Origin: a virus | Lineage: Duplodnaviria; Caudoviricetes | DNA: 54,855 nt | Reading direction: 5' to 3' (one strand) | Virus record (IMG/VR): IMGVR_UViG_3300002144_000245 | Location: 1-54,855 of that record | Shown: positions 1 to 54,855 of the stretch, in pieces | How the letters are laid out: each line of letters opens with the position of its first letter | Position numbering within the stretch: the first letter of the stretch is position 1 | Notes under the pieces: generated by a model | Seen by the model: only the letters and a program-made list of their open reading frames with translations | The model's database searches: none | What the model was told of the DNA's origin: nothing | Translations under genes and position numbers: made by a program

Positions 1-420
1 ACCCCCACTACCAAATCCTGCGGCTGCGGCAGATGCTGATGTTAAATATCCGAATTCTGTAATTTGAACGGAACCACTAATTGTTCCTGGAGGAACTGTG
101 CCTGATACTGCAGCTTGTATTTGACCTGAAAGTGTACTTACATCACTTGTAAGTATAGTTATCCGTGAATCAAATGACTCAGATATTGGTGGGAATGTCG
201 ATTGTCTGAAATTTGTATTAGCAACAATAGAATTCTTTTGAAATGCTGAAATTGTTACTGGTTTATTTTGTAGGTCATTGTAGTTGATTTGGGTCGATGC
301 GGATACTACACCATCTGGTAAGCTTGAAATTACCTGCGCTGACGATGATAATACACCATTCGTTGATGCGATGTCCCCATAAAATGAACCACTAAATGAA
401 CCTGTATAGTCAAATGGCAT
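1..420 (-). CDS. Ser/Gly/Thr-rich virion structural (tail fibre-like) protein, runs off the window edge
   Basis: Not in the ORF track. ATG at 420 with GGAG upstream; open frame to base 1 (MPFDYTGSFSGSFYGDIASTNGVLSSSAQV...GFGSGG); TGSF/SGS/SAS-rich like the tail proteins in this window. Confidence 0.6.
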   Translation of the reverse strand, partial: MPFDYTGSFSGSFYGDIASTNGVLSSSAQVISSLPDGVVSASTQINYNDLQNKPVTISAFQKNSIVANTNFRQSTFPPISESFDSRITILTSDVSTLSGQIQAAVSGTVPPGTISGSVQITEFGYLTSASAAAAGFGSGG

Positions 421-455
421 ATAATTCTCCGATAATTAAGATACTTTACTCACAC

Positions 456-463
456 TATAAATA
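456..463 (-). promoter_or_regulatory. Candidate phage late promoter motif TATTTATA
   Basis: Same coding-strand motif recurs in most intergenic gaps upstream of structural genes. Confidence 0.5.
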
Positions 464-481
464 GTAAGTTTTTTTATCAAC

Positions 482-1144
482 TTATTGATATGAGTATAAT
501 AATTGTAAAACTTCATTTAAAGCTTCGTGTCTGTGATTATCTTTTAAAGTCACAGTGTATACATATCGTGAATCTTTTAATTTTGGTACGTCATGTACTG
601 CTGAATCGTTATTAGACTTTAAATCGATTTGTTGGGGGTCTCCTGTAAATATCATAGTCGAACCCTTACCCAACCTACCCAGCACCATTGCAAGTTGCTG
701 TTTTGTTAGATTTTGAAACTCGTCGATTATACAAATACAGTTATCAAACGTTCTACCTCTAAAATGTGTCAACGATACCAATTCAATAGTCTCATCCTTT
801 TCCATTTTTTCTAAAATATCAGGTTTATTATAAACTTTCCTCATATTTGACCGAATTGGGACTAACCATGGTTCCATTTTTTCTTCTAAAGAGCCAGGAA
901 GAAACCCATTGTCCTCATTTGAAACTGTGGGTCGTGTAATTACAATTTTATTTGTTTTTCGTTTGAAATATGAGTCCAATGCAATTTGAACTGCTAATAA
1001 TGTTTTACCACTTCCGGCTTTTCCTAAAATAAAATTGAATGGGTGGTCAAGAATGTTTGCTTTTGCAATCTTTTGTTCATCTGATAATGTAATTGTGAAT
1101 TTAATATCACCTTTTGGTACGCGTTTCTCTAAATTTTCTGGCAT
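482..1144 (-). CDS. phoH: PhoH-family ATPase
   Basis: GKAGSGKT Walker A, ITRP, GFLPGSLEEKMEPW, RGRTF, IIDEFQN and GDPQQIDL motifs. Confidence 0.95.
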   Translation of the reverse strand: MPENLEKRVPKGDIKFTITLSDEQKIAKANILDHPFNFILGKAGSGKTLLAVQIALDSYFKRKTNKIVITRPTVSNEDNGFLPGSLEEKMEPWLVPIRSNMRKVYNKPDILEKMEKDETIELVSLTHFRGRTFDNCICIIDEFQNLTKQQLAMVLGRLGKGSTMIFTGDPQQIDLKSNNDSAVHDVPKLKDSRYVYTVTLKDNHRHEALNEVLQLLYSYQ

Positions 1145-1201
1145 AAACCATCCTTATATTATTTGTATAACGTTCTTTAATATAAGTATCACCATGGCAA
1201 T

Positions 1202-1228
1202 AAAAAAGGGGGTGATTTCTCACCCCCT
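1202..1228 (-). terminator. Rho-independent terminator after the major capsid gene
   Basis: AGGGGGTGA-GAAA-TCACCCCCT followed by a T run on the minus strand. Confidence 0.9.
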
Positions 1229-1254
1229 CTCTTAATTTACTTTAAAGATATTGA

Positions 1255-2886
1255 TTATCCCAAAGTGTTCAAATGACCTACATATACTTTACCATAGAAT
1301 TCACCACGAACCATTTGTTTAGCGTAACGAGTCATTACACCTTTTCTTGGTTGGAAATTCTTAGGGTCGTATACAAGAGGAGTCATAATTAATGGAATAT
1401 ATGGAGCATAAACAGCACCAGTTTCCAAGAATTGAGAACCTTTGAAACCTAACAAGATAACATTTTCAGTCATGTAAGGATTCTTGTAAACTTGATAACG
1501 ATTAGCGAATGAACCTACTTGAGAAACACCCATAGCAAAATTCATTTCATTACCCGTACCAGAAGCAGCAAACCCTGGGATAGACTCAAGGATTGTAGCA
1601 ACGTCAGGAGAAACTACCATAAAGTTAGCTCCACCTCTCATGGTTTTAGCATGAATTTGGTTAGATACTCTCTGAAGAACAGTACCAATAGTTTGGAACC
1701 ATTGTTGTTGAGTGTAACGAGCAGCTGTTCCACCATCGGCGAAATTAGAACCACCCCATTCGTAACCTACTTTAGCAGACCAATGACCAACAGTCAAAGC
1801 GTTCTCCATCAACATATCTAAGATTTCGAGGTCGATTTCTTGAGAGATGTATTCAGATAACATTGAAGTCAATTCAGCTTCAGCATCGATTGAATGATAA
1901 GCGTTCAAATCTTGAGCAAATTCAGGAGTCCATTGTGCTTTCAACTTACGAGTCTTAGCAACGATTGGCACAGAGCGTAACTCTACGTTCAATTCAGGAA
2001 TACCTAAATCACTTTCAGGGTTAGCAGCGAAACCAGCACCAGTTTGTTCGAAGTCACCACGAGAGATGTCAGCTGGTTGTTTTTGGTATTTAACAACACA
2101 GTTTGCTACAGTAAAGGCATCACCGATAGAACCGGCAACTTCAACAACGAAACGTACATTAGTACCAACGATAGAAGTGTAAGCTGGGTAATATTGAACA
2201 ATACCTGAACCAGAGATATCAAAGGCTCTAACGCCTTCAGCGTCATAACCTGTCAATGAAGCAACAGCAACAGATACAGTACCAAGGTTAGTATCAGCAG
2301 TAGCAGCCGATGCAGAGAATGCAGCGTCGTATCCAATTACAGCAAGACCACTAGCAACGCCAGTAGCAACAGATGCAGATGCGTGGTTAGTTAATGTTGC
2401 AGTAGTTGCGTCATTCATAGAATAACCGAAACGACCAGCACCATAAAGACCTTCAGAAGCATTACCTGCAGTTTCGGTGATACCGAATACTGAGTCAGCT
2501 TGAGAGTTTTTACCAGCACCAGTTTCAAATCCTGGCTGAGCAGTACCATACTTGAAATCCAAGTAAAATACAAGGCCAGAAGGCAAGTTCATTGGTTGTA
2601 CAGAAACGAATTCTTTAGCAGCGATTTCGCTGAAGATACGTCTTACTAATGGAAGAGCGACACCAGACCACTCTTCAGAGTTTGCAGAAGTACCTGTGCT
2701 TGAAGCTTCAGATACTAATTGCTTTGCTTGGTTTTCCAACAAAGTAGCGATTGTACTTCTTTCGAAGTCGTTAGCGATACCTTCTAAAAGACCTGTCTTT
2801 TCCCACTTAGAGACTAATCCCTTAGATTCTTCAGACATCTTTTTGTTGAAACCAGCAGATTCATTTAATAAAGATTTTGTATTCAT
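1255..2886 (-). CDS. Major capsid protein, T4 gp23-like
   Basis: ATLLENQ, LPLVRR, VSVQPMNLPSGLVFYLDF, AKTRKLKAQWTPEFAQDLNAYH, DAEAELTSMLSEYISQEID, YAPYIPL, GVMTRYA. Confidence 0.97.
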   Translation of the reverse strand: MNTKSLLNESAGFNKKMSEESKGLVSKWEKTGLLEGIANDFERSTIATLLENQAKQLVSEASSTGTSANSEEWSGVALPLVRRIFSEIAAKEFVSVQPMNLPSGLVFYLDFKYGTAQPGFETGAGKNSQADSVFGITETAGNASEGLYGAGRFGYSMNDATTATLTNHASASVATGVASGLAVIGYDAAFSASAATADTNLGTVSVAVASLTGYDAEGVRAFDISGSGIVQYYPAYTSIVGTNVRFVVEVAGSIGDAFTVANCVVKYQKQPADISRGDFEQTGAGFAANPESDLGIPELNVELRSVPIVAKTRKLKAQWTPEFAQDLNAYHSIDAEAELTSMLSEYISQEIDLEILDMLMENALTVGHWSAKVGYEWGGSNFADGGTAARYTQQQWFQTIGTVLQRVSNQIHAKTMRGGANFMVVSPDVATILESIPGFAASGTGNEMNFAMGVSQVGSFANRYQVYKNPYMTENVILLGFKGSQFLETGAVYAPYIPLIMTPLVYDPKNFQPRKGVMTRYAKQMVRGEFYGKVYVGHLNTLG

Positions 2887-2917
2887 CTTATTATTTCCTT
2901 TTTAGGTTTTTAATTAT

Positions 2918-3898
2918 TTAAATTAGACCAGCTAACTTCTTAAATCTATTAGCAACTTCACTACCTTCAGAAAGAATTTCTCTCTTTGGTGCTGAAGACT
3001 TCATAGGCTTAGAAGCAAGTGATTCTTTAACAACTGTTTTTGGTTTACGAGCAACATTCAAGTTTTCACCTAATGTAGCGTAAACTAATTTTACTTCTCT
3101 TAATGAAGCAGTTCTATCGAAATTTTCGATAACCTTCATTTTTTGTGACTCATTCAAATCAAAAGTTCTGAATAACTTGTTAGTGTAAAGAAGTTTAGCG
3201 TTTAACAAGTTAACTTCGTTGATAGTTGTTCTTAAAGACTGAATAGTCTTGTAAGCTTCTTCCAACTGAGCAGCTGTTTCATCTTCTTCTTCGGTTTCTT
3301 CTTCAGTTACTTCTTCTTCGTCAGCCATTTCTTTTAAGGTACGGATGATTTCGTTGATGTCTAATTCTTCGTCAGAATCCATGTCTTCTTCGTCAATCGC
3401 TTCTTCAGCGTCTTCTTCGTAAGTCATTTCGTCTTCGTCTTCTTCAGTAACAACATCTTCTTCATCATCACCAAGAGCAGCTTCAAGTTCAGCAATTACG
3501 GATTCAAGGTCTAAGTCATCTTCTTCAGTTGACTCTTCTTCTTCACCAGTAACATCGTACTCTTCACCTTCTTCGTCAGAATCCATTTCCATGTATTCTT
3601 CTTCTGCCGTTTCACCAGCCTCATGCTCTTCAGAGCCTTCACCTTCTTCTTCAGTCACGTCATCTTCTGTACCATGCTCATCTTCAGACATTTCGTCTTC
3701 AGCAGTAGGTACTTCGATATCCATCTCATCTTCTTCCTCAAGTTCCTCGTCTTCGAGTTCTTCAGCAATCTTATGAGATAACATAGATTGAAGTTTTGGA
3801 GTGAATGCCTCTTCGAGAGCCATCTTAGCGTTTGCGAGTGCAGTTTCCTTTACGGCTTTAGCGTCAGCAATTGCTTCTTTTAACAAATCTGATTTCAT
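2918..3898 (-). CDS. Prohead core/scaffold protein
   Basis: Directly upstream of the capsid gene; very acidic with many VTEE/LEE sites; coiled-coil C-terminus ending RFKKLAGLI; AGGAG RBS. Confidence 0.8.
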   Translation of the reverse strand: MKSDLLKEAIADAKAVKETALANAKMALEEAFTPKLQSMLSHKIAEELEDEELEEEDEMDIEVPTAEDEMSEDEHGTEDDVTEEEGEGSEEHEAGETAEEEYMEMDSDEEGEEYDVTGEEEESTEEDDLDLESVIAELEAALGDDEEDVVTEEDEDEMTYEEDAEEAIDEEDMDSDEELDINEIIRTLKEMADEEEVTEEETEEEDETAAQLEEAYKTIQSLRTTINEVNLLNAKLLYTNKLFRTFDLNESQKMKVIENFDRTASLREVKLVYATLGENLNVARKPKTVVKESLASKPMKSSAPKREILSEGSEVANRFKKLAGLI

Positions 3899-4052
3899 TT
3901 GTTTTCTCCTAAATTAATTTTTGGATAATAAGATTATTGGGAATCTTAATAGAATATAAATTTTTCTAATAATAGTAATCACTCATTAGAGGAGTGATAT
4001 TTTTCTCTAATAAATAGAGGTATTTTTTTTAAAACGATAAAGTGTTTACCAT

Positions 4053-4349
4053 TTATTCTTCTCGGCGTCTACGAACCCATTCAGTTCGTATTGCTTGGTT
4101 TTTGGCTTCTCTTCGTTTCGTAGTTGGTTTTATATATTCTTTTCTGTCACGAAGTTCATCCATGATACCACTATCCTTTACAATTCGCTTCCATGCGCGA
4201 AGTGCTGATTCAAGGTTACCATTGATAACTTTAACTCCCATCGCATGTCCATAAAGATATGGTTCTTGTCTTGGGGGTCTTTTCTTTTTGTCGTCTCTAC
4301 GATTTTGAGTGTCGTCTCTACGATTTTGATTTTGGTCGTTGTCTTGCAT
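4053..4349 (-). CDS. rpsU: Phage-encoded ribosomal protein bS21 with an N-terminal extension
   Basis: VKVINGNLESALRAWKRIVKDSGIMDELRDRKEYIKPTTKRREAK matches the bS21 pattern (V..N.E.ALR.FKR....G...E.R.R..Y.KP...R). Confidence 0.88.
   Translation of the reverse strand: MQDNDQNQNRRDDTQNRRDDKKKRPPRQEPYLYGHAMGVKVINGNLESALRAWKRIVKDSGIMDELRDRKEYIKPTTKRREAKNQAIRTEWVRRRREE
4289..4329. repeat. 21-bp tandem duplication in the bS21 N-terminal extension (QNRRDD x2)
   Basis: tgtcgtctctacgattttga at 4289-4308 and 4310-4329. Confidence 0.95.
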
Positions 4350-4366
4350 ATACTTGTTTTATATAT

Positions 4367-4401
4367 AAAAAAATACACCTACCAAACTAATGATAGATGT
4401 A
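4367..4401 (-). terminator. Terminator-like hairpin immediately upstream of rpsU
   Basis: TACATCTATCA-TTAGTT-TGGTAGGTGTA-TTTTTTT on the minus strand (11-bp stem with two G-U pairs). Confidence 0.7.
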
Positions 4402-4429
4402 TATAAATATTGAAAAATTGTTTATAAAG

Positions 4430-4792
4430 TTATTTTACAGTTAATATATTTGCTTCAGTAACTACTGATTCATACACACCCTCTGATAAATCATCTAATC
4501 CGTTTTTGAAATCACCAAGTAATTTACCAAATTGCTTTTGCTTATCAGTTGGTAGTCTTTTAATCTTAGGTATATTCTTTTTGATGAACATAGAAAAGTC
4601 TGCACTTATTTCTTGCATTCTATCCACGTCACCCGTGCCTTCGGACACAGAGTCTGCACTATCAATGTCATCATCAGATGAATCATCGGCCATAGTCTCG
4701 GCCATAGTTTGTTTCATCTTAATCAATTTAGAAGATGGTAATTCCCCACCACCTAAAAATGTTTCGTTAAGTAAGCTTTTTAGATTTATCAT
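4430..4792 (-). CDS. Hypothetical protein, candidate internal head protein
   Basis: N-terminal MINLKSLLNE leader and ESVVTE linker; located in the head operon. Confidence 0.6.
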   Translation of the reverse strand: MINLKSLLNETFLGGGELPSSKLIKMKQTMAETMADDSSDDDIDSADSVSEGTGDVDRMQEISADFSMFIKKNIPKIKRLPTDKQKQFGKLLGDFKNGLDDLSEGVYESVVTEANILTVK

Positions 4793-5781
4793 TTTATTTT
4801 TCCCTTTGCGATATCTCGTTGAAGTTGGTCAGCTGCATTTTGTACATCTACGACAGCTTGGTTGATTGGTACATTACGATATTTACCAAGTTTTTTAACT
4901 GCCATAAGTACGATTCTTAATTCTTCTGATGATGGACTTTCATTAATAACTGCCTCACCAAACATCTCATCATCAAAATAAAGAGCACTCATGTAATCTT
5001 TTAGTTTTGCGTTTTTAAAATCACCTTTAAACTTTTCTAATGCTCTACGAGCTTTTAAAGCCGATTTAGCTGGAACAACAAAGAATCCATTCTTTTCACC
5101 ACCCTTTTTCGTTTGTGCTGAAACTACCTGAGCCTTCATTCCAGTTCCAGCAGAATTACCTTTTGGGTCAATTAAAGTCCACTTATCACCTTCGTTTAAA
5201 ATGTTGGTTAGTTTCATTGAGGTTTTTTCAGTAACTACTGATTCTTTAGCGAAGTCTTTTGCGTTCTCTTTGTCTTCTTTATCAACGGATGTTACTTTGT
5301 ACTCTTTACCATCAACGTCAAATGAATCATCGCCAGCAGCGATAGCTTTAGCTCTATTAGCTCCAAACTCGTTACCTTCTTTGATTTCGTAATATTTACC
5401 AAGAACTTCACCAATTTCATCATAAGTTGACTCTAATCGTTGTTGAAGAGTGTTTACTTCTTTGATTGTATTAGAGAATATTTTGAATGACTCATTCATA
5501 GACTTCATGTGTCTACCAACAGTTACTTTATCAAACCAATCGCCGGTTTCTTTAATGGTAACTTTATTAGCGTTCTCTACGATACCTTTAATAGATTCGT
5601 GGATTTCGGACAAATTACCTTTATGAGAAATCATCTCACCAAATTGTCTATAAGCAGAAACTGCTTCAACAAACGCTCTTTTTTCTTCGTTTGTCATTCC
5701 TTTTTCTTTCTCTTCACCAACATTCATTCGTCTATAATCTAAATGTTGAGATTCGTTAAGTAGGTCTTTTAGTTTTTTCAT
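4789..5781 (-). CDS. Modular hypothetical protein, candidate internal head polyprotein
   Basis: MKKLKDLLNE leader; IKE, ESVVTE, ILNE and VINE junctions; shares DNA segments with ORF 13862..15166. Confidence 0.65.
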   Translation of the reverse strand: MKKLKDLLNESQHLDYRRMNVGEEKEKGMTNEEKRAFVEAVSAYRQFGEMISHKGNLSEIHESIKGIVENANKVTIKETGDWFDKVTVGRHMKSMNESFKIFSNTIKEVNTLQQRLESTYDEIGEVLGKYYEIKEGNEFGANRAKAIAAGDDSFDVDGKEYKVTSVDKEDKENAKDFAKESVVTEKTSMKLTNILNEGDKWTLIDPKGNSAGTGMKAQVVSAQTKKGGEKNGFFVVPAKSALKARRALEKFKGDFKNAKLKDYMSALYFDDEMFGEAVINESPSSEELRIVLMAVKKLGKYRNVPINQAVVDVQNAADQLQRDIAKGKIK

Positions 5782-6422
5782 AGTTTTACTCCAAAGTCAC
5801 ATTCACAATATCCACCAACTTCACACATGATATCTCTCATAAGTGTATTAGCTTTTTTGTATTTATAAGTATTTGATTTTTTGGTAACACCTTCTTTGAT
5901 GATACCTTCATTTTTTGGAGATAGGAAAGCGCCTTGAGTTGATGGGTTTGATACAAAATCCCAACAGATTAAATCAAAATCACTTTCTACGGCAACTGTT
6001 TCTTCTCCTATTTGTTTAACCGAGCCCATACCTCTTGATGATATACCAACAGTACACCCAGCTTTAATAATTTCTTGTAAGATTGTACCGGCCGGCGTAT
6101 TTAAAATTTCAACTGTACCAATAACATCATCACCCTTCCATTCAACAGAACGAACGATGTGAGATGTATTCTTTAATTCTACAATTGCTGATTCAGGATG
6201 GTCAAGTTCACCGTATGCACGATTTTCTTTAATCTCCCTACCTATATATTTCTTAACTTCTCGTTCAAGAATATTACGAGGGTACACTCTACCATTTTGG
6301 TTTTTAGCATCGGCTCTTTGTAGTACACCACTAACTAAAAATCGACCATGCTTTTCAGCTGACTCTTTTAACATAGTGGGTGTTACGTTGAACACTATAG
6401 TATCTACGAGTAATTGTTTCAT
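5778..6422 (-). CDS. Prohead core protease, T4 gp21-like
   Basis: GVLQRADAKNQNGRVYP, GELDHP, SH and GISSRGMGS motifs. True start is probably the ATG at 6422 (TAATG overlap, GGGAG RBS), not 6434. Confidence 0.95.
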   Translation of the reverse strand: MKQLLVDTIVFNVTPTMLKESAEKHGRFLVSGVLQRADAKNQNGRVYPRNILEREVKKYIGREIKENRAYGELDHPESAIVELKNTSHIVRSVEWKGDDVIGTVEILNTPAGTILQEIIKAGCTVGISSRGMGSVKQIGEETVAVESDFDLICWDFVSNPSTQGAFLSPKNEGIIKEGVTKKSNTYKYKKANTLMRDIMCEVGGYCECDFGVKL

Positions 6423-6562
6423 TAATTCTCCCAAACTTTCTTTTTACGATATAAGTCAAAGAAGACTCTAGCTAATTCTCTACGAATCAACATACGAATT
6501 TCCTCAAGGTCTTTGACATCGAGTTCTTCGTTAATTTGTTTCTTATTACAACCACATCCCAT
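6422..6562 (-). CDS. Small 46-aa hypothetical protein below the ORF-track cutoff
   Basis: MGCGCNKKQINEELDVKDLEEIRMLIRRELARVFFDLYRKKKVWEN; fills the gap exactly and its TAA overlaps the protease ATG. Confidence 0.75.
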   Translation of the reverse strand: MGCGCNKKQINEELDVKDLEEIRMLIRRELARVFFDLYRKKKVWEN

Positions 6563-6563
6563 A

Positions 6564-7070
6564 TTATGCACCTAAGTCTCTAATATTACGTGTAATCTTT
6601 AACATTCGTTCTGAAATCTTCCCAAATCTAATTTTTGTAGATTCCCAAAACTGACCTTGGTTCACACCCATTTCAGTTTTAAGTTTGCTATTTTGATTTA
6701 CGAGGTGTTCAACTTCATAAAGTTTTCTATTAATTTCTTTAATAGCCAAATTTACTTTTTTCTTAGCGGACATCGACTCATCTTTTTTATAAGCACGATA
6801 TGTAGCCTCTATTAAATTTTCTAACTTAGATTCCATTTTATTAATTGATTCAAAATTAGTTTGAGTCTTTTTTGGTTTTTTATATCCCAAAACTTCAATG
6901 TGGTCTATGTCTAAGTTATCTTCATCTTTACTTTTTGCAAATGCTGCTGGTGTTTTGATAGGACCAGCCCCACCATCCATATTGGATGTAACATTAGCTT
7001 CTTCTAACTCATCGTTAGATTCTAATTCGATGAATTTGTTATCTAATTGCTCTAATAAAAATTTTGACAT
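6564..7070 (-). CDS. Hypothetical head-cluster protein
   Basis: 168-aa ORF tightly packed between head genes; LLE/LEE/LIE sites. Confidence 0.7.
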   Translation of the reverse strand: MSKFLLEQLDNKFIELESNDELEEANVTSNMDGGAGPIKTPAAFAKSKDEDNLDIDHIEVLGYKKPKKTQTNFESINKMESKLENLIEATYRAYKKDESMSAKKKVNLAIKEINRKLYEVEHLVNQNSKLKTEMGVNQGQFWESTKIRFGKISERMLKITRNIRDLGA

Positions 7071-7071
7071 A

Positions 7072-7908
7072 TTATAACCCCGTTACTTCGTCAAGTAGTT
7101 CATGGTATCTTAGAATTGAAAGAACCTGAGATTCACTTATTATTTTTGATTTGGCAATGTTATCCATAAGATTTACAGTTTCTTTTAATTTGATTTGAGA
7201 AACTATATCAGTTAATTTAATTTTAGAAAACTCACCTTTTAATCTTTTAACTTCAGTTACAATAAATTTTCGTAGATTTTCTGAATTATCTACATTATTA
7301 ATGTAAGTACGAAGAACTTTCTTTTGAGATTCCGATAAGTTAGTGTATTTTGAGTTGAATGAATCTACTAAAAACTTATAAGCTAACATACGAATCTCTT
7401 TTGGTAGAGCTGCGTAATCCTTATCAACTGACTCTGTTATAACTTTAACATCAGCCTTTGTAATAGTTTCTAAAATTACATTCTTACATTCAACATACTC
7501 TTTTGGGGATACACTTTGTGTGTTTTCAAATAACTTAAACACGGAAGCCATCTCACGGTAATTAGAAACACGGTATTTAAAGAAGTCTTCCATAACAAAT
7601 GATTCTTTGATTGATTTAATCAAATTATATTTTTGTCTGCGAAGAATTGCTTCATTTAAATTAACTCGTTCTTGTAGAATGATGTTAACAAACTCCTGAG
7701 CCTTATATTGTGAATCAAAGTTTTCTTTGGTAAGTGCTTGATACATTTTCAATTCTTTAGAAAGTTCAGTACCTTTCTTAAAATGATTTTTAATTACCTC
7801 AAGGGCAAGGGAATCTTTACCCGCTAATGTATCTGAAGCGATTCGCCTTACGAGTAGCTCGAAAAGTATACCCGTATTCTTAAATTTACTATGTTTAAGT
7901 TTAGTCAT
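7072..7908 (-). CDS. Conserved hypothetical head-cluster protein (helical)
   Basis: 278-aa ORF downstream of portal, preceded by the TATTTATA motif at 7936-7943. Confidence 0.7.
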   Translation of the reverse strand: MTKLKHSKFKNTGILFELLVRRIASDTLAGKDSLALEVIKNHFKKGTELSKELKMYQALTKENFDSQYKAQEFVNIILQERVNLNEAILRRQKYNLIKSIKESFVMEDFFKYRVSNYREMASVFKLFENTQSVSPKEYVECKNVILETITKADVKVITESVDKDYAALPKEIRMLAYKFLVDSFNSKYTNLSESQKKVLRTYINNVDNSENLRKFIVTEVKRLKGEFSKIKLTDIVSQIKLKETVNLMDNIAKSKIISESQVLSILRYHELLDEVTGL

Positions 7909-7946
7909 CGTAAACCTTCTATTATTATTCTACTTTATAAATATAC

Positions 7947-9818
7947 TTAAATTATGTCATCCAATAGATTTGTTTCATCTAACATCCCAACTTCTTTCGT
8001 TTCAACATCTTTTAAAGACTCAGTAATGATACTTGAATTTTTTAATTTTCTCTTTTTCAAAGATGTTTTTAAAGTTTTGATTGACTCATACGCTATTGAT
8101 GAACCTTTATACTTGTGGTAGGTAGAGTCGGTTCCTACATCAGTTTTTCTTCCTAATGGGTCTCTACCCATAGCAGCTTTGTCGGTTCCATAGGTACCAC
8201 CTTCTTCAGGTCTACCGGCGCCATCAAATCCACCTTCAGGAGAACCGCCCTCATCGGTTGGGGCTCCCTCATCTTCACCACCCTCTAAATTAAGTGCAGC
8301 TAAGTCATGCGGGGTTCCAAAAGATTCTCCTGTTTTAACAGGGTCGTTACCTTCAGATGCGATTTGTTCTTGTCTGAATCCAAGTTTTAAGTCATTAATA
8401 ACTTTAGCTTGTTCCATTCGCCACTCATCATCCGACATATTAAAGATGTGTTTATACATCCATTCTTGAGAAACCATTTTGAGCTCTTTCATGTCAGAAA
8501 CTAATGATACTTTTTCAGACCATAGTGCGGCTTTCTCTTGTTCGTATATAATAGATGGATTGGTAAGTTCTAATTCAAAGTTTACTAAGTCTGCGTTCTC
8601 ATACCCTTGTGAATACAAATGAACGATAGCAATTTTGTGAAGTTCTGAAAGAACAATACGTTGAATTCGTTCGACAGTTCTTGCAAAACGAATATCTTGT
8701 TGTGCAAGTGTAGCTTTACCTTCAACACCCTCTTCATACCCAATGAATGCCTTTGGAACTTTAAGAGCCGCCATCATTCTATTCTTTAGGTATTCGATAT
8801 CCTCGATACCACCAAACTCCATACCATTTAGGGTATCAATTTCGGTTCCACTCTGACCACCTCTAACTGGTAAGTAGTAATCTTCCAACATATTCATCAA
8901 GTTAAACTTGAGGTTGTAGTCTCCCGTGTCTTGGTTAAGGTAAGGGACTTTCTTCATTTGGTCAATAATACTTCTCATATGATTATCAACCTCAGCAGGT
9001 GGAATGTTACCTACATCAATTTTAAATACTCGTTTTTCAGGCGCCCGCATGATTCGGTGAATCATCATAGCATCTTCCATTAGAGTTAATTGTTTCCATG
9101 TCTTACGAGCACCTTCCAACAAAGAACGACCATATGGTAGGAAGTTTGTGTCAGCCATTAAACGGAAATGTGCTACTTGGTAGAATTCAAAATAATAACT
9201 GTTTGTTTTTGTATTACCAGTAAATGGTGAATTCATTGAGTTTAATTTAAATCTAACCTCATATGGATTTTCGTCGTTAAATCCCTCTTCACGTTCAACT
9301 TCATACGCTGACATTGGTGATACGTTTACGATTCCAATCCCATCTTCAATATCAAGATGAAGATAGTAGTCACCATATTTGTTCATACCACGAATCCATG
9401 ACCAAAGGTTAAATTCGATATTTAAAACATCATAAAATAAATTATGAAGAATTTTTTTGACATTTTCATCTGAAGATTTGATTCGAATGATGTCGCCCAT
9501 ATCATTCTTTAAAGTACACTCATCTGAATAGATGTCTAATATAGAAGCAATGATGGAATCTTTGTCCATAGCTTCATAGTCCGTGTATAATTCTAATTTG
9601 TTTGAATGATAGTTGAATTGGTTATTATATGTTTCCCAATTTCTACGAGAGGTGTGCATTCTACCAAATCTATCATAGTAAGATGTGCCGCGAATGTTAC
9701 CATCCGACTGAAGCCGTTGTGTATCAACTGCCGCTGTTCTTCCTTTACCAATGCGTCTTACGACTACTTGGGTAGCGAATAGTTTTTTAAGCCTACTAAA
9801 TAACGTTGTGTCTGCCAT
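7947..9818 (-). CDS. Portal protein, T4 gp20-like
   Basis: YGRSLLE.ARK.WKQL.LMEDAMMIHRIMRAPEKRVFKIDVGNIP, MLEDYYLPVRGG.SGTEIDTL, ALKVPK, DIRFAR. Confidence 0.96.
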   Translation of the reverse strand: MADTTLFSRLKKLFATQVVVRRIGKGRTAAVDTQRLQSDGNIRGTSYYDRFGRMHTSRRNWETYNNQFNYHSNKLELYTDYEAMDKDSIIASILDIYSDECTLKNDMGDIIRIKSSDENVKKILHNLFYDVLNIEFNLWSWIRGMNKYGDYYLHLDIEDGIGIVNVSPMSAYEVEREEGFNDENPYEVRFKLNSMNSPFTGNTKTNSYYFEFYQVAHFRLMADTNFLPYGRSLLEGARKTWKQLTLMEDAMMIHRIMRAPEKRVFKIDVGNIPPAEVDNHMRSIIDQMKKVPYLNQDTGDYNLKFNLMNMLEDYYLPVRGGQSGTEIDTLNGMEFGGIEDIEYLKNRMMAALKVPKAFIGYEEGVEGKATLAQQDIRFARTVERIQRIVLSELHKIAIVHLYSQGYENADLVNFELELTNPSIIYEQEKAALWSEKVSLVSDMKELKMVSQEWMYKHIFNMSDDEWRMEQAKVINDLKLGFRQEQIASEGNDPVKTGESFGTPHDLAALNLEGGEDEGAPTDEGGSPEGGFDGAGRPEEGGTYGTDKAAMGRDPLGRKTDVGTDSTYHKYKGSSIAYESIKTLKTSLKKRKLKNSSIITESLKDVETKEVGMLDETNLLDDII

Positions 9819-9849
9819 ATTATTTCTCTAAGTGTATACCTTTGTAAAG

Positions 9850-9883
9850 TATAAATATACAAAAAATATTTTAATCTACCAAA
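9850..9883 (-). promoter_or_regulatory. Portal promoter: TTTG-N20-TATATTTA overlapping the TATTTATA motif
   Basis: caaa at 9880-9883, taaatata at 9852-9859 and tataaata at 9850-9857 on the plus strand. Confidence 0.55.
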
Positions 9884-11458
9884 TTAAAGTAACCATGTTA
9901 AATCTACGTCGTTTCCATGACCATCTCGTTGGGACCATGGGTTGTCTCCAAGAGTTCTATTATTATATACACCAGCACCTGCTTTTGTAATATTAGTCAA
10001 GGTGGTTCTGCTTAAATCAATACCCTGCTGTCTTAATTTTAATGCAGTATCACGTACCCACAACCCAGTTGAGAATGACATAACTAAGTCATCATTATAA
10101 CCTCGCTGTGCTTCCGCTCTACTACCATTCCATATGAAGACAAACAGTTCCTCTATAAGTCGCTTAGAATGGATGATAGGGGTACGTTCTCTCATGTAAG
10201 TATCTAATTTAGAGACTACTAAGGGTCGAGTTCTACTTGTCATTGAGAATCCAGGAACCATATCTTCTTTTCGTTTCAAATCAAAACCTTTGCGTAGGTG
10301 GATATCTTCATCGATATAACCAGCATCTCTATATGAGTAATATAAGTTTTGATAATTTCTATCAATTACTTCTTGTATTACAGCCCAACCAATATTTGCG
10401 TTTTCAATTACCAACATTGCGTTGTTCCACTCAGATGCGATTGATGTAAGCATAGCTCCAAATTGTTTGGTTTCTATCTTACCTTTATATTCCGCAACCT
10501 GTTCTACGGATTCAATATCAATTACATGAAACGCTGAGTAGTCGGTTGAATCTCCACGAGCAACGTCTGCTACAACAACATAATCACGTGAGTAGTTTGG
10601 GTAGTCCCATAACCAATAGTTACCATCAAATCCCCTCTTTTCCAATGGGTCTTTGACATAAGTCTCTTCGTACCATTGTAATGTAGCACCTTCAACTACA
10701 CTATAACCAGATGAAATAAAATCACAATCACATTCTTGTGCTGCTCCTTTATCACCTAACAATGTTGATTGTTCTTCACGCCATAGTTGGTTTCTATCAG
10801 GATGAACCGACCAATGTAATTCAATAGGATTCCATGTATCACCACTCATTGCCTGAACCCATACCTTATGGAACCAGTTACCTACACCATTTGGAGTAGA
10901 AAGTACAATAGCCCCACCACCTGTTGATAACGTGGATTGTGCAGATGTCCATATACTTTCAATATTATCAATGAAAGCGGCCTCGTCTATAATCAACATT
11001 GAAAGTGCTTCAGAACGACCAGCATCACCAGCGGCTGAAGTTGCTTTGATTTGAGACCCATTTTTTAATCGGAGAGATAATTTATTATCCTCTTCAGTTT
11101 GTCCCCTCAACCACGTTGGTAAGTTTTGATGCATGAAACGAACCTTTGTTACAAGATTCTTTGCTACCTCTTGTTTGGTAGCGATTACCAAAACATTCTT
11201 ATCTTCATGAAATAACATCAACCAAAGTGAATATCCAGCTGAAAGTGTTGAGATACCTAATTGACGAGATTTGAGAATAACATTAAATCTATGCTTCTCA
11301 ACCTCATACATTAAATTTTCTTGGAAGTCGTATAAGTTAAAAAGTATTTTACCACGAGATGGGTGTTGAATATAACAATACTTCTTAAAAAAATATACTG
11401 GGTCTTTAGCACATTTAACGTACTCTTCTTTGATTAACTCTTTTAGAGATTTTGCCAT
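9884..11458 (-). CDS. terL: Terminase large subunit, T4 gp17-like
   Basis: LYDFQ, KSRQLGIST, IIDEAAF, LSTPNG, VADVARGDSTDYS and NDDLVMS motifs. Confidence 0.96.
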   Translation of the reverse strand: MAKSLKELIKEEYVKCAKDPVYFFKKYCYIQHPSRGKILFNLYDFQENLMYEVEKHRFNVILKSRQLGISTLSAGYSLWLMLFHEDKNVLVIATKQEVAKNLVTKVRFMHQNLPTWLRGQTEEDNKLSLRLKNGSQIKATSAAGDAGRSEALSMLIIDEAAFIDNIESIWTSAQSTLSTGGGAIVLSTPNGVGNWFHKVWVQAMSGDTWNPIELHWSVHPDRNQLWREEQSTLLGDKGAAQECDCDFISSGYSVVEGATLQWYEETYVKDPLEKRGFDGNYWLWDYPNYSRDYVVVADVARGDSTDYSAFHVIDIESVEQVAEYKGKIETKQFGAMLTSIASEWNNAMLVIENANIGWAVIQEVIDRNYQNLYYSYRDAGYIDEDIHLRKGFDLKRKEDMVPGFSMTSRTRPLVVSKLDTYMRERTPIIHSKRLIEELFVFIWNGSRAEAQRGYNDDLVMSFSTGLWVRDTALKLRQQGIDLSRTTLTNITKAGAGVYNNRTLGDNPWSQRDGHGNDVDLTWLL

Positions 11459-11464
11459 ACATTT

Positions 11465-12046
11465 CTATTTTCCAAGTTTCCAATACATTCTTCCGGAAAT
11501 CACAGGAACAAAATCTTGATTTACACCAACACCAACTCCATATATTTGTTTTTTCTTGGTTCTATAAATAAACTCAGTACCTAAATAATTTAACTGGCCC
11601 ATGTTACCTTGAAGACCAACCCCCCAATAAAATTCTCTATTGTTTAGATATATTTCGTTGGTGATTGTTGTAGTTGGGTAGATTAATTTATAATTGAGAG
11701 AACGGCTTATGATTTTGTTTTGTGATATTGAATCGGAAATAGTTAATGTTAGACTATCCAACTCTTGTTTATCCTCATATACATATGTAGCGAAATAATC
11801 CTCTAAAATAGAAGCAGTATCAATTTTTCGAGTTACCGTATCAGTCTTAGTGACAATTCGTGTAATGTATTTTGGAATATAAGCAGGAACGTCACGCGTG
11901 ATTGTATCATACTTAATTTCTACTTTAGTAATTACAATAGGGTCAACCACCTCCGTGATATTTTTGCTACAATTTCTCATTAAAAGAATTATAACAACCA
12001 ACACTACAATGAGTAGTGTTTGAATATTTCCGAAATATTTTTTCAC
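11465..12046 (-). CDS. Membrane-anchored protein, possible spanin or lipoprotein
   Basis: N-terminal hydrophobic helix followed by Cys (LLMRNCS); beta-rich C-terminus. Confidence 0.4.
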   Translation of the reverse strand: MKKYFGNIQTLLIVVLVVIILLMRNCSKNITEVVDPIVITKVEIKYDTITRDVPAYIPKYITRIVTKTDTVTRKIDTASILEDYFATYVYEDKQELDSLTLTISDSISQNKIISRSLNYKLIYPTTTITNEIYLNNREFYWGVGLQGNMGQLNYLGTEFIYRTKKKQIYGVGVGVNQDFVPVISGRMYWKLGK

Positions 12047-12049
12047 AAA

Positions 12050-12466
12050 TTACTTTTTATGGTACAAAGCGTATACTTTGTTAATTAAGTTTGTTTTTGT
12101 TTCAGAGTTTGATAAATCAACGCCAAATTTAGTTTTAGCAGAATCAATTAATTCTTCCTTTGTCATAGAACGTAATGATTCTTTTGTTACTTTACCTGTA
12201 ACGGCATTAATAACATCGGCTGATTCTTTAACAACTGCCTTCACAGCAACCTTAACATCGTTTACCTCTTTGGCAACTTTTTTAACTTTAGTTTTTACGT
12301 TAGTTATTTTTTTGTTAACTACCTTTTTAACTGCTGCAGCTTTGTCTTCAACAACATCTGGAATCAGGTCACCATCACGGTCGCCAATTACTTTTGTTTT
12401 TTGAAGGATGACTAATGTTAGTCCGATAATAGCAAATATGCTAATGATAATAAATAATGTGTTCAT
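12050..12466 (-). CDS. Membrane protein with a DRDGD loop and a C-terminal Rho-N/HeH-like helical domain
   Basis: N-terminal TM helix, DRDGDLIPD, LRSMTKEELID...KTNLIN. Confidence 0.45.
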   Translation of the reverse strand: MNTLFIIISIFAIIGLTLVILQKTKVIGDRDGDLIPDVVEDKAAAVKKVVNKKITNVKTKVKKVAKEVNDVKVAVKAVVKESADVINAVTGKVTKESLRSMTKEELIDSAKTKFGVDLSNSETKTNLINKVYALYHKK

Positions 12467-12528
12467 AATTTTCTTTTTTTTTGTTTAACGTATTGTTCCA
12501 ATATAAATATGTAAATAAAACTAATTAA

Positions 12529-13860
12529 TTACCATTTACGACACGACCAATAATTGGCCTTCCATCTTGGGCCTGGTTCATCACAATTCATTCTTGCCCT
12601 GAATGATTTACGGGCAGCTGGATTGTCTTTTTTAATGACCATTCCCTTTTGTCCAAAGTTTACTTTAACAACATTACCTTTGTCGTTGTTTACATATACT
12701 TTGAATTTTTTAACATCACCTTGCATTATCTTACCAAGTTTTACGGCTCTACCTTGGTATTCAGCTTCGTTAAGTGATGGTGTGTATTCCTTCATAAATT
12801 GAACAAATTCTTTTACATCTTGATAGTTCTCTACATCATACTCTTCAATGGAGTCATCACCACCATCTGCATTATTTACAATATTTAAATAATCCTCAGC
12901 TTTGGTAATCAATGATTGAACCCATGGTTCTAAGTTTGAACGGCTGTTTAATTTATCTAATAATTGTTGAGCGTGTTCGACTGAACTTTGTAGTTGGTCA
13001 ACGGCCATATCTGCATCTGATTCAGATGATTCTTTCTTCAATCTACTTTTCTCAGCTCTACCTCTATTTGTAGATTCGGCTTCGAATCCAACTATCTTCC
13101 CACTTTTATGAGATGCATCTTTACCATCACCATTACCATAAGTACCTTTATCTCTATTGTACTTATTTAGCTCAGCTCTGTATTTCTTTGATTTATCTGA
13201 TGATTGAAATTTCTTATACTCATCTTTGTAATCTCGTTTAGTTTCTTCAGTTACCGATTCTAATAGTTTATGTAATTCTTTAACTAATGGTGATGCTGCT
13301 GTAAATAACTTAGGATTTTTTTTAGAGCTATCATTCTTTAGGTTTTTAATTAAATTTTGAATGGAATCTATTACATCTAATATTTCAGAATTTTTAACGC
13401 TACCTTCGTTTACTGATTCATTAAATATACTATACTTTTTTATACCTAATTTACTTACCATTTTTTCAATAGTATTGTAATCACTATCTGGATGATTTCC
13501 ATTTCCAAGTATAATTTCTATCTCTCCTTTAGTTACAGGATGAGAACTAACGTTTACTTTATACTTTTTATTTATTTTTTGAACGTAGTTTCGTAATACA
13601 TCTATTTTATCTTCGGTAACTACTGATTCATTCTTTGGAACACAATTAGGGACTTCTTTGCCATCCTTCATTTTCATTCCAACCATCTCATATCCATCCC
13701 AACATGGGTTATCAGTAGCTTCTTCATTTGTAAATGATTTAACATATGGATTCGATACTACTTGACCTAACTCAGGAACAAAGCCATACTTTTCTTCCAT
13801 AAATGTTTTTACATTATGGTATTCTTCTCTGATGAGTTGTTTAAGTTGCGATTCGTTCAT
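12529..13860 (-). CDS. Modular polyprotein-like protein (CWDGY module, HNH-like module, C-terminal Cys/Trp module)
   Basis: Modules separated by ESVVTE, ESVNE, ESVTE, ESSE and LNE; PCWDGYEMVG..KEVPNCVP, GDGKDASH..NR, ARKSFRARMNC..YWSCRKW. Confidence 0.7.
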   Translation of the reverse strand: MNESQLKQLIREEYHNVKTFMEEKYGFVPELGQVVSNPYVKSFTNEEATDNPCWDGYEMVGMKMKDGKEVPNCVPKNESVVTEDKIDVLRNYVQKINKKYKVNVSSHPVTKGEIEIILGNGNHPDSDYNTIEKMVSKLGIKKYSIFNESVNEGSVKNSEILDVIDSIQNLIKNLKNDSSKKNPKLFTAASPLVKELHKLLESVTEETKRDYKDEYKKFQSSDKSKKYRAELNKYNRDKGTYGNGDGKDASHKSGKIVGFEAESTNRGRAEKSRLKKESSESDADMAVDQLQSSVEHAQQLLDKLNSRSNLEPWVQSLITKAEDYLNIVNNADGGDDSIEEYDVENYQDVKEFVQFMKEYTPSLNEAEYQGRAVKLGKIMQGDVKKFKVYVNNDKGNVVKVNFGQKGMVIKKDNPAARKSFRARMNCDEPGPRWKANYWSCRKW

Positions 13861-13861
13861 A

Positions 13862-15166
13862 TTATACTTTATGTCGTGTTGGCTTCATTGAGGTTTTTTC
13901 AGTAACTACTGATTCGCTAGTTAATCTTTTTTTGTATTTTTTAGCCATCTTCATCGCTACGTTTACTATACTTTTAAAATCTTTAGCTTCTTCCATTGCG
14001 ATTTGGCCAGCGTCATAACTTTCAATACTAACAAAGTACCCTTTGTCATCACGACGACCAACATACATCATCATCTCTTCACCACCGTCAAATAGGAAAT
14101 CACTACTACCACCATGATATCTAGCATCACCTACTTCAGAGTCCACACCTACACCTGTTGCTCTTTCTAAAGATTTTCTAACAAGTTCCTGCTCTTTATC
14201 TGATAACATTGGTGTTGCTCTCTCATTTAACGTAGAAGAAAGTTTCATTGAATTTTTCTCTTTAATTGACTCCTTAGCGAAGTCTTTTACGTTCTCTTTG
14301 TCTTCTTTGTTAACGGATTCGTTCTTCATAAGTTTGTATGCCATATGTCCCATTGCTACAATACCACTCTTTACAAACTTATCTTTATTAGATTGTTGTT
14401 TAAGTGCATCATATACTTGAACCATTAGAGATGCTGATTGCATATCTACTCTTACCTTCTTATTTGATTTAGTATCAACTACTAAAGCGTTTTGTTTATC
14501 TTTTACAATTTTTCTTAATTGAGTGATAACTTCAGGTTCAGCAGCTGCTTCTTTTATTGATTCAGTATGTAAACTTTTGAATGTAGATTGTAACCACTTC
14601 ATAAGGTCTTTGTTTTTATAATCAAAGTCAGGATGTTCTTTTCTGAACTCTTTCATGAAATCAAGAAATGACCCTGCGTTTTGAATCATTATATCTATGT
14701 TTTTCATTACACCTTCAGTTGTAAGTTTATTAGTCACTTTAATTCCCTCTTCAAGTTTGTGCACAGGATATTTTTTTCCATTAAATTCAAATTCATCCAA
14801 ACCTTCTTTTCTTGCGTTATAAAGTGCGCCTGTAAATGCATTACCCTCAGTTAAACCTTGTTCTTGGTTTTGTGTATCAGCATATTCTTGAGCCTGGTCT
14901 TTAGTAGCAAAACTCTTTACTCTAACTTCACCTTCCCACACAGTCCATGGTGTGAATGGGTTAGATTGTTTATCAAACTTCACAACATAGTTGTCAGTTG
15001 GGTCTGCTGTGTGGTCTTCATTTACAAGGTTCACAGGCACTAATGCAGTTCCGCTATTTGTTAACTTCATAACATAGTGAACTCCATTTATTACTGTTTT
15101 GTAATCTTTGGGAGTTTTATTCCACTCACCCTTTGTAATACTATGTGTAATTTTAAACTTAGCCAT
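13862..15166 (-). CDS. Modular polyprotein-like hypothetical protein
   Basis: Strong TAAGGAG RBS; junctions LVNE, LTE, ESIKE (x2), TLNE, ESVVTE. Confidence 0.7.
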   Translation of the reverse strand: MAKFKITHSITKGEWNKTPKDYKTVINGVHYVMKLTNSGTALVPVNLVNEDHTADPTDNYVVKFDKQSNPFTPWTVWEGEVRVKSFATKDQAQEYADTQNQEQGLTEGNAFTGALYNARKEGLDEFEFNGKKYPVHKLEEGIKVTNKLTTEGVMKNIDIMIQNAGSFLDFMKEFRKEHPDFDYKNKDLMKWLQSTFKSLHTESIKEAAAEPEVITQLRKIVKDKQNALVVDTKSNKKVRVDMQSASLMVQVYDALKQQSNKDKFVKSGIVAMGHMAYKLMKNESVNKEDKENVKDFAKESIKEKNSMKLSSTLNERATPMLSDKEQELVRKSLERATGVGVDSEVGDARYHGGSSDFLFDGGEEMMMYVGRRDDKGYFVSIESYDAGQIAMEEAKDFKSIVNVAMKMAKKYKKRLTSESVVTEKTSMKPTRHKV

Positions 15167-15176
15167 TAGTTACTCC

Positions 15177-17330
15177 TTAATTAATATAAGCATTTAATTC
15201 GTAATTACCGCTATCCATACCATATACTTGGAATGATAATGATTTTTTTTGTGGTTTACCTGCTTTCGAAAGACCTATAGTGAACGAGTTTGTTTTACCA
15301 ATACTTGGTCTTGAACGAGAATATTTACCACCCATAGCAACTTGACTATTCCAATCATCCATATCCACTTCAAATCCACGTTTTTCAACCATTTCCTTTG
15401 CAGTATCTGCGGCTGAAGTGAATGACTTATGGTATACTTGATATTGAGCTTCGTTTACTGATTTGTTGGTTGATTCCGTTTGTATTTCATGTGCAGGTAC
15501 TTCTAGTGAATAATATTGACCGATATCTACAATGTAAAATGGAGAACCTGGTGTTTTACCATCAAAACGAACAATTTTACCCGATTTACCACCACGAAGT
15601 TTTACTTTTGTTCCGGGTTTTAATATAGGAGTTGATGCTTCGTTTACTGATTCATTCTTTATCTTATTATAAAGTGCTTCAACTTTGGGTAATGTTTTAG
15701 TTATTACAGAAATATAATTTAAAACATCTTTATTTAAATCATACGATGGTTTAAATGGTAAAATATTACCGATTGTTCTTCCTATTACAATTCTATCATT
15801 ACCTTCTGAATCCATTACATTAAATGGTAAGTTAGGTTTACCATCCCACATTGGCGTTGCATAGATAAGTAAATCAATACCTTTTTTTTCAAATTCAAAA
15901 GTACCAGACCTACTATCTACATGCAGTTTCCAACCTTTGATATCTTTTCCGTTTAATACTTTTTCAGTTGCTTTTTGTAATTTATCTGCGTACTCGTCAT
16001 CTTTTGAAGATTCGTTTACTGATTCATCTACTTTATATTTGTAGATTACATCACTTCTATCTCGCAATGTAGTCGTGCCATGTTGTAAATCATAGTTTGC
16101 GTTAGCAGATGTTGCTTTAGCAAACTTACCATTCTTTAAGTAGAATGTACCAATACGAGAATTGTTATCATCAGTTACATAAAATACTGCGTTTTTCTTT
16201 TTCTTTGATAATGTAATAATATCAGATAGGTTCTTAGCTTTTATAAACTCACCATATCCTTCGTTAACTACTGATTCACTCATACTTAATATTGCTTTTT
16301 TCTTTTTAAGCATTAGTTTAAGGAACATATCTACTAACTTACCATTCGCATCATCAGTCATACGGTGGGGTCTACCAACGAAATCTTGACCGATACCATC
16401 CATCTTACCTGAACGTTCAAATTTAATCGTTCCGTTTGGGGATTTTATTGCAAAGTCACCCATACCTAAATGTACTAGTTCTGAATTTGGTAATACACCT
16501 TTACTATAGTTTACAAAGTTACTATCTACTATAGTTTGATTTCCAACTCGTTCGTAGTGACCTACATCCTTACCTTCGTTTACTGATTCTTTGAATAATC
16601 TCATACCAACGTTTTCAACTAAGTCTTCTACTTTTTGTCCAAGTGGTCTACCAAGTGTCATCGAGATGTAATATCCAAGTGCATCAACAATTACTTTCCC
16701 ATCCCACTTACAAATAGATGCAATGTCAGCCCCTAATTCATAATGGTACATATTTTCAAGGTCTTTCTTAGCCATTGGGTCACCCTCATACTTTGCTTTA
16801 GGAAATAATTTTGAAACTCTCTTTGCTTCGCTATGGAAGTTAGCGTCACCTAAAGCGCCCATCAAAATGTGCATTATAGCCCATTGGTGATTAGCCCCAC
16901 CTTTTTTTAAGTCTTTAAGGTGCTTGTCTAAAAGAGCTTTAACTTTTTTGTTTTCAGCAGGCCCTTCGGATAGAATATTTTCTACGATATTTGATAAATT
17001 CATGGATGTCTCCGTTTTTTCTAATAAGTTTAATAATGAGTCTTCTTTAATTTTAAATGAGTATCCAGCACCATGGTAAGTACTGTCAATTTCAAAATCT
17101 AATCCTGTTTTTGTTTTTAGTCGGACAATTGTTAGAGTTCTGAAATCTTCATCAGCATATCGCTCATTACCAAGTTGTGTTTTGATATGAGTGATTGTAT
17201 CTAAATCTTTAGATGTTTTTGGCAAAAGAATAATATTACCATTTTTAATGGATGTGTTAAATTCTACTTTACCATTTCGGTAGTCAAATTTAACTTTACC
17301 TTCTGACAATATTGATGATTTTAATTTCAT
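15177..17330 (-). CDS. Seven-module polyprotein-like hypothetical protein
   Basis: MKLKSSILSE leader, then modules delimited by ILSE, ESVNE, ESVVNE, ESVNE, ESVNE and KSVNE. Confidence 0.72.
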   Translation of the reverse strand: MKLKSSILSEGKVKFDYRNGKVEFNTSIKNGNIILLPKTSKDLDTITHIKTQLGNERYADEDFRTLTIVRLKTKTGLDFEIDSTYHGAGYSFKIKEDSLLNLLEKTETSMNLSNIVENILSEGPAENKKVKALLDKHLKDLKKGGANHQWAIMHILMGALGDANFHSEAKRVSKLFPKAKYEGDPMAKKDLENMYHYELGADIASICKWDGKVIVDALGYYISMTLGRPLGQKVEDLVENVGMRLFKESVNEGKDVGHYERVGNQTIVDSNFVNYSKGVLPNSELVHLGMGDFAIKSPNGTIKFERSGKMDGIGQDFVGRPHRMTDDANGKLVDMFLKLMLKKKKAILSMSESVVNEGYGEFIKAKNLSDIITLSKKKKNAVFYVTDDNNSRIGTFYLKNGKFAKATSANANYDLQHGTTTLRDRSDVIYKYKVDESVNESSKDDEYADKLQKATEKVLNGKDIKGWKLHVDSRSGTFEFEKKGIDLLIYATPMWDGKPNLPFNVMDSEGNDRIVIGRTIGNILPFKPSYDLNKDVLNYISVITKTLPKVEALYNKIKNESVNEASTPILKPGTKVKLRGGKSGKIVRFDGKTPGSPFYIVDIGQYYSLEVPAHEIQTESTNKSVNEAQYQVYHKSFTSAADTAKEMVEKRGFEVDMDDWNSQVAMGGKYSRSRPSIGKTNSFTIGLSKAGKPQKKSLSFQVYGMDSGNYELNAYIN

Positions 17331-17908
17331 TTTTGTTTCTCCAGCTTCTCAATGAAGTTTTCTTTAAAAGTACAAAACTCGTTTTCTATTTTGGTTTCAA
17401 ACTCTTCCCATGACACACCATCCCATTCCTCAACCGAACCATCTTCGTTGATGAACTTGGCTTTTAGTGCCAGCTTTAGAGTTTCTTTTTCAAGTTCAGC
17501 TTGTTTTAACCAAGCTTTACCATTTTCTAACATTTTGCTTCGTTCATACTCTTGATACTTACCCTCAATTTTTAATTGGTGTTCCATATCAATTACACAA
17601 TCAAAACACACACCATGAACAGCTTTCATTTTCAGGTCGTTTCGTTTCGGTGTTGTACAAGTACAAACTTCTTTTTGGCATTTTGGAAATGTATTGAGTT
17701 CGTTTCTCAATTCTGAAAGTTTACCAAGTTTAACCTTGTATCCTTTCTTTTGTTCCCAAAGTTGCCCCTCATCATCAGTCCATCGGTCTCCGACTTCTTT
17801 TTTGATAAATTGCGTTACCTCATCAAATCCAATAGTAGTTTTGGTTTGAGTTCGGTGTGTTCCAGCAATCATTTCTTTGATTGCTTTTACGTTGTTTAAT
17901 TTTGCCAT
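17327..17908 (-). CDS. Hypothetical protein with a Cys cluster (possible Zn binding)
   Basis: CQKEVCTC...CFDC; preceded by TACTTATA at 17934-17941. Confidence 0.65.
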   Translation of the reverse strand: MAKLNNVKAIKEMIAGTHRTQTKTTIGFDEVTQFIKKEVGDRWTDDEGQLWEQKKGYKVKLGKLSELRNELNTFPKCQKEVCTCTTPKRNDLKMKAVHGVCFDCVIDMEHQLKIEGKYQEYERSKMLENGKAWLKQAELEKETLKLALKAKFINEDGSVEEWDGVSWEEFETKIENEFCTFKENFIEKLEKQK

Positions 17909-17949
17909 AACTTATTTGTATACGTTGTCAATATATAAGTATTATATTA

Positions 17950-20802
17950 TTAGTAGAAAAGACCAAGTATTTGATTCAATGGTGCAAACGTGCCTGTTAG
18001 TTTATATGTCGCACCCTTATATGTAAATACAATACCTTCGTTTGGTACAATTTTATCTTTACCACCAATTGAATTTAATCGTTGTAACTCTAACTTTAAT
18101 TTTTCAATTTTCTTTACATCACCACTCTTCTTAACATCTTTGATTGTTTGGTCTAATCTCTTTTTCATATCACGAAGTGCTGAATCGGGGTTTACTGTTA
18201 ATGCGGATGACATGAATGAAAGAACTTCAGCACCAACACCTAAGAAGATATCTTCAAATGGTCGAATGTTATCCTTTGCAATTTTAGCGTGGTCATTCTT
18301 ATCTACACTCTGAGCCCATGATAGTGTTTTGTCATCAGAAATAGATTTACTATCTAATCGAGTTGATTTATCATAAAATGCCCATCGTTTAACCAATCCC
18401 ATTTTGGTTTTGTTATCTAATGTAGATGGTGAATTCTTGTCTACGTATGATTCCCACCATCGTTGGTGGTATTCAGCAACACCATCTGAATCTTTTAATT
18501 TAAACTCACTCTGAAGCTTAGATAGTTGTGATGTAAATTTACTTTGTTTAGAAGATAATTCTTCGGACTTTGGTAACTGAACCACGGGCGGACCTTGAAT
18601 AGTATACTTTGACTGAACATCAGCGTTAACTTGTTTAATCATCCCAGCAAGTATTTTAGCGTCTGATGTGTCAGCTCCTATAGCAACACCCTTCTCATCA
18701 TATTCCATTGTTCCATGAAAAACAAGTAGCGGCTGACCGTAAGGAACTACGTTCACAGATGTCGGCCAAATTACTTCAAGGTTCATAAATTTCTTACCCT
18801 GTTTGAATATTTTATCTCGTTGTGACGATGATAATCCGCTGATGGCTGATGTCAAATCTTTCATAGCATAATTGTAAGCATCAGTTAACCCACCCCTACC
18901 TTGGAACTTTGAAGCAATACCACTAATGTCCAATGCCTTCTCACCAGAGTTAGCAAGGTGTCCTTTGTTACGAGCTGCTATAAGACCTTTTCCATCTTTC
19001 CATGAAATAGCAAGAGCTTGTCCATCGGTTTTTTCTCGTGTGAATTCTAATTTACCTTGAAGAGCATTTGATATGATTATTTTCAAATCACCAAATGTTA
19101 AATTCATTTCAGTATCAAATGGATGATGCATATGACCATACGCTCCTCCTTCAGTTAATATATTTTCTGCTAGGGATTTATCTTTTGGTTTTGAGATGTA
19201 TTTTTTAGCCATTTCAATAAATGATGGGGTTATGTGTTCTATCACAAAACTTAATGCAGTAGTTAACTGTTCTTCTTCTATTGTATCATTACCCTGCTCT
19301 CCCATCGAAGGCCACTCTCCAGTTGGGAATTTATCTCCCATTAATGATTTGGCTAATATGGCTCTAGTCAAATGTAATCCTTCATGAGCTAATTGTTCTA
19401 TTACTGCTGTTTGGGCCCCTGCTTTTTTAGCTTTTCCTGCTAATCGTCTACCATTGGTCCAAAAATATATATCTTGTCCATCATTCATAGTGTTAACTAA
19501 TCCGTAGGCATATGCATCGTCTGGGGTTTCATTATATTCTTGAGCATCTTTTAAAGATAATCCTGTGTATTTTGCTACATTATCCCCCAACTCAAATACA
19601 CCTTGACTATTAGGAGACATCGCTAATGTAATATCTTCTGAGATTTTAGTTCCATCGAAAAGTTCAAATGATATATTTATTTTCTTTACTTGTACTTCGG
19701 TTTTAACGTCATTCAATACACCTTCAGTATGGAGTTGTTGCGTTTTTAATTCTTTTTGTTTTTGTTTTTCGGTTGGGATTTGAGCGGTCAGGTTTTGTAT
19801 ATCCTTTGGTTCAGCGAAGTTTACAAACTCCATACCCAATCTAAGTGCTACTCGTTTGATATGGTCTGCCCATTTCTTATATCCAGCTCTACCTGTGATG
19901 TCTTTACCATAACGAACAGTCTGGCCATCTCTCGTGTCTCCTGTTGGGAAAAATGATACGGAGTATTTGTCAGGCATTGGTCTGCCATCATGAGCAAATA
20001 CCGTGTCAACCTCTGGCATTAAGTATGATACAATTTCATATCCCAATTTACCAACTGATTTTTCCATTTCAGATTTAAATGTTTTCATGTTACCATAAAA
20101 CGCAGCAGGTCCATCATCAACAATACCCTTTCCACTTATGGGTATCGTGCTTGATTCTGATATAATTTTAGTGATATCAATTGACTGAAAGAAGGATTCC
20201 ATTACGGATTCCACTTTAGCCATCTTTGAGGAAATTAAATCAAAAATCTTTTGGTTAAATTTTGGATATACTGATTTAAAGAATTTAATTCGTTTTTCTT
20301 CGTCTGAAGTAGACATACCAGCACGTACTTCTGTACCCGATATACCATTACCTTGTGATGGGGATGTGTAAACGTATCCACCATCTTTTACAGCAATACT
20401 TACGTCACCCTTATATGGTTGAAAATAATTACCACCCAATCGACCACCATCTTTTTCGCCAACTACAGTTATAAACGCAGTCGTGTTTTCATCAAACTTA
20501 CCAAGAATTTCTTTTGGAGCATATGGATTTTTTACTTGAACAATTTTGTTTTTTGGAATACCAAACATCGTGCTCATAATGTCAACCTTTTCCTTAAAAC
20601 GGAATGGTGATTTTGGTAACTCTACTTTATCGGAGGTTCCAATGTATACATTATCCTTACCAAACTTCTTTACCAAGTGTGCGTATGTTGCGTAGTGACC
20701 GGAATGGAATGGGTGAAACCTTCCCACATACGTTACGACTGTTTTTTTAATGTCTTCGGTAAGGATTGATTCCATCACCCATTTGTTTATTAATTGTCCC
20801 AT
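17950..20802 (-). CDS. Multidomain protein: HxGH nucleotidyltransferase, unknown module, HExxH module, ATP-dependent ligase-like domain
   Basis: GRFHPFHSGH and ISGTEVR; LAHEGLH; EKTDG, EGIV and YKLTG; domains separated by ILTE/ISE/HTE/ILTE. Confidence 0.75.
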   Translation of the reverse strand: MGQLINKWVMESILTEDIKKTVVTYVGRFHPFHSGHYATYAHLVKKFGKDNVYIGTSDKVELPKSPFRFKEKVDIMSTMFGIPKNKIVQVKNPYAPKEILGKFDENTTAFITVVGEKDGGRLGGNYFQPYKGDVSIAVKDGGYVYTSPSQGNGISGTEVRAGMSTSDEEKRIKFFKSVYPKFNQKIFDLISSKMAKVESVMESFFQSIDITKIISESSTIPISGKGIVDDGPAAFYGNMKTFKSEMEKSVGKLGYEIVSYLMPEVDTVFAHDGRPMPDKYSVSFFPTGDTRDGQTVRYGKDITGRAGYKKWADHIKRVALRLGMEFVNFAEPKDIQNLTAQIPTEKQKQKELKTQQLHTEGVLNDVKTEVQVKKINISFELFDGTKISEDITLAMSPNSQGVFELGDNVAKYTGLSLKDAQEYNETPDDAYAYGLVNTMNDGQDIYFWTNGRRLAGKAKKAGAQTAVIEQLAHEGLHLTRAILAKSLMGDKFPTGEWPSMGEQGNDTIEEEQLTTALSFVIEHITPSFIEMAKKYISKPKDKSLAENILTEGGAYGHMHHPFDTEMNLTFGDLKIIISNALQGKLEFTREKTDGQALAISWKDGKGLIAARNKGHLANSGEKALDISGIASKFQGRGGLTDAYNYAMKDLTSAISGLSSSQRDKIFKQGKKFMNLEVIWPTSVNVVPYGQPLLVFHGTMEYDEKGVAIGADTSDAKILAGMIKQVNADVQSKYTIQGPPVVQLPKSEELSSKQSKFTSQLSKLQSEFKLKDSDGVAEYHQRWWESYVDKNSPSTLDNKTKMGLVKRWAFYDKSTRLDSKSISDDKTLSWAQSVDKNDHAKIAKDNIRPFEDIFLGVGAEVLSFMSSALTVNPDSALRDMKKRLDQTIKDVKKSGDVKKIEKLKLELQRLNSIGGKDKIVPNEGIVFTYKGATYKLTGTFAPLNQILGLFY

Positions 20803-20833
20803 AATAATAAGTATCTTTTAATTTTGTGTTATG

Positions 20834-23107
20834 TTAGATTGCTTGTCCAACTTGACCTGGGTCAAATGGTGCAGTTATACTTGAAAAGTCTCCTGCAAAT
20901 ACACGTGTTGATATAATTGATATATTTTTTATCCTCGTAGATGTACCAGTTGGGCCTGTACCAGCGGTATGGTTATTTGCTAATCCTACTTGTATTTTAC
21001 AAAACCTACCCTGTAATTCGTCTGGTATGCTAACTATGTAACTACTATCTTCAGGAGAATATACAAAACTTGAGGTGAGTTGTGTGGGGAGTGTTGTTCT
21101 TGAGTAAACACTACCTATTTCCTCGGGTGCGTCAAATAGGTCATAAGCATTCGAGCCCGTTAATGCGCCTGCTATATAGAATCTAGCCAACGAAATAACC
21201 CTACTATCAGTATTATTAGCTGATATACCTTTTAAGGAAAACGAAATACCAAGTTTAGTTTCATATGGTAGAAATGTAACTGGATATTCAGATACTATTG
21301 TATATGTAGAATTATCATTGATATTTTGTCTAACATATTCAGTACTATCAGATACGATTTGTCTACCAACATTTCTAGCATCTATAAGACCTAATTTTGT
21401 GTCAAGTAACGTGTAATTTGTTGTTCCGACTCGTTGTCTAATTAAAACATTAGAACCGGTCATATCACCATTAGCTTTTAAAGCAAGGGGTGTACCAAGG
21501 CCAGTTATAACCAATGACGAACTAATAGAAGTTGGTGTAACTACAAATCCACCTATAATAGCCTCATTATCCTTTGGATTGAGGTGAAAGAATGATGAAC
21601 TAATTTCTATGTTGGAAGCAGCACCACTAATAAACTGAGTGTTTGGATTTCCTATAAAGAATGAATCAGTTCTAATATCAAGATTACCACCACCATTGGT
21701 TGTGTATCTAAAGTATGAACTTGAATTTGCAACAAGGTCTAATCCGACACCATCATATGTATCTGAACCTACATTTAAATTCCCACTACCACTAAATAAA
21801 AGGAATCCACCAGGACCGCTTCCGTTTAATGCGTTTGTAAATCCATCGTACCCAACTGATTTAAGATAACCACTTGAATTACCTGCCATCTCAATACCAG
21901 TTCCAATGGCGTTACCTATATTAAATGAGCCTGTTATTAAAGATTGGTCACCACCTATATAAACGTTACCACCCTCAAAAACAACATTTGATTTTATAAT
22001 CTCTACAGTAGAGACATCTCCAATTTGATTTACAAATTGTAATCTTAACGTCTTTGGGTCTTTTAATTGTTCTGTTGGAACCGGTACTTTATAAAAAACA
22101 CTTGATGTATTATCTATTGTTGTTTCCGCAATTGTTTCATAATTAGAAGCAGGCAGTCCTTGAGATTTTATTGAAGTACGAATTGCAAAAATTCTACCAG
22201 CAATTGGACTCAATTGTGAAACCGTGATGTTTGCAAATGCAATTTGGTTTTGAGTTGTCGAATTAGATGCTGTGGAATAATATTTTATTTCAGTTGGAAT
22301 TGTACCATCTGAATATTCGTATGTATGTATCGACCCATCTCGTCTAACGTCACTTGTTGTAATTGGCGATTCTACTTGTAGTATAGTTGATGATACTACT
22401 GATGTTATACTTGACGTTAGTGATGTTGGTTGTAGTTGGCCGCCTGTTAACCTTGGGAATAATACAACTGCACCCATATCTAAGTTTAGTTCACCACCCA
22501 CCATTTCTTGGTTAAAAATTGGAGTTGTACTTTCAAACGAAGTGGAATTACCATACAATGATTTTTTGTATGTTAGAGGTGTAGATACTATGGTTGGTGT
22601 AAGTATCCCATTTGATTGTGGTATGTTTGTAAACACATCAACACTCGATGACACTATCATCGATGGGGGTTGCGATTGTTTAAATATAATTTTCGATGGT
22701 GATTGCTTTGACTTTACTACATTTATAATTTGCTTCCAACGAACTGCCTTACCATCAACGCCAGTTCCAATTATACTTAGTTCAGCACGGCCATCAGGAG
22801 TATCATATCGATTATTGGATGGTAGATTGTATACCCAAATTGAAATTAGACTTGATTTATCAGAGTCCTTGTAGTCGGTAGTTTCCCAATAAATTGGATT
22901 TCCGTTTACATCGATTATTTCAATTTGTATAGGACTACCATTTTGCAATCGAGTTGGTTTTATCTTAAATGAGTTTTTACCTTCACCAAGATATTCGGGA
23001 AACGAAGTAATGCCAAATAACCGAATGCCGATATCAGTTGACACATCGGTAACATTTGTTACTTTGTTTAAGTATTCTTTAGACCGCTTTTTTAGTTCTA
23101 ATGCCAT
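20834..23107 (-). CDS. Virion structural protein (tail/baseplate-associated)
   Basis: Beta-rich, Ser/Thr/Gly-rich 757 aa; GGAG RBS. Confidence 0.55.
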   Translation of the reverse strand: MALELKKRSKEYLNKVTNVTDVSTDIGIRLFGITSFPEYLGEGKNSFKIKPTRLQNGSPIQIEIIDVNGNPIYWETTDYKDSDKSSLISIWVYNLPSNNRYDTPDGRAELSIIGTGVDGKAVRWKQIINVVKSKQSPSKIIFKQSQPPSMIVSSSVDVFTNIPQSNGILTPTIVSTPLTYKKSLYGNSTSFESTTPIFNQEMVGGELNLDMGAVVLFPRLTGGQLQPTSLTSSITSVVSSTILQVESPITTSDVRRDGSIHTYEYSDGTIPTEIKYYSTASNSTTQNQIAFANITVSQLSPIAGRIFAIRTSIKSQGLPASNYETIAETTIDNTSSVFYKVPVPTEQLKDPKTLRLQFVNQIGDVSTVEIIKSNVVFEGGNVYIGGDQSLITGSFNIGNAIGTGIEMAGNSSGYLKSVGYDGFTNALNGSGPGGFLLFSGSGNLNVGSDTYDGVGLDLVANSSSYFRYTTNGGGNLDIRTDSFFIGNPNTQFISGAASNIEISSSFFHLNPKDNEAIIGGFVVTPTSISSSLVITGLGTPLALKANGDMTGSNVLIRQRVGTTNYTLLDTKLGLIDARNVGRQIVSDSTEYVRQNINDNSTYTIVSEYPVTFLPYETKLGISFSLKGISANNTDSRVISLARFYIAGALTGSNAYDLFDAPEEIGSVYSRTTLPTQLTSSFVYSPEDSSYIVSIPDELQGRFCKIQVGLANNHTAGTGPTGTSTRIKNISIISTRVFAGDFSSITAPFDPGQVGQAI

Positions 23108-23127
23108 TAATGCACTCCATCACTTTC

Positions 23128-26100
23128 TTATATATATGATACTTTAGAGAACCCACGAACTTTATTGATATCAATTATTTGGTCCACCATGTCTCTTGTC
23201 TTGTCAATGTGAGATATTGTGATGATAAAATCGAACTGAGTCTTTAAGTAATCAAATAATAAATATAGAGAATTAAAGTTGTCCGTGTCTAATGAACCAA
23301 ATCCTTCGTCAATAGCGATAAAGTTTGGTCGTGGTAAATTGGATACGTTAATCAACGCAGTTCTAATTGCTATAGATGAAATGAACTTTTCCATACCACT
23401 TGTAAGCTCTAATGGCCAAAACTCAGTATCACCATATGCAATATATGAGTTGATATTTTTACCATCAGTATTAAGTAGGATTTCAAAATCAACTATCGGT
23501 TGTAAGATGTTGTTAATTTCTATTTCTAACTTTGGTAATACATCTGAGATTAAATTGTATGGAATACCATCACGTTTCACACATTTCAGATAGTACTCAT
23601 ACCCATCAAACTTAGTTTCCATTTCACGAAGTTTATTGATAGACTGGTTAACCATCTCGATTGTCTTTTCGGCTAATTTAATTTCCGAATTGACATTCAT
23701 AAGTTCATCAGTTACTTCTTTTATTGAATCATCTAATTGACTTCGAGTTACTTTAAAAGATTTTATCTTTTCTATAATCACCTTATTATGAGCTACCGCC
23801 TGTTCTTGGTCTTTAGCTTTTTGTAAGGTTCTCTCTAATTCTTTTATTTCAGAATCGTAATCTTTTACTAAGGCAATACATGAGTCGTATAATTTATTTA
23901 ACCTTACCCATTCCTTATCTAATTTTAAAAGTTCGTCGGAATGGTCATTCCAAAGTTTCAACTCCGTAGTGACATCACACTTACTACGGATGTCCAAAAT
24001 TTCCAATCGTTTAGTTACTACTTTAGAATAGTCACTCCCTAATGATTTTATCTTTTTTTCTAAAGTATCTGCCTGTTTTGCAAATGGTGTATTTTTGTTT
24101 TCAATACAATGATTACACTTATCATCAAATGTCAATGACCCGATACCATCTAAATGTTCTTTAGCATGAATTATCTCAGACTCCAATTTATCTAATTGGG
24201 TTCCCATTTCATTAAATTCAGTATCATACAATTTATATTGTATTTCTTTTTCTCTAAGTGAGTTAATGTCAATTTTATCAAGTTTAGATTGAATATCCAA
24301 TTGTAACGTTTCAATCTTTTTAACTTCTGCTAGATTAAAATTACAATCGGTGGATTGTATATCTCTGATTTTTTGAAGTGACTCCAATTCCAATTGGATT
24401 GTTTGTAAATCACGAATGTCTTCAACGGGTTTTAAATTACCCATGTCAAACTCGATTTTAGTATTAACTACATCGCGGTTGGTTTCTAATTTAGATTTTT
24501 TATTTTGGTATTTTATTAACGACCCATCAGTTGATGTCAATACTTCTTCCGCCTCAGCTAACTGAGTTGGTAAGTCTTGATTCTTGTAATCTTTTAGAAG
24601 AGCTGATAGTTCTCTAATCTCCTCACTTGCAATTTGATACAACCCCTCAAACACATCCATGTCCAAGAATTGAGCAAGAAGCTCTTTACGTTCTTTTTGT
24701 GACTTGTCAATAAATCCACTATTATTTGATTGAGTTGACATAGCGGTTAGTACAAAGTCATCATACGTTCCAACATACTCTCTAATGAGTGAGTTGGTGT
24801 CCCTACGCTGTTCTCCATTAAGAGACTCTACGACCCCATCTATAATACGATAGAAGTTTGTGTCTACCTTTACAGTACCTCGCTTAGGAGACTTCCTAGC
24901 GGCTCTCTCAATTACGTAGTCGACTCCATTAAGTTCAAATATGAATTTACAATCATATGACATCTTTGAGTAATTCAATACATCCTCAGCCTTGGAAGTT
25001 CGTGAACATTTATCAAAGATACAAAATGATAAAGCATCCCAAAGGGTTGACTTACCACTTGCGTTTGGTGCAAAGATACCATATGCCCCTTTCATGTTTG
25101 TAAAGTCAATAATATTATTAGGACCATACGAAAACATATTTGAAAACTCAAAAGTCTTTGGTATCCATATTGAATTTGTAATTACACGTTGGCTCCCTAA
25201 CTTCGCATTGATATCAGCATTAATTGATTTAACCACCTCAAGTTGATTTTCGGTGAGATGGTCCGTTTCCATAAGTAAATCTTCTATTAACTTATTTTGA
25301 AATGCAACATCACGCACGTTCTGAAGAGTAATCTTACCATGCTCACCTCCATCTTTACGAGTAATAACTTTTTGTATAGTCAGTTCCTCAATTTTCCTAC
25401 CTTTTTTAAGTTCAGCTATAAGCTTATTTAATTCAGAGGTTTTTGTGTTTTTAACACGAACTCGCATCCTTGGTCGATTGGGAATATGTGAATTTGAAAC
25501 TACCTTACCATCTTCAATATCAACAGTAACATAACCAAACTCGTTTGGTATAGTTACAAATTTACTTGTTAGGGTTTCCATATCCCACACCAATATACCA
25601 TGGTCAGGGTATAACGACTCAGCGTGATTTTGCATAATCAAAGAACCTGGATACATAATATTAGAATTACCCAATACAGCGTTGTTGGGTTTGTGAATAT
25701 CACCCAACAATACTAAATCATACCCATCAAAGTTTGATACGTTTATTTTTTTATTTTCAATAACAAACCCATGGTCGGTTATAATTTTATCAACGGGTCC
25801 GTGAAACAATGCAATCTTGTGGTCGCATAATGCGACATCAAGTGGTGATGGGAATCCTGGTGAATCGTCAAACACCGATTGGTGTGTGAATATACAATTA
25901 GCAATATGCCACGAGCCACTATCACGGATGTAGTGTAATTTTGGAAGCCTAAGTGCATTAACAATTGGCTGTAACGCATCCATACGAGATGGGTTGCTTA
26001 GGTTAGCGTCGTGGTTTCCTGGAATTACAATAGTCGGTAGTAAGTCTGATAGTCGAGAAAAGAACTCTTGTGTTAAATTAACTACCTCAGGTGACATATC

Positions 26101-26298
26101 TGTTTTTGCGTGAACAATATCACCAGCTACTACAATGATGTCATTTTCCGACATTGTGGATAGAATGTACCCATAAAGTTGGGAAAATACATCACGGTAT
26201 TCTGAGTGTCGTTTTAGGTTTCTTATATGTACATCGGCTATATGATAAATTTTTCCAATCTTATCAATACCAATGTTAATCTTTTTCACATTTTTCAT
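23128..26298 (-). CDS. Fused Mre11/SbcD nuclease and Rad50/SbcC ATPase (T4 gp47-gp46 fusion)
   Basis: ADVH, AGDIVH, PGNHD, LGDIH phosphoesterase motifs; APNASGKST, CNHC zinc hook, SGMEKF, IDEGFGSLD, ISH. Confidence 0.93.
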   Translation of the reverse strand: MKNVKKINIGIDKIGKIYHIADVHIRNLKRHSEYRDVFSQLYGYILSTMSENDIIVVAGDIVHAKTDMSPEVVNLTQEFFSRLSDLLPTIVIPGNHDANLSNPSRMDALQPIVNALRLPKLHYIRDSGSWHIANCIFTHQSVFDDSPGFPSPLDVALCDHKIALFHGPVDKIITDHGFVIENKKINVSNFDGYDLVLLGDIHKPNNAVLGNSNIMYPGSLIMQNHAESLYPDHGILVWDMETLTSKFVTIPNEFGYVTVDIEDGKVVSNSHIPNRPRMRVRVKNTKTSELNKLIAELKKGRKIEELTIQKVITRKDGGEHGKITLQNVRDVAFQNKLIEDLLMETDHLTENQLEVVKSINADINAKLGSQRVITNSIWIPKTFEFSNMFSYGPNNIIDFTNMKGAYGIFAPNASGKSTLWDALSFCIFDKCSRTSKAEDVLNYSKMSYDCKFIFELNGVDYVIERAARKSPKRGTVKVDTNFYRIIDGVVESLNGEQRRDTNSLIREYVGTYDDFVLTAMSTQSNNSGFIDKSQKERKELLAQFLDMDVFEGLYQIASEEIRELSALLKDYKNQDLPTQLAEAEEVLTSTDGSLIKYQNKKSKLETNRDVVNTKIEFDMGNLKPVEDIRDLQTIQLELESLQKIRDIQSTDCNFNLAEVKKIETLQLDIQSKLDKIDINSLREKEIQYKLYDTEFNEMGTQLDKLESEIIHAKEHLDGIGSLTFDDKCNHCIENKNTPFAKQADTLEKKIKSLGSDYSKVVTKRLEILDIRSKCDVTTELKLWNDHSDELLKLDKEWVRLNKLYDSCIALVKDYDSEIKELERTLQKAKDQEQAVAHNKVIIEKIKSFKVTRSQLDDSIKEVTDELMNVNSEIKLAEKTIEMVNQSINKLREMETKFDGYEYYLKCVKRDGIPYNLISDVLPKLEIEINNILQPIVDFEILLNTDGKNINSYIAYGDTEFWPLELTSGMEKFISSIAIRTALINVSNLPRPNFIAIDEGFGSLDTDNFNSLYLLFDYLKTQFDFIITISHIDKTRDMVDQIIDINKVRGFSKVSYI

Positions 26299-27230
26299 AC
26301 ACGAAATAGTTGGTACTCCATTAACTTACGTAAATCGAGTGGGGGTGTACCATATATTTTTTCATTAATTTTTTTATACCCCAATTCCGATGGGTCATCA
26401 TCACCTAAATCTACAAGGTGAGTTTGAATTCCATACGACATAAACTTCTTTGCTAACCCCAATGCATTCTTCAACGCGTCGGAATCTAAACAAATATACA
26501 ACTTTTTTACTGAATTTCCTATTATTTTCTTTTCTAACTCAGATTGGATTGATTTTCCAAACAATGGTATTGCGTTTCGCCTAATCGCGATAGCATCAAA
26601 TACACCTTCACATAGTATAATAGGGGTGTCCCAATTAACTAATAAATCAAAACCTATAATATCTTTAGATACTTTTGGATTCTTATGTTTATATTGTGTC
26701 TGATAGAATGACCTACCTACGAAGAAGTTTAACTTACCTCGTTCATCATATGATGGGATTATAACTTTATCACGATACTCACCCTCCTCACAATACCCAA
26801 TATTATATTTTACAATATCCTCAACCCTAAATCCTCTATTTAACAAATAGTGTAAAGCGTGTTTCCTTTTAGTTGAATTGGAGCTCTCATAGAGTGGGTG
26901 AAACTCCTTTGGAAGTTGAACCTGTTCTACAACGTCAGATACATCATACTCACTTGAGTATCGGTTTAACTTGTTAAAGATGGAATTATAATCATCCCAG
27001 CTTTGTTTAGATACTCGTAGTTTTTTAAAGAGTGACTTAATGGTTTTACCACGTTCATCCGAAATCCAACAATGCCATGGGTTGTCTGCTTTAGAATTAA
27101 TTCGTATATTAATTTCTAATTTTGGTTTGTAATGGTCAACGAATGGTGAATAAAACGCATAATTATCACCCGATGTTTTCTTAGATTTACCAAGAACGGA
27201 CTCTAATAATTCAAGTAGTCTTTCTTCCAT
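26295..27230 (-). CDS. DNA primase (DnaG/TOPRIM)
   Basis: YLLNRG, IIPSYD..G.LNFFVGR, CEGVFDAI, LDSDA, DDDPS. Confidence 0.9.
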   Translation of the reverse strand: MEERLLELLESVLGKSKKTSGDNYAFYSPFVDHYKPKLEINIRINSKADNPWHCWISDERGKTIKSLFKKLRVSKQSWDDYNSIFNKLNRYSSEYDVSDVVEQVQLPKEFHPLYESSNSTKRKHALHYLLNRGFRVEDIVKYNIGYCEEGEYRDKVIIPSYDERGKLNFFVGRSFYQTQYKHKNPKVSKDIIGFDLLVNWDTPIILCEGVFDAIAIRRNAIPLFGKSIQSELEKKIIGNSVKKLYICLDSDALKNALGLAKKFMSYGIQTHLVDLGDDDPSELGYKKINEKIYGTPPLDLRKLMEYQLFRV

Positions 27231-27235
27231 AACTA

Positions 27236-27266
27236 CTAATATACAACATTATTTTGAATAATCAAA
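27236..27266 (-). promoter_or_regulatory. Bacteroidota sigmaA-type promoter variant (TTTG-N19-TATATTAG) for primase and Mre11-Rad50
   Basis: caaa at 27263-27266 and ctaatata at 27236-27243; shares aatatacaacatta with the promoter at 51386. Confidence 0.5.
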
Positions 27267-27680
27267 GAAATTAATAGAAGGTTTTTCATCCAACCATTCT
27301 TTTGGTATTTCTTTTGTTGCCCATTTGAACCCATTCTTCTCACACCATTGTGCATAAGTTGTTTTTGACCCTTTGTATATTTTACCATTTGGGGACTGTA
27401 GAATAAATCGTAAATCCAAGTCGGGATGTTGTTCTTTAATCAGAAGATGCTTTTTTCTGTCTTCGGATAAAAACCATCCTTTGGATTCTATATAGATTCC
27501 ATTTGGTAATTTAAAATCAGGTTTATAAGTGTGATTCGATGCAGGAATAATATATTGAACTTCGTGTTGTTCATATTCCCCATCGACGCCTTGAGATTGT
27601 AATTGTTCGTTAATTTTAGTTTCAAGGCCGGACTTGTGTCCTTTTTGTTTTTGGATATGACTCCAATTTCCGTTTGCCAT
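27249..27680 (-). CDS. T7 endonuclease I-like Holliday junction resolvase
   Basis: KSGLE, YKPDFKLPNGIYIESKG.F..DRKKHLLIKEQHPDLDLRFI, SKTTYAQWCEKNGF. Confidence 0.92.
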   Translation of the reverse strand: MANGNWSHIQKQKGHKSGLETKINEQLQSQGVDGEYEQHEVQYIIPASNHTYKPDFKLPNGIYIESKGWFLSEDRKKHLLIKEQHPDLDLRFILQSPNGKIYKGSKTTYAQWCEKNGFKWATKEIPKEWLDEKPSINFFDYSK

Positions 27681-27686
27681 AACTTT

Positions 27687-29345
27687 TTAATCTATATCAA
27701 ATTTTATATTGATTGTAACATCAACATCTTCTCGTTTCTTTAATGGAGAACCTAATTTAGCCAGCGCTAACAATTCACCATTATCATTATATAATCCCAC
27801 TTGGGTAATGTATGGTCTAAAGTCCGTAGTGGTTACTGCATCTTTTAATTGATACTCACTAAGCTCATTATTTATTCTTACCGATGGATTTGATGAGACG
27901 TTGTATTCGTTTTTATTAATCTCACATAAAATAGAAACCTCTTCAACAGTCTTAGTTGCTCTGTAATCAAGTTGAAATGGTTTTGATGTGTAATCCCAAT
28001 TCCCATTCCCTAAAAAGATATTTTGATATTTAGGGCGTGGGTCCGATACTACAATCATACCATGCTGATAGAAAACATATCCTACTTTATTTGTTTGATA
28101 AGCGGAACCACTGTACCAATGGTTGTTACGTAGTGAGCTTCTATTATCTGTTGTTAATTCAGTTTTGTAAATACGTACTTCGTCAAATGAAGCGCTAGTT
28201 CCACTAATTGTATTTGAGTTCAAACACCCAACTGATATGTCGTAATTATTTTGTGTGTTTCTTGCAAAGTGTGGAAGTGTGCCTATGGTATTACCATCCA
28301 CCTCTAATACATAACCGCTTCCACTGTGGTGTATTAGGTAGTGATGCCATGCCCCATCGTTGTATGTTGGTGTTGTAATTATTTCGTTATCAGAGGTAAG
28401 CCCATCACTAACAGATAGTTTTACTTTACCATTGTTAGATGTAGATTGGTTATATACTGATAGTTCAAATGGGTAAATTGGGGTTCCTTTTGTTGAATAG
28501 GTAACACCATCCCTTGCCTCATCATTGGTATGTTGATATCGTTTTGATATTAAAACATTTTCATTACTATCCGTATATGATTGCGAGCTTGGTAATTTAA
28601 TCCAAGCAGACACAGCCCATCCCTCAACATTATTTAAGTGTCGAAAATGTGATTTGTGTTTAATAATCAATGATGAATCTATATTAGTAGATACAGCATA
28701 CCCACTAGCGTCAGTATGTGTTCCAGTCACATTGATACCACTAACTACATTTAAATTTGATGCAATGATAGTATTGTCTCGGTTGGACTTATCGGAGTTA
28801 GACTTCCAATTTTTAGAAAGAGTCCCATCTTGAAATCCAAGGTATAACACATTTGAGTCTACACTTGGAAAATGTGAGGTTTGTATATCGTTATCATATA
28901 ACACCCCATGCATATTGTCTATTTTAGATTCAGTTAAACTTGTGGCAGTAACGTCATATGAATAATCTTGAATAAAGACCGATTTCGGTTTTATCCCCTC
29001 ACCAAATTTGTTTTGTGGGATTGAAAAGATAGAAGCGGTTGGGTGTAGTAATCTACCATCTTTTTTAAAAAATGTAGAATTTAGACTACCCCATACTACT
29101 TTTTGAGGGATGTTATTTAATTCGGTAGTGGCTGCACCGGAGCCTGTCAGAAAAGACTGGCTTCCAATTTGACCAGCCACCGACGTGGACATCTCTAATA
29201 AAATACCATTGTCTGATATCCCTCGGAGAATTGACAATTCAAAAGAAGATGAGTAGTTAACATTAGTTACCTCATATCGTTTGTGTGCCTTGAAAGGTCG
29301 TGTTACGACACCTTCACCAAAAATCCTTTTAAATACCATACCCAT
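27687..29345 (-). CDS. Virion structural protein with a LamG/concanavalin-like domain
   Basis: AVSAWIK, YNDGAWHH, FDEVRIYK; C-terminal YITQVGLYNDNGELLALAK. Confidence 0.75.
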   Translation of the reverse strand: MGMVFKRIFGEGVVTRPFKAHKRYEVTNVNYSSSFELSILRGISDNGILLEMSTSVAGQIGSQSFLTGSGAATTELNNIPQKVVWGSLNSTFFKKDGRLLHPTASIFSIPQNKFGEGIKPKSVFIQDYSYDVTATSLTESKIDNMHGVLYDNDIQTSHFPSVDSNVLYLGFQDGTLSKNWKSNSDKSNRDNTIIASNLNVVSGINVTGTHTDASGYAVSTNIDSSLIIKHKSHFRHLNNVEGWAVSAWIKLPSSQSYTDSNENVLISKRYQHTNDEARDGVTYSTKGTPIYPFELSVYNQSTSNNGKVKLSVSDGLTSDNEIITTPTYNDGAWHHYLIHHSGSGYVLEVDGNTIGTLPHFARNTQNNYDISVGCLNSNTISGTSASFDEVRIYKTELTTDNRSSLRNNHWYSGSAYQTNKVGYVFYQHGMIVVSDPRPKYQNIFLGNGNWDYTSKPFQLDYRATKTVEEVSILCEINKNEYNVSSNPSVRINNELSEYQLKDAVTTTDFRPYITQVGLYNDNGELLALAKLGSPLKKREDVDVTINIKFDID

Positions 29346-29355
29346 ATTGTCATTT

Positions 29356-30537
29356 TTAGAAATCTAATTTAACCTTAATCAAAATCTCATTAGAGAATGA
29401 TTTAAGGAGCGGTTTTGATACTTTAGCAATTGCCAAAAGTTCGTTATCATTATTATACAAACCAACTTGTGTAATGTAAGTTTTAGGGTCACCTACAAAT
29501 GTTTGTTGATTTAATTTACCATTAGACCCCGTAACATACGATGGGTTATTTGAGAAATTGTATTCAGCGTTCTTTGCTCTTATAAAGAAGAATGTTGATT
29601 TTACTTCCTCTTCACTTCGTGCTTGAAATCCATTATTAGCATTGGTTACAGCAGCACCACTCAATGCGGTGAATACTTTTCTATGGTTTTGAGCATCTGT
29701 ATTTGAAGCCCTATTAGTACCTAATGATGCTGATGCGTCTAATGCAGCAGCACCTAACACGATACACCCAAACTGAGGGTATACTTCCCCAAAGATTTGT
29801 GTGGTTGAATATACACCATTAAGAAGTGAGCCAGACACTACGCTATATTTATTTAATGTTGAATTTCCCAATTGATTAACATCACCACTATTATCAATTA
29901 ATCTAAGAGTTTCACCATCTGAACCCGAAAGAACCAATTCCCAATTTCCAGGGTCAAGTTTATCTCTCAGTCTAGCTCGGTTGATTCCAATTATATAAAC
30001 ATCTTCTTGTGCAACATTACCAAATCTGAATGTGGTTTGTGATGCTGGGAGAAGAACTTGTTGGAATTGTGAATATATTGCGTTTGATGGTGAATCTTCG
30101 TTTGTTCCTAAAGAACCACTTCCTTTACTGTTACCATATGAAATTGAGAACTGGGGTTCGTTTGTTGAAACCGTTGGGTTCCCATTATAAATTTCATAAT
30201 AATATTGTTTTTGCGTAGAGGATTGAAATGATGAAGTCCAATATGTTGATAATTCACCAACATTGTTACTCCATAACCCACGTGTAACTCGCTGGCTACT
30301 TCCTTCTACAACATCTTCAATTGTAAATGCGGTATATACTTTACCACTCCCATAGTCGTAAGCTCCGGCTGGAATTACTGGAGTGGTATCCATACGGATG
30401 TCTTGTGCAGCGATGTCTGATAATGTTGTTTGTGGGGCTGAATTAACTATTGGATTAGTGGGTGTACCACCTCCACCGCTCCCAGCGCTAAATCCACCAC
30501 CATTACCACCAGACGAATTTTGTTCAAATACAGACAT
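29356..30537 (-). CDS. Virion structural protein, paralog of 27687..29345
   Basis: Shared EYN.S.NPS and YITQVGLYN...ELLA.AK...P C-terminus. Confidence 0.7.
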   Translation of the reverse strand: MSVFEQNSSGGNGGGFSAGSGGGGTPTNPIVNSAPQTTLSDIAAQDIRMDTTPVIPAGAYDYGSGKVYTAFTIEDVVEGSSQRVTRGLWSNNVGELSTYWTSSFQSSTQKQYYYEIYNGNPTVSTNEPQFSISYGNSKGSGSLGTNEDSPSNAIYSQFQQVLLPASQTTFRFGNVAQEDVYIIGINRARLRDKLDPGNWELVLSGSDGETLRLIDNSGDVNQLGNSTLNKYSVVSGSLLNGVYSTTQIFGEVYPQFGCIVLGAAALDASASLGTNRASNTDAQNHRKVFTALSGAAVTNANNGFQARSEEEVKSTFFFIRAKNAEYNFSNNPSYVTGSNGKLNQQTFVGDPKTYITQVGLYNNDNELLAIAKVSKPLLKSFSNEILIKVKLDF

Positions 30538-30556
30538 AATTTTTCCTTTTTAATTT

Positions 30557-31231
30557 TTAAGCAAATGTACGAACATTAACTATCGTAGATTGTGCATCAG
30601 TTATTGGGTTAACAGTAATATCAATTTCGAATCTTCCACCAGTCTCATTACCAATGATAATCATTCTTGTAGTGATTGCGGTGTCATTTGGTAGATTGGC
30701 GATTGAAGTGAATATGAATTGGTTCTTACCAACAACAGCTTGCGATTGTGATGAATTATAAGAATTAACTTTAACGATTGGTGATACATTACCCGGCACA
30801 CCTGCGTTACCTTGAATACTACCAGCATCTGAATTTAACAATATAGCGGTATAACCCAAATCAGCATTACCACCATTTTTAGTGTTAATTGTGATTGTTG
30901 TTGAGTTAGACGCCTCATTTGTTACAATTGTTGATGGAGATGCTTCAATGTATGGCAATCTCGTTGTTGTCTTTGGTAGTGTTAACAATTTGTATTTCAT
31001 TGCGTAATTGTCATCCGTGATTGCTTCAATCACCGGCATATTTTCAATTACAATACCATAATAATCAGAACCAAGCGAGTGTGCTGGGTTCCATAGTTCA
31101 TAATCAACCTCATCATCCGCCAATGCGAATTGAGTGATTTGAAACTTGTCTCTACCTTGTGCTAATAACTCTCTACCTTTTTTGGTGAGAATAGCATCTA
31201 CTGTTACTGATGAATTATCTAAAAATCCCAT
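30557..31231 (-). CDS. Baseplate/tail structural protein
   Basis: AILTKKGRELLAQG..ITQFALADDEVDY resembles tail-fibre attachment N-termini; TATTTATA at 31251-31258. Confidence 0.65.
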   Translation of the reverse strand: MGFLDNSSVTVDAILTKKGRELLAQGRDKFQITQFALADDEVDYELWNPAHSLGSDYYGIVIENMPVIEAITDDNYAMKYKLLTLPKTTTRLPYIEASPSTIVTNEASNSTTITINTKNGGNADLGYTAILLNSDAGSIQGNAGVPGNVSPIVKVNSYNSSQSQAVVGKNQFIFTSIANLPNDTAITTRMIIIGNETGGRFEIDITVNPITDAQSTIVNVRTFA

Positions 31232-31283
31232 GTTGTTTCCTTTTTATACATATAAATATGGTTTTTTATCTTTTTAATTGTTT

Positions 31284-34200
31284 TTATGTTACAACTACTA
31301 CTCTAATCTCTAAATCATATAGAGAATAACCTACATTAATTAGTTTGGAAGTATCGTATATTGGGTTTTGTTGTGTACTTACAATATACCCATCCGACTT
31401 TCTTACCACGTAAATTCTATCTAACACAACATTCGATGGACCACTAAGTGATGCGTTCGATAGTTTTACATTTTTAACTTCAACACGATTAGTTGGTAAC
31501 ATTTGTCCTTTATTGTGTTGAACCCCATTTAGTATCATTTCAAATGACCCACCTGTAACTCTTGTCAATTTAGACCAATCACCATTCCAATTACTATCAT
31601 ATAAATACACGTTAGTGCCTCCATAAATACTATATAGTGATGACATTATTTTTGCAACACCAAATGGGTCTTTGTTACCCACCATTTGCTGAGTTGGTCT
31701 TAATATGGATGGGAGTCGTTTTGGAATGAACCCGACAGGTGATAATGTATTGAACTCACTTGCTTTTAATATAGCAGATTGTTTTGAAGTCTTCTTTTTA
31801 TTTTTAATGTTTACTGATAAAAGTACATCATCTGGTGTTTTTCGTGGATTTCCACTTGTTGGTGTAAGTTGAGTACTAACCCCGCCATCATTTGGTGTTT
31901 GAGTAGAATACACTAATATGTTAGAATCTACTTTTGTAATTTCAACAACAGGACCACCATCAGGCGTATCAGGCGAATCGGTAGTTAATGAGTCAGATGT
32001 AATCTTACATCCATTGTAATATAGATTTTCCATAGACAACGCAAGTCGTGTGTCTTGAACTTGAGTAAACACCATTGAGGATGAGCTCGGTAATTTTAAA
32101 CTTGCTGACAATGCATTGGAGTAAAAGTATTTTGGTACTTGGTATATACTTGACATTCGTGAGTTTAATATTGTAGACCCAGTTGGGGAATATTCCCAAT
32201 ACCCATTTGAAAGAGGTGTGTAATTAGCCCCAGTTACATAAGTAATTAAAGTAGGGTCCCCAATTGTAAATGTAATAGATGCACTTGTGGGTGACTTGTA
32301 TATTACATCCGATGATACATCTGAACCACTTGTGTTTGGAATGAATGAAGACGTATCAATACGAATTTCAGTATTACTTATTCTTTCTAAGATTGGATAG
32401 GTTCTCTCGGCACCATTACCATCATCAAAGACAATACTTCCAGATTGAGCTACATCAGCCGGCCATGACCCAACACTGTATCGGTATACGAGATTCGAAG
32501 ATACATGGTGTGGATATGATGATGATGACATAAAACTAATTTCAAACGTAGCAGTTCCTGGGTTAACAGTTTGATTAATAGAATGTGGGGTAATGTTTAC
32601 CCATGCTCCTTCTGGACCTATTTGCGTGAGTTCACCATCAGTTTCATTTCCCGTTGAAAAAATGCTGACATCACCGCCTGGTGTAGTATTTGAAACACAT
32701 CTTACTTTAGCGTTATTTCCATAAAACTGACTAATGTTAAATGCTGATGACCATGAGGCGTCACTCAGTGCAATCGCTGTGGCGGATGAAGTTAAGGCAA
32801 CCTTATTTGAAAATGAACCTGTAAGTGATGTATTTGTAATGTCGGTTACAAACCTACTTGATGTGATACCAACCAAAAGTTGTTCGTAACTACCACTAAA
32901 ATAAAGTGTACCGGATTGACCCGATGCTACTTGTAAATTACTATTTAATTCTAAATGAGTATTAGTAATTCTATTTATAATTGAGTAGGAGGTCCCACCA
33001 TATACTAAATTATCACTTGCATAATTCCCAATATCAGTTGAAAGAGATGTGGATGATGTTATGAATTCAGACGATAGTGGTAACGCATCAATACTCGATG
33101 ATAGTGTTGGAATATAATATCTATAAGTTGATGGTGTGAACTCATTTAACGCAATACTTGATGTGTAATCATGTTTTGACGCTATTAATGTTCCACCGAC
33201 ATTTGGAATAATACCCGAATATACGTGTCTACTTATGTTAATATCTTGTGGTCGTCTGTACTTATTTCTTTCCAACGTATGTGGTTCAATCAAAATACCC
33301 TTATGCCAGTCAACACGTGCTGGTAATAATTGTTGTATTTGTGACCACACAGACATATCATATCTTGACAACATATCCATAATAATATCTAATGCTGTAC
33401 CCGTTGTATATTTTTGGAAATAGTTTTTTGCTTTAAATTTAAGTAGTGGATAGCTTTGATTGTATCTACGGTCGGGGTCACCTACCCAATCATCAGCTTC
33501 AAAATATCCTTCTGAATTATAGATATCATTATTAACTGCGTCGGTTGTAGAAAAATATGTACCTAATACATTTGAATCATTTGGAGCATAATCATACTCA
33601 CTAATCTCACGAGATTTATCAGGGTCAAGGTTTCCGTTTAATGAAGAAGATTCAATACGAATTTTATTGTTCATTAAGTTTAGAGCACCCATCGATGGTA
33701 TCTTTGTGAATTGTGTATCTACCTCACCAACTAAGTCGGATGAGTTAAAGTTTATCAACGAGGCTGATAGTATTAATCCTGTATCAGTAGTTGTAAACCT
33801 TTGATTTGGATGTTGTGACCTTATAAAACTTGAGGTGTTTGTAAAGTTAAAGTCCGGCATGATTCTATATGATAACTTATCAAACGACGTGTCAATATCT
33901 AAATCTGTAGTATTGTCATCACTAAAGTATGCCTCGCGATTTTTAGCGTGTTCAATTATAATTTCGTTTGAAATCTCATCACGGAAATATCTAATTTCTT
34001 GGATACTTGCAGTTTCGTAGTTGTAAATATTACCATCAGTTGTTGGACCCGGAACTTGTATTGTCCCAACGTTTGTGTTCCATATGGAACTAAATGTATT
34101 ATTAACCGATAATGTTGATGCTTGTGGATTTGCTAATACTGCACCAAAGTCATCTACCCACCCAGCTCTAATTGAAGCGCTTCCTGAATTTAATGCAAAT

Positions 34201-36734
34201 GCTACTTCTCTTCGTTGTTTGTATGGTACATATGATGATGAAATTATATCAGACCCATTGACACTCATCCGTATCCTAGCTTGTTCATTTCCAGAATCAT
34301 AATCCCAAAAACAATCTACATAGCTACTACCACTTGCCATTCGTAAAATATGATAATGTGCCTTTGGCATCTTACCAATTACTTCTACCGAATTTGGTCT
34401 ATCGCCATTTATATCATCCCATGGGTTTGAAATGTATTTTGATGGAGACGCTTGTAATTTATAAACAAATCGTTCTTGTTCATAGGTATTGGGGTTTGTT
34501 GAAACAGCTGGGCCACCAAATTCACGAATCTTTAAAAATGATTGTGGGATACCATATGTGGATAGAATTGCTTTAATTGAACGAGCCGTACCTTTTGTTT
34601 TATACAATAATGGGATGTTATTGACAATTCGTCTCCAGGTCTCATTTACAATCTGCTGTCTAGCTTTAGATTGTAGATTTCCGCTTTGGTATAAAGTACC
34701 ATCACTTTCGACCCCCAATGCATACTTCCATAGATTCGTATCGGAATATCCATTTGATAACTTCCAACCAAGTGAATCTGCGATTGTTTTTAATAAAGAA
34801 TCAGACATACCATCATTCGGATGTTCTTCTCTACGATTTATGTCTGTTAATGATTTAATATAGGTCCATTGAATATCAAAGTGTTGACCTACCATATCAA
34901 TAAATGTAATATACTCTTCATTCCTCACATCTTCTTGTAGATGGATAGGAATCATCTTACGGAGCGCCGCATCATTAAATGCGTCGTATAACGAGGCTGA
35001 CTCATATACACCAGCATACCAACCAGTACCTTGAGAGGTCGTGGTTCCATATAGAATATGTGGAAATGTTGATGATTTTGGGTATGGTTCTATTGTAAAT
35101 GCTGATGAGGACCAATGTGTGTATTGGTTAGCGTCGGTATTGTAATATAGGTAATTTTCAAATTCATCAAATCCACCAATCACTTTGTCTCTACGATTTA
35201 ATGATTGTGATATATTTGTTATTGCTTCAGAGCCAGTTACTGTTTCTAATAAGTCGATTCGTGAATTATATGATTCAATTTGTTGAAGTTTATATACAAA
35301 GTTATCAACTCGTTCAGTAGCTGTTGAGAAGTGTATAAAGTTTTTAAAGTCGGAGTAGTCTATATTTAATTTAGCATTACCCAGCGACCCACTAAAATAG
35401 TAATTAACTAATTGTTGTGATGTAGTTGCGTTTACATCTAATAAACTATTCCAAGTTTCAAAGTTTGTAGATGAGGCGCCAGCCTGGTCGGACATATCCA
35501 ATGAATAGTTTGGTTCCGAAAAGTCAGGTCTATTATCTCTGGCTGTACTTGGGAATGCAATTATTTTTTCAATATATGATTTAGATATTCTACCATCTAA
35601 TGTTAGTGAAGCCCCAATCCCATATATAGAATTAAGAGGTGAGTCTAACTTTACAATCAATTGGCTAACATACCCATTGATGTCAAAATCAAAACTATTA
35701 TACTCTAATCGTAAAAAATCAGGCCATACATATCCGTTTGTCATAACAGGTATACTACCATGGACACCTACTCTATAGCCGAGGTAACCATCGTATATAC
35801 TTTCACGTTCGTTGGTGGGTACATAGAAAGGAACAGTAGTTAAGCTATCATATTGAATCACCCACAAAATTGGAACCAATTCATTCACATCTTCGGGATA
35901 TATGTCACCCAGCCCAAATAGCTTGTCACCCGCTTGCCATATTAATTTTGATTCACCACGACTTGTTTTATTTCGTTTAAGTAAATATCTACGAGCTCGG
36001 CCAGTAGATTTACCTGCATTAAGAGCGGGTTGTCCTAAAGCGGGCGTGTATACCTCGACCATGGTACCCCATGAGTCGAGTGACATAAATTTGTTTGCAT
36101 CTACAGGTATGAATGTGGTAGCGATTCCATTAAGAACAGCAGTTGGGTATGATAGTAACTCTCTGTATTCACCAGTACGTTCACCTGCAACAAGTGTATT
36201 TATGATGTTTGCTAAGTTGTTTTCTCCAAAATTTAATACTAAATCTTTTTTAACCCCAGCATACGCTATGGAGTTTAGAGTTGAATTGTCTTTTAATATT
36301 TCACGTAAATTTTCAAATGTTCCCGGAATATTTGATGATAACACTACTTCAGTTCTATCTGAAGATATTTCAGATATCCTACATGACTCCACAAGTTTAT
36401 GTAAGAAATTATAGTTTAAAGAATAAACCCCTTGTTCGTACCCAAGCTCTCTTAAATCAGATTCGGGGTTTATGATAAGTTTGGGTTGACCTTGTATAGT
36501 ATATTTTATAGGAGAGTTATAACTTGACTTTAACAAGTTATCAGAACTATACACATGAATTTCTTTAGAGGTTGGTACTGATATGCCACCAAGATATTGC
36601 CCTTTAACATCATATTGAGTTAATGGGTATTGTGTTGTTTGCACAACCTGGTTTACCTGTAATGAAAAGTCTTCACCATAGGTAGGAGTATTCCCCATTA
36701 CAACTTCGTTATTATAATATCTTTTCAATGACAT
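31284..36734 (-). CDS. Large baseplate wedge-like protein
   Basis: 1816 aa; LLKTIADSLGW..IPLLYKTKGTARSIKAILSTYG resembles the gp7/P2 gpI-type wedge segment. Confidence 0.65.
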   Translation of the reverse strand: MSLKRYYNNEVVMGNTPTYGEDFSLQVNQVVQTTQYPLTQYDVKGQYLGGISVPTSKEIHVYSSDNLLKSSYNSPIKYTIQGQPKLIINPESDLRELGYEQGVYSLNYNFLHKLVESCRISEISSDRTEVVLSSNIPGTFENLREILKDNSTLNSIAYAGVKKDLVLNFGENNLANIINTLVAGERTGEYRELLSYPTAVLNGIATTFIPVDANKFMSLDSWGTMVEVYTPALGQPALNAGKSTGRARRYLLKRNKTSRGESKLIWQAGDKLFGLGDIYPEDVNELVPILWVIQYDSLTTVPFYVPTNERESIYDGYLGYRVGVHGSIPVMTNGYVWPDFLRLEYNSFDFDINGYVSQLIVKLDSPLNSIYGIGASLTLDGRISKSYIEKIIAFPSTARDNRPDFSEPNYSLDMSDQAGASSTNFETWNSLLDVNATTSQQLVNYYFSGSLGNAKLNIDYSDFKNFIHFSTATERVDNFVYKLQQIESYNSRIDLLETVTGSEAITNISQSLNRRDKVIGGFDEFENYLYYNTDANQYTHWSSSAFTIEPYPKSSTFPHILYGTTTSQGTGWYAGVYESASLYDAFNDAALRKMIPIHLQEDVRNEEYITFIDMVGQHFDIQWTYIKSLTDINRREEHPNDGMSDSLLKTIADSLGWKLSNGYSDTNLWKYALGVESDGTLYQSGNLQSKARQQIVNETWRRIVNNIPLLYKTKGTARSIKAILSTYGIPQSFLKIREFGGPAVSTNPNTYEQERFVYKLQASPSKYISNPWDDINGDRPNSVEVIGKMPKAHYHILRMASGSSYVDCFWDYDSGNEQARIRMSVNGSDIISSSYVPYKQRREVAFALNSGSASIRAGWVDDFGAVLANPQASTLSVNNTFSSIWNTNVGTIQVPGPTTDGNIYNYETASIQEIRYFRDEISNEIIIEHAKNREAYFSDDNTTDLDIDTSFDKLSYRIMPDFNFTNTSSFIRSQHPNQRFTTTDTGLILSASLINFNSSDLVGEVDTQFTKIPSMGALNLMNNKIRIESSSLNGNLDPDKSREISEYDYAPNDSNVLGTYFSTTDAVNNDIYNSEGYFEADDWVGDPDRRYNQSYPLLKFKAKNYFQKYTTGTALDIIMDMLSRYDMSVWSQIQQLLPARVDWHKGILIEPHTLERNKYRRPQDINISRHVYSGIIPNVGGTLIASKHDYTSSIALNEFTPSTYRYYIPTLSSSIDALPLSSEFITSSTSLSTDIGNYASDNLVYGGTSYSIINRITNTHLELNSNLQVASGQSGTLYFSGSYEQLLVGITSSRFVTDITNTSLTGSFSNKVALTSSATAIALSDASWSSAFNISQFYGNNAKVRCVSNTTPGGDVSIFSTGNETDGELTQIGPEGAWVNITPHSINQTVNPGTATFEISFMSSSSYPHHVSSNLVYRYSVGSWPADVAQSGSIVFDDGNGAERTYPILERISNTEIRIDTSSFIPNTSGSDVSSDVIYKSPTSASITFTIGDPTLITYVTGANYTPLSNGYWEYSPTGSTILNSRMSSIYQVPKYFYSNALSASLKLPSSSSMVFTQVQDTRLALSMENLYYNGCKITSDSLTTDSPDTPDGGPVVEITKVDSNILVYSTQTPNDGGVSTQLTPTSGNPRKTPDDVLLSVNIKNKKKTSKQSAILKASEFNTLSPVGFIPKRLPSILRPTQQMVGNKDPFGVAKIMSSLYSIYGGTNVYLYDSNWNGDWSKLTRVTGGSFEMILNGVQHNKGQMLPTNRVEVKNVKLSNASLSGPSNVVLDRIYVVRKSDGYIVSTQQNPIYDTSKLINVGYSLYDLEIRVVVVT

Positions 36735-36770
36735 GATTATGTGCCTTCTTGGTTATTTACATCCATTAGG

Positions 36771-37073
36771 TTAGTTTGCATTTGCAGGGTCGTTTTCGGA
36801 CTCAGCACGAGTGATTTGTGCACCCATAACTATAGATGGATTAGGTATTTTATAATTGGCCAAATTTGGGTCTTGTAGTTCAGCGATATTAATATCAACA
36901 TTTGCGTTGAATGAACTTTCTATATACTTAGTGACCATTACATTATCTACTCCAATTTCAACATCACCATATTGAAGTGAATTGTTAGTTGAATCAAATA
37001 CACCTTCAATTTCATAGGATACAATTTGTCCCCTACCATTTCTCTTTACTTCTCTTTTATTAATGTCTGCCAT
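36771..37073 (-). CDS. Hypothetical protein in the baseplate operon
   Basis: 100-aa ORF translationally coupled (TAATG) to the upstream gene. Confidence 0.6.
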   Translation of the reverse strand: MADINKREVKRNGRGQIVSYEIEGVFDSTNNSLQYGDVEIGVDNVMVTKYIESSFNANVDINIAELQDPNLANYKIPNPSIVMGAQITRAESENDPANAN

Positions 37074-39151
37074 TATCTAACCACTTTAAAATAGAAATTA
37101 TCATCATAATATTTTGTAGTTCCAGTTAGGTCTACTCTAAATATAAATTTATAGAATCGTTCTGGTTGTAATCCATTGAACCAAAAATTAAAATAGTTAG
37201 ATGTTGAGTCACAACTTATTTTGGTGTACGATGTATCAAATGGTATAATCACTTGTTCGGTTTCAGCATCAACTACCGAATAATATGAGGTAGTTGGAAG
37301 ATAGTTTACATCTTTAATTAAATTCGATACGAATGTTCTTGCCGGATATCGGTTTCTTCCAAAAACACGAACTCGGGCTTTAGAAGTTTCTTTATATTCA
37401 GTAGCAAGATTTTTAACATATAAGATAATATCATCTGATGCTATTGGGGTAAGCGACCCAGTACTCCATGACGTGTCATCCCATCGAATCTCAAGTGTTG
37501 GTGGGTAGATTGTATGAGTGTCTGATGAGAAAAACTTAATTGAGCCGAATTTGGTGTTTGATAACTCATCTTCATTTGATTTTTTTACAATAAACCCATT
37601 ATTAAGACGAGTGTCATTTAACCATTCATTTACATAATCAGTTACCTCTACGTTTAAGTTATTGGTATATTTTGTGAATGGCTGATAATAATGGTTACCA
37701 CTTGTGAATGATGAAGTATACCAAGTACCACCACCAGTATTTGTTACCCAACGTGCGTCATATTTGTAGTCGTTATATAGTGCCGAATTTTTTTCATGGT
37801 CGGTTGATTCTAATTTAAAATTATCAAATGACCCACTATAGTTACCACTACCACTTCCAAAAAATGACCATCTAAATAAATATTCACCCTCTTCTCTAGC
37901 TTGGAAATTTATTGTTTGTGATTGACTTGATGTAATATATTGGGTATATCCATTTAGGTCAGTAGTATCCACCATTCTACCAGTCGGAGTTTGTATTGTA
38001 AATGAAATGCCAAGCGGAGACCCATACGCATCTAATGATGGGTAGTTTCCTGAGTCTAAATCAAAACTAGCGGTATAGTGTTTATTTTCTTGTAGTATGT
38101 GTTTTCTATTTAACGTAGCACCAGAAAAGTTTGATGATGTTAATACTAATTCATAGTTTTTCGTTTCAGCAGAGCCCGAAACTCCATCTATATTTGAGAT
38201 ACCTTCATTTATAAAATAGGTATTTGGTAAACTTGATAAGTTTGATGAAAATTGGTCATATACAAGTGTAGTCTCACCAACTACTGAATATAAGTAAAAA
38301 TTATCAATAGACCCGGCTGAACCATTTGTTCCATTGTTATCAAAGAATGTAAATTGTAATTTATGTACACCTGTGAAACTTGATGTGAATGCCATCTTGT
38401 AAGTGGCTGTACTTACTAATGATTCTTGAAAGTTTACGATAAGGTCATTCATTAGATACCCATCAGGATTAACAACATTAAAGTCAACACCTGATAAACT
38501 TCCTCTATTGAAATCAAATTCAACATTGTATATCTCACCATTTTGTAATGAAGCGGATAAATTTGCGGTACCACCACCATAGTTAGATGCTGATAAGATT
38601 AATTTACCATCTGATACTGATAACGATGGTGACTCACCACGTGTACCTTTAATTTGTTCTACTAATTCAAACCCACCTACTGACGCTGCAAAGTCATAAT
38701 ATGCATCTAACGATGGAATTGAATCGGGATTCAATGGTTTACCTTCTGTTGAATTTACAGTATCCCATGTATCGTTTGATATATTTCTATATACCCAACT
38801 TACATCATTTGTATTATGTGGTGTATTTGATTCAGACCCAACTCCCTCAGTCCAAGACTCTTTTAATGGAAACACATATAAATCATAATCTGATTGTATT
38901 TCGCTATTCTCAACATTCTCCAATCTCAAACGATATTGTGGTGATGTAATATCCCCATTGACAATTGATTGTGATATTGAAGTAATATCAAATTCAATAA
39001 CCGCTCTACTGTTTCCTAATAAGGTAGTATTATCAGTAACATCATAAAACTTACCAACTTCAAGGATTTCATCCTTGCCAGTATTTTGCATCCTACGAGA
39101 TGTATCTTCGTAAATGGTTGCGTCTTTTTTTGGATATATTCTATAAATCAT
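37073..39151 (-). CDS. Virion structural protein (DNRLRE-like frame with two inserted beta-sandwich repeats)
   Basis: KDATIYE..NTGKDEILEV, SRAVIEFD, VTDYVNEWL..NNGFIVK, FFSSDT..PPTLEIRW. Confidence 0.65.
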   Translation of the reverse strand: MIYRIYPKKDATIYEDTSRRMQNTGKDEILEVGKFYDVTDNTTLLGNSRAVIEFDITSISQSIVNGDITSPQYRLRLENVENSEIQSDYDLYVFPLKESWTEGVGSESNTPHNTNDVSWVYRNISNDTWDTVNSTEGKPLNPDSIPSLDAYYDFAASVGGFELVEQIKGTRGESPSLSVSDGKLILSASNYGGGTANLSASLQNGEIYNVEFDFNRGSLSGVDFNVVNPDGYLMNDLIVNFQESLVSTATYKMAFTSSFTGVHKLQFTFFDNNGTNGSAGSIDNFYLYSVVGETTLVYDQFSSNLSSLPNTYFINEGISNIDGVSGSAETKNYELVLTSSNFSGATLNRKHILQENKHYTASFDLDSGNYPSLDAYGSPLGISFTIQTPTGRMVDTTDLNGYTQYITSSQSQTINFQAREEGEYLFRWSFFGSGSGNYSGSFDNFKLESTDHEKNSALYNDYKYDARWVTNTGGGTWYTSSFTSGNHYYQPFTKYTNNLNVEVTDYVNEWLNDTRLNNGFIVKKSNEDELSNTKFGSIKFFSSDTHTIYPPTLEIRWDDTSWSTGSLTPIASDDIILYVKNLATEYKETSKARVRVFGRNRYPARTFVSNLIKDVNYLPTTSYYSVVDAETEQVIIPFDTSYTKISCDSTSNYFNFWFNGLQPERFYKFIFRVDLTGTTKYYDDNFYFKVVR

Positions 39152-39160
39152 TGTTACCTC

Positions 39161-41074
39161 TTAAAATAATGATACTACTCTACCTCTGATATCAGTATCA
39201 GGATATTTTACTTCAAAAATAGTTGGGTCTTTTGGTGGGTATACGATACCATCACGAGTTGCGCCAACAATATTATATTTATTTGATGAATAGTTACCAC
39301 TATGCTTGTTTATAATATGTAACCCACCTTCACCATTTGAATCAGGACGAACTACACTTTGAACGCCAGCTACACCATCTAACATAATATAAATATCCGT
39401 TAATGTAATAGGTCGGTTGATTTGCATTCTATCATTCTTGAAGTACTCTTTTAATACGTTAATACATTTTAAAAGAACCTCATTTGAGTTATAGTTTGGA
39501 AGTACGATGATTTCAAAATCAACTCCAATGTTAACAATGTATGCATTTTTTATATTTACAGCATCTGTTAAAACTCGATAGTATGACAAATAATTTTGTA
39601 GATTTTGTTTTGTAGCATTGTTTAGATTTTGGAACTTACCATCACTATCATAGCCTGCAACATAGAAATTAATAGCCAATTGGTTTGGAGTGGCATCAAT
39701 ACCATCATCTAATAAAGTTTTGATTTGCCAATCTGGAGCAGCATATGCTTTAGCAACCGAACCAAATTGTGGTGGAAGTGCGTATGCTCTTAGTAAGTAA
39801 TCTTCTTTAGTTACTGCTCTATTTTGTGCTCTGAAGTAAGCCATTGCATTGTTGCGAACCTCGTCAATTTCCTCTTCATATTTAGCGCCACCAGCAGCTG
39901 TTTCATTTGTTACAGCAATTGAATTTACTACAACATTATACACACTGGTTACTAAATTTAAAGAAGGATTCTCTATAACTCGTTCAACTATAGTTGTTAA
40001 ATCTTGTGATGTTACATTATCAATAACACCATTACCAACACGATACGTAACAGTCAATGTGGTGTTAGATGGTGCGACTCCATATGTTTTTGAATACATA
40101 AAGTTTGATGGGTCGATACCTTGGTCAAGGTCAGCTCTATTTCCATATAAAGCGTCACCAACATTTGTTGGGTTTGGTAGAATTTCTTCATCAGAGTTCT
40201 GAGATATCCCAGCCCCAAACTGAATATCGATTTTACCTTCATCAGAAACTCGTGTTATAAATCTCTTTGGAACTCTTTTTAGTTTTAGTAATGATGGGGT
40301 CTCATTTGCATATGCCGCCATTGCTAAAGAGTAGTCAGTTGTATTTGGTAATTCCTCAAACACAGTATCTTGTGCAAGGTAATCTACTTTAGTCCAGACA
40401 TCACCATCGTCATCTGTAATTGAAATAACATCAATCAACCCATCAACATCTTCCAATCGAATCTTGTCATATGGCTTTGGTGTTGTAAATGTGAATGTTT
40501 GTGTTTTTTGTTTACCACTAACAGCTTTAACTTGCTTTTTTAGTAAGTAATATACAGGCTCATTTGTATCTGGGTCTATTTCATATACACTAATATCAGT
40601 TGGGTCAAATGATGATGAATATGCGAATCTTACTTTATTGATTGTTGAGAACTCAACATTGGTATTTGATACAGCACTTGCAATCATACCTTCTTTTATG
40701 GTGAGCGCATAATCCCAATTAGGACTAACGTCGTCGCCAAATCCCTTTGATGGTATGATTTGGTACATCGTTAAGTTTGTTGTAGCGGGAACAAATAATT
40801 TCGGTTTGTATCCAAGCGATTGTGCGATTGTAAATACATTTGACTTCTCTTGTGCTTGCTCAAGAATTGATTCTCTTAATTGAACATCTGTATAATAGGA
40901 AAGTACATCACCTACATACGATGCCATTTCCATAAACATCATCCCCGGAGATGATTCGTTAAAATCATTGAAGGTTTGTGGAAAATAGTTTTTTGTAAAA
41001 TCAATAAGATTTTGGCGGATATCCCCAAAATCCTTCCCTATTAGATTTACATTTTTTTTAACTTTGTCTGCCAT
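39161..41074 (-). CDS. Baseplate wedge protein, T4 gp6-like
   Basis: KDFGDIRQNLI, DFNESSPG, YVGDVLSYY, AQSLGYKP, IQFGAG, QNRAVTKEDY. Confidence 0.9.
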   Translation of the reverse strand: MADKVKKNVNLIGKDFGDIRQNLIDFTKNYFPQTFNDFNESSPGMMFMEMASYVGDVLSYYTDVQLRESILEQAQEKSNVFTIAQSLGYKPKLFVPATTNLTMYQIIPSKGFGDDVSPNWDYALTIKEGMIASAVSNTNVEFSTINKVRFAYSSSFDPTDISVYEIDPDTNEPVYYLLKKQVKAVSGKQKTQTFTFTTPKPYDKIRLEDVDGLIDVISITDDDGDVWTKVDYLAQDTVFEELPNTTDYSLAMAAYANETPSLLKLKRVPKRFITRVSDEGKIDIQFGAGISQNSDEEILPNPTNVGDALYGNRADLDQGIDPSNFMYSKTYGVAPSNTTLTVTYRVGNGVIDNVTSQDLTTIVERVIENPSLNLVTSVYNVVVNSIAVTNETAAGGAKYEEEIDEVRNNAMAYFRAQNRAVTKEDYLLRAYALPPQFGSVAKAYAAPDWQIKTLLDDGIDATPNQLAINFYVAGYDSDGKFQNLNNATKQNLQNYLSYYRVLTDAVNIKNAYIVNIGVDFEIIVLPNYNSNEVLLKCINVLKEYFKNDRMQINRPITLTDIYIMLDGVAGVQSVVRPDSNGEGGLHIINKHSGNYSSNKYNIVGATRDGIVYPPKDPTIFEVKYPDTDIRGRVVSLF

Positions 41075-41083
41075 TATTATCCC

Positions 41084-41518
41084 TTATACGATAGATACGT
41101 TTCCTTGTTCGGTTATCTTAATAACTATAGGAGTGTTTGCACCATTCTCCGTAACCTGAACAGATAATGTTATATTGATTCTATTATAGTCATCTTCTTG
41201 GTTAACTGTCAGTTCATTGATAATGATATATGGTAACCAAAACCTAATATCATTTGTTAAAGTTTCTTTTAATTTGTTAGATGTACCAAGGTCCATTTGT
41301 TCAAATAATAAAGAATATATATCCGTACCAAATAAAGGTTGAAATGGTCGTTCTCCCTTTCTTGTCAATAGTAGATTTTTTAAATTTGAAATAGCTTGCT
41401 CTTCTGTTGTATATGATAATTTAAACATTGGAGAACCACCCAATGGTAACATAACACCAATTGCTACATTTCTTTTAAGGTCTAACGGATGTATTTTATA
41501 TTCTTTTCTTTGAGCCAT
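41084..41518 (-). CDS. Baseplate wedge subunit, gp25-like
   Basis: NLKNLLLTRKGERPFQPLFGTDI..LLFE, WLPYI. Confidence 0.9.
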   Translation of the reverse strand: MAQRKEYKIHPLDLKRNVAIGVMLPLGGSPMFKLSYTTEEQAISNLKNLLLTRKGERPFQPLFGTDIYSLLFEQMDLGTSNKLKETLTNDIRFWLPYIIINELTVNQEDDYNRINITLSVQVTENGANTPIVIKITEQGNVSIV

Positions 41519-42003
41519 TATTTACCTTTCTTCGCATTGATGGTTTTCATCAATGAAGAATAGTCTCTTGTTAGTGCGTTTACTACAGCAGTACCAGCCT
41601 CAGTTTGTTGTAATTGTTCTATCGGTAAAGATTTACCATCTATACTTTGTAAAGTATTTGGCTGTTGGCCAACAGAACCGCCCCATGCAGCAGCAGCGTT
41701 GGTTCCAAACGAACCACCATTACCATTAATACTTCTCCACTCACCTCTATCAGCAGTTTCATTTAAAAGGTCTGCGAATCCAGTTGATTTAAAAACTTGT
41801 TTTTTAGGTAATTTGGTTTGCTCAAAAATATGGTCAATATCCAATGGGTCTTTTTCAACTTGAGTTGGTTGAGATTTGGCGGATGCTGATTTAATCTCTT
41901 TAAGGATAGATTCACGAATGGCTTTCTTTTGTTTTACCATTTCTTTCTTAATCTCTTCCTTAACGATAATTTGAATAGCTTTTATTATTTTAGTCGTGTC
42001 CAT
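41518..42003 (-). CDS. Hypothetical protein
   Basis: 161-aa ORF coupled to gp25; IVKEE/ILKE/LLNE sites. Confidence 0.65.
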   Translation of the reverse strand: MDTTKIIKAIQIIVKEEIKKEMVKQKKAIRESILKEIKSASAKSQPTQVEKDPLDIDHIFEQTKLPKKQVFKSTGFADLLNETADRGEWRSINGNGGSFGTNAAAAWGGSVGQQPNTLQSIDGKSLPIEQLQQTEAGTAVVNALTRDYSSLMKTINAKKGK

Positions 42004-42027
42004 AGTAATAAATATGTTTATATATAA

Positions 42028-43041
42028 TTATTGTTTCATTAATGTTAACTGAGTTTTTACCTGAGTTATCGTAGATAATAGTTGAGGTCCTGCCGTAGTA
42101 AGACTTGCAACTGGAACAGTTGCTACAGTAGCTGCGGTTATGGCAGGTGCTAATTGTAATAGTGCATCAGTTATCGATTCCAACTGACTGAATATCACAT
42201 CCATATCAGCTTTCCAATTTGTAGTTGATACATTTACTGATTTCTTACCGCTAATAAGTACTGAGTCTGTTTTTGAGTTTAATACAATTCTATCAGAGTT
42301 TAATATTATCTGAGGTTTATTGTATTGAGATGCTGGAGTTACACCTAATGTAAATTTGTTGGATGAGGTAAGACCTATCTTCTGAGTAGACCCTAACCAT
42401 ATGGATGCCTCATCTTTATTAATGTCTTCAATTACAATCTTATTGTATCCAGCAGAATCTCCAGCGCCATTTCTAATTATTGTAATTGGTGACTGAGGTG
42501 TGGTTGAGGTCCAAGATGGTTCCTTTGATGATGGCGATACTTTATTATCACCTGATGTAGTACCTTGTGGTGTATATCCAAATCTAATGGATTGACCAAA
42601 CCTACCCTCAAATATAACATCACCAAGAAAAGGTTGAATTTGAGATATAGAGGGTGACTCATCAAACCCAATACCAAAGTTTACAGAGCTATCGCCCGCA
42701 CTAACAGATGGTACTCCTGCCGATGCTTGGGATATACCACTACTATTTCCATTTGATGATAACTCGGTGAATGCTTGTAATGCGTTATGATTTATGTTTC
42801 GGTGTATACCAATGGGTGTTAGGTAATAATACTTATCACCATTACCGGTACCAGAGGAAGTGTCCGCTGGCCCTTTAACTAAATATACCATTTCGCCAAG
42901 AACTGGTATATTTTTAATATGCATATTTAATGGGGAACACTTAATTAGATTTCGTGACTTCCCAATTACCGATACCCATATTGTATTTACAGCATCGGCT
43001 TCATCGTTTAAATTTATTGATTCAACTACACCGCTAATCAT
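42028..43041 (-). CDS. Baseplate hub/central spike-like protein (gp5-like)
   Basis: N-terminal OB-like PVLGEMV; GDVIFEGRFGQSIRFG; QIILNSDRIVLNSK; next to gp25 and gp6. Confidence 0.6.
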   Translation of the reverse strand: MISGVVESINLNDEADAVNTIWVSVIGKSRNLIKCSPLNMHIKNIPVLGEMVYLVKGPADTSSGTGNGDKYYYLTPIGIHRNINHNALQAFTELSSNGNSSGISQASAGVPSVSAGDSSVNFGIGFDESPSISQIQPFLGDVIFEGRFGQSIRFGYTPQGTTSGDNKVSPSSKEPSWTSTTPQSPITIIRNGAGDSAGYNKIVIEDINKDEASIWLGSTQKIGLTSSNKFTLGVTPASQYNKPQIILNSDRIVLNSKTDSVLISGKKSVNVSTTNWKADMDVIFSQLESITDALLQLAPAITAATVATVPVASLTTAGPQLLSTITQVKTQLTLMKQ

Positions 43042-43397
43042 TCATCGTCTCCATCTTTGGGTAGGTCTTTTTCAACCTCATCAATAGCATCCATTAATTG
43101 ACGTTTTTCGTCTTCTGATAATACAAATCCACCTGATTCTGCTGAAGCGTTATCTTTCATCATTCTCTGAACAATAGCCGCAAGTTTGATTAGTGCGTCA
43201 TCATTTCTAACTGAAATGTCCAAATACTCTTTGATAAGTGGAACTACAGCAGCAGCTTGGTCTATAGTTTTTACCATAGGCTCAAGCTGCGCAATCAATA
43301 ATTTAATTTGTCGGTCTTTCTTTTTTTGATTAGAATAGATGTCCGACATTAAATCAGAGAACGATTTACCTTTAAATATTTCTTCGTCTTTGGTCAT
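43038..43397 (-). CDS. Hypothetical helical protein
   Basis: 119-aa ORF with AGGAG RBS, overlapping both neighbours. Confidence 0.65.
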   Translation of the reverse strand: MTKDEEIFKGKSFSDLMSDIYSNQKKKDRQIKLLIAQLEPMVKTIDQAAAVVPLIKEYLDISVRNDDALIKLAAIVQRMMKDNASAESGGFVLSEDEKRQLMDAIDEVEKDLPKDGDDE

Positions 43398-44116
43398 TTA
43401 AACTCCTGTAATCGATGCGTTATAGATAATGATGTGCTATTACAATAGTCCGTATACAAGTTACCATATATTATTTTCATACGATTAACAACTTTTGTTA
43501 TGTATTGTGTCTGAACTCCAGTTCGTTCTCTAATAAGTATATAGAGAGCTTTTTTGTTGTATGAATATAAATTGTTTCGTGTTCTGAATATTTCAGTTAA
43601 AGCATCTGCTATTTTTCTATCACGGTCTTTATCAAACAAATCAAATATATTATAATCTAAATATGTTACGAAATAGTCCATGAAGTCTTTTTGCATTTCA
43701 TAGTGTTTCTCATCCCAAATTTCATTTGTAATATTTCGTTGTAGGTCAATCTTATCAGTATCATCACGTGTTTTCATACGAGCGTAATTGGCGTTATTTT
43801 CATTGAATAACCAATTTCGTGCGATAACTGTAAAGTATGAGAATGCTCTTCCGTTCTCACCTTTAAACTTGTGAATCTTTTCATTTAAGAATGAGACAAC
43901 ATTTGCTTTTACATCCTCATATGGTACATCAAAGTAATACGTCTTATAAGTGTGAATTACATTCTCTGCTAGTTTGTCAAATGGGTAATGAATAAATCGG
44001 TTGTAGATTTTATTCTTTAATCGTGGGTCATCACATCCATTATATGCGTTGATTGCGATTTCCGTTATAGATGTAAAATACCTTTTACTTCGTTTCTTCG
44101 ATTTCGGTCTCCCCAT
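43394..44116 (-). CDS. Phage RNA polymerase sigma factor (late, gp55-like)
   Basis: Region 2-like KIHKFKGENGRAFSYFTVIARNWL; C-terminal HTH-like segment. Confidence 0.7.
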   Translation of the reverse strand: MGRPKSKKRSKRYFTSITEIAINAYNGCDDPRLKNKIYNRFIHYPFDKLAENVIHTYKTYYFDVPYEDVKANVVSFLNEKIHKFKGENGRAFSYFTVIARNWLFNENNANYARMKTRDDTDKIDLQRNITNEIWDEKHYEMQKDFMDYFVTYLDYNIFDLFDKDRDRKIADALTEIFRTRNNLYSYNKKALYILIRERTGVQTQYITKVVNRMKIIYGNLYTDYCNSTSLSITHRLQEFK

Positions 44117-44375
44117 AATATTTCTCTAAATTTGATATAATTTCATACATTTGTTTAAAAACTTCACCAGTTTCGTCGTCAGCTTCAAATGAACCAATTC
44201 GGTCAATGTCTTTCATACGAGTCATAGCGGTATCTACCCTTGAAGCAGTATCTCCTATAATCTGTTCTTGTTCTAAAATAACATCTTCAAATGCTTCAAT
44301 TTTACGAAGAAGATTATATGTTGTGTATCCTAATATCAATGTTACAACTGATAATATTACTATAGTTAGTATCAT
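44085..44375 (-). CDS. Small membrane protein
   Basis: N-terminal TM helix plus coiled coil; GAGG RBS. Confidence 0.6.
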   Translation of the reverse strand: MILTIVILSVVTLILGYTTYNLLRKIEAFEDVILEQEQIIGDTASRVDTAMTRMKDIDRIGSFEADDETGEVFKQMYEIISNLEKYYGETEIEETK

Positions 44376-44377
44376 AA

Positions 44378-45154
44378 TTAATCCTCTACAATATCTTTAA
44401 ATGCGTCAAACACATTTGGAGCAGCCCCATTACGTTCAAACGCATCTGCTAATTTAGCTTTAGTATCAGGTCTACCATTTGGGTTACGAGTTGACTTTAC
44501 AGGGGTTAACTGAGTCATCCATCGTTCGTTTTCAAATCGTGCCGCAAATAAGTCCGCTGTGTGCATTACAAATGGTATGGATGTTTTTAATGCATCATCC
44601 TTGTTATACTTAATGAAATACTCTTTATTGTTTTCATCATACAACCCATCAGTAAGTTTAATACCAATCCATTCTTCTTGAGTACATTGAATACCAAAGT
44701 AATTTAATAGATAGAACGTTCTGTCGTTTAGATTCATCCAATGAATTTTAGGATTGGTCTTGTAAATTTTACCCTGATTCTTTACGTGCCAATCCGAATC
44801 GTTCTTAATATAGTAATCTAATTCAGGCGTACCCAACTTACCAAGGTCGTGGTGAAGTGCTGTGAATATTAAACTCTCTATACTATAATCACCAACTCCA
44901 CCTAATTCAGAGTACAGGTCATATACTTTAAGAGCGTTATGAGTTACACGAAGTACGTGGTCAACGTATCCACCTGGAAACGCATTGTGATAGTGTTCAA
45001 CAGATGAGGCTGGTGTATAAATTATACGTTCCTCAAAATGGTCGTACATTTTGTTTAGAGAGTCAAGCCGTTCGCCTGTAAAAGTTTCGTTGATTAACTT
45101 ACGAAACTTTTCATAGTTTTCTAAAAGTTCTTCAGCAGTAAAGAAATTTTCCAT
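44378..45154 (-). CDS. HD-domain phosphohydrolase (YhaM-like)
   Basis: PAS..HYHNAFPGGYVDH, ALHHDLGK, HTADL. Confidence 0.85.
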   Translation of the reverse strand: MENFFTAEELLENYEKFRKLINETFTGERLDSLNKMYDHFEERIIYTPASSVEHYHNAFPGGYVDHVLRVTHNALKVYDLYSELGGVGDYSIESLIFTALHHDLGKLGTPELDYYIKNDSDWHVKNQGKIYKTNPKIHWMNLNDRTFYLLNYFGIQCTQEEWIGIKLTDGLYDENNKEYFIKYNKDDALKTSIPFVMHTADLFAARFENERWMTQLTPVKSTRNPNGRPDTKAKLADAFERNGAAPNVFDAFKDIVED

Positions 45155-45165
45155 TTTATATTATT

Positions 45166-45795
45166 TTAAATTATTTTATCGATTAGTCCCAACTCAAGGG
45201 CTTTTTCAGCTGACATGAAATAATCAGATGACGAGATACTTTCCCAATACGCTTTATCCATTTTAGAATTGTCAGCCATTAATTGATTACAGTCGTGTTC
45301 TAACTCTTCAGAGAATTTTGCGTTTGATTTTACATCACTCAATTTACCCACAACAATGGTCGACATCTGATGTACCATAATTTTGGAATGTTTACTTGCG
45401 GCTCTCGTTCCAGTACCACACGTTAATAATAAAGCAGCAGCGGACATAGCCATCCCACGTACAATGATATTAAATTTAATACCTTGTTCTTCTTGCGACT
45501 TCATAAAGTCAATCAAACCAAGACATTCAATCACATCCCCCCCCGGTGAGTTAAGAAGGATATTAATATGGTCAATATTACCATTAATTTTTTTGAGTAA
45601 TCTGACTTTAGCTATAACATCAAATATAAGACCCGATTCAATTTCATCTTGAATTAAAATTACGTTATCAGTAGTGTCAATTCCATAATCAAATTCACGA
45701 TAATATTTACGATGAATATCTTCAAGGTGTTCATTATCTTCTTGTTCGTAATTTACCCCTATAGTACCAGTGGTAGTTGTGTATAGCTCATCCAT
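45166..45795 (-). CDS. clpP: ClpP-family protease subunit
   Basis: LNSPGG, GMAMSAAALL (Ser), MVHQ (His), DYFMSAEKALELGLIDKI (Asp). Confidence 0.92.
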   Translation of the reverse strand: MDELYTTTTGTIGVNYEQEDNEHLEDIHRKYYREFDYGIDTTDNVILIQDEIESGLIFDVIAKVRLLKKINGNIDHINILLNSPGGDVIECLGLIDFMKSQEEQGIKFNIIVRGMAMSAAALLLTCGTGTRAASKHSKIMVHQMSTIVVGKLSDVKSNAKFSEELEHDCNQLMADNSKMDKAYWESISSSDYFMSAEKALELGLIDKII

Positions 45796-45823
45796 ATTGT
45801 TTATAATTCTTTATTATTTAAAT

Positions 45824-45855
45824 CAAATATACGAAAAATAATTCAAATATCCAAA
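45824..45855 (-). promoter_or_regulatory. Bacteroidota sigmaA-type promoter TTTG-N20-TATATTTG upstream of clpP
   Basis: Exact match to the established -33 TTTG / -7 TAnnTTTG consensus with a 20-nt spacer. Confidence 0.8.
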
Positions 45856-45859
45856 TTTA

Positions 45860-47002
45860 TTAACTTCTTTTTAGTACATCCGTGTAGGTATGTTTTTGTT
45901 TACGTTTCTCTCCATATAACAATCTAGCAGCATCTTCATCAGTTGGGATAAATGTTATTTTTTCTTTTTTTGGAGTTTCTTTTTTTGGAGCTTCTGTTTG
46001 AGGGCTAACTTCCTTGCTGTCAGTCGATTTAGTTTGTTTTTCATTTGCCGTTCCGACCTCTCCCAACTCGACTTGGAGTTTAGATACTTTTCGTTTAGTC
46101 GTTTCATTATTGGTATCCCAATCAGAAACCCCATGGCCGCTATCGTTACCATTAGTGTTATTAATGTCAAAATTAAGTCTGAGTTCATCATCTTCCTTTT
46201 TAGTTTTAGTTGTTAATTTATTTAATGCAATTACCATTGAAAGTGCCAATGGGTCAAATACGAATACAATTAAAAGGGTGAACCAATTTACAATAGTATT
46301 CATAGGTTTGCCGGTTATTTCCGACATATAACGAAGCGGCCCTACTTCAGCGGCTACTTCGTTATTAGTTTCCAAGTCTAAAACTTGAAGTTCTAATTTT
46401 GTGATTGAATCGGTTAGTGATTCTATTTTTATTGATATAACATCCCGTTGACTTACAGCCGATGATACTTGACTCTCAAGCGACTTCCGTTGTGATGATG
46501 ACGTGGTGGTAATCAGATTACCTTTAGTGTCTGTATACTGAACTTTGTTATTGGATAACCCATTACGAAGTGATGTTATAGATTCAGTTAATTTACTTTT
46601 CTCATCATTATAATAAGTTAGTTGTTCTTCAAATCTACCTTTTTTTAATTCAATGACCTCAGTTTGTTTTGAAACAACCCCCAATTTGTCAGCGGTGGTT
46701 TGATATGCTGATGTCAAAAATCCATAGATACCGGCTGATGTAATTACCATAAGGACCGCCACTGCCATAGTTAAATACCACTTCATCCACCCAGCTTTAT
46801 TCCAGTGGTTGTGTAAATACGAAGCAATAATAAGTTTGGAAAATTCCAAAGCACCTGCCATTATGATAACTTCATTTCTGGCTCCAGCAAATAGTGAGCT
46901 TAATCCAATCACCGAATAATAAGCAGCAGAACCTGCTAATGCAAGGGTGCTAATAATCATCAGTAAAATAAATCCATTTTGTTTGTTGATAAGTTTTTTC
47001 AT
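45860..47002 (-). CDS. Multi-pass membrane protein with a coiled coil
   Basis: Three N-terminal TM helices, a long coiled coil, a further TM (IVFVFDPLAL) and a charged tail. Confidence 0.7.
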   Translation of the reverse strand: MKKLINKQNGFILLMIISTLALAGSAAYYSVIGLSSLFAGARNEVIIMAGALEFSKLIIASYLHNHWNKAGWMKWYLTMAVAVLMVITSAGIYGFLTSAYQTTADKLGVVSKQTEVIELKKGRFEEQLTYYNDEKSKLTESITSLRNGLSNNKVQYTDTKGNLITTTSSSQRKSLESQVSSAVSQRDVISIKIESLTDSITKLELQVLDLETNNEVAAEVGPLRYMSEITGKPMNTIVNWFTLLIVFVFDPLALSMVIALNKLTTKTKKEDDELRLNFDINNTNGNDSGHGVSDWDTNNETTKRKVSKLQVELGEVGTANEKQTKSTDSKEVSPQTEAPKKETPKKEKITFIPTDEDAARLLYGEKRKQKHTYTDVLKRS

Positions 47003-47132
47003 TTTTCTCCGTTATTCTTACGTTTATTAACTTCTGGAATTGTACTTATATAAACAAAGTTTAAATCTAAAGCTTTAAGCAAGTAAGCAACTTGTTAAGA
47101 ATAAATATCAAGCAAACTTATTATTAATAATA

Positions 47133-48065
47133 TTAACAAGCATTCCCCATATTATGCCCTATTGGGTGTTTACTAAATTTGGAAATGTAATCTAATACTG
47201 TTAACTCTTTCATCTTAGCTTCGATATCAATGTCAAGGTTATGACCATATGTGTTGATTTCGGAATATATAAAGTCTGAGTGTGCTTGTGGTTTAACACC
47301 TACCTCTTCTAACGTTCTTGATTCAGAATAATGTACAAGTGGTTTAACATCACCCCAAGTAGACATTGCTAATTCAAGTGACTCTTGTTCGGTCAGTCCG
47401 CCTGTATTAAATGAGTGGTGGTGATAATCAAATACAATGGGTATACCAATCCGTTCGTGAATATACATTAAATCTTTTACAGAATACATCGATGCTTTAT
47501 CATCATTCTCTACAGTCAGCCGGAGTCTAACTGATTCGGGTAATTTTTCAAAGTTTTTACAAAACCTATCCATAGCAGATTGCTTATCACCATATACACC
47601 ATTGCAATGGATGTTAATAAGGTTGTAGGCGGTTCTTTCTAATCCCATAAGGTCAAAGTGTTCTCCATGTGTAGAAAGGTCTCTAATCGTATTCTTAACA
47701 ACATTCTCATTAGGAGATACTAATACATTGAATGGTCCGGGATGTGATGTTATTCGTTGACCATAATTCTTAGCCAAATGGCCGGCTCCATTAAGTAATA
47801 ATGAAAACTTATTATATTCAGGCATATCCTTTAATTGAAATTCACTTGACCATGGAACTAAATCAGAACTCATACGGAAGAGTTTAAAGCCATTTTGATG
47901 ATTCCACTTGATAATCTCTATTAAATCCCTAGCATTCAATACAGCGAGGTCTGAGGACCTACTGATACCCTCATTAAGGAAGGTACGTTTAATCATACCA
48001 CGATTAGTAGTAATTTTCTTTTTGCTCAATGTCATATTGATGCAACAATAACCTAAATTTGTCAT
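47133..48065 (-). CDS. uvsE: UV DNA damage endonuclease (UVDE)
   Basis: LGYCCIN, FRMSSDLVPW, SHPGPF, LTVENDD, VFDYHHH, VHYSE, AHSD, IEAKMKE. Confidence 0.95.
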   Translation of the reverse strand: MTNLGYCCINMTLSKKKITTNRGMIKRTFLNEGISRSSDLAVLNARDLIEIIKWNHQNGFKLFRMSSDLVPWSSEFQLKDMPEYNKFSLLLNGAGHLAKNYGQRITSHPGPFNVLVSPNENVVKNTIRDLSTHGEHFDLMGLERTAYNLINIHCNGVYGDKQSAMDRFCKNFEKLPESVRLRLTVENDDKASMYSVKDLMYIHERIGIPIVFDYHHHSFNTGGLTEQESLELAMSTWGDVKPLVHYSESRTLEEVGVKPQAHSDFIYSEINTYGHNLDIDIEAKMKELTVLDYISKFSKHPIGHNMGNAC

Positions 48066-48082
48066 AACTTATATTTTATATT

Positions 48083-48140
48083 TAAAGATAATAAAAAAAG
48101 GGGGACTAAACAAGCCCCCCATGTTAAATAATTGTTAAAT
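48083..48140 (-). promoter_or_regulatory. Bacteroidota-type promoter (CTTG-N20-TATCTTTA) with an upstream TAACA 11-bp direct repeat
   Basis: taaagata at 48083-48090, caag at 48111-48114, atgttaaataattgttaaat at 48121-48140. Confidence 0.65.
48093..48120 (-). terminator. Rho-independent terminator after the hsp20 operon
   Basis: GGGGGGCT-TGTTT-AGTCCCCC followed by T7 on the minus strand. Confidence 0.8.
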
Positions 48141-48320
48141 TTCTTCCCAATCGATATCCGTAACTTTTCTACAAAAGTAATACCACCCATCCTTACGTAG
48201 AACTGTATCAGCATCTAAGTGTACTTTCCATGTTTCTACAATTGGATTATGAGACTCTCGTACTTTTCGTAACACAAGAAATATAGTGTCATTATAATTT
48301 ATCGATTCGTATCTAATCAT
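48135..48320 (-). CDS. Small hypothetical protein
   Basis: 61 aa, TAATG-coupled to hsp20. Confidence 0.6.
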   Translation of the reverse strand: MIRYESINYNDTIFLVLRKVRESHNPIVETWKVHLDADTVLRKDGWYYFCRKVTDIDWEEI

Positions 48321-48667
48321 TACTTAACGTTAACATCAATTCGCTTAGCCTTTCGGTCTTCATATCTCGGAATAGTAATCGAAAGGATTCCATCTTTAGC
48401 AATCGCTTCCGTGAGATTGACATCAAACGCATTGTGGATTTTATATCGTTTATGAAATGCGCGGTGTTCTTTTTCTGCCTTAATTTCCAAAACTCGGTCT
48501 TCTACACAAACTTGAATATCCTTATTAGATAAACCAGGAACTTCAAATTCCATAGTTAATATATCATCTTTTAAGTATGTAGTTTTATCAGAAATTTGGT
48601 GGTTATCCCATCCACCAGAAACCATGTCTGACATCATGGTGTGAAATGTTGAATCAAATAGTGTCAT
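48320..48667 (-). CDS. hsp20: Small heat shock protein Hsp20
   Basis: EVPGLSNKDIQV.VEDRVLEIKAE, FHKRY.I, A.AKDGILSITIP..RIDV. Confidence 0.92.
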   Translation of the reverse strand: MTLFDSTFHTMMSDMVSGGWDNHQISDKTTYLKDDILTMEFEVPGLSNKDIQVCVEDRVLEIKAEKEHRAFHKRYKIHNAFDVNLTEAIAKDGILSITIPRYEDRKAKRIDVNVK

Positions 48668-48704
48668 ATATTACCCTTTTTAATGTTAATGTTCCTTTAA
48701 TAGG

Positions 48705-48767
48705 ACAAAATACACACCAAATGTGTATTATATGACACTTTATCATATATTTTATGACAATATGTCA
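48705..48767 (-). promoter_or_regulatory. Candidate sigma54-like promoter with two TGACA-N3-TGTCA-type palindromes upstream of hsp20
   Basis: TTGG-TGTGTATTTT-GT (GG-N10-GT) at 48720..48705; palindromes at 48733-48745 (one mismatch) and 48755-48767 (perfect). Confidence 0.45.
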
Positions 48768-49121
48768 GTTTACCGAGCGGGGTAAAGTGGTGCCTACGTA
48801 TTTATATATACGAGTGTTACCTTTTGTTTGCTGATGTATCAATATATACCCATCCATCATAAACATTAAAATAGTTCTATCAAGTACGTCGGATTTAGAA
48901 CAGGTAATAGTAAAATGTGAATCGGTAATTAATACCTCTACATCAACACGTTGAGTATGTGGCGTCTCGGATTCAAAATCAAAATCAAAGTCATCATCAG
49001 TTATATCTGTATTATCATGATTAAAGAAATCAAACATATATTCAAGTTTGTCTTCATCGTGTAACGACATAAAGAAACTATACTCAGATTCATCCCAAGC
49101 CCAATCCTCATCCTCATACAT
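48765..49121 (-). CDS. Acidic hypothetical protein
   Basis: AAGGAG RBS; TACTTATT motif at 49140-49147. Confidence 0.6.
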   Translation of the reverse strand: MYEDEDWAWDESEYSFFMSLHDEDKLEYMFDFFNHDNTDITDDDFDFDFESETPHTQRVDVEVLITDSHFTITCSKSDVLDRTILMFMMDGYILIHQQTKGNTRIYKYVGTTLPRSVN

Positions 49122-49135
49122 AATATAAATCTCCT

Positions 49136-49507
49136 TTATAATAAGTATTTACCGATGGAACTATTCATGTTATTTAAATAAATTAAACCTGATTTAGATA
49201 TAGCTGTGTTATTTGATTTAACATATTCCATACAAATTTCGATGAAATGTCTTTCAAATAATTGAGTATCTGTAAACTTCCAAAATAAAGATGTCAACTT
49301 ATCCATCATATGCCGCTTATAAATATCATCTACTACTATATCTGACCACAAATAATTGTCGTGTAATTTAGTTTTAACAATGGTATAGTAGGGGTCTCTC
49401 CTTTCACGAATGATTGCGTCAACCCCACTACTCAAATAATCGGAAATCTCAGAATGAGTATCAACCTTTGTATCAAACAATCGTTTGAATAAATCCGAAT
49501 CAGCCAA
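49136..49507 (-). CDS. Hypothetical protein
   Basis: 123-aa ORF with a TTG start, filling the gap in a minus-strand run. Confidence 0.5.
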   Translation of the reverse strand: MADSDLFKRLFDTKVDTHSEISDYLSSGVDAIIRERRDPYYTIVKTKLHDNYLWSDIVVDDIYKRHMMDKLTSLFWKFTDTQLFERHFIEICMEYVKSNNTAISKSGLIYLNNMNSSIGKYLL

Positions 49508-49517
49508 AATTATTTAA

Positions 49518-49814
49518 TTAAAGAATACCTAATCGGTATCTCTTTTGAGAAGATTGAATAGCTTCGTGTAAAGTATTCATAATCTTATCACATTCAGCTT
49601 TAGTCAAATCAATTTCAGTATCCCCAATGATTAATGTTCCCAAACTTGTTGCGTTTTTGATTGGGTAATCGTCAGGAGTTAAATCTTGATTGAATGCAAA
49701 ATCAATTGTAGTCCATTTCGTACCATAAGCTTTATCTAATCGAGGTACTTCTGAATCTGATGTACCGAATGAGTTATTTACATAACCTCGGTGTGTCTTG
49801 TTGTGTTGTTTCAT
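49518..49814 (-). CDS. Hypothetical protein
   Basis: 98-aa ORF preceded by the TATTTATT motif. Confidence 0.6.
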   Translation of the reverse strand: MKQHNKTHRGYVNNSFGTSDSEVPRLDKAYGTKWTTIDFAFNQDLTPDDYPIKNATSLGTLIIGDTEIDLTKAECDKIMNTLHEAIQSSQKRYRLGIL

Positions 49815-49858
49815 AACGATTGTATTATTATTTATAATAAATATAGAAACAAAACTAA

Positions 49859-50170
49859 TTAAGTATTCTTTTTACGATTTCTTCGTGAAACTCGGTCAAA
49901 TTTTTTCTCGTTAAATGCCATATCGTATTTCATAGGATGTGTACGATTAATATTTTGTTCAAACCGAACTGATTCAGCAGCCCATTTCCATGCATCAAGT
50001 AAGTTAGATTGTGGAGGAATCAACAATTCTTCACCGACTATTGAACCTTTACCATCTGATATATAATACTTCCCTTCCCGTGACAATTGAGTTGCGGCAT
50101 TAGGGTGTTTTTTATAAACCTTATTCTGAAGTCGGTTCAGAATCATCTTGGGTGTTATTTCTTTTTTCAT
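49859..50170 (-). CDS. Basic hypothetical protein
   Basis: 103-aa ORF in a co-directional run. Confidence 0.6.
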   Translation of the reverse strand: MKKEITPKMILNRLQNKVYKKHPNAATQLSREGKYYISDGKGSIVGEELLIPPQSNLLDAWKWAAESVRFEQNINRTHPMKYDMAFNEKKFDRVSRRNRKKNT

Positions 50171-50375
50171 TTTTTAATGTTTTAGTAAGTCCTCTTACAA
50201 TATGACAATCAGATAAAATTTTATTAACAGAACATTCATCAACTGTTTTTCCATTTTCTAAAATAACAGAGTAAACTAATCCTCGTTTAAGTCTTGTTCG
50301 TGAAGAAACAACACCCACTCGGTGGGTGCCGTTTAATTTCACTACAACTTGGTGTCCAATATCAAATGTCATCAA
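50121..50375 (-). CDS. Hypothetical SH3-like beta-barrel protein
   Basis: FDIGHQVVV..RVGVV..YSVILENG pattern. Confidence 0.5.
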   Translation of the reverse strand: MMTFDIGHQVVVKLNGTHRVGVVSSRTRLKRGLVYSVILENGKTVDECSVNKILSDCHIVRGLTKTLKNEKRNNTQDDSEPTSE

Positions 50376-50569
50376 ATAACCTTAACAATTTTTGTCTCAA
50401 CAACAGCAGTTACTTCAAATTCAAGGTTTGACCCATCGAACTCTCCAAACACCTTTACCTCAGCATCAGTAACTGACACAGCATCTACAAGATATTGTTC
50501 AACTACTTTTTTTACTCGACCTTTGTCATCTTCATGATGAACGTTAACTTTAGCAATGTAATACGCCAT
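50372..50569 (-). CDS. DUF4494-like protein (family typical of Bacteroidota)
   Basis: GRVKKVVEQYLVDAVSVTDAE...FEVTAVVETKI. Confidence 0.7.
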   Translation of the reverse strand: MAYYIAKVNVHHEDDKGRVKKVVEQYLVDAVSVTDAEVKVFGEFDGSNLEFEVTAVVETKIVKVI

Positions 50570-50594
50570 AATTTAATTTATTTTAGATTTGATT

Positions 50595-50834
50595 TTAGAT
50601 TTGATTAAACTCTTCGATATAATTAGTACCCAACATTTGAATCAATTCAAACTCATCGACAAGTTTGTATTGACCATTTGGACTCCCCTCATGGTAGTCC
50701 TCAAAGATGGTGTGATAGAATTGAATCCATTCTTTACCATCATGTTGTTTCCCAGCAGGTAGTACAAGTATCCCATAGTTACCACCATGGTCTTGATATC
50801 TACTTGCGGTAATTGATTGTTCTTTGTGTGTCAT
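50595..50834 (-). CDS. Hypothetical protein
   Basis: 79 aa, ATGA-coupled to the upstream ORF. Confidence 0.55.
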   Translation of the reverse strand: MTHKEQSITASRYQDHGGNYGILVLPAGKQHDGKEWIQFYHTIFEDYHEGSPNGQYKLVDEFELIQMLGTNYIEEFNQI

Positions 50835-51046
50835 TTATTTAAATTATTTTTAAAATACGGGTCTTTTATGTTATTATTAACGAGTATTTGAAGTTCGTAA
50901 ATGTAGTCAACTGAATCGCCATCGCCAATCAACACATCAGCTGATGCGTAGTTCTTGACAACCCATTCAACACTATGGTCGTATACCATTTGTTGTAATA
51001 TGTGTTTAGCCGGTAAATGTCTTTTATTAAATCCCATATTAATCAA
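50831..51046 (-). CDS. Hypothetical protein
   Basis: MGFNKR start probably at the ATG ending at 51037. Confidence 0.55.
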   Translation of the reverse strand: MINMGFNKRHLPAKHILQQMVYDHSVEWVVKNYASADVLIGDGDSVDYIYELQILVNNNIKDPYFKNNLNK

Positions 51047-51383
51047 ACCATTGTGAACGGTGTGTCTTTACATTCTTAACACCAATTCGTTTTAACATTT
51101 CATGTTTCTTTTCTTTCCACTCAATAGACTCGTCTTCGTCAAATGTAGACATCTCGTTTTCCTTACCTAACTTCTTAATTCGTTTTAAATCATCCAAGGT
51201 AACCTCCTTATTTCGAAGACCCATATCAGCCGCACTAAATTGTTTAAGGTGATGTGTGTCTAATGGTTTTGTGAATTGTTTTAAGTAATCAGCTTTAGCA
51301 TCTAAATACTCAAATAAATTATCATCAGACAACAATTCAAGTTGGTCATCGGTTAATTCGTTAGTAGGGTCAAATATCATCAA
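51039..51383 (-). CDS. Hypothetical protein
   Basis: 114-aa ORF directly after a host-type promoter. Confidence 0.6.
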   Translation of the reverse strand: MMIFDPTNELTDDQLELLSDDNLFEYLDAKADYLKQFTKPLDTHHLKQFSAADMGLRNKEVTLDDLKRIKKLGKENEMSTFDEDESIEWKEKKHEMLKRIGVKNVKTHRSQWFD

Positions 51384-51385
51384 TA

Positions 51386-51417
51386 CAAATATACAACATT
51401 AATTTTAAATATCCAAG
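51386..51417 (-). promoter_or_regulatory. Bacteroidota sigmaA-type promoter CTTG-N20-TATATTTG
   Basis: caaatata at 51386-51393, caag at 51414-51417. Confidence 0.65.
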
Positions 51418-51821
51418 CCTCTTCTACGCATTTTTTCATGACAATAGAAATCGTAAAGTTCTTCTAAGTCCATTGGGGGTTGTTTCATCATATCATCCCA
51501 AAGGTCAAATCCAAACTGCTTTTCAAGTTCACTTCGTAATTCCTTTAATAATCCAAACTCATGTTTATGAGCAGTCTCATACAATTTCATAGCACGGATA
51601 TTATCCATACGAGATGCCACACGGGCCATTGTATAAGTTCCGGTTTCTTTCATTGTATTTTCGAAGGTGAAGGCGGCTCGTTTCCGAACCACCTCTGCTT
51701 CATTAAAATAATTAGAGTAATCGAAGTCTTTATTTTGTATCTTGTCAAACAAATGTGCTTTTGAAGATAATCGTTTATTTTTAATATGTGAGGTCCACCA
51801 TTGGAACGGATTGTATGCCAT
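51405..51821 (-). CDS. Hypothetical protein
   Basis: 138-aa ORF starting 2 nt after the AAA gene stop. Confidence 0.6.
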   Translation of the reverse strand: MAYNPFQWWTSHIKNKRLSSKAHLFDKIQNKDFDYSNYFNEAEVVRKRAAFTFENTMKETGTYTMARVASRMDNIRAMKLYETAHKHEFGLLKELRSELEKQFGFDLWDDMMKQPPMDLEELYDFYCHEKMRRRGLDI

Positions 51822-51823
51822 AA

Positions 51824-53107
51824 TTAAAATGGATTAGAAATATCATCAGCCTCAATATTGAATAGGTTTTCATCAGCAGGTCGGTCACCTAAAAACTTCT
51901 GAATATATTGTTTCATATAAACTCGTTCTGATTGAGCACCACCACTTTGGTCAAACAATGGATAAATAGTAATCTCAGCAGCGTCAGCGAGTGAGAATCC
52001 ATCGTAAAGAAGAGACCCAATCTCGACAGCAGTACGAGTTGAAAGTGAGTTGGTTAACTTAGGTGAGTCTGACATAACATCTGCACGAGTCATAGAAGTA
52101 ATCTCACCAACAGCTTTTAGTTGAGTCTCATCCACAGATGGGTACATCATTTGAAGTAAAGAGAATTCCTCTTCACTTGTCAACGTATCCATCTCAATGA
52201 ATTGGAATCGGTCAATGATAGCCCGGTCAAGTTGACGAGTGGCTGTGTATTCATTACCGATGTTAGCCGAAGCAATGAAAGAAACACCATCGGCGACCTT
52301 GATAACAGGAGCATCAGCAGCCTCATCTAATCGTAGGTATCGTTGACCTTGGTCAAGAACTGACATCAGTATATTGTGAGCTTCAGGGTGAGCCCGTGAA
52401 ATCTCATCAAGAACAATTACAGTATTAGGAGTCTGAATAGCCTTCACAAATGGTGAGGGATTAAACACCGTACCCTTTTGAGCTTCAAACTGAGTATTAC
52501 CAATTAAGGTACTTCGTGGGTCTTGAGTAGCACCCAAGTTAATGATAAATGTACTATAACCCTCAAGTGAGTTAGCAGCGGCCTTAGCAGCCATAGTCTT
52601 ACCACAACCAGCAGGTCCGGTCATCATAATGTTCTTACCACGAAGAATGTTACGAATTAAATACTTCCATTTTAAAGTATTCATGAACAACATTTTAGGT
52701 TTTAAACCTTCAGACGTTTCGTGGATAAAATTTAAGACATCTTCAGTCATTACAGGAGCAGCAACAGCCGTTGGAATATTAGGTTCATATTTTAAAGCAG
52801 CAAGGCCACCATTTGGTGATGTGAAGTTACCAACTGATTCAGGGTTTTCTTCAACTTTACTAATTGGAACACGAGTGAACCCAAGTTCACCATTTGTTAA
52901 AGTTCCTAAAACACGAACTTTAAATCCATACTTATCAGGTCGTTTTGCCGACTGACGAACCCGACCATGGAGAGGGGTACCCACCTCGTTAAATTGTGGG
53001 ATATTAAACTTGACACCCGCGGCATCTTCAAACAGGTAAAGACCATCGTTCTCGACAATCTTTCCGTAAACTGATTTTTGTGACTTCATACGATTATTAT
53101 TTCTCAT
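51824..53107 (-). CDS. MoxR-family AAA+ ATPase (CbbQ/NirQ/NorQ/CobS-like)
   Basis: GPAGCGKT, VLDEISRA, ASANIGNEY, LDRAIIDRF, LSTR. Confidence 0.92.
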   Translation of the reverse strand: MRNNNRMKSQKSVYGKIVENDGLYLFEDAAGVKFNIPQFNEVGTPLHGRVRQSAKRPDKYGFKVRVLGTLTNGELGFTRVPISKVEENPESVGNFTSPNGGLAALKYEPNIPTAVAAPVMTEDVLNFIHETSEGLKPKMLFMNTLKWKYLIRNILRGKNIMMTGPAGCGKTMAAKAAANSLEGYSTFIINLGATQDPRSTLIGNTQFEAQKGTVFNPSPFVKAIQTPNTVIVLDEISRAHPEAHNILMSVLDQGQRYLRLDEAADAPVIKVADGVSFIASANIGNEYTATRQLDRAIIDRFQFIEMDTLTSEEEFSLLQMMYPSVDETQLKAVGEITSMTRADVMSDSPKLTNSLSTRTAVEIGSLLYDGFSLADAAEITIYPLFDQSGGAQSERVYMKQYIQKFLGDRPADENLFNIEADDISNPF

Positions 53108-53121
53108 TAATTATTACTATG

Positions 53122-53179
53122 TAAAGATAGTGATTTAGGTACACAACTCCAAATTTCTAATGTTATCAAATTGTTAAAT
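53122..53179 (-). promoter_or_regulatory. Bacteroidota-type promoter TTTG-N20-TATCTTTA plus a 21-bp upstream element
   Basis: taaagata at 53122-53129, caaa at 53150-53153, aatgttatcaaattgttaaat at 53159-53179. Confidence 0.75.
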
Positions 53180-53364
53180 TATTTACGAACATACGAACCT
53201 CCATACTCATACAACATCCCCATTGTAGGATGAACGACAGTATTACCCTTAACAACTAACTCTTGAAGCTTCACTCCCAAACTAGCCATTTTTAAACCTG
53301 TGATAAATAACTTACTACCTAACACTTTTGAATTTACTTGATTAACTTTAATTTTATTTTTCAT
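53179..53364 (-). CDS. Small hypothetical protein
   Basis: 61 aa with its own promoter and leader hairpin. Confidence 0.55.
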   Translation of the reverse strand: MKNKIKVNQVNSKVLGSKLFITGLKMASLGVKLQELVVKGNTVVHPTMGMLYEYGGSYVRK

Positions 53365-53424
53365 TTCTTAATTATTTACTTTTTGTTTTATTGGAGTGTC
53401 AGTCACTCCCCCTTTACTACATAG

Positions 53425-53482
53425 TAAAGATAACACTAAAAGATTGATTACACAAACTTTCAATGTTATCAAATTGTTAAAT
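53425..53482 (-). promoter_or_regulatory. Bacteroidota-type promoter TTTG-N20-TATCTTTA plus an identical 21-bp upstream element
   Basis: taaagata at 53425-53432, caaa at 53453-53456, aatgttatcaaattgttaaat at 53462-53482. Confidence 0.75.
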
Positions 53483-54855
53483 GTTCACTTCAAACTTTTT
53501 GTTAAGGGACTTAGCAAGTTCAGTTACATTTTGGACATCGATAAATTCAGAATCATTACCATACATTTTTCGGAATTGGTCTTTACCATATGTTCCATAA
53601 TCAGATATAAAGTAAGACAATACCTTCACACCGGCTTGACGAATCTTTTTAATTTGAGCGGCGGTGTGTTCGATAGCGTAACTACCATTATACGTAATCT
53701 CTGAGTTATCAAATCCTGGGAACCCATCTGAAAAGTTAATCAGATAAGTATCAGTACCATTTTGAGTAGCAGTCAATTCTTTCATAACGGCCTCATAACA
53801 CAAACCCTCTGGAGTAGTACCATCATACGTAATGTGTTTAAATAAGTTTTGAATTTTTGAAAACTTATCTTTACGAGAGTCATAAGCAATCAACATCAAT
53901 GGTTGAGTCCGACCATTTGCGTAATAAACTCCTCGATATGAAATCACAACATTTATGTTATCAGTCATTGAAGACGCTTTAGCTATAGCGACAGCTGCTG
54001 TTTGGGTGTTATTCCATTTGTCACCACCCATCGACGAACTTGCGTCAATTGAAAGGTGAAGAAGTACCGGAGTTGATTTGTTAATTAAAGTTTGTTCAAA
54101 AATAGAGAAATTACCAAACCCAATCTCATGAATCATACGACCACTTAACTTTCCACTTTTCATTCGTGGTGTAGTCAAGATACGTTCTTCATTACGAGTT
54201 TTTAATTTCTTACCCAACATAGTTCCCAATCGAATACCTTTCAGTATATGAACTTCATTTCGAGAGTAAGTCCAGTCACTTCGACTCAACATACCAACCA
54301 TATTAGAATCTATCAAATTCTTTGTTAAATTATTAATGATATAGGTCTGAACCCCATTTGAAGAAAGACCACCATAGTAACCATGATTGACCCCCTTACC
54401 AGTAACTTCAGTTTTAATATCAGCCTTATCTAAAGTATCAATTTTATTTTTATCACCTTTAGCCATTTTGGTTTTTTTGATATCACCATCTTGGAATTCT
54501 TTTTGTTTTTGAATAGCATTGTCCAACATCTTTCGTTGGCGGTCTGAAAGCGGTTCATATTGACCACCAGCCCCATTCACATTTGGACCAACAGATGACT
54601 CACCACTTGGTGTGTCAGTTTCTTGGTCAGTTTCTTCTCCATCATCAGAATCAGATGGGGATGACTCACCTTTACCACTAGCACTCATTCCATTATCAGA
54701 AGTAGGTTGGTCTTCAGTATCACCACTCATAGGAGACTCACCATTTTCATGACCACCCTCTTGTGGTTCACCCTTACCACCATCCGATGATTGTTGACCA
54801 TCAGAAACTTCAACATACTTTTCAATAACCATTAGAATGGCGCCGGCAACATCAA
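53477..54855 (-). CDS. vWA-domain protein (CobT-like MoxR partner), N-terminally truncated by the window
   Basis: Acidic linker, KSGKL, MIDAS IDASSSM, GTTPEG, INFSDGFP; the frame stays open to the window end. Confidence 0.88.
   Translation of the reverse strand, partial: DVAGAILMVIEKYVEVSDGQQSSDGGKGEPQEGGHENGESPMSGDTEDQPTSDNGMSASGKGESSPSDSDDGEETDQETDTPSGESSVGPNVNGAGGQYEPLSDRQRKMLDNAIQKQKEFQDGDIKKTKMAKGDKNKIDTLDKADIKTEVTGKGVNHGYYGGLSSNGVQTYIINNLTKNLIDSNMVGMLSRSDWTYSRNEVHILKGIRLGTMLGKKLKTRNEERILTTPRMKSGKLSGRMIHEIGFGNFSIFEQTLINKSTPVLLHLSIDASSSMGGDKWNNTQTAAVAIAKASSMTDNINVVISYRGVYYANGRTQPLMLIAYDSRKDKFSKIQNLFKHITYDGTTPEGLCYEAVMKELTATQNGTDTYLINFSDGFPGFDNSEITYNGSYAIEHTAAQIKKIRQAGVKVLSYFISDYGTYGKDQFRKMYGNDSEFIDVQNVTELAKSLNKKFEVNI

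What the first reader, a model, noticed from the sequence alone, without database searches (positions are those of the whole stretch)
12529..17330. Cassette-built polyproteins joined by conserved ESVNE/ESVVTE linkers: candidate shuffleable, protease-processed capsid cargo system
Seen: three consecutive ORFs (plus 4430..4792 and 4789..5781) are chains of unrelated small domains joined by one linker family. ORF 15177..17330 divides into a 10-aa leader plus modules of 112, 130, 105, 83, 124, 63 and 90 aa at ILSE/ESVNE/ESVVNE/ESVNE/ESVNE/KSVNE. The linker is conserved as DNA: ttcgtttactgatt occurs exactly at 13405, 15450, 15639, 16011 and 16575, and ttc(a/g)gtaactactgattc at 4454, 5227, 13612 and 13898, always in frame. 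Known: T4 gp21 prohead protease cleaves after Glu in (I/L/V)-x-E sites, and T4 internal proteins such as IPI* are packaged, processed and injected as anti-defence effectors. A gp21 homologue is encoded at 5778..6422. Inference: the phage packages polyproteins that are cut into many independent injected proteins, and the linker DNA doubles as microhomology for in-frame gain, loss and exchange of cassettes.
Basis: partly seen in the sequence, partly recalled or inferred. Interest (0 to 1): 0.92.

Follow-up and report, generated by a model that had tools for sequence, protein, structure and literature searches.

The report
Shuffled polyprotein cargo genes, marine phage
A marine T4-like phage strings many unrelated small protein domains into long proteins joined by one short conserved linker that looks like a cutting site for the phage's head protease, and related phages swap, gain and lose the domains exactly at that linker.

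Summary
Five ORFs beside the head genes (15177..17330, 13862..15166, 12529..13860, 4789..5781, 4430..4792) carry 11 ESV(V)(N/T)E/KSVNE linkers. The two DNA motifs occur 5 and 4 times (expected 0.01 and 0.00), always in frame, and nowhere else in the 54,855-bp contig.

The linkers are true module borders:
- Homology breakpoints against 150 global relatives fall within 7 aa of a linker 56.5% of the time (13% by chance).
- AlphaFold models give folded domains, with confidence collapsing at the leader and at each of the five linkers modelled.
- Related IMG/VR phages show module insertions and deletions whose junctions lie inside the 15-nt linker.

Linker codons are far more uniform than codon usage predicts (63% versus 5%).

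The linker (aliphatic-x-Glu, then Ala/Gly/Ser) and the ~10-aa N-terminal leaders, which the major capsid and scaffold proteins also have, fit the T4 gp21-type protease encoded at 5778..6434. Single-module relatives carry a leader where polyproteins carry a linker.

Cleavage, packaging and injection are inferred, not shown. All modules lack known families or folds. I found no published description. Verdict: a new variant of the T4 internal-protein/capsid-targeting theme, interest 0.8.

The parts
15177..17330 (-). P717, a 717-aa polyprotein: 10-aa leader (17301..17330) plus seven modules. Modules: aa 11-122, 123-252, 253-357, 358-440, 441-564, 565-627, 628-717.
   Evidence: Homology breakpoints cluster at the module borders. 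AlphaFold models give folded domains separated by low-confidence linkers.
13862..15166 (-). P434, a 434-aa multi-module protein with no N-terminal leader and its own AAGGAG ribosome-binding site. It has one ESVVTE linker, a degenerate NESVNK, and leader-type sites (LTE107, LEE140, IKE206, IKE303, LNE315).
   Evidence: tblastn HSP ends cluster near these sites.
12529..13860 (-). P443, a 443-aa polyprotein. It has a 12-aa leader (MNESQLKQLIRE), three linkers (ESVVTE, ESVNE, ESVTE), an SLNE site at aa 365, and a basic 78-aa C-terminal module (12532..12765).
   Evidence: Relatives keep aa 1-54 and 275-443 adjacent; the window has extra modules in between.
4789..5781 (-). P330, directly downstream of the protease. 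It has leader MKKLKDLLNE, a conserved N-terminal module (aa 11-185), a double linker ESVVTE-KTS-MKLTNILNE (5191..5244), and a basic C-terminal module.
   Evidence: 479 relatives; many share only the N-terminal ~55%.
4430..4792 (-). P120: leader MINLKSLLNE, a 103-aa acidic module, an ESVVTE linker and a 7-aa tail.
16575..16589 (-). ESVNE linker DNA (GAATCAGTAAACGAA on the coding strand). Identical copies lie at 13405..13419, 15639..15653 and 16011..16025; the KSVNE variant lies at 15450..15464.
16260..16277 (-). ESVVNE linker of P717 (aa 352-357).
13898..13915 (-). ESVVTE linker DNA. Copies lie at 4454..4471, 5227..5244 and 13612..13629. The related ESVTE linker lies at 13246..13260.
16965..17009 (-). 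Internal leader-type linker of P717 (aa 108-122, ending ILSE). Analogous internal leader copies lie at 5191..5226 (P330) and 14222..14257 (P434).
   Evidence: (pLDDT<50 at aa 107-122).
5778..6434 (-). Prohead protease, a T4 gp21 homologue (Peptidase_S77); the proposed processing enzyme.
   Evidence: Pfam 1.2e-31; PHROG head maturation protease 4.8e-51; PDB 5JBL 1.8e-20.
1255..2886 (-). Major capsid protein (Gp23 family). Its N-terminus MNTKSLLNE|S carries the same leader as the cargo ORFs.
   Evidence: Pfam 3.4e-79.
2918..3898 (-). Acidic scaffold-like protein. Its N-terminus MKSDLLKE|A matches the leader pattern.
   Evidence: No family hit; the role is inferred from composition and position.
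5239..5290 (-). 52-nt segment 90% identical to 14267..14318. It encodes KEDKEN.KDFAKES just upstream of the linkers in P330 and P434.
   Evidence: family D5; also D3 and D6.

Best explanation
These are capsid-cargo polyproteins of a marine T4-like phage.

Proposed mechanism:
1. A ~10-aa N-terminal leader, also present on the major capsid and scaffold proteins, takes each chain into the assembling prohead core.
2. The S77 prohead protease then cuts after the Glu of every (E)S-V-(V)-N/T-E linker and of the leader-type L/I-x-E sites. This releases 50-175-aa folded domains inside the head.
3. By analogy with T4 internal proteins, these domains travel into the host with the DNA.

The same linker is conserved as a 15-nt DNA word. 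It therefore also acts as an in-frame recombination joint, through which domain cassettes are inserted, deleted and exchanged, both between phages and between the two cargo loci.

Status of each step:
- Shown here: modularity, borders at linkers, exact cassette indels at linkers, and DNA-level linker conservation.
- Predicted: linkers are flexible inter-domain segments.
- Inferred: targeting, cleavage, retention in the head, ejection, and effector function.
For: (1) Motif specificity. The two DNA motifs occur 5 and 4 times against 0.01 and 0.00 expected, all in frame and only in these ORFs.

(2) Linkers are evolutionary borders.
- P717 has 1,403 relatives among 50%-identity representatives.
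- In the best 150 of them, 56.5% of 246 internal HSP ends lie within 7 aa of a linker, against 13.0% by chance. Within 15 aa the figures are 82.9% and 26.9%.
- Among IMG/VR relatives, 40.7% of 280 unique breakpoints of HSPs at >=70% identity lie within 7 aa, against 8.7%.

(3) Combinatorial architectures. 375 modules fall into 98 families. Examples are 9-30-15-0, 9-4-0, 9-27-28-0, and 2-16-12-21-22 versus 2-16-21-22. Families 1, 3, 10, 12 and 25 occur in both cargo loci.

(4) Exact junctions. In three cases an indel of one or two modules plus one linker has flanks that match right up to the 15-nt linker: L068/L070, L068/L065 and L065/L078.

(5) Linker codons.
- GAATCAGTAAACGAA accounts for 91 of 144 ESVNE linkers (63%), against 5.2% expected from codon usage in the same genes.
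- GTA is used 142/144 times (background 47%) and AGT 0/144 times (background 20%).
- In 34 orthologous module pairs, codons for identical residues are the same in 91.8% of linker positions and 80.2% of module-body positions.

(6) Protease-site form.
- After ESVN the next residue is Glu in 144/145 cases locally and 171/176 globally.
- P1' is Ala 55, Gly 55 and Ser 27 of 185.
- T4 gp21 cuts after L/I-X-E, first seen at a Glu-Ala bond (PMC9026906, section 2.5).

(7) Leaders.
- The leader pattern hits 7 of 55 genes: the major capsid protein, the scaffold, four of the five cargo ORFs, and the terminase.
- T4 internal proteins use 10-19-aa N-terminal capsid-targeting propeptides (PMC9026906, section 2.6).
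- Single-module relatives such as P0103, P0119, P0145, P0125 and P0053 carry a leader ending in x-x-E where polyproteins carry the linker.

(8) AlphaFold.
- For aa 253-564, the pLDDT<50 segments are aa 352-357 (the ESVVNE linker) and aa 410-441 (which includes ESVNE).
- For aa 1-252, they are aa 1-8 (leader), 107-122 (internal leader) and 241-252 (ESVNE).
- pTM is 0.45 and 0.49, which fits independently oriented domains.

(9) Context and conservation.
- P330 and P120 lie between the protease and the scaffold. The other three ORFs lie just upstream of terminase and portal.
- 37 of 37 relatives with >=4 kb upstream of terminase have a multi-linker ORF there. 24 of 26 with >=7.5 kb downstream have one there.
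- Cultured Flavobacterium phage immuto has an 842-aa ORF with the leader MKKLIRIVE and NESVNE/KESLNE sites.
Against: - No proteomic, expression or biochemical datum was available. Cleavage, packaging and ejection are untested.
- P3 of the linker is Val in 176 of 185 cases, whereas the T4 motif quoted is L/I-X-E.
- P434 has no leader and has its own ribosome-binding site.
- The leader pattern also hits the terminase, so it is loose.
- No module matches any family in Pfam, NCBIfam or PADLOC. In PHROGs only P443 matches, and only families of unknown function.
- No module has a fold match at E<=0.001 in PDB or BFVD, so an effector role is pure analogy.
- Methylophilales phage Melnitz carries some of the same modules in leader-bearing fusions without ESVNE linkers.
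- Low pLDDT at linkers could partly reflect alignment depth changing at module borders.
- Counts of linkers and breakpoints include related sequences and are not independent events.
Confidence: 0.6

Rival explanations
1. The chains are sacrificial prohead-core or scaffold components, like T4 gp22, gp67 and gp68. They are targeted and cut at the linkers, but the fragments leave the head or serve only as filler or DNA counter-ions. They are not injected effectors.
For: - They sit in the head-gene cluster, and P330 and P120 lie between protease and scaffold.
- T4 core proteins are cut into multiple fragments that mostly leave the head (PMC9026906, section 2.5).
- Several modules are basic, for example +13 for aa 366-443 of P443.
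- No effector family was recognised.
Against: - The modules are folded 60-175-aa domains, not short peptides.
- Module content turns over completely between phages whose terminases are 84-91% identical. That is not expected of structural filler.
- The same modules exist as free-standing ~80-110-aa ORFs, also in records named Pelagibacter, Roseobacter and T7-like Synechococcus phages. I did not check the capsid type of those phages.
Confidence: 0.15
2. The proteins are not cleaved. They act as intact multidomain proteins, and the linker is kept only as a DNA-level recombination joint or a neutral hinge.
For: - DNA-level conservation exceeds what the peptide requires.
- P434 lacks a leader.
- There is no direct evidence of cleavage.
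Against: - A hinge or a purely DNA-level site does not explain the near-invariant Glu (144/145 and 171/176).
- It does not explain the preference for small residues at P1'.
- It does not explain why the major capsid protein and scaffold share the leader.
- It does not explain why a leader ending in Glu replaces the linker in single-module relatives.
Confidence: 0.12
3. The repeated linker is a by-product of recent duplication plus codon bias and has no function of its own.
For: The genome is AT-rich (34.8% G+C). GAA, TCA and GTA are each the commonest codon for their residue.
Against: - The expected frequency of the commonest 15-mer is 5.2%, against 63% observed. AAC is the minority Asn codon (41%) yet is used in 118 of 144 linkers.
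- The modules the linkers flank are unrelated.
- The linker persists across 1,403 representative clusters.
- Breakpoints concentrate at it.
Confidence: 0.03

Closest known systems
T4 internal proteins (IPI, IPII, IPIII, and Alt) with the capsid targeting sequence, processed by gp21
   Same: - A short N-terminal leader ends in aliphatic-x-Glu.
- The phage encodes an S77 prohead protease.
- Cargo proteins are unrelated to each other apart from the leader, and the loci are hypervariable.
Sources: PMC9026906, sections 2.5 and 2.6; passages of PMC12373910; passages of PMC3012670.
   Different: - T4 cargo proteins are separate genes with one leader each. Here up to seven (eight or more in relatives) unrelated domains are chained behind one leader, with a cleavage-type linker at each joint.
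- The linker is conserved as DNA.
- There is no sequence similarity to any named internal-protein family.
Polyvalent proteins of phages and conjugative elements (Iyer et al. 2017, PMC5512222)
   Same: - Many disparate domains (2-15) sit in one polypeptide.
- They are predicted to be packaged and delivered with the DNA.
- The domains are released by proteolysis, and the analogy to RNA-virus polyproteins is drawn there too (passages).
   Different: - Polyvalent proteins carry embedded peptidases (zincin-like MPTase, C-terminal assemblin-like) and recognisable conflict domains. Here there is no embedded peptidase and no known domain.
- Here the presumed protease acts in trans.
- Here a uniform linker sits at each joint.
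Multiply cleaved head and ejection proteins of giant phages SPN3US and phiKZ
   Same: A gp21-related protease cuts after Glu at a short motif (A-X-E in SPN3US, with Ser preferred at P1'). Some substrates are cut at several sites (PMC10052503, passages).
   Different: In those phages the multiple cuts degrade long propeptides of single proteins. They do not separate a chain of unrelated folded domains. No conserved DNA linker or cassette exchange is described in the passages read.
PeSL cassettes mediating modular shuffling in T4-type genomes (Arbiol et al. 2010, PMC2839356)
   Same: Short conserved DNA motifs flank non-essential genes of T4-type phages and drive insertion, deletion and replacement by recombination (abstract).
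   Different: PeSLs are intergenic promoter-plus-terminator elements that move whole genes. Here the joint is a 15-18-nt coding word, and the units exchanged are protein domains in frame.
Polymorphic toxins with conserved pre-toxin motifs (for example CdiA VENN) and integron cassettes. Recalled; not checked in any call.
   Same: A conserved short border allows variable cassettes to be swapped by recombination.
   Different: These are different organisms, machinery and products. Their borders are not sites for a capsid protease.

Membership tests
Peptidase S77 (T4 gp21 prohead protease), for ORF 5778..6434 | Significant match to the family profile, above the curated cut-off | tested here: met
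   Pfam PF03420: 110.2 bits against a cut-off of 27, E 1.2e-31. PHROG 207 head maturation protease: 4.8e-51.
Peptidase S77 (T4 gp21 prohead protease), for ORF 5778..6434 | Alignment to the solved T4 enzyme, with catalytic His and Ser conserved | tested here: inconclusive
   Aligns to 5JBL at 1.8e-20 over aa 30-175. The conserved blocks GELDHP and SSRGMGS are aligned. Which residues are catalytic is recalled, not taken from a call.
Peptidase S77 (T4 gp21 prohead protease), for ORF 5778..6434 | Position in a T4-type head-gene cluster | tested here: met
   The order on the coding strand is portal (Portal_T4, 7.6e-72), two small ORFs, protease, P330, P120, S21, scaffold-like ORF, Gp23 capsid protein.
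T4-type internal (capsid-targeted, gp21-processed) proteins | N-terminal propeptide of 10-19 aa ending in L/I-X-E | tested here: met
   Met by four of the five ORFs: P717, P443, P330 and P120. Not met by P434. The criterion is taken from PMC9026906.
T4-type internal (capsid-targeted, gp21-processed) proteins | Presence in the virion, cleavage by the prohead protease, and ejection into the host | not testable with these tools
   No proteomic or biochemical tool was available, and I found no virion proteome of a relative in the literature searches.
T4-type internal (capsid-targeted, gp21-processed) proteins | Sequence homology to known internal proteins | tested here: not met
   None of the matches in Pfam, PHROGs or NCBIfam is to a named internal-protein family. 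T4 Ip1-3 themselves share only the leader (PMC12373910), so this feature is weak.
Polyvalent proteins (Iyer et al. 2017) | Two to fifteen disparate domains in one phage-encoded polypeptide | tested here: met
   There are seven modules in P717 and up to nine in relatives, in 98 families.
Polyvalent proteins (Iyer et al. 2017) | Embedded peptidase and recognisable conflict domains (MPTase, ART, ParB, primase and so on) | tested here: not met
   No Pfam family reached its cut-off in 5 window and 10 relative polyproteins, apart from a borderline UPF0128 match in P330 (22.7 bits against a cut-off of 21). That family is uncharacterised and is neither a peptidase nor a conflict domain.
PeSL-type shuffling cassettes | Intergenic promoter plus stem-loop terminator | tested here: not met
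   The linkers are in-frame coding words inside ORFs.

The most novel reading that the evidence does not exclude
Marine T4-like phages run an in-frame cassette system for protein domains, organised much like an integron. One 15-nt word serves two roles: it is the recombination joint, and once translated it is the prohead-protease cut site. Any domain dropped between two such words is therefore automatically targeted, packaged, released and injected. This would let phages draw on a shared ocean-wide pool of small pre-made effectors (more than a thousand 50%-identity clusters) and reassort them into cocktails under one leader.
Probability: 0.4. Interest if true: 0.9.

Novelty: new variant of a known kind. 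Interest (0 to 1): 0.8.

Why it matters
T4 internal proteins are the model for injected anti-defence proteins, but only about ten are reported in T-even phages, and each is a separate gene (PMC12373910, passages).

If this reading holds, three things follow:
- A large uncultured group of marine myoviruses delivers many more such proteins, as polyproteins. The group has 468 terminase relatives in IMG/VR, and P717 has 1,403 representative clusters of relatives.
- The linker gives a simple sequence rule for finding the cargo domains in metagenomes. All of them are currently "hypothetical".
- It would show how one short sequence can couple protein processing to modular evolution.

It would also offer a natural design for loading several proteins into T4-type capsids behind one targeting leader.

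Tried and rejected
- Whole-protein alignment of P717 with 149 hits (A1). Rows for the middle modules were misaligned (about 15% identity), so I did not fold it and used two sub-constructs instead.
- Breakpoint test on all HSPs regardless of identity. It gave only weak enrichment: 14.6% against 6.7% within 5 aa, and 17.6% against 8.9% within 7 aa. The signal sharpens with identity.
- Function of the modules.
  - Pfam, NCBIfam and PADLOC gave no match above a curated cut-off, except a borderline match of P330 to the uncharacterised family UPF0128.
  - PHROGs matched only P443, to families of unknown function.
  - Sub-threshold KOW-like, CarD-RID-like and RraB-like matches were not pursued.
  - Foldseek of both models gave 0 matches at E<=0.001 (PDB; BFVD).
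  - The Atlas returned only viral hypothetical-protein clusters.
  - Of the 120 listed homologues of P330, the named ones are almost all "hypothetical protein".
- T4 late-promoter word TATAAATA. It occurs 14 times against 9.15 expected, which is not enriched, and mostly on the non-coding strand.
- 2A-like ribosome skipping, inteins and RNA elements. I considered these from the sequence only. The linker resembles none of them that I can recall, and I ran no test.
- IMG/VR scan for the 15-mer.
- Complex prediction of protease with substrate, and sequencing-run searches. Not run, because neither could show cleavage.
- Repoila et al. 1994 is not held. It is cited only through PMC12373910 and PMC3012670.
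- Supplementary files were not consulted.


Full report
**Context.** The window is the whole held assembly: one 54,855-bp contig with 34.8% G+C and essentially all genes on the minus strand.
- It carries a T4-type head module: a Gp23-family capsid protein at 1255..2886, a Peptidase_S77 prohead protease at 5778..6434, a T4-type portal at 7947..9818, and a terminase at 9884..11458.
- The nearest cultured phages by terminase are Microcystis phage Mel-JY01 (58.8% identity) and Flavobacterium phage immuto (57.4%).
- IMG/VR holds 468 terminase relatives. The 80 I kept are 84-91% identical. Some sit on contigs of 170-178 kb, so the window is probably part of a larger genome.

**The observation.**
- The two DNA motifs occur 5 and 4 times, against 0.01 and 0.00 expected.
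- All copies are in frame. Together with ESVVNE and ESVTE they give 11 linkers confined to five ORFs.
- P717 divides into a 10-aa leader and modules of 112, 130, 105, 83, 124, 63 and 90 aa.
- The window's modules are unrelated to one another.

**Are the linkers real module borders?** Three independent lines say yes.

First, a global search. An exhaustive profile-free search of 1.84 billion representatives found 1,403 relatives of P717 at E<=0.001.
- Each relative matches one or a few modules, at varying positions in proteins of 109 to 964 aa.
- I re-aligned the best 150. Of 246 HSP ends internal to both partners, 56.5% lie within 7 aa of a linker (13.0% by chance) and 82.9% within 15 aa (26.9% by chance).

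Second, the IMG/VR relatives. In the 80 loci, 112 linker-bearing ORFs split into 375 modules of 98 families, with combinatorial orders.
- Upstream of terminase, examples are 9-30-15-0, 9-54-15-0, 9-4-0, 9-27-28-0 and 9-27-51-0. Others are 11-20-1-47-6-0, 11-36-20-1-6-0 and 11-23-6-0.
- Downstream of the protease, examples are 2-16-12-21-22, 2-16-21-22 and 2-25-83-16-12-84-85-8.
- Families 1, 3, 10, 12 and 25 occur in both loci.
- That splitting uses the motif itself, so I also tested raw HSP ends. For HSPs of at least 70% identity, 40.7% of 280 unique internal ends lie within 7 aa of a linker (8.7% by chance). At 85% identity or more the figures are 53.5% and 10.2%. Over all HSPs the enrichment is weak, 17.6% against 8.9%.

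Third, structure prediction. AlphaFold models of two sub-constructs give confident domains, with confidence collapsing at the predicted cut sites.
- For aa 253-564, the pLDDT<50 segments are aa 352-357 (exactly the ESVVNE linker) and aa 410-441 (ending at the next ESVNE). Mean pLDDT is 78.2 and pTM 0.45.
- For aa 1-252, they are aa 1-8 (leader), aa 107-122 (internal leader-type linker) and aa 241-252 (ESVNE). Mean pLDDT is 79.0 and pTM 0.49.
- Caveat: alignment depth changes at module borders and may contribute to the dips.

**Cassette exchange at the linker.** Three pairs of relatives differ by an indel of one or two modules plus one linker. In each pair the flanks match right up to the 15-nt linker on both sides.
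- L068 has module 12 between two GAATCAGTAAACGAA words. L070 has one word and the same flanks.
- L065 has two extra modules at the first linker of the L068 orthologue.
- L078 has one extra module at the first linker of the L065 upstream polyprotein.
- Module 12, with both of its linkers, sits in the upstream polyprotein of L004 and in the post-protease polyprotein of L065 (82% nucleotide identity).
- In the window, P443 keeps the conserved ends of its orthologues (aa 1-54 and 275-443, adjacent in relatives) and has extra modules in between.

**Is the DNA identity just codon bias?** No.
- Among 144 ESVNE linkers in 81 distinct genes, 91 are GAATCAGTAAACGAA (63%). The codon usage of those same genes predicts 5.2%.
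- Val is GTA in 142/144 (background 47%). Ser is never AGT (background 20%). Asn is the minority codon AAC in 118/144 (background 41%).
- With relatedness partly controlled, in 34 orthologous module pairs, codons for identical residues are the same in 80.2% of module-body positions and 91.8% of linker positions.
- Inside the window, longer linker-adjacent stretches are also shared between the two cargo loci. One is 52 nt at 90% identity (5239..5290 versus 14267..14318). Another is about 32 identical nt around ESVVTE-KTSMK.
- These counts include related sequences and are not independent events.

**Does the linker look like a prohead-protease site?**
- T4 gp21 cuts after Glu at L/I-X-E, first seen at a Glu-Ala bond. 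T4 internal proteins have 10-19-aa N-terminal capsid-targeting propeptides removed at such a site (PMC9026906, sections 2.5 and 2.6).
- The SPN3US homologue cuts at A-X-E with Ser preferred at P1' (PMC10052503, passages).
- Here P3 is Val (176) or Ile (9), P2 is Asn or Thr, and P1 is Glu. P1' is Ala 55, Gly 55 and Ser 27 of 185.
- Without forcing Glu in the pattern, ESVN is followed by Glu in 144/145 local and 171/176 global cases.
- A leader pattern (Met, 3-9 residues, two aliphatic residues, one polar residue, Glu) hits 7 of 55 genes. These are the capsid protein (MNTKSLLNE), the scaffold-like protein (MKSDLLKE), P120, P330, P443 and P717, plus the terminase, which I take as a loose hit.
- Internal copies of the leader follow some linkers: ESVVTE-KTS-MKLTNILNE in P330, and similar sequences in P434 and P717.
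- The P434/P443 gene boundary is a decayed copy of that double linker, with a stop and a start inside it. This suggests that polyproteins grow by fusion of adjacent leader-bearing genes, and split again.
- Most telling, single-module relatives of modules M2, M3 and M7 are 110-184-aa proteins. In them a leader ending in x-x-E sits where the polyproteins have the linker. 48 of the 144 representatives that start with Met match the leader pattern.

**Generality.**
- All 37 relatives with at least 4 kb upstream of terminase have an ORF with two or more linkers there. 24 of 26 with at least 7.5 kb downstream have a linker ORF after the protease.
- Cultured Flavobacterium phage immuto has an 842-aa ORF upstream of terminase with the leader MKKLIRIVE and internal NESVNE and KESLNE sites.
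- Methylophilales phage Melnitz has leader-bearing fusions that contain some of the same modules but no ESVNE linkers.

**What do the modules do?** Unknown.
- Pfam, NCBIfam and PADLOC gave no match above a curated cut-off, apart from a borderline match of P330 to the uncharacterised family UPF0128. PHROGs matched only P443, to families of unknown function.
- Foldseek found nothing at E<=0.001.
- Parts of P443 hit small free-standing ORFs in unrelated marine phages.
- Its basic 78-aa C-terminal module resembles clusters of 80-85-aa viral hypothetical proteins in the ESM Atlas, which is a lead only.
- Homologues of P330 are almost all named hypothetical.
- The injected-effector role therefore rests on analogy with T4 Ip1-3, which inhibit GmrSD nucleases and share only their leader (PMC12373910, passages).

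**Interpretation.** The best reading is that these are prohead-targeted polyproteins, cut by the S77 protease into separate domains, whose linker also serves as an in-frame recombination joint (confidence 0.6 for the whole chain).
- I hold the modularity and linker-centred exchange at about 0.95, cleavage at the linkers at about 0.7, and injection with an effector role at about 0.5.
- Rivals are a processed but discarded core filler (0.15), uncleaved multidomain proteins with a purely DNA-level joint (0.12), and duplication plus codon bias (0.03).

**Novelty.** Full-text searches found no description of such polyproteins.
- The searches covered the linker peptide, prohead protease/polyprotein/internal proteins/capsid targeting sequence, T4-like marine virion proteomes, and polyprotein/ejection/cargo proteins.
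- The library misses most subscription journals, and supplements were closed.
- The closest concepts are T4 capsid-targeted internal proteins, polyvalent proteins (PMC5512222) and PeSL-mediated shuffling (PMC2839356, abstract).
- I class this as a new variant of a known kind.

Noticed in passing
4053..4349 (-): A ribosomal protein S21 homologue (Pfam 1.6e-14) sits inside the head-gene cluster, between P120 and the scaffold-like gene. Its N-terminal extension contains a 21-nt tandem duplication (4289..4330).
   Followed up: partly
9884..11458 (-), first 13 codons: The terminase N-terminus (MAKSLKELIKEEY) resembles the leader of P443 (MNESQLKQLIREEY) and matches the leader pattern. It may be chance, or a trace of recombination with a cargo gene.
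   Followed up: no
17950..20802 (-): This 950-aa ORF has weak matches to nicotinamide-nucleotide adenylyltransferases at aa 21-89 (NCBIfam, below cut-off). It starts with a 16-aa stretch ending ESILTE and has an internal ENILTE|G, so it may be another leader- and linker-bearing fusion. Melnitz has a leader-bearing homologue fused to cargo-type modules.
   Followed up: partly
13862..15166 (-) and 15167..15176: P434 has no leader but has a strong AAGGAG ribosome-binding site 7 nt before its ATG. In relative L009 its N-terminal module is internal to a polyprotein. How, or whether, P434 reaches the head is unexplained.
   Followed up: partly
4402, 7936, 9850, 12502 (+ strand): TATAAATA, read as TATTTATA on the coding strand, recurs in the short intergenic gaps of the head module. 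Overall it is not enriched (14 occurrences against 9.15 expected).
   Followed up: no
23128..26298 (-): A single 1,056-aa ORF combines a calcineurin-like phosphoesterase domain with SMC/AAA_23 domains. It looks like a fused Mre11/Rad50-type (gp47/gp46-like) nuclease.
   Followed up: no
482..1144 (-): A PhoH-like gene (Pfam 1.8e-50) lies next to the capsid gene. As I recall, this is typical of marine phages.
   Followed up: no
whole window: Related IMG/VR contigs reach 170-178 kb, while the held assembly is 54.9 kb. It has no tRNA and its first and last ORFs are open, so it is probably a partial genome.
   Followed up: partly
P0260, P0261, P0264 (relatives of P330): Some relatives carry modules with precomputed Pfam hits (PF19944, PF05354). 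One source names two of these proteins RNA polymerase subunit K/omega, which is a possible lead to module function.
   Followed up: no
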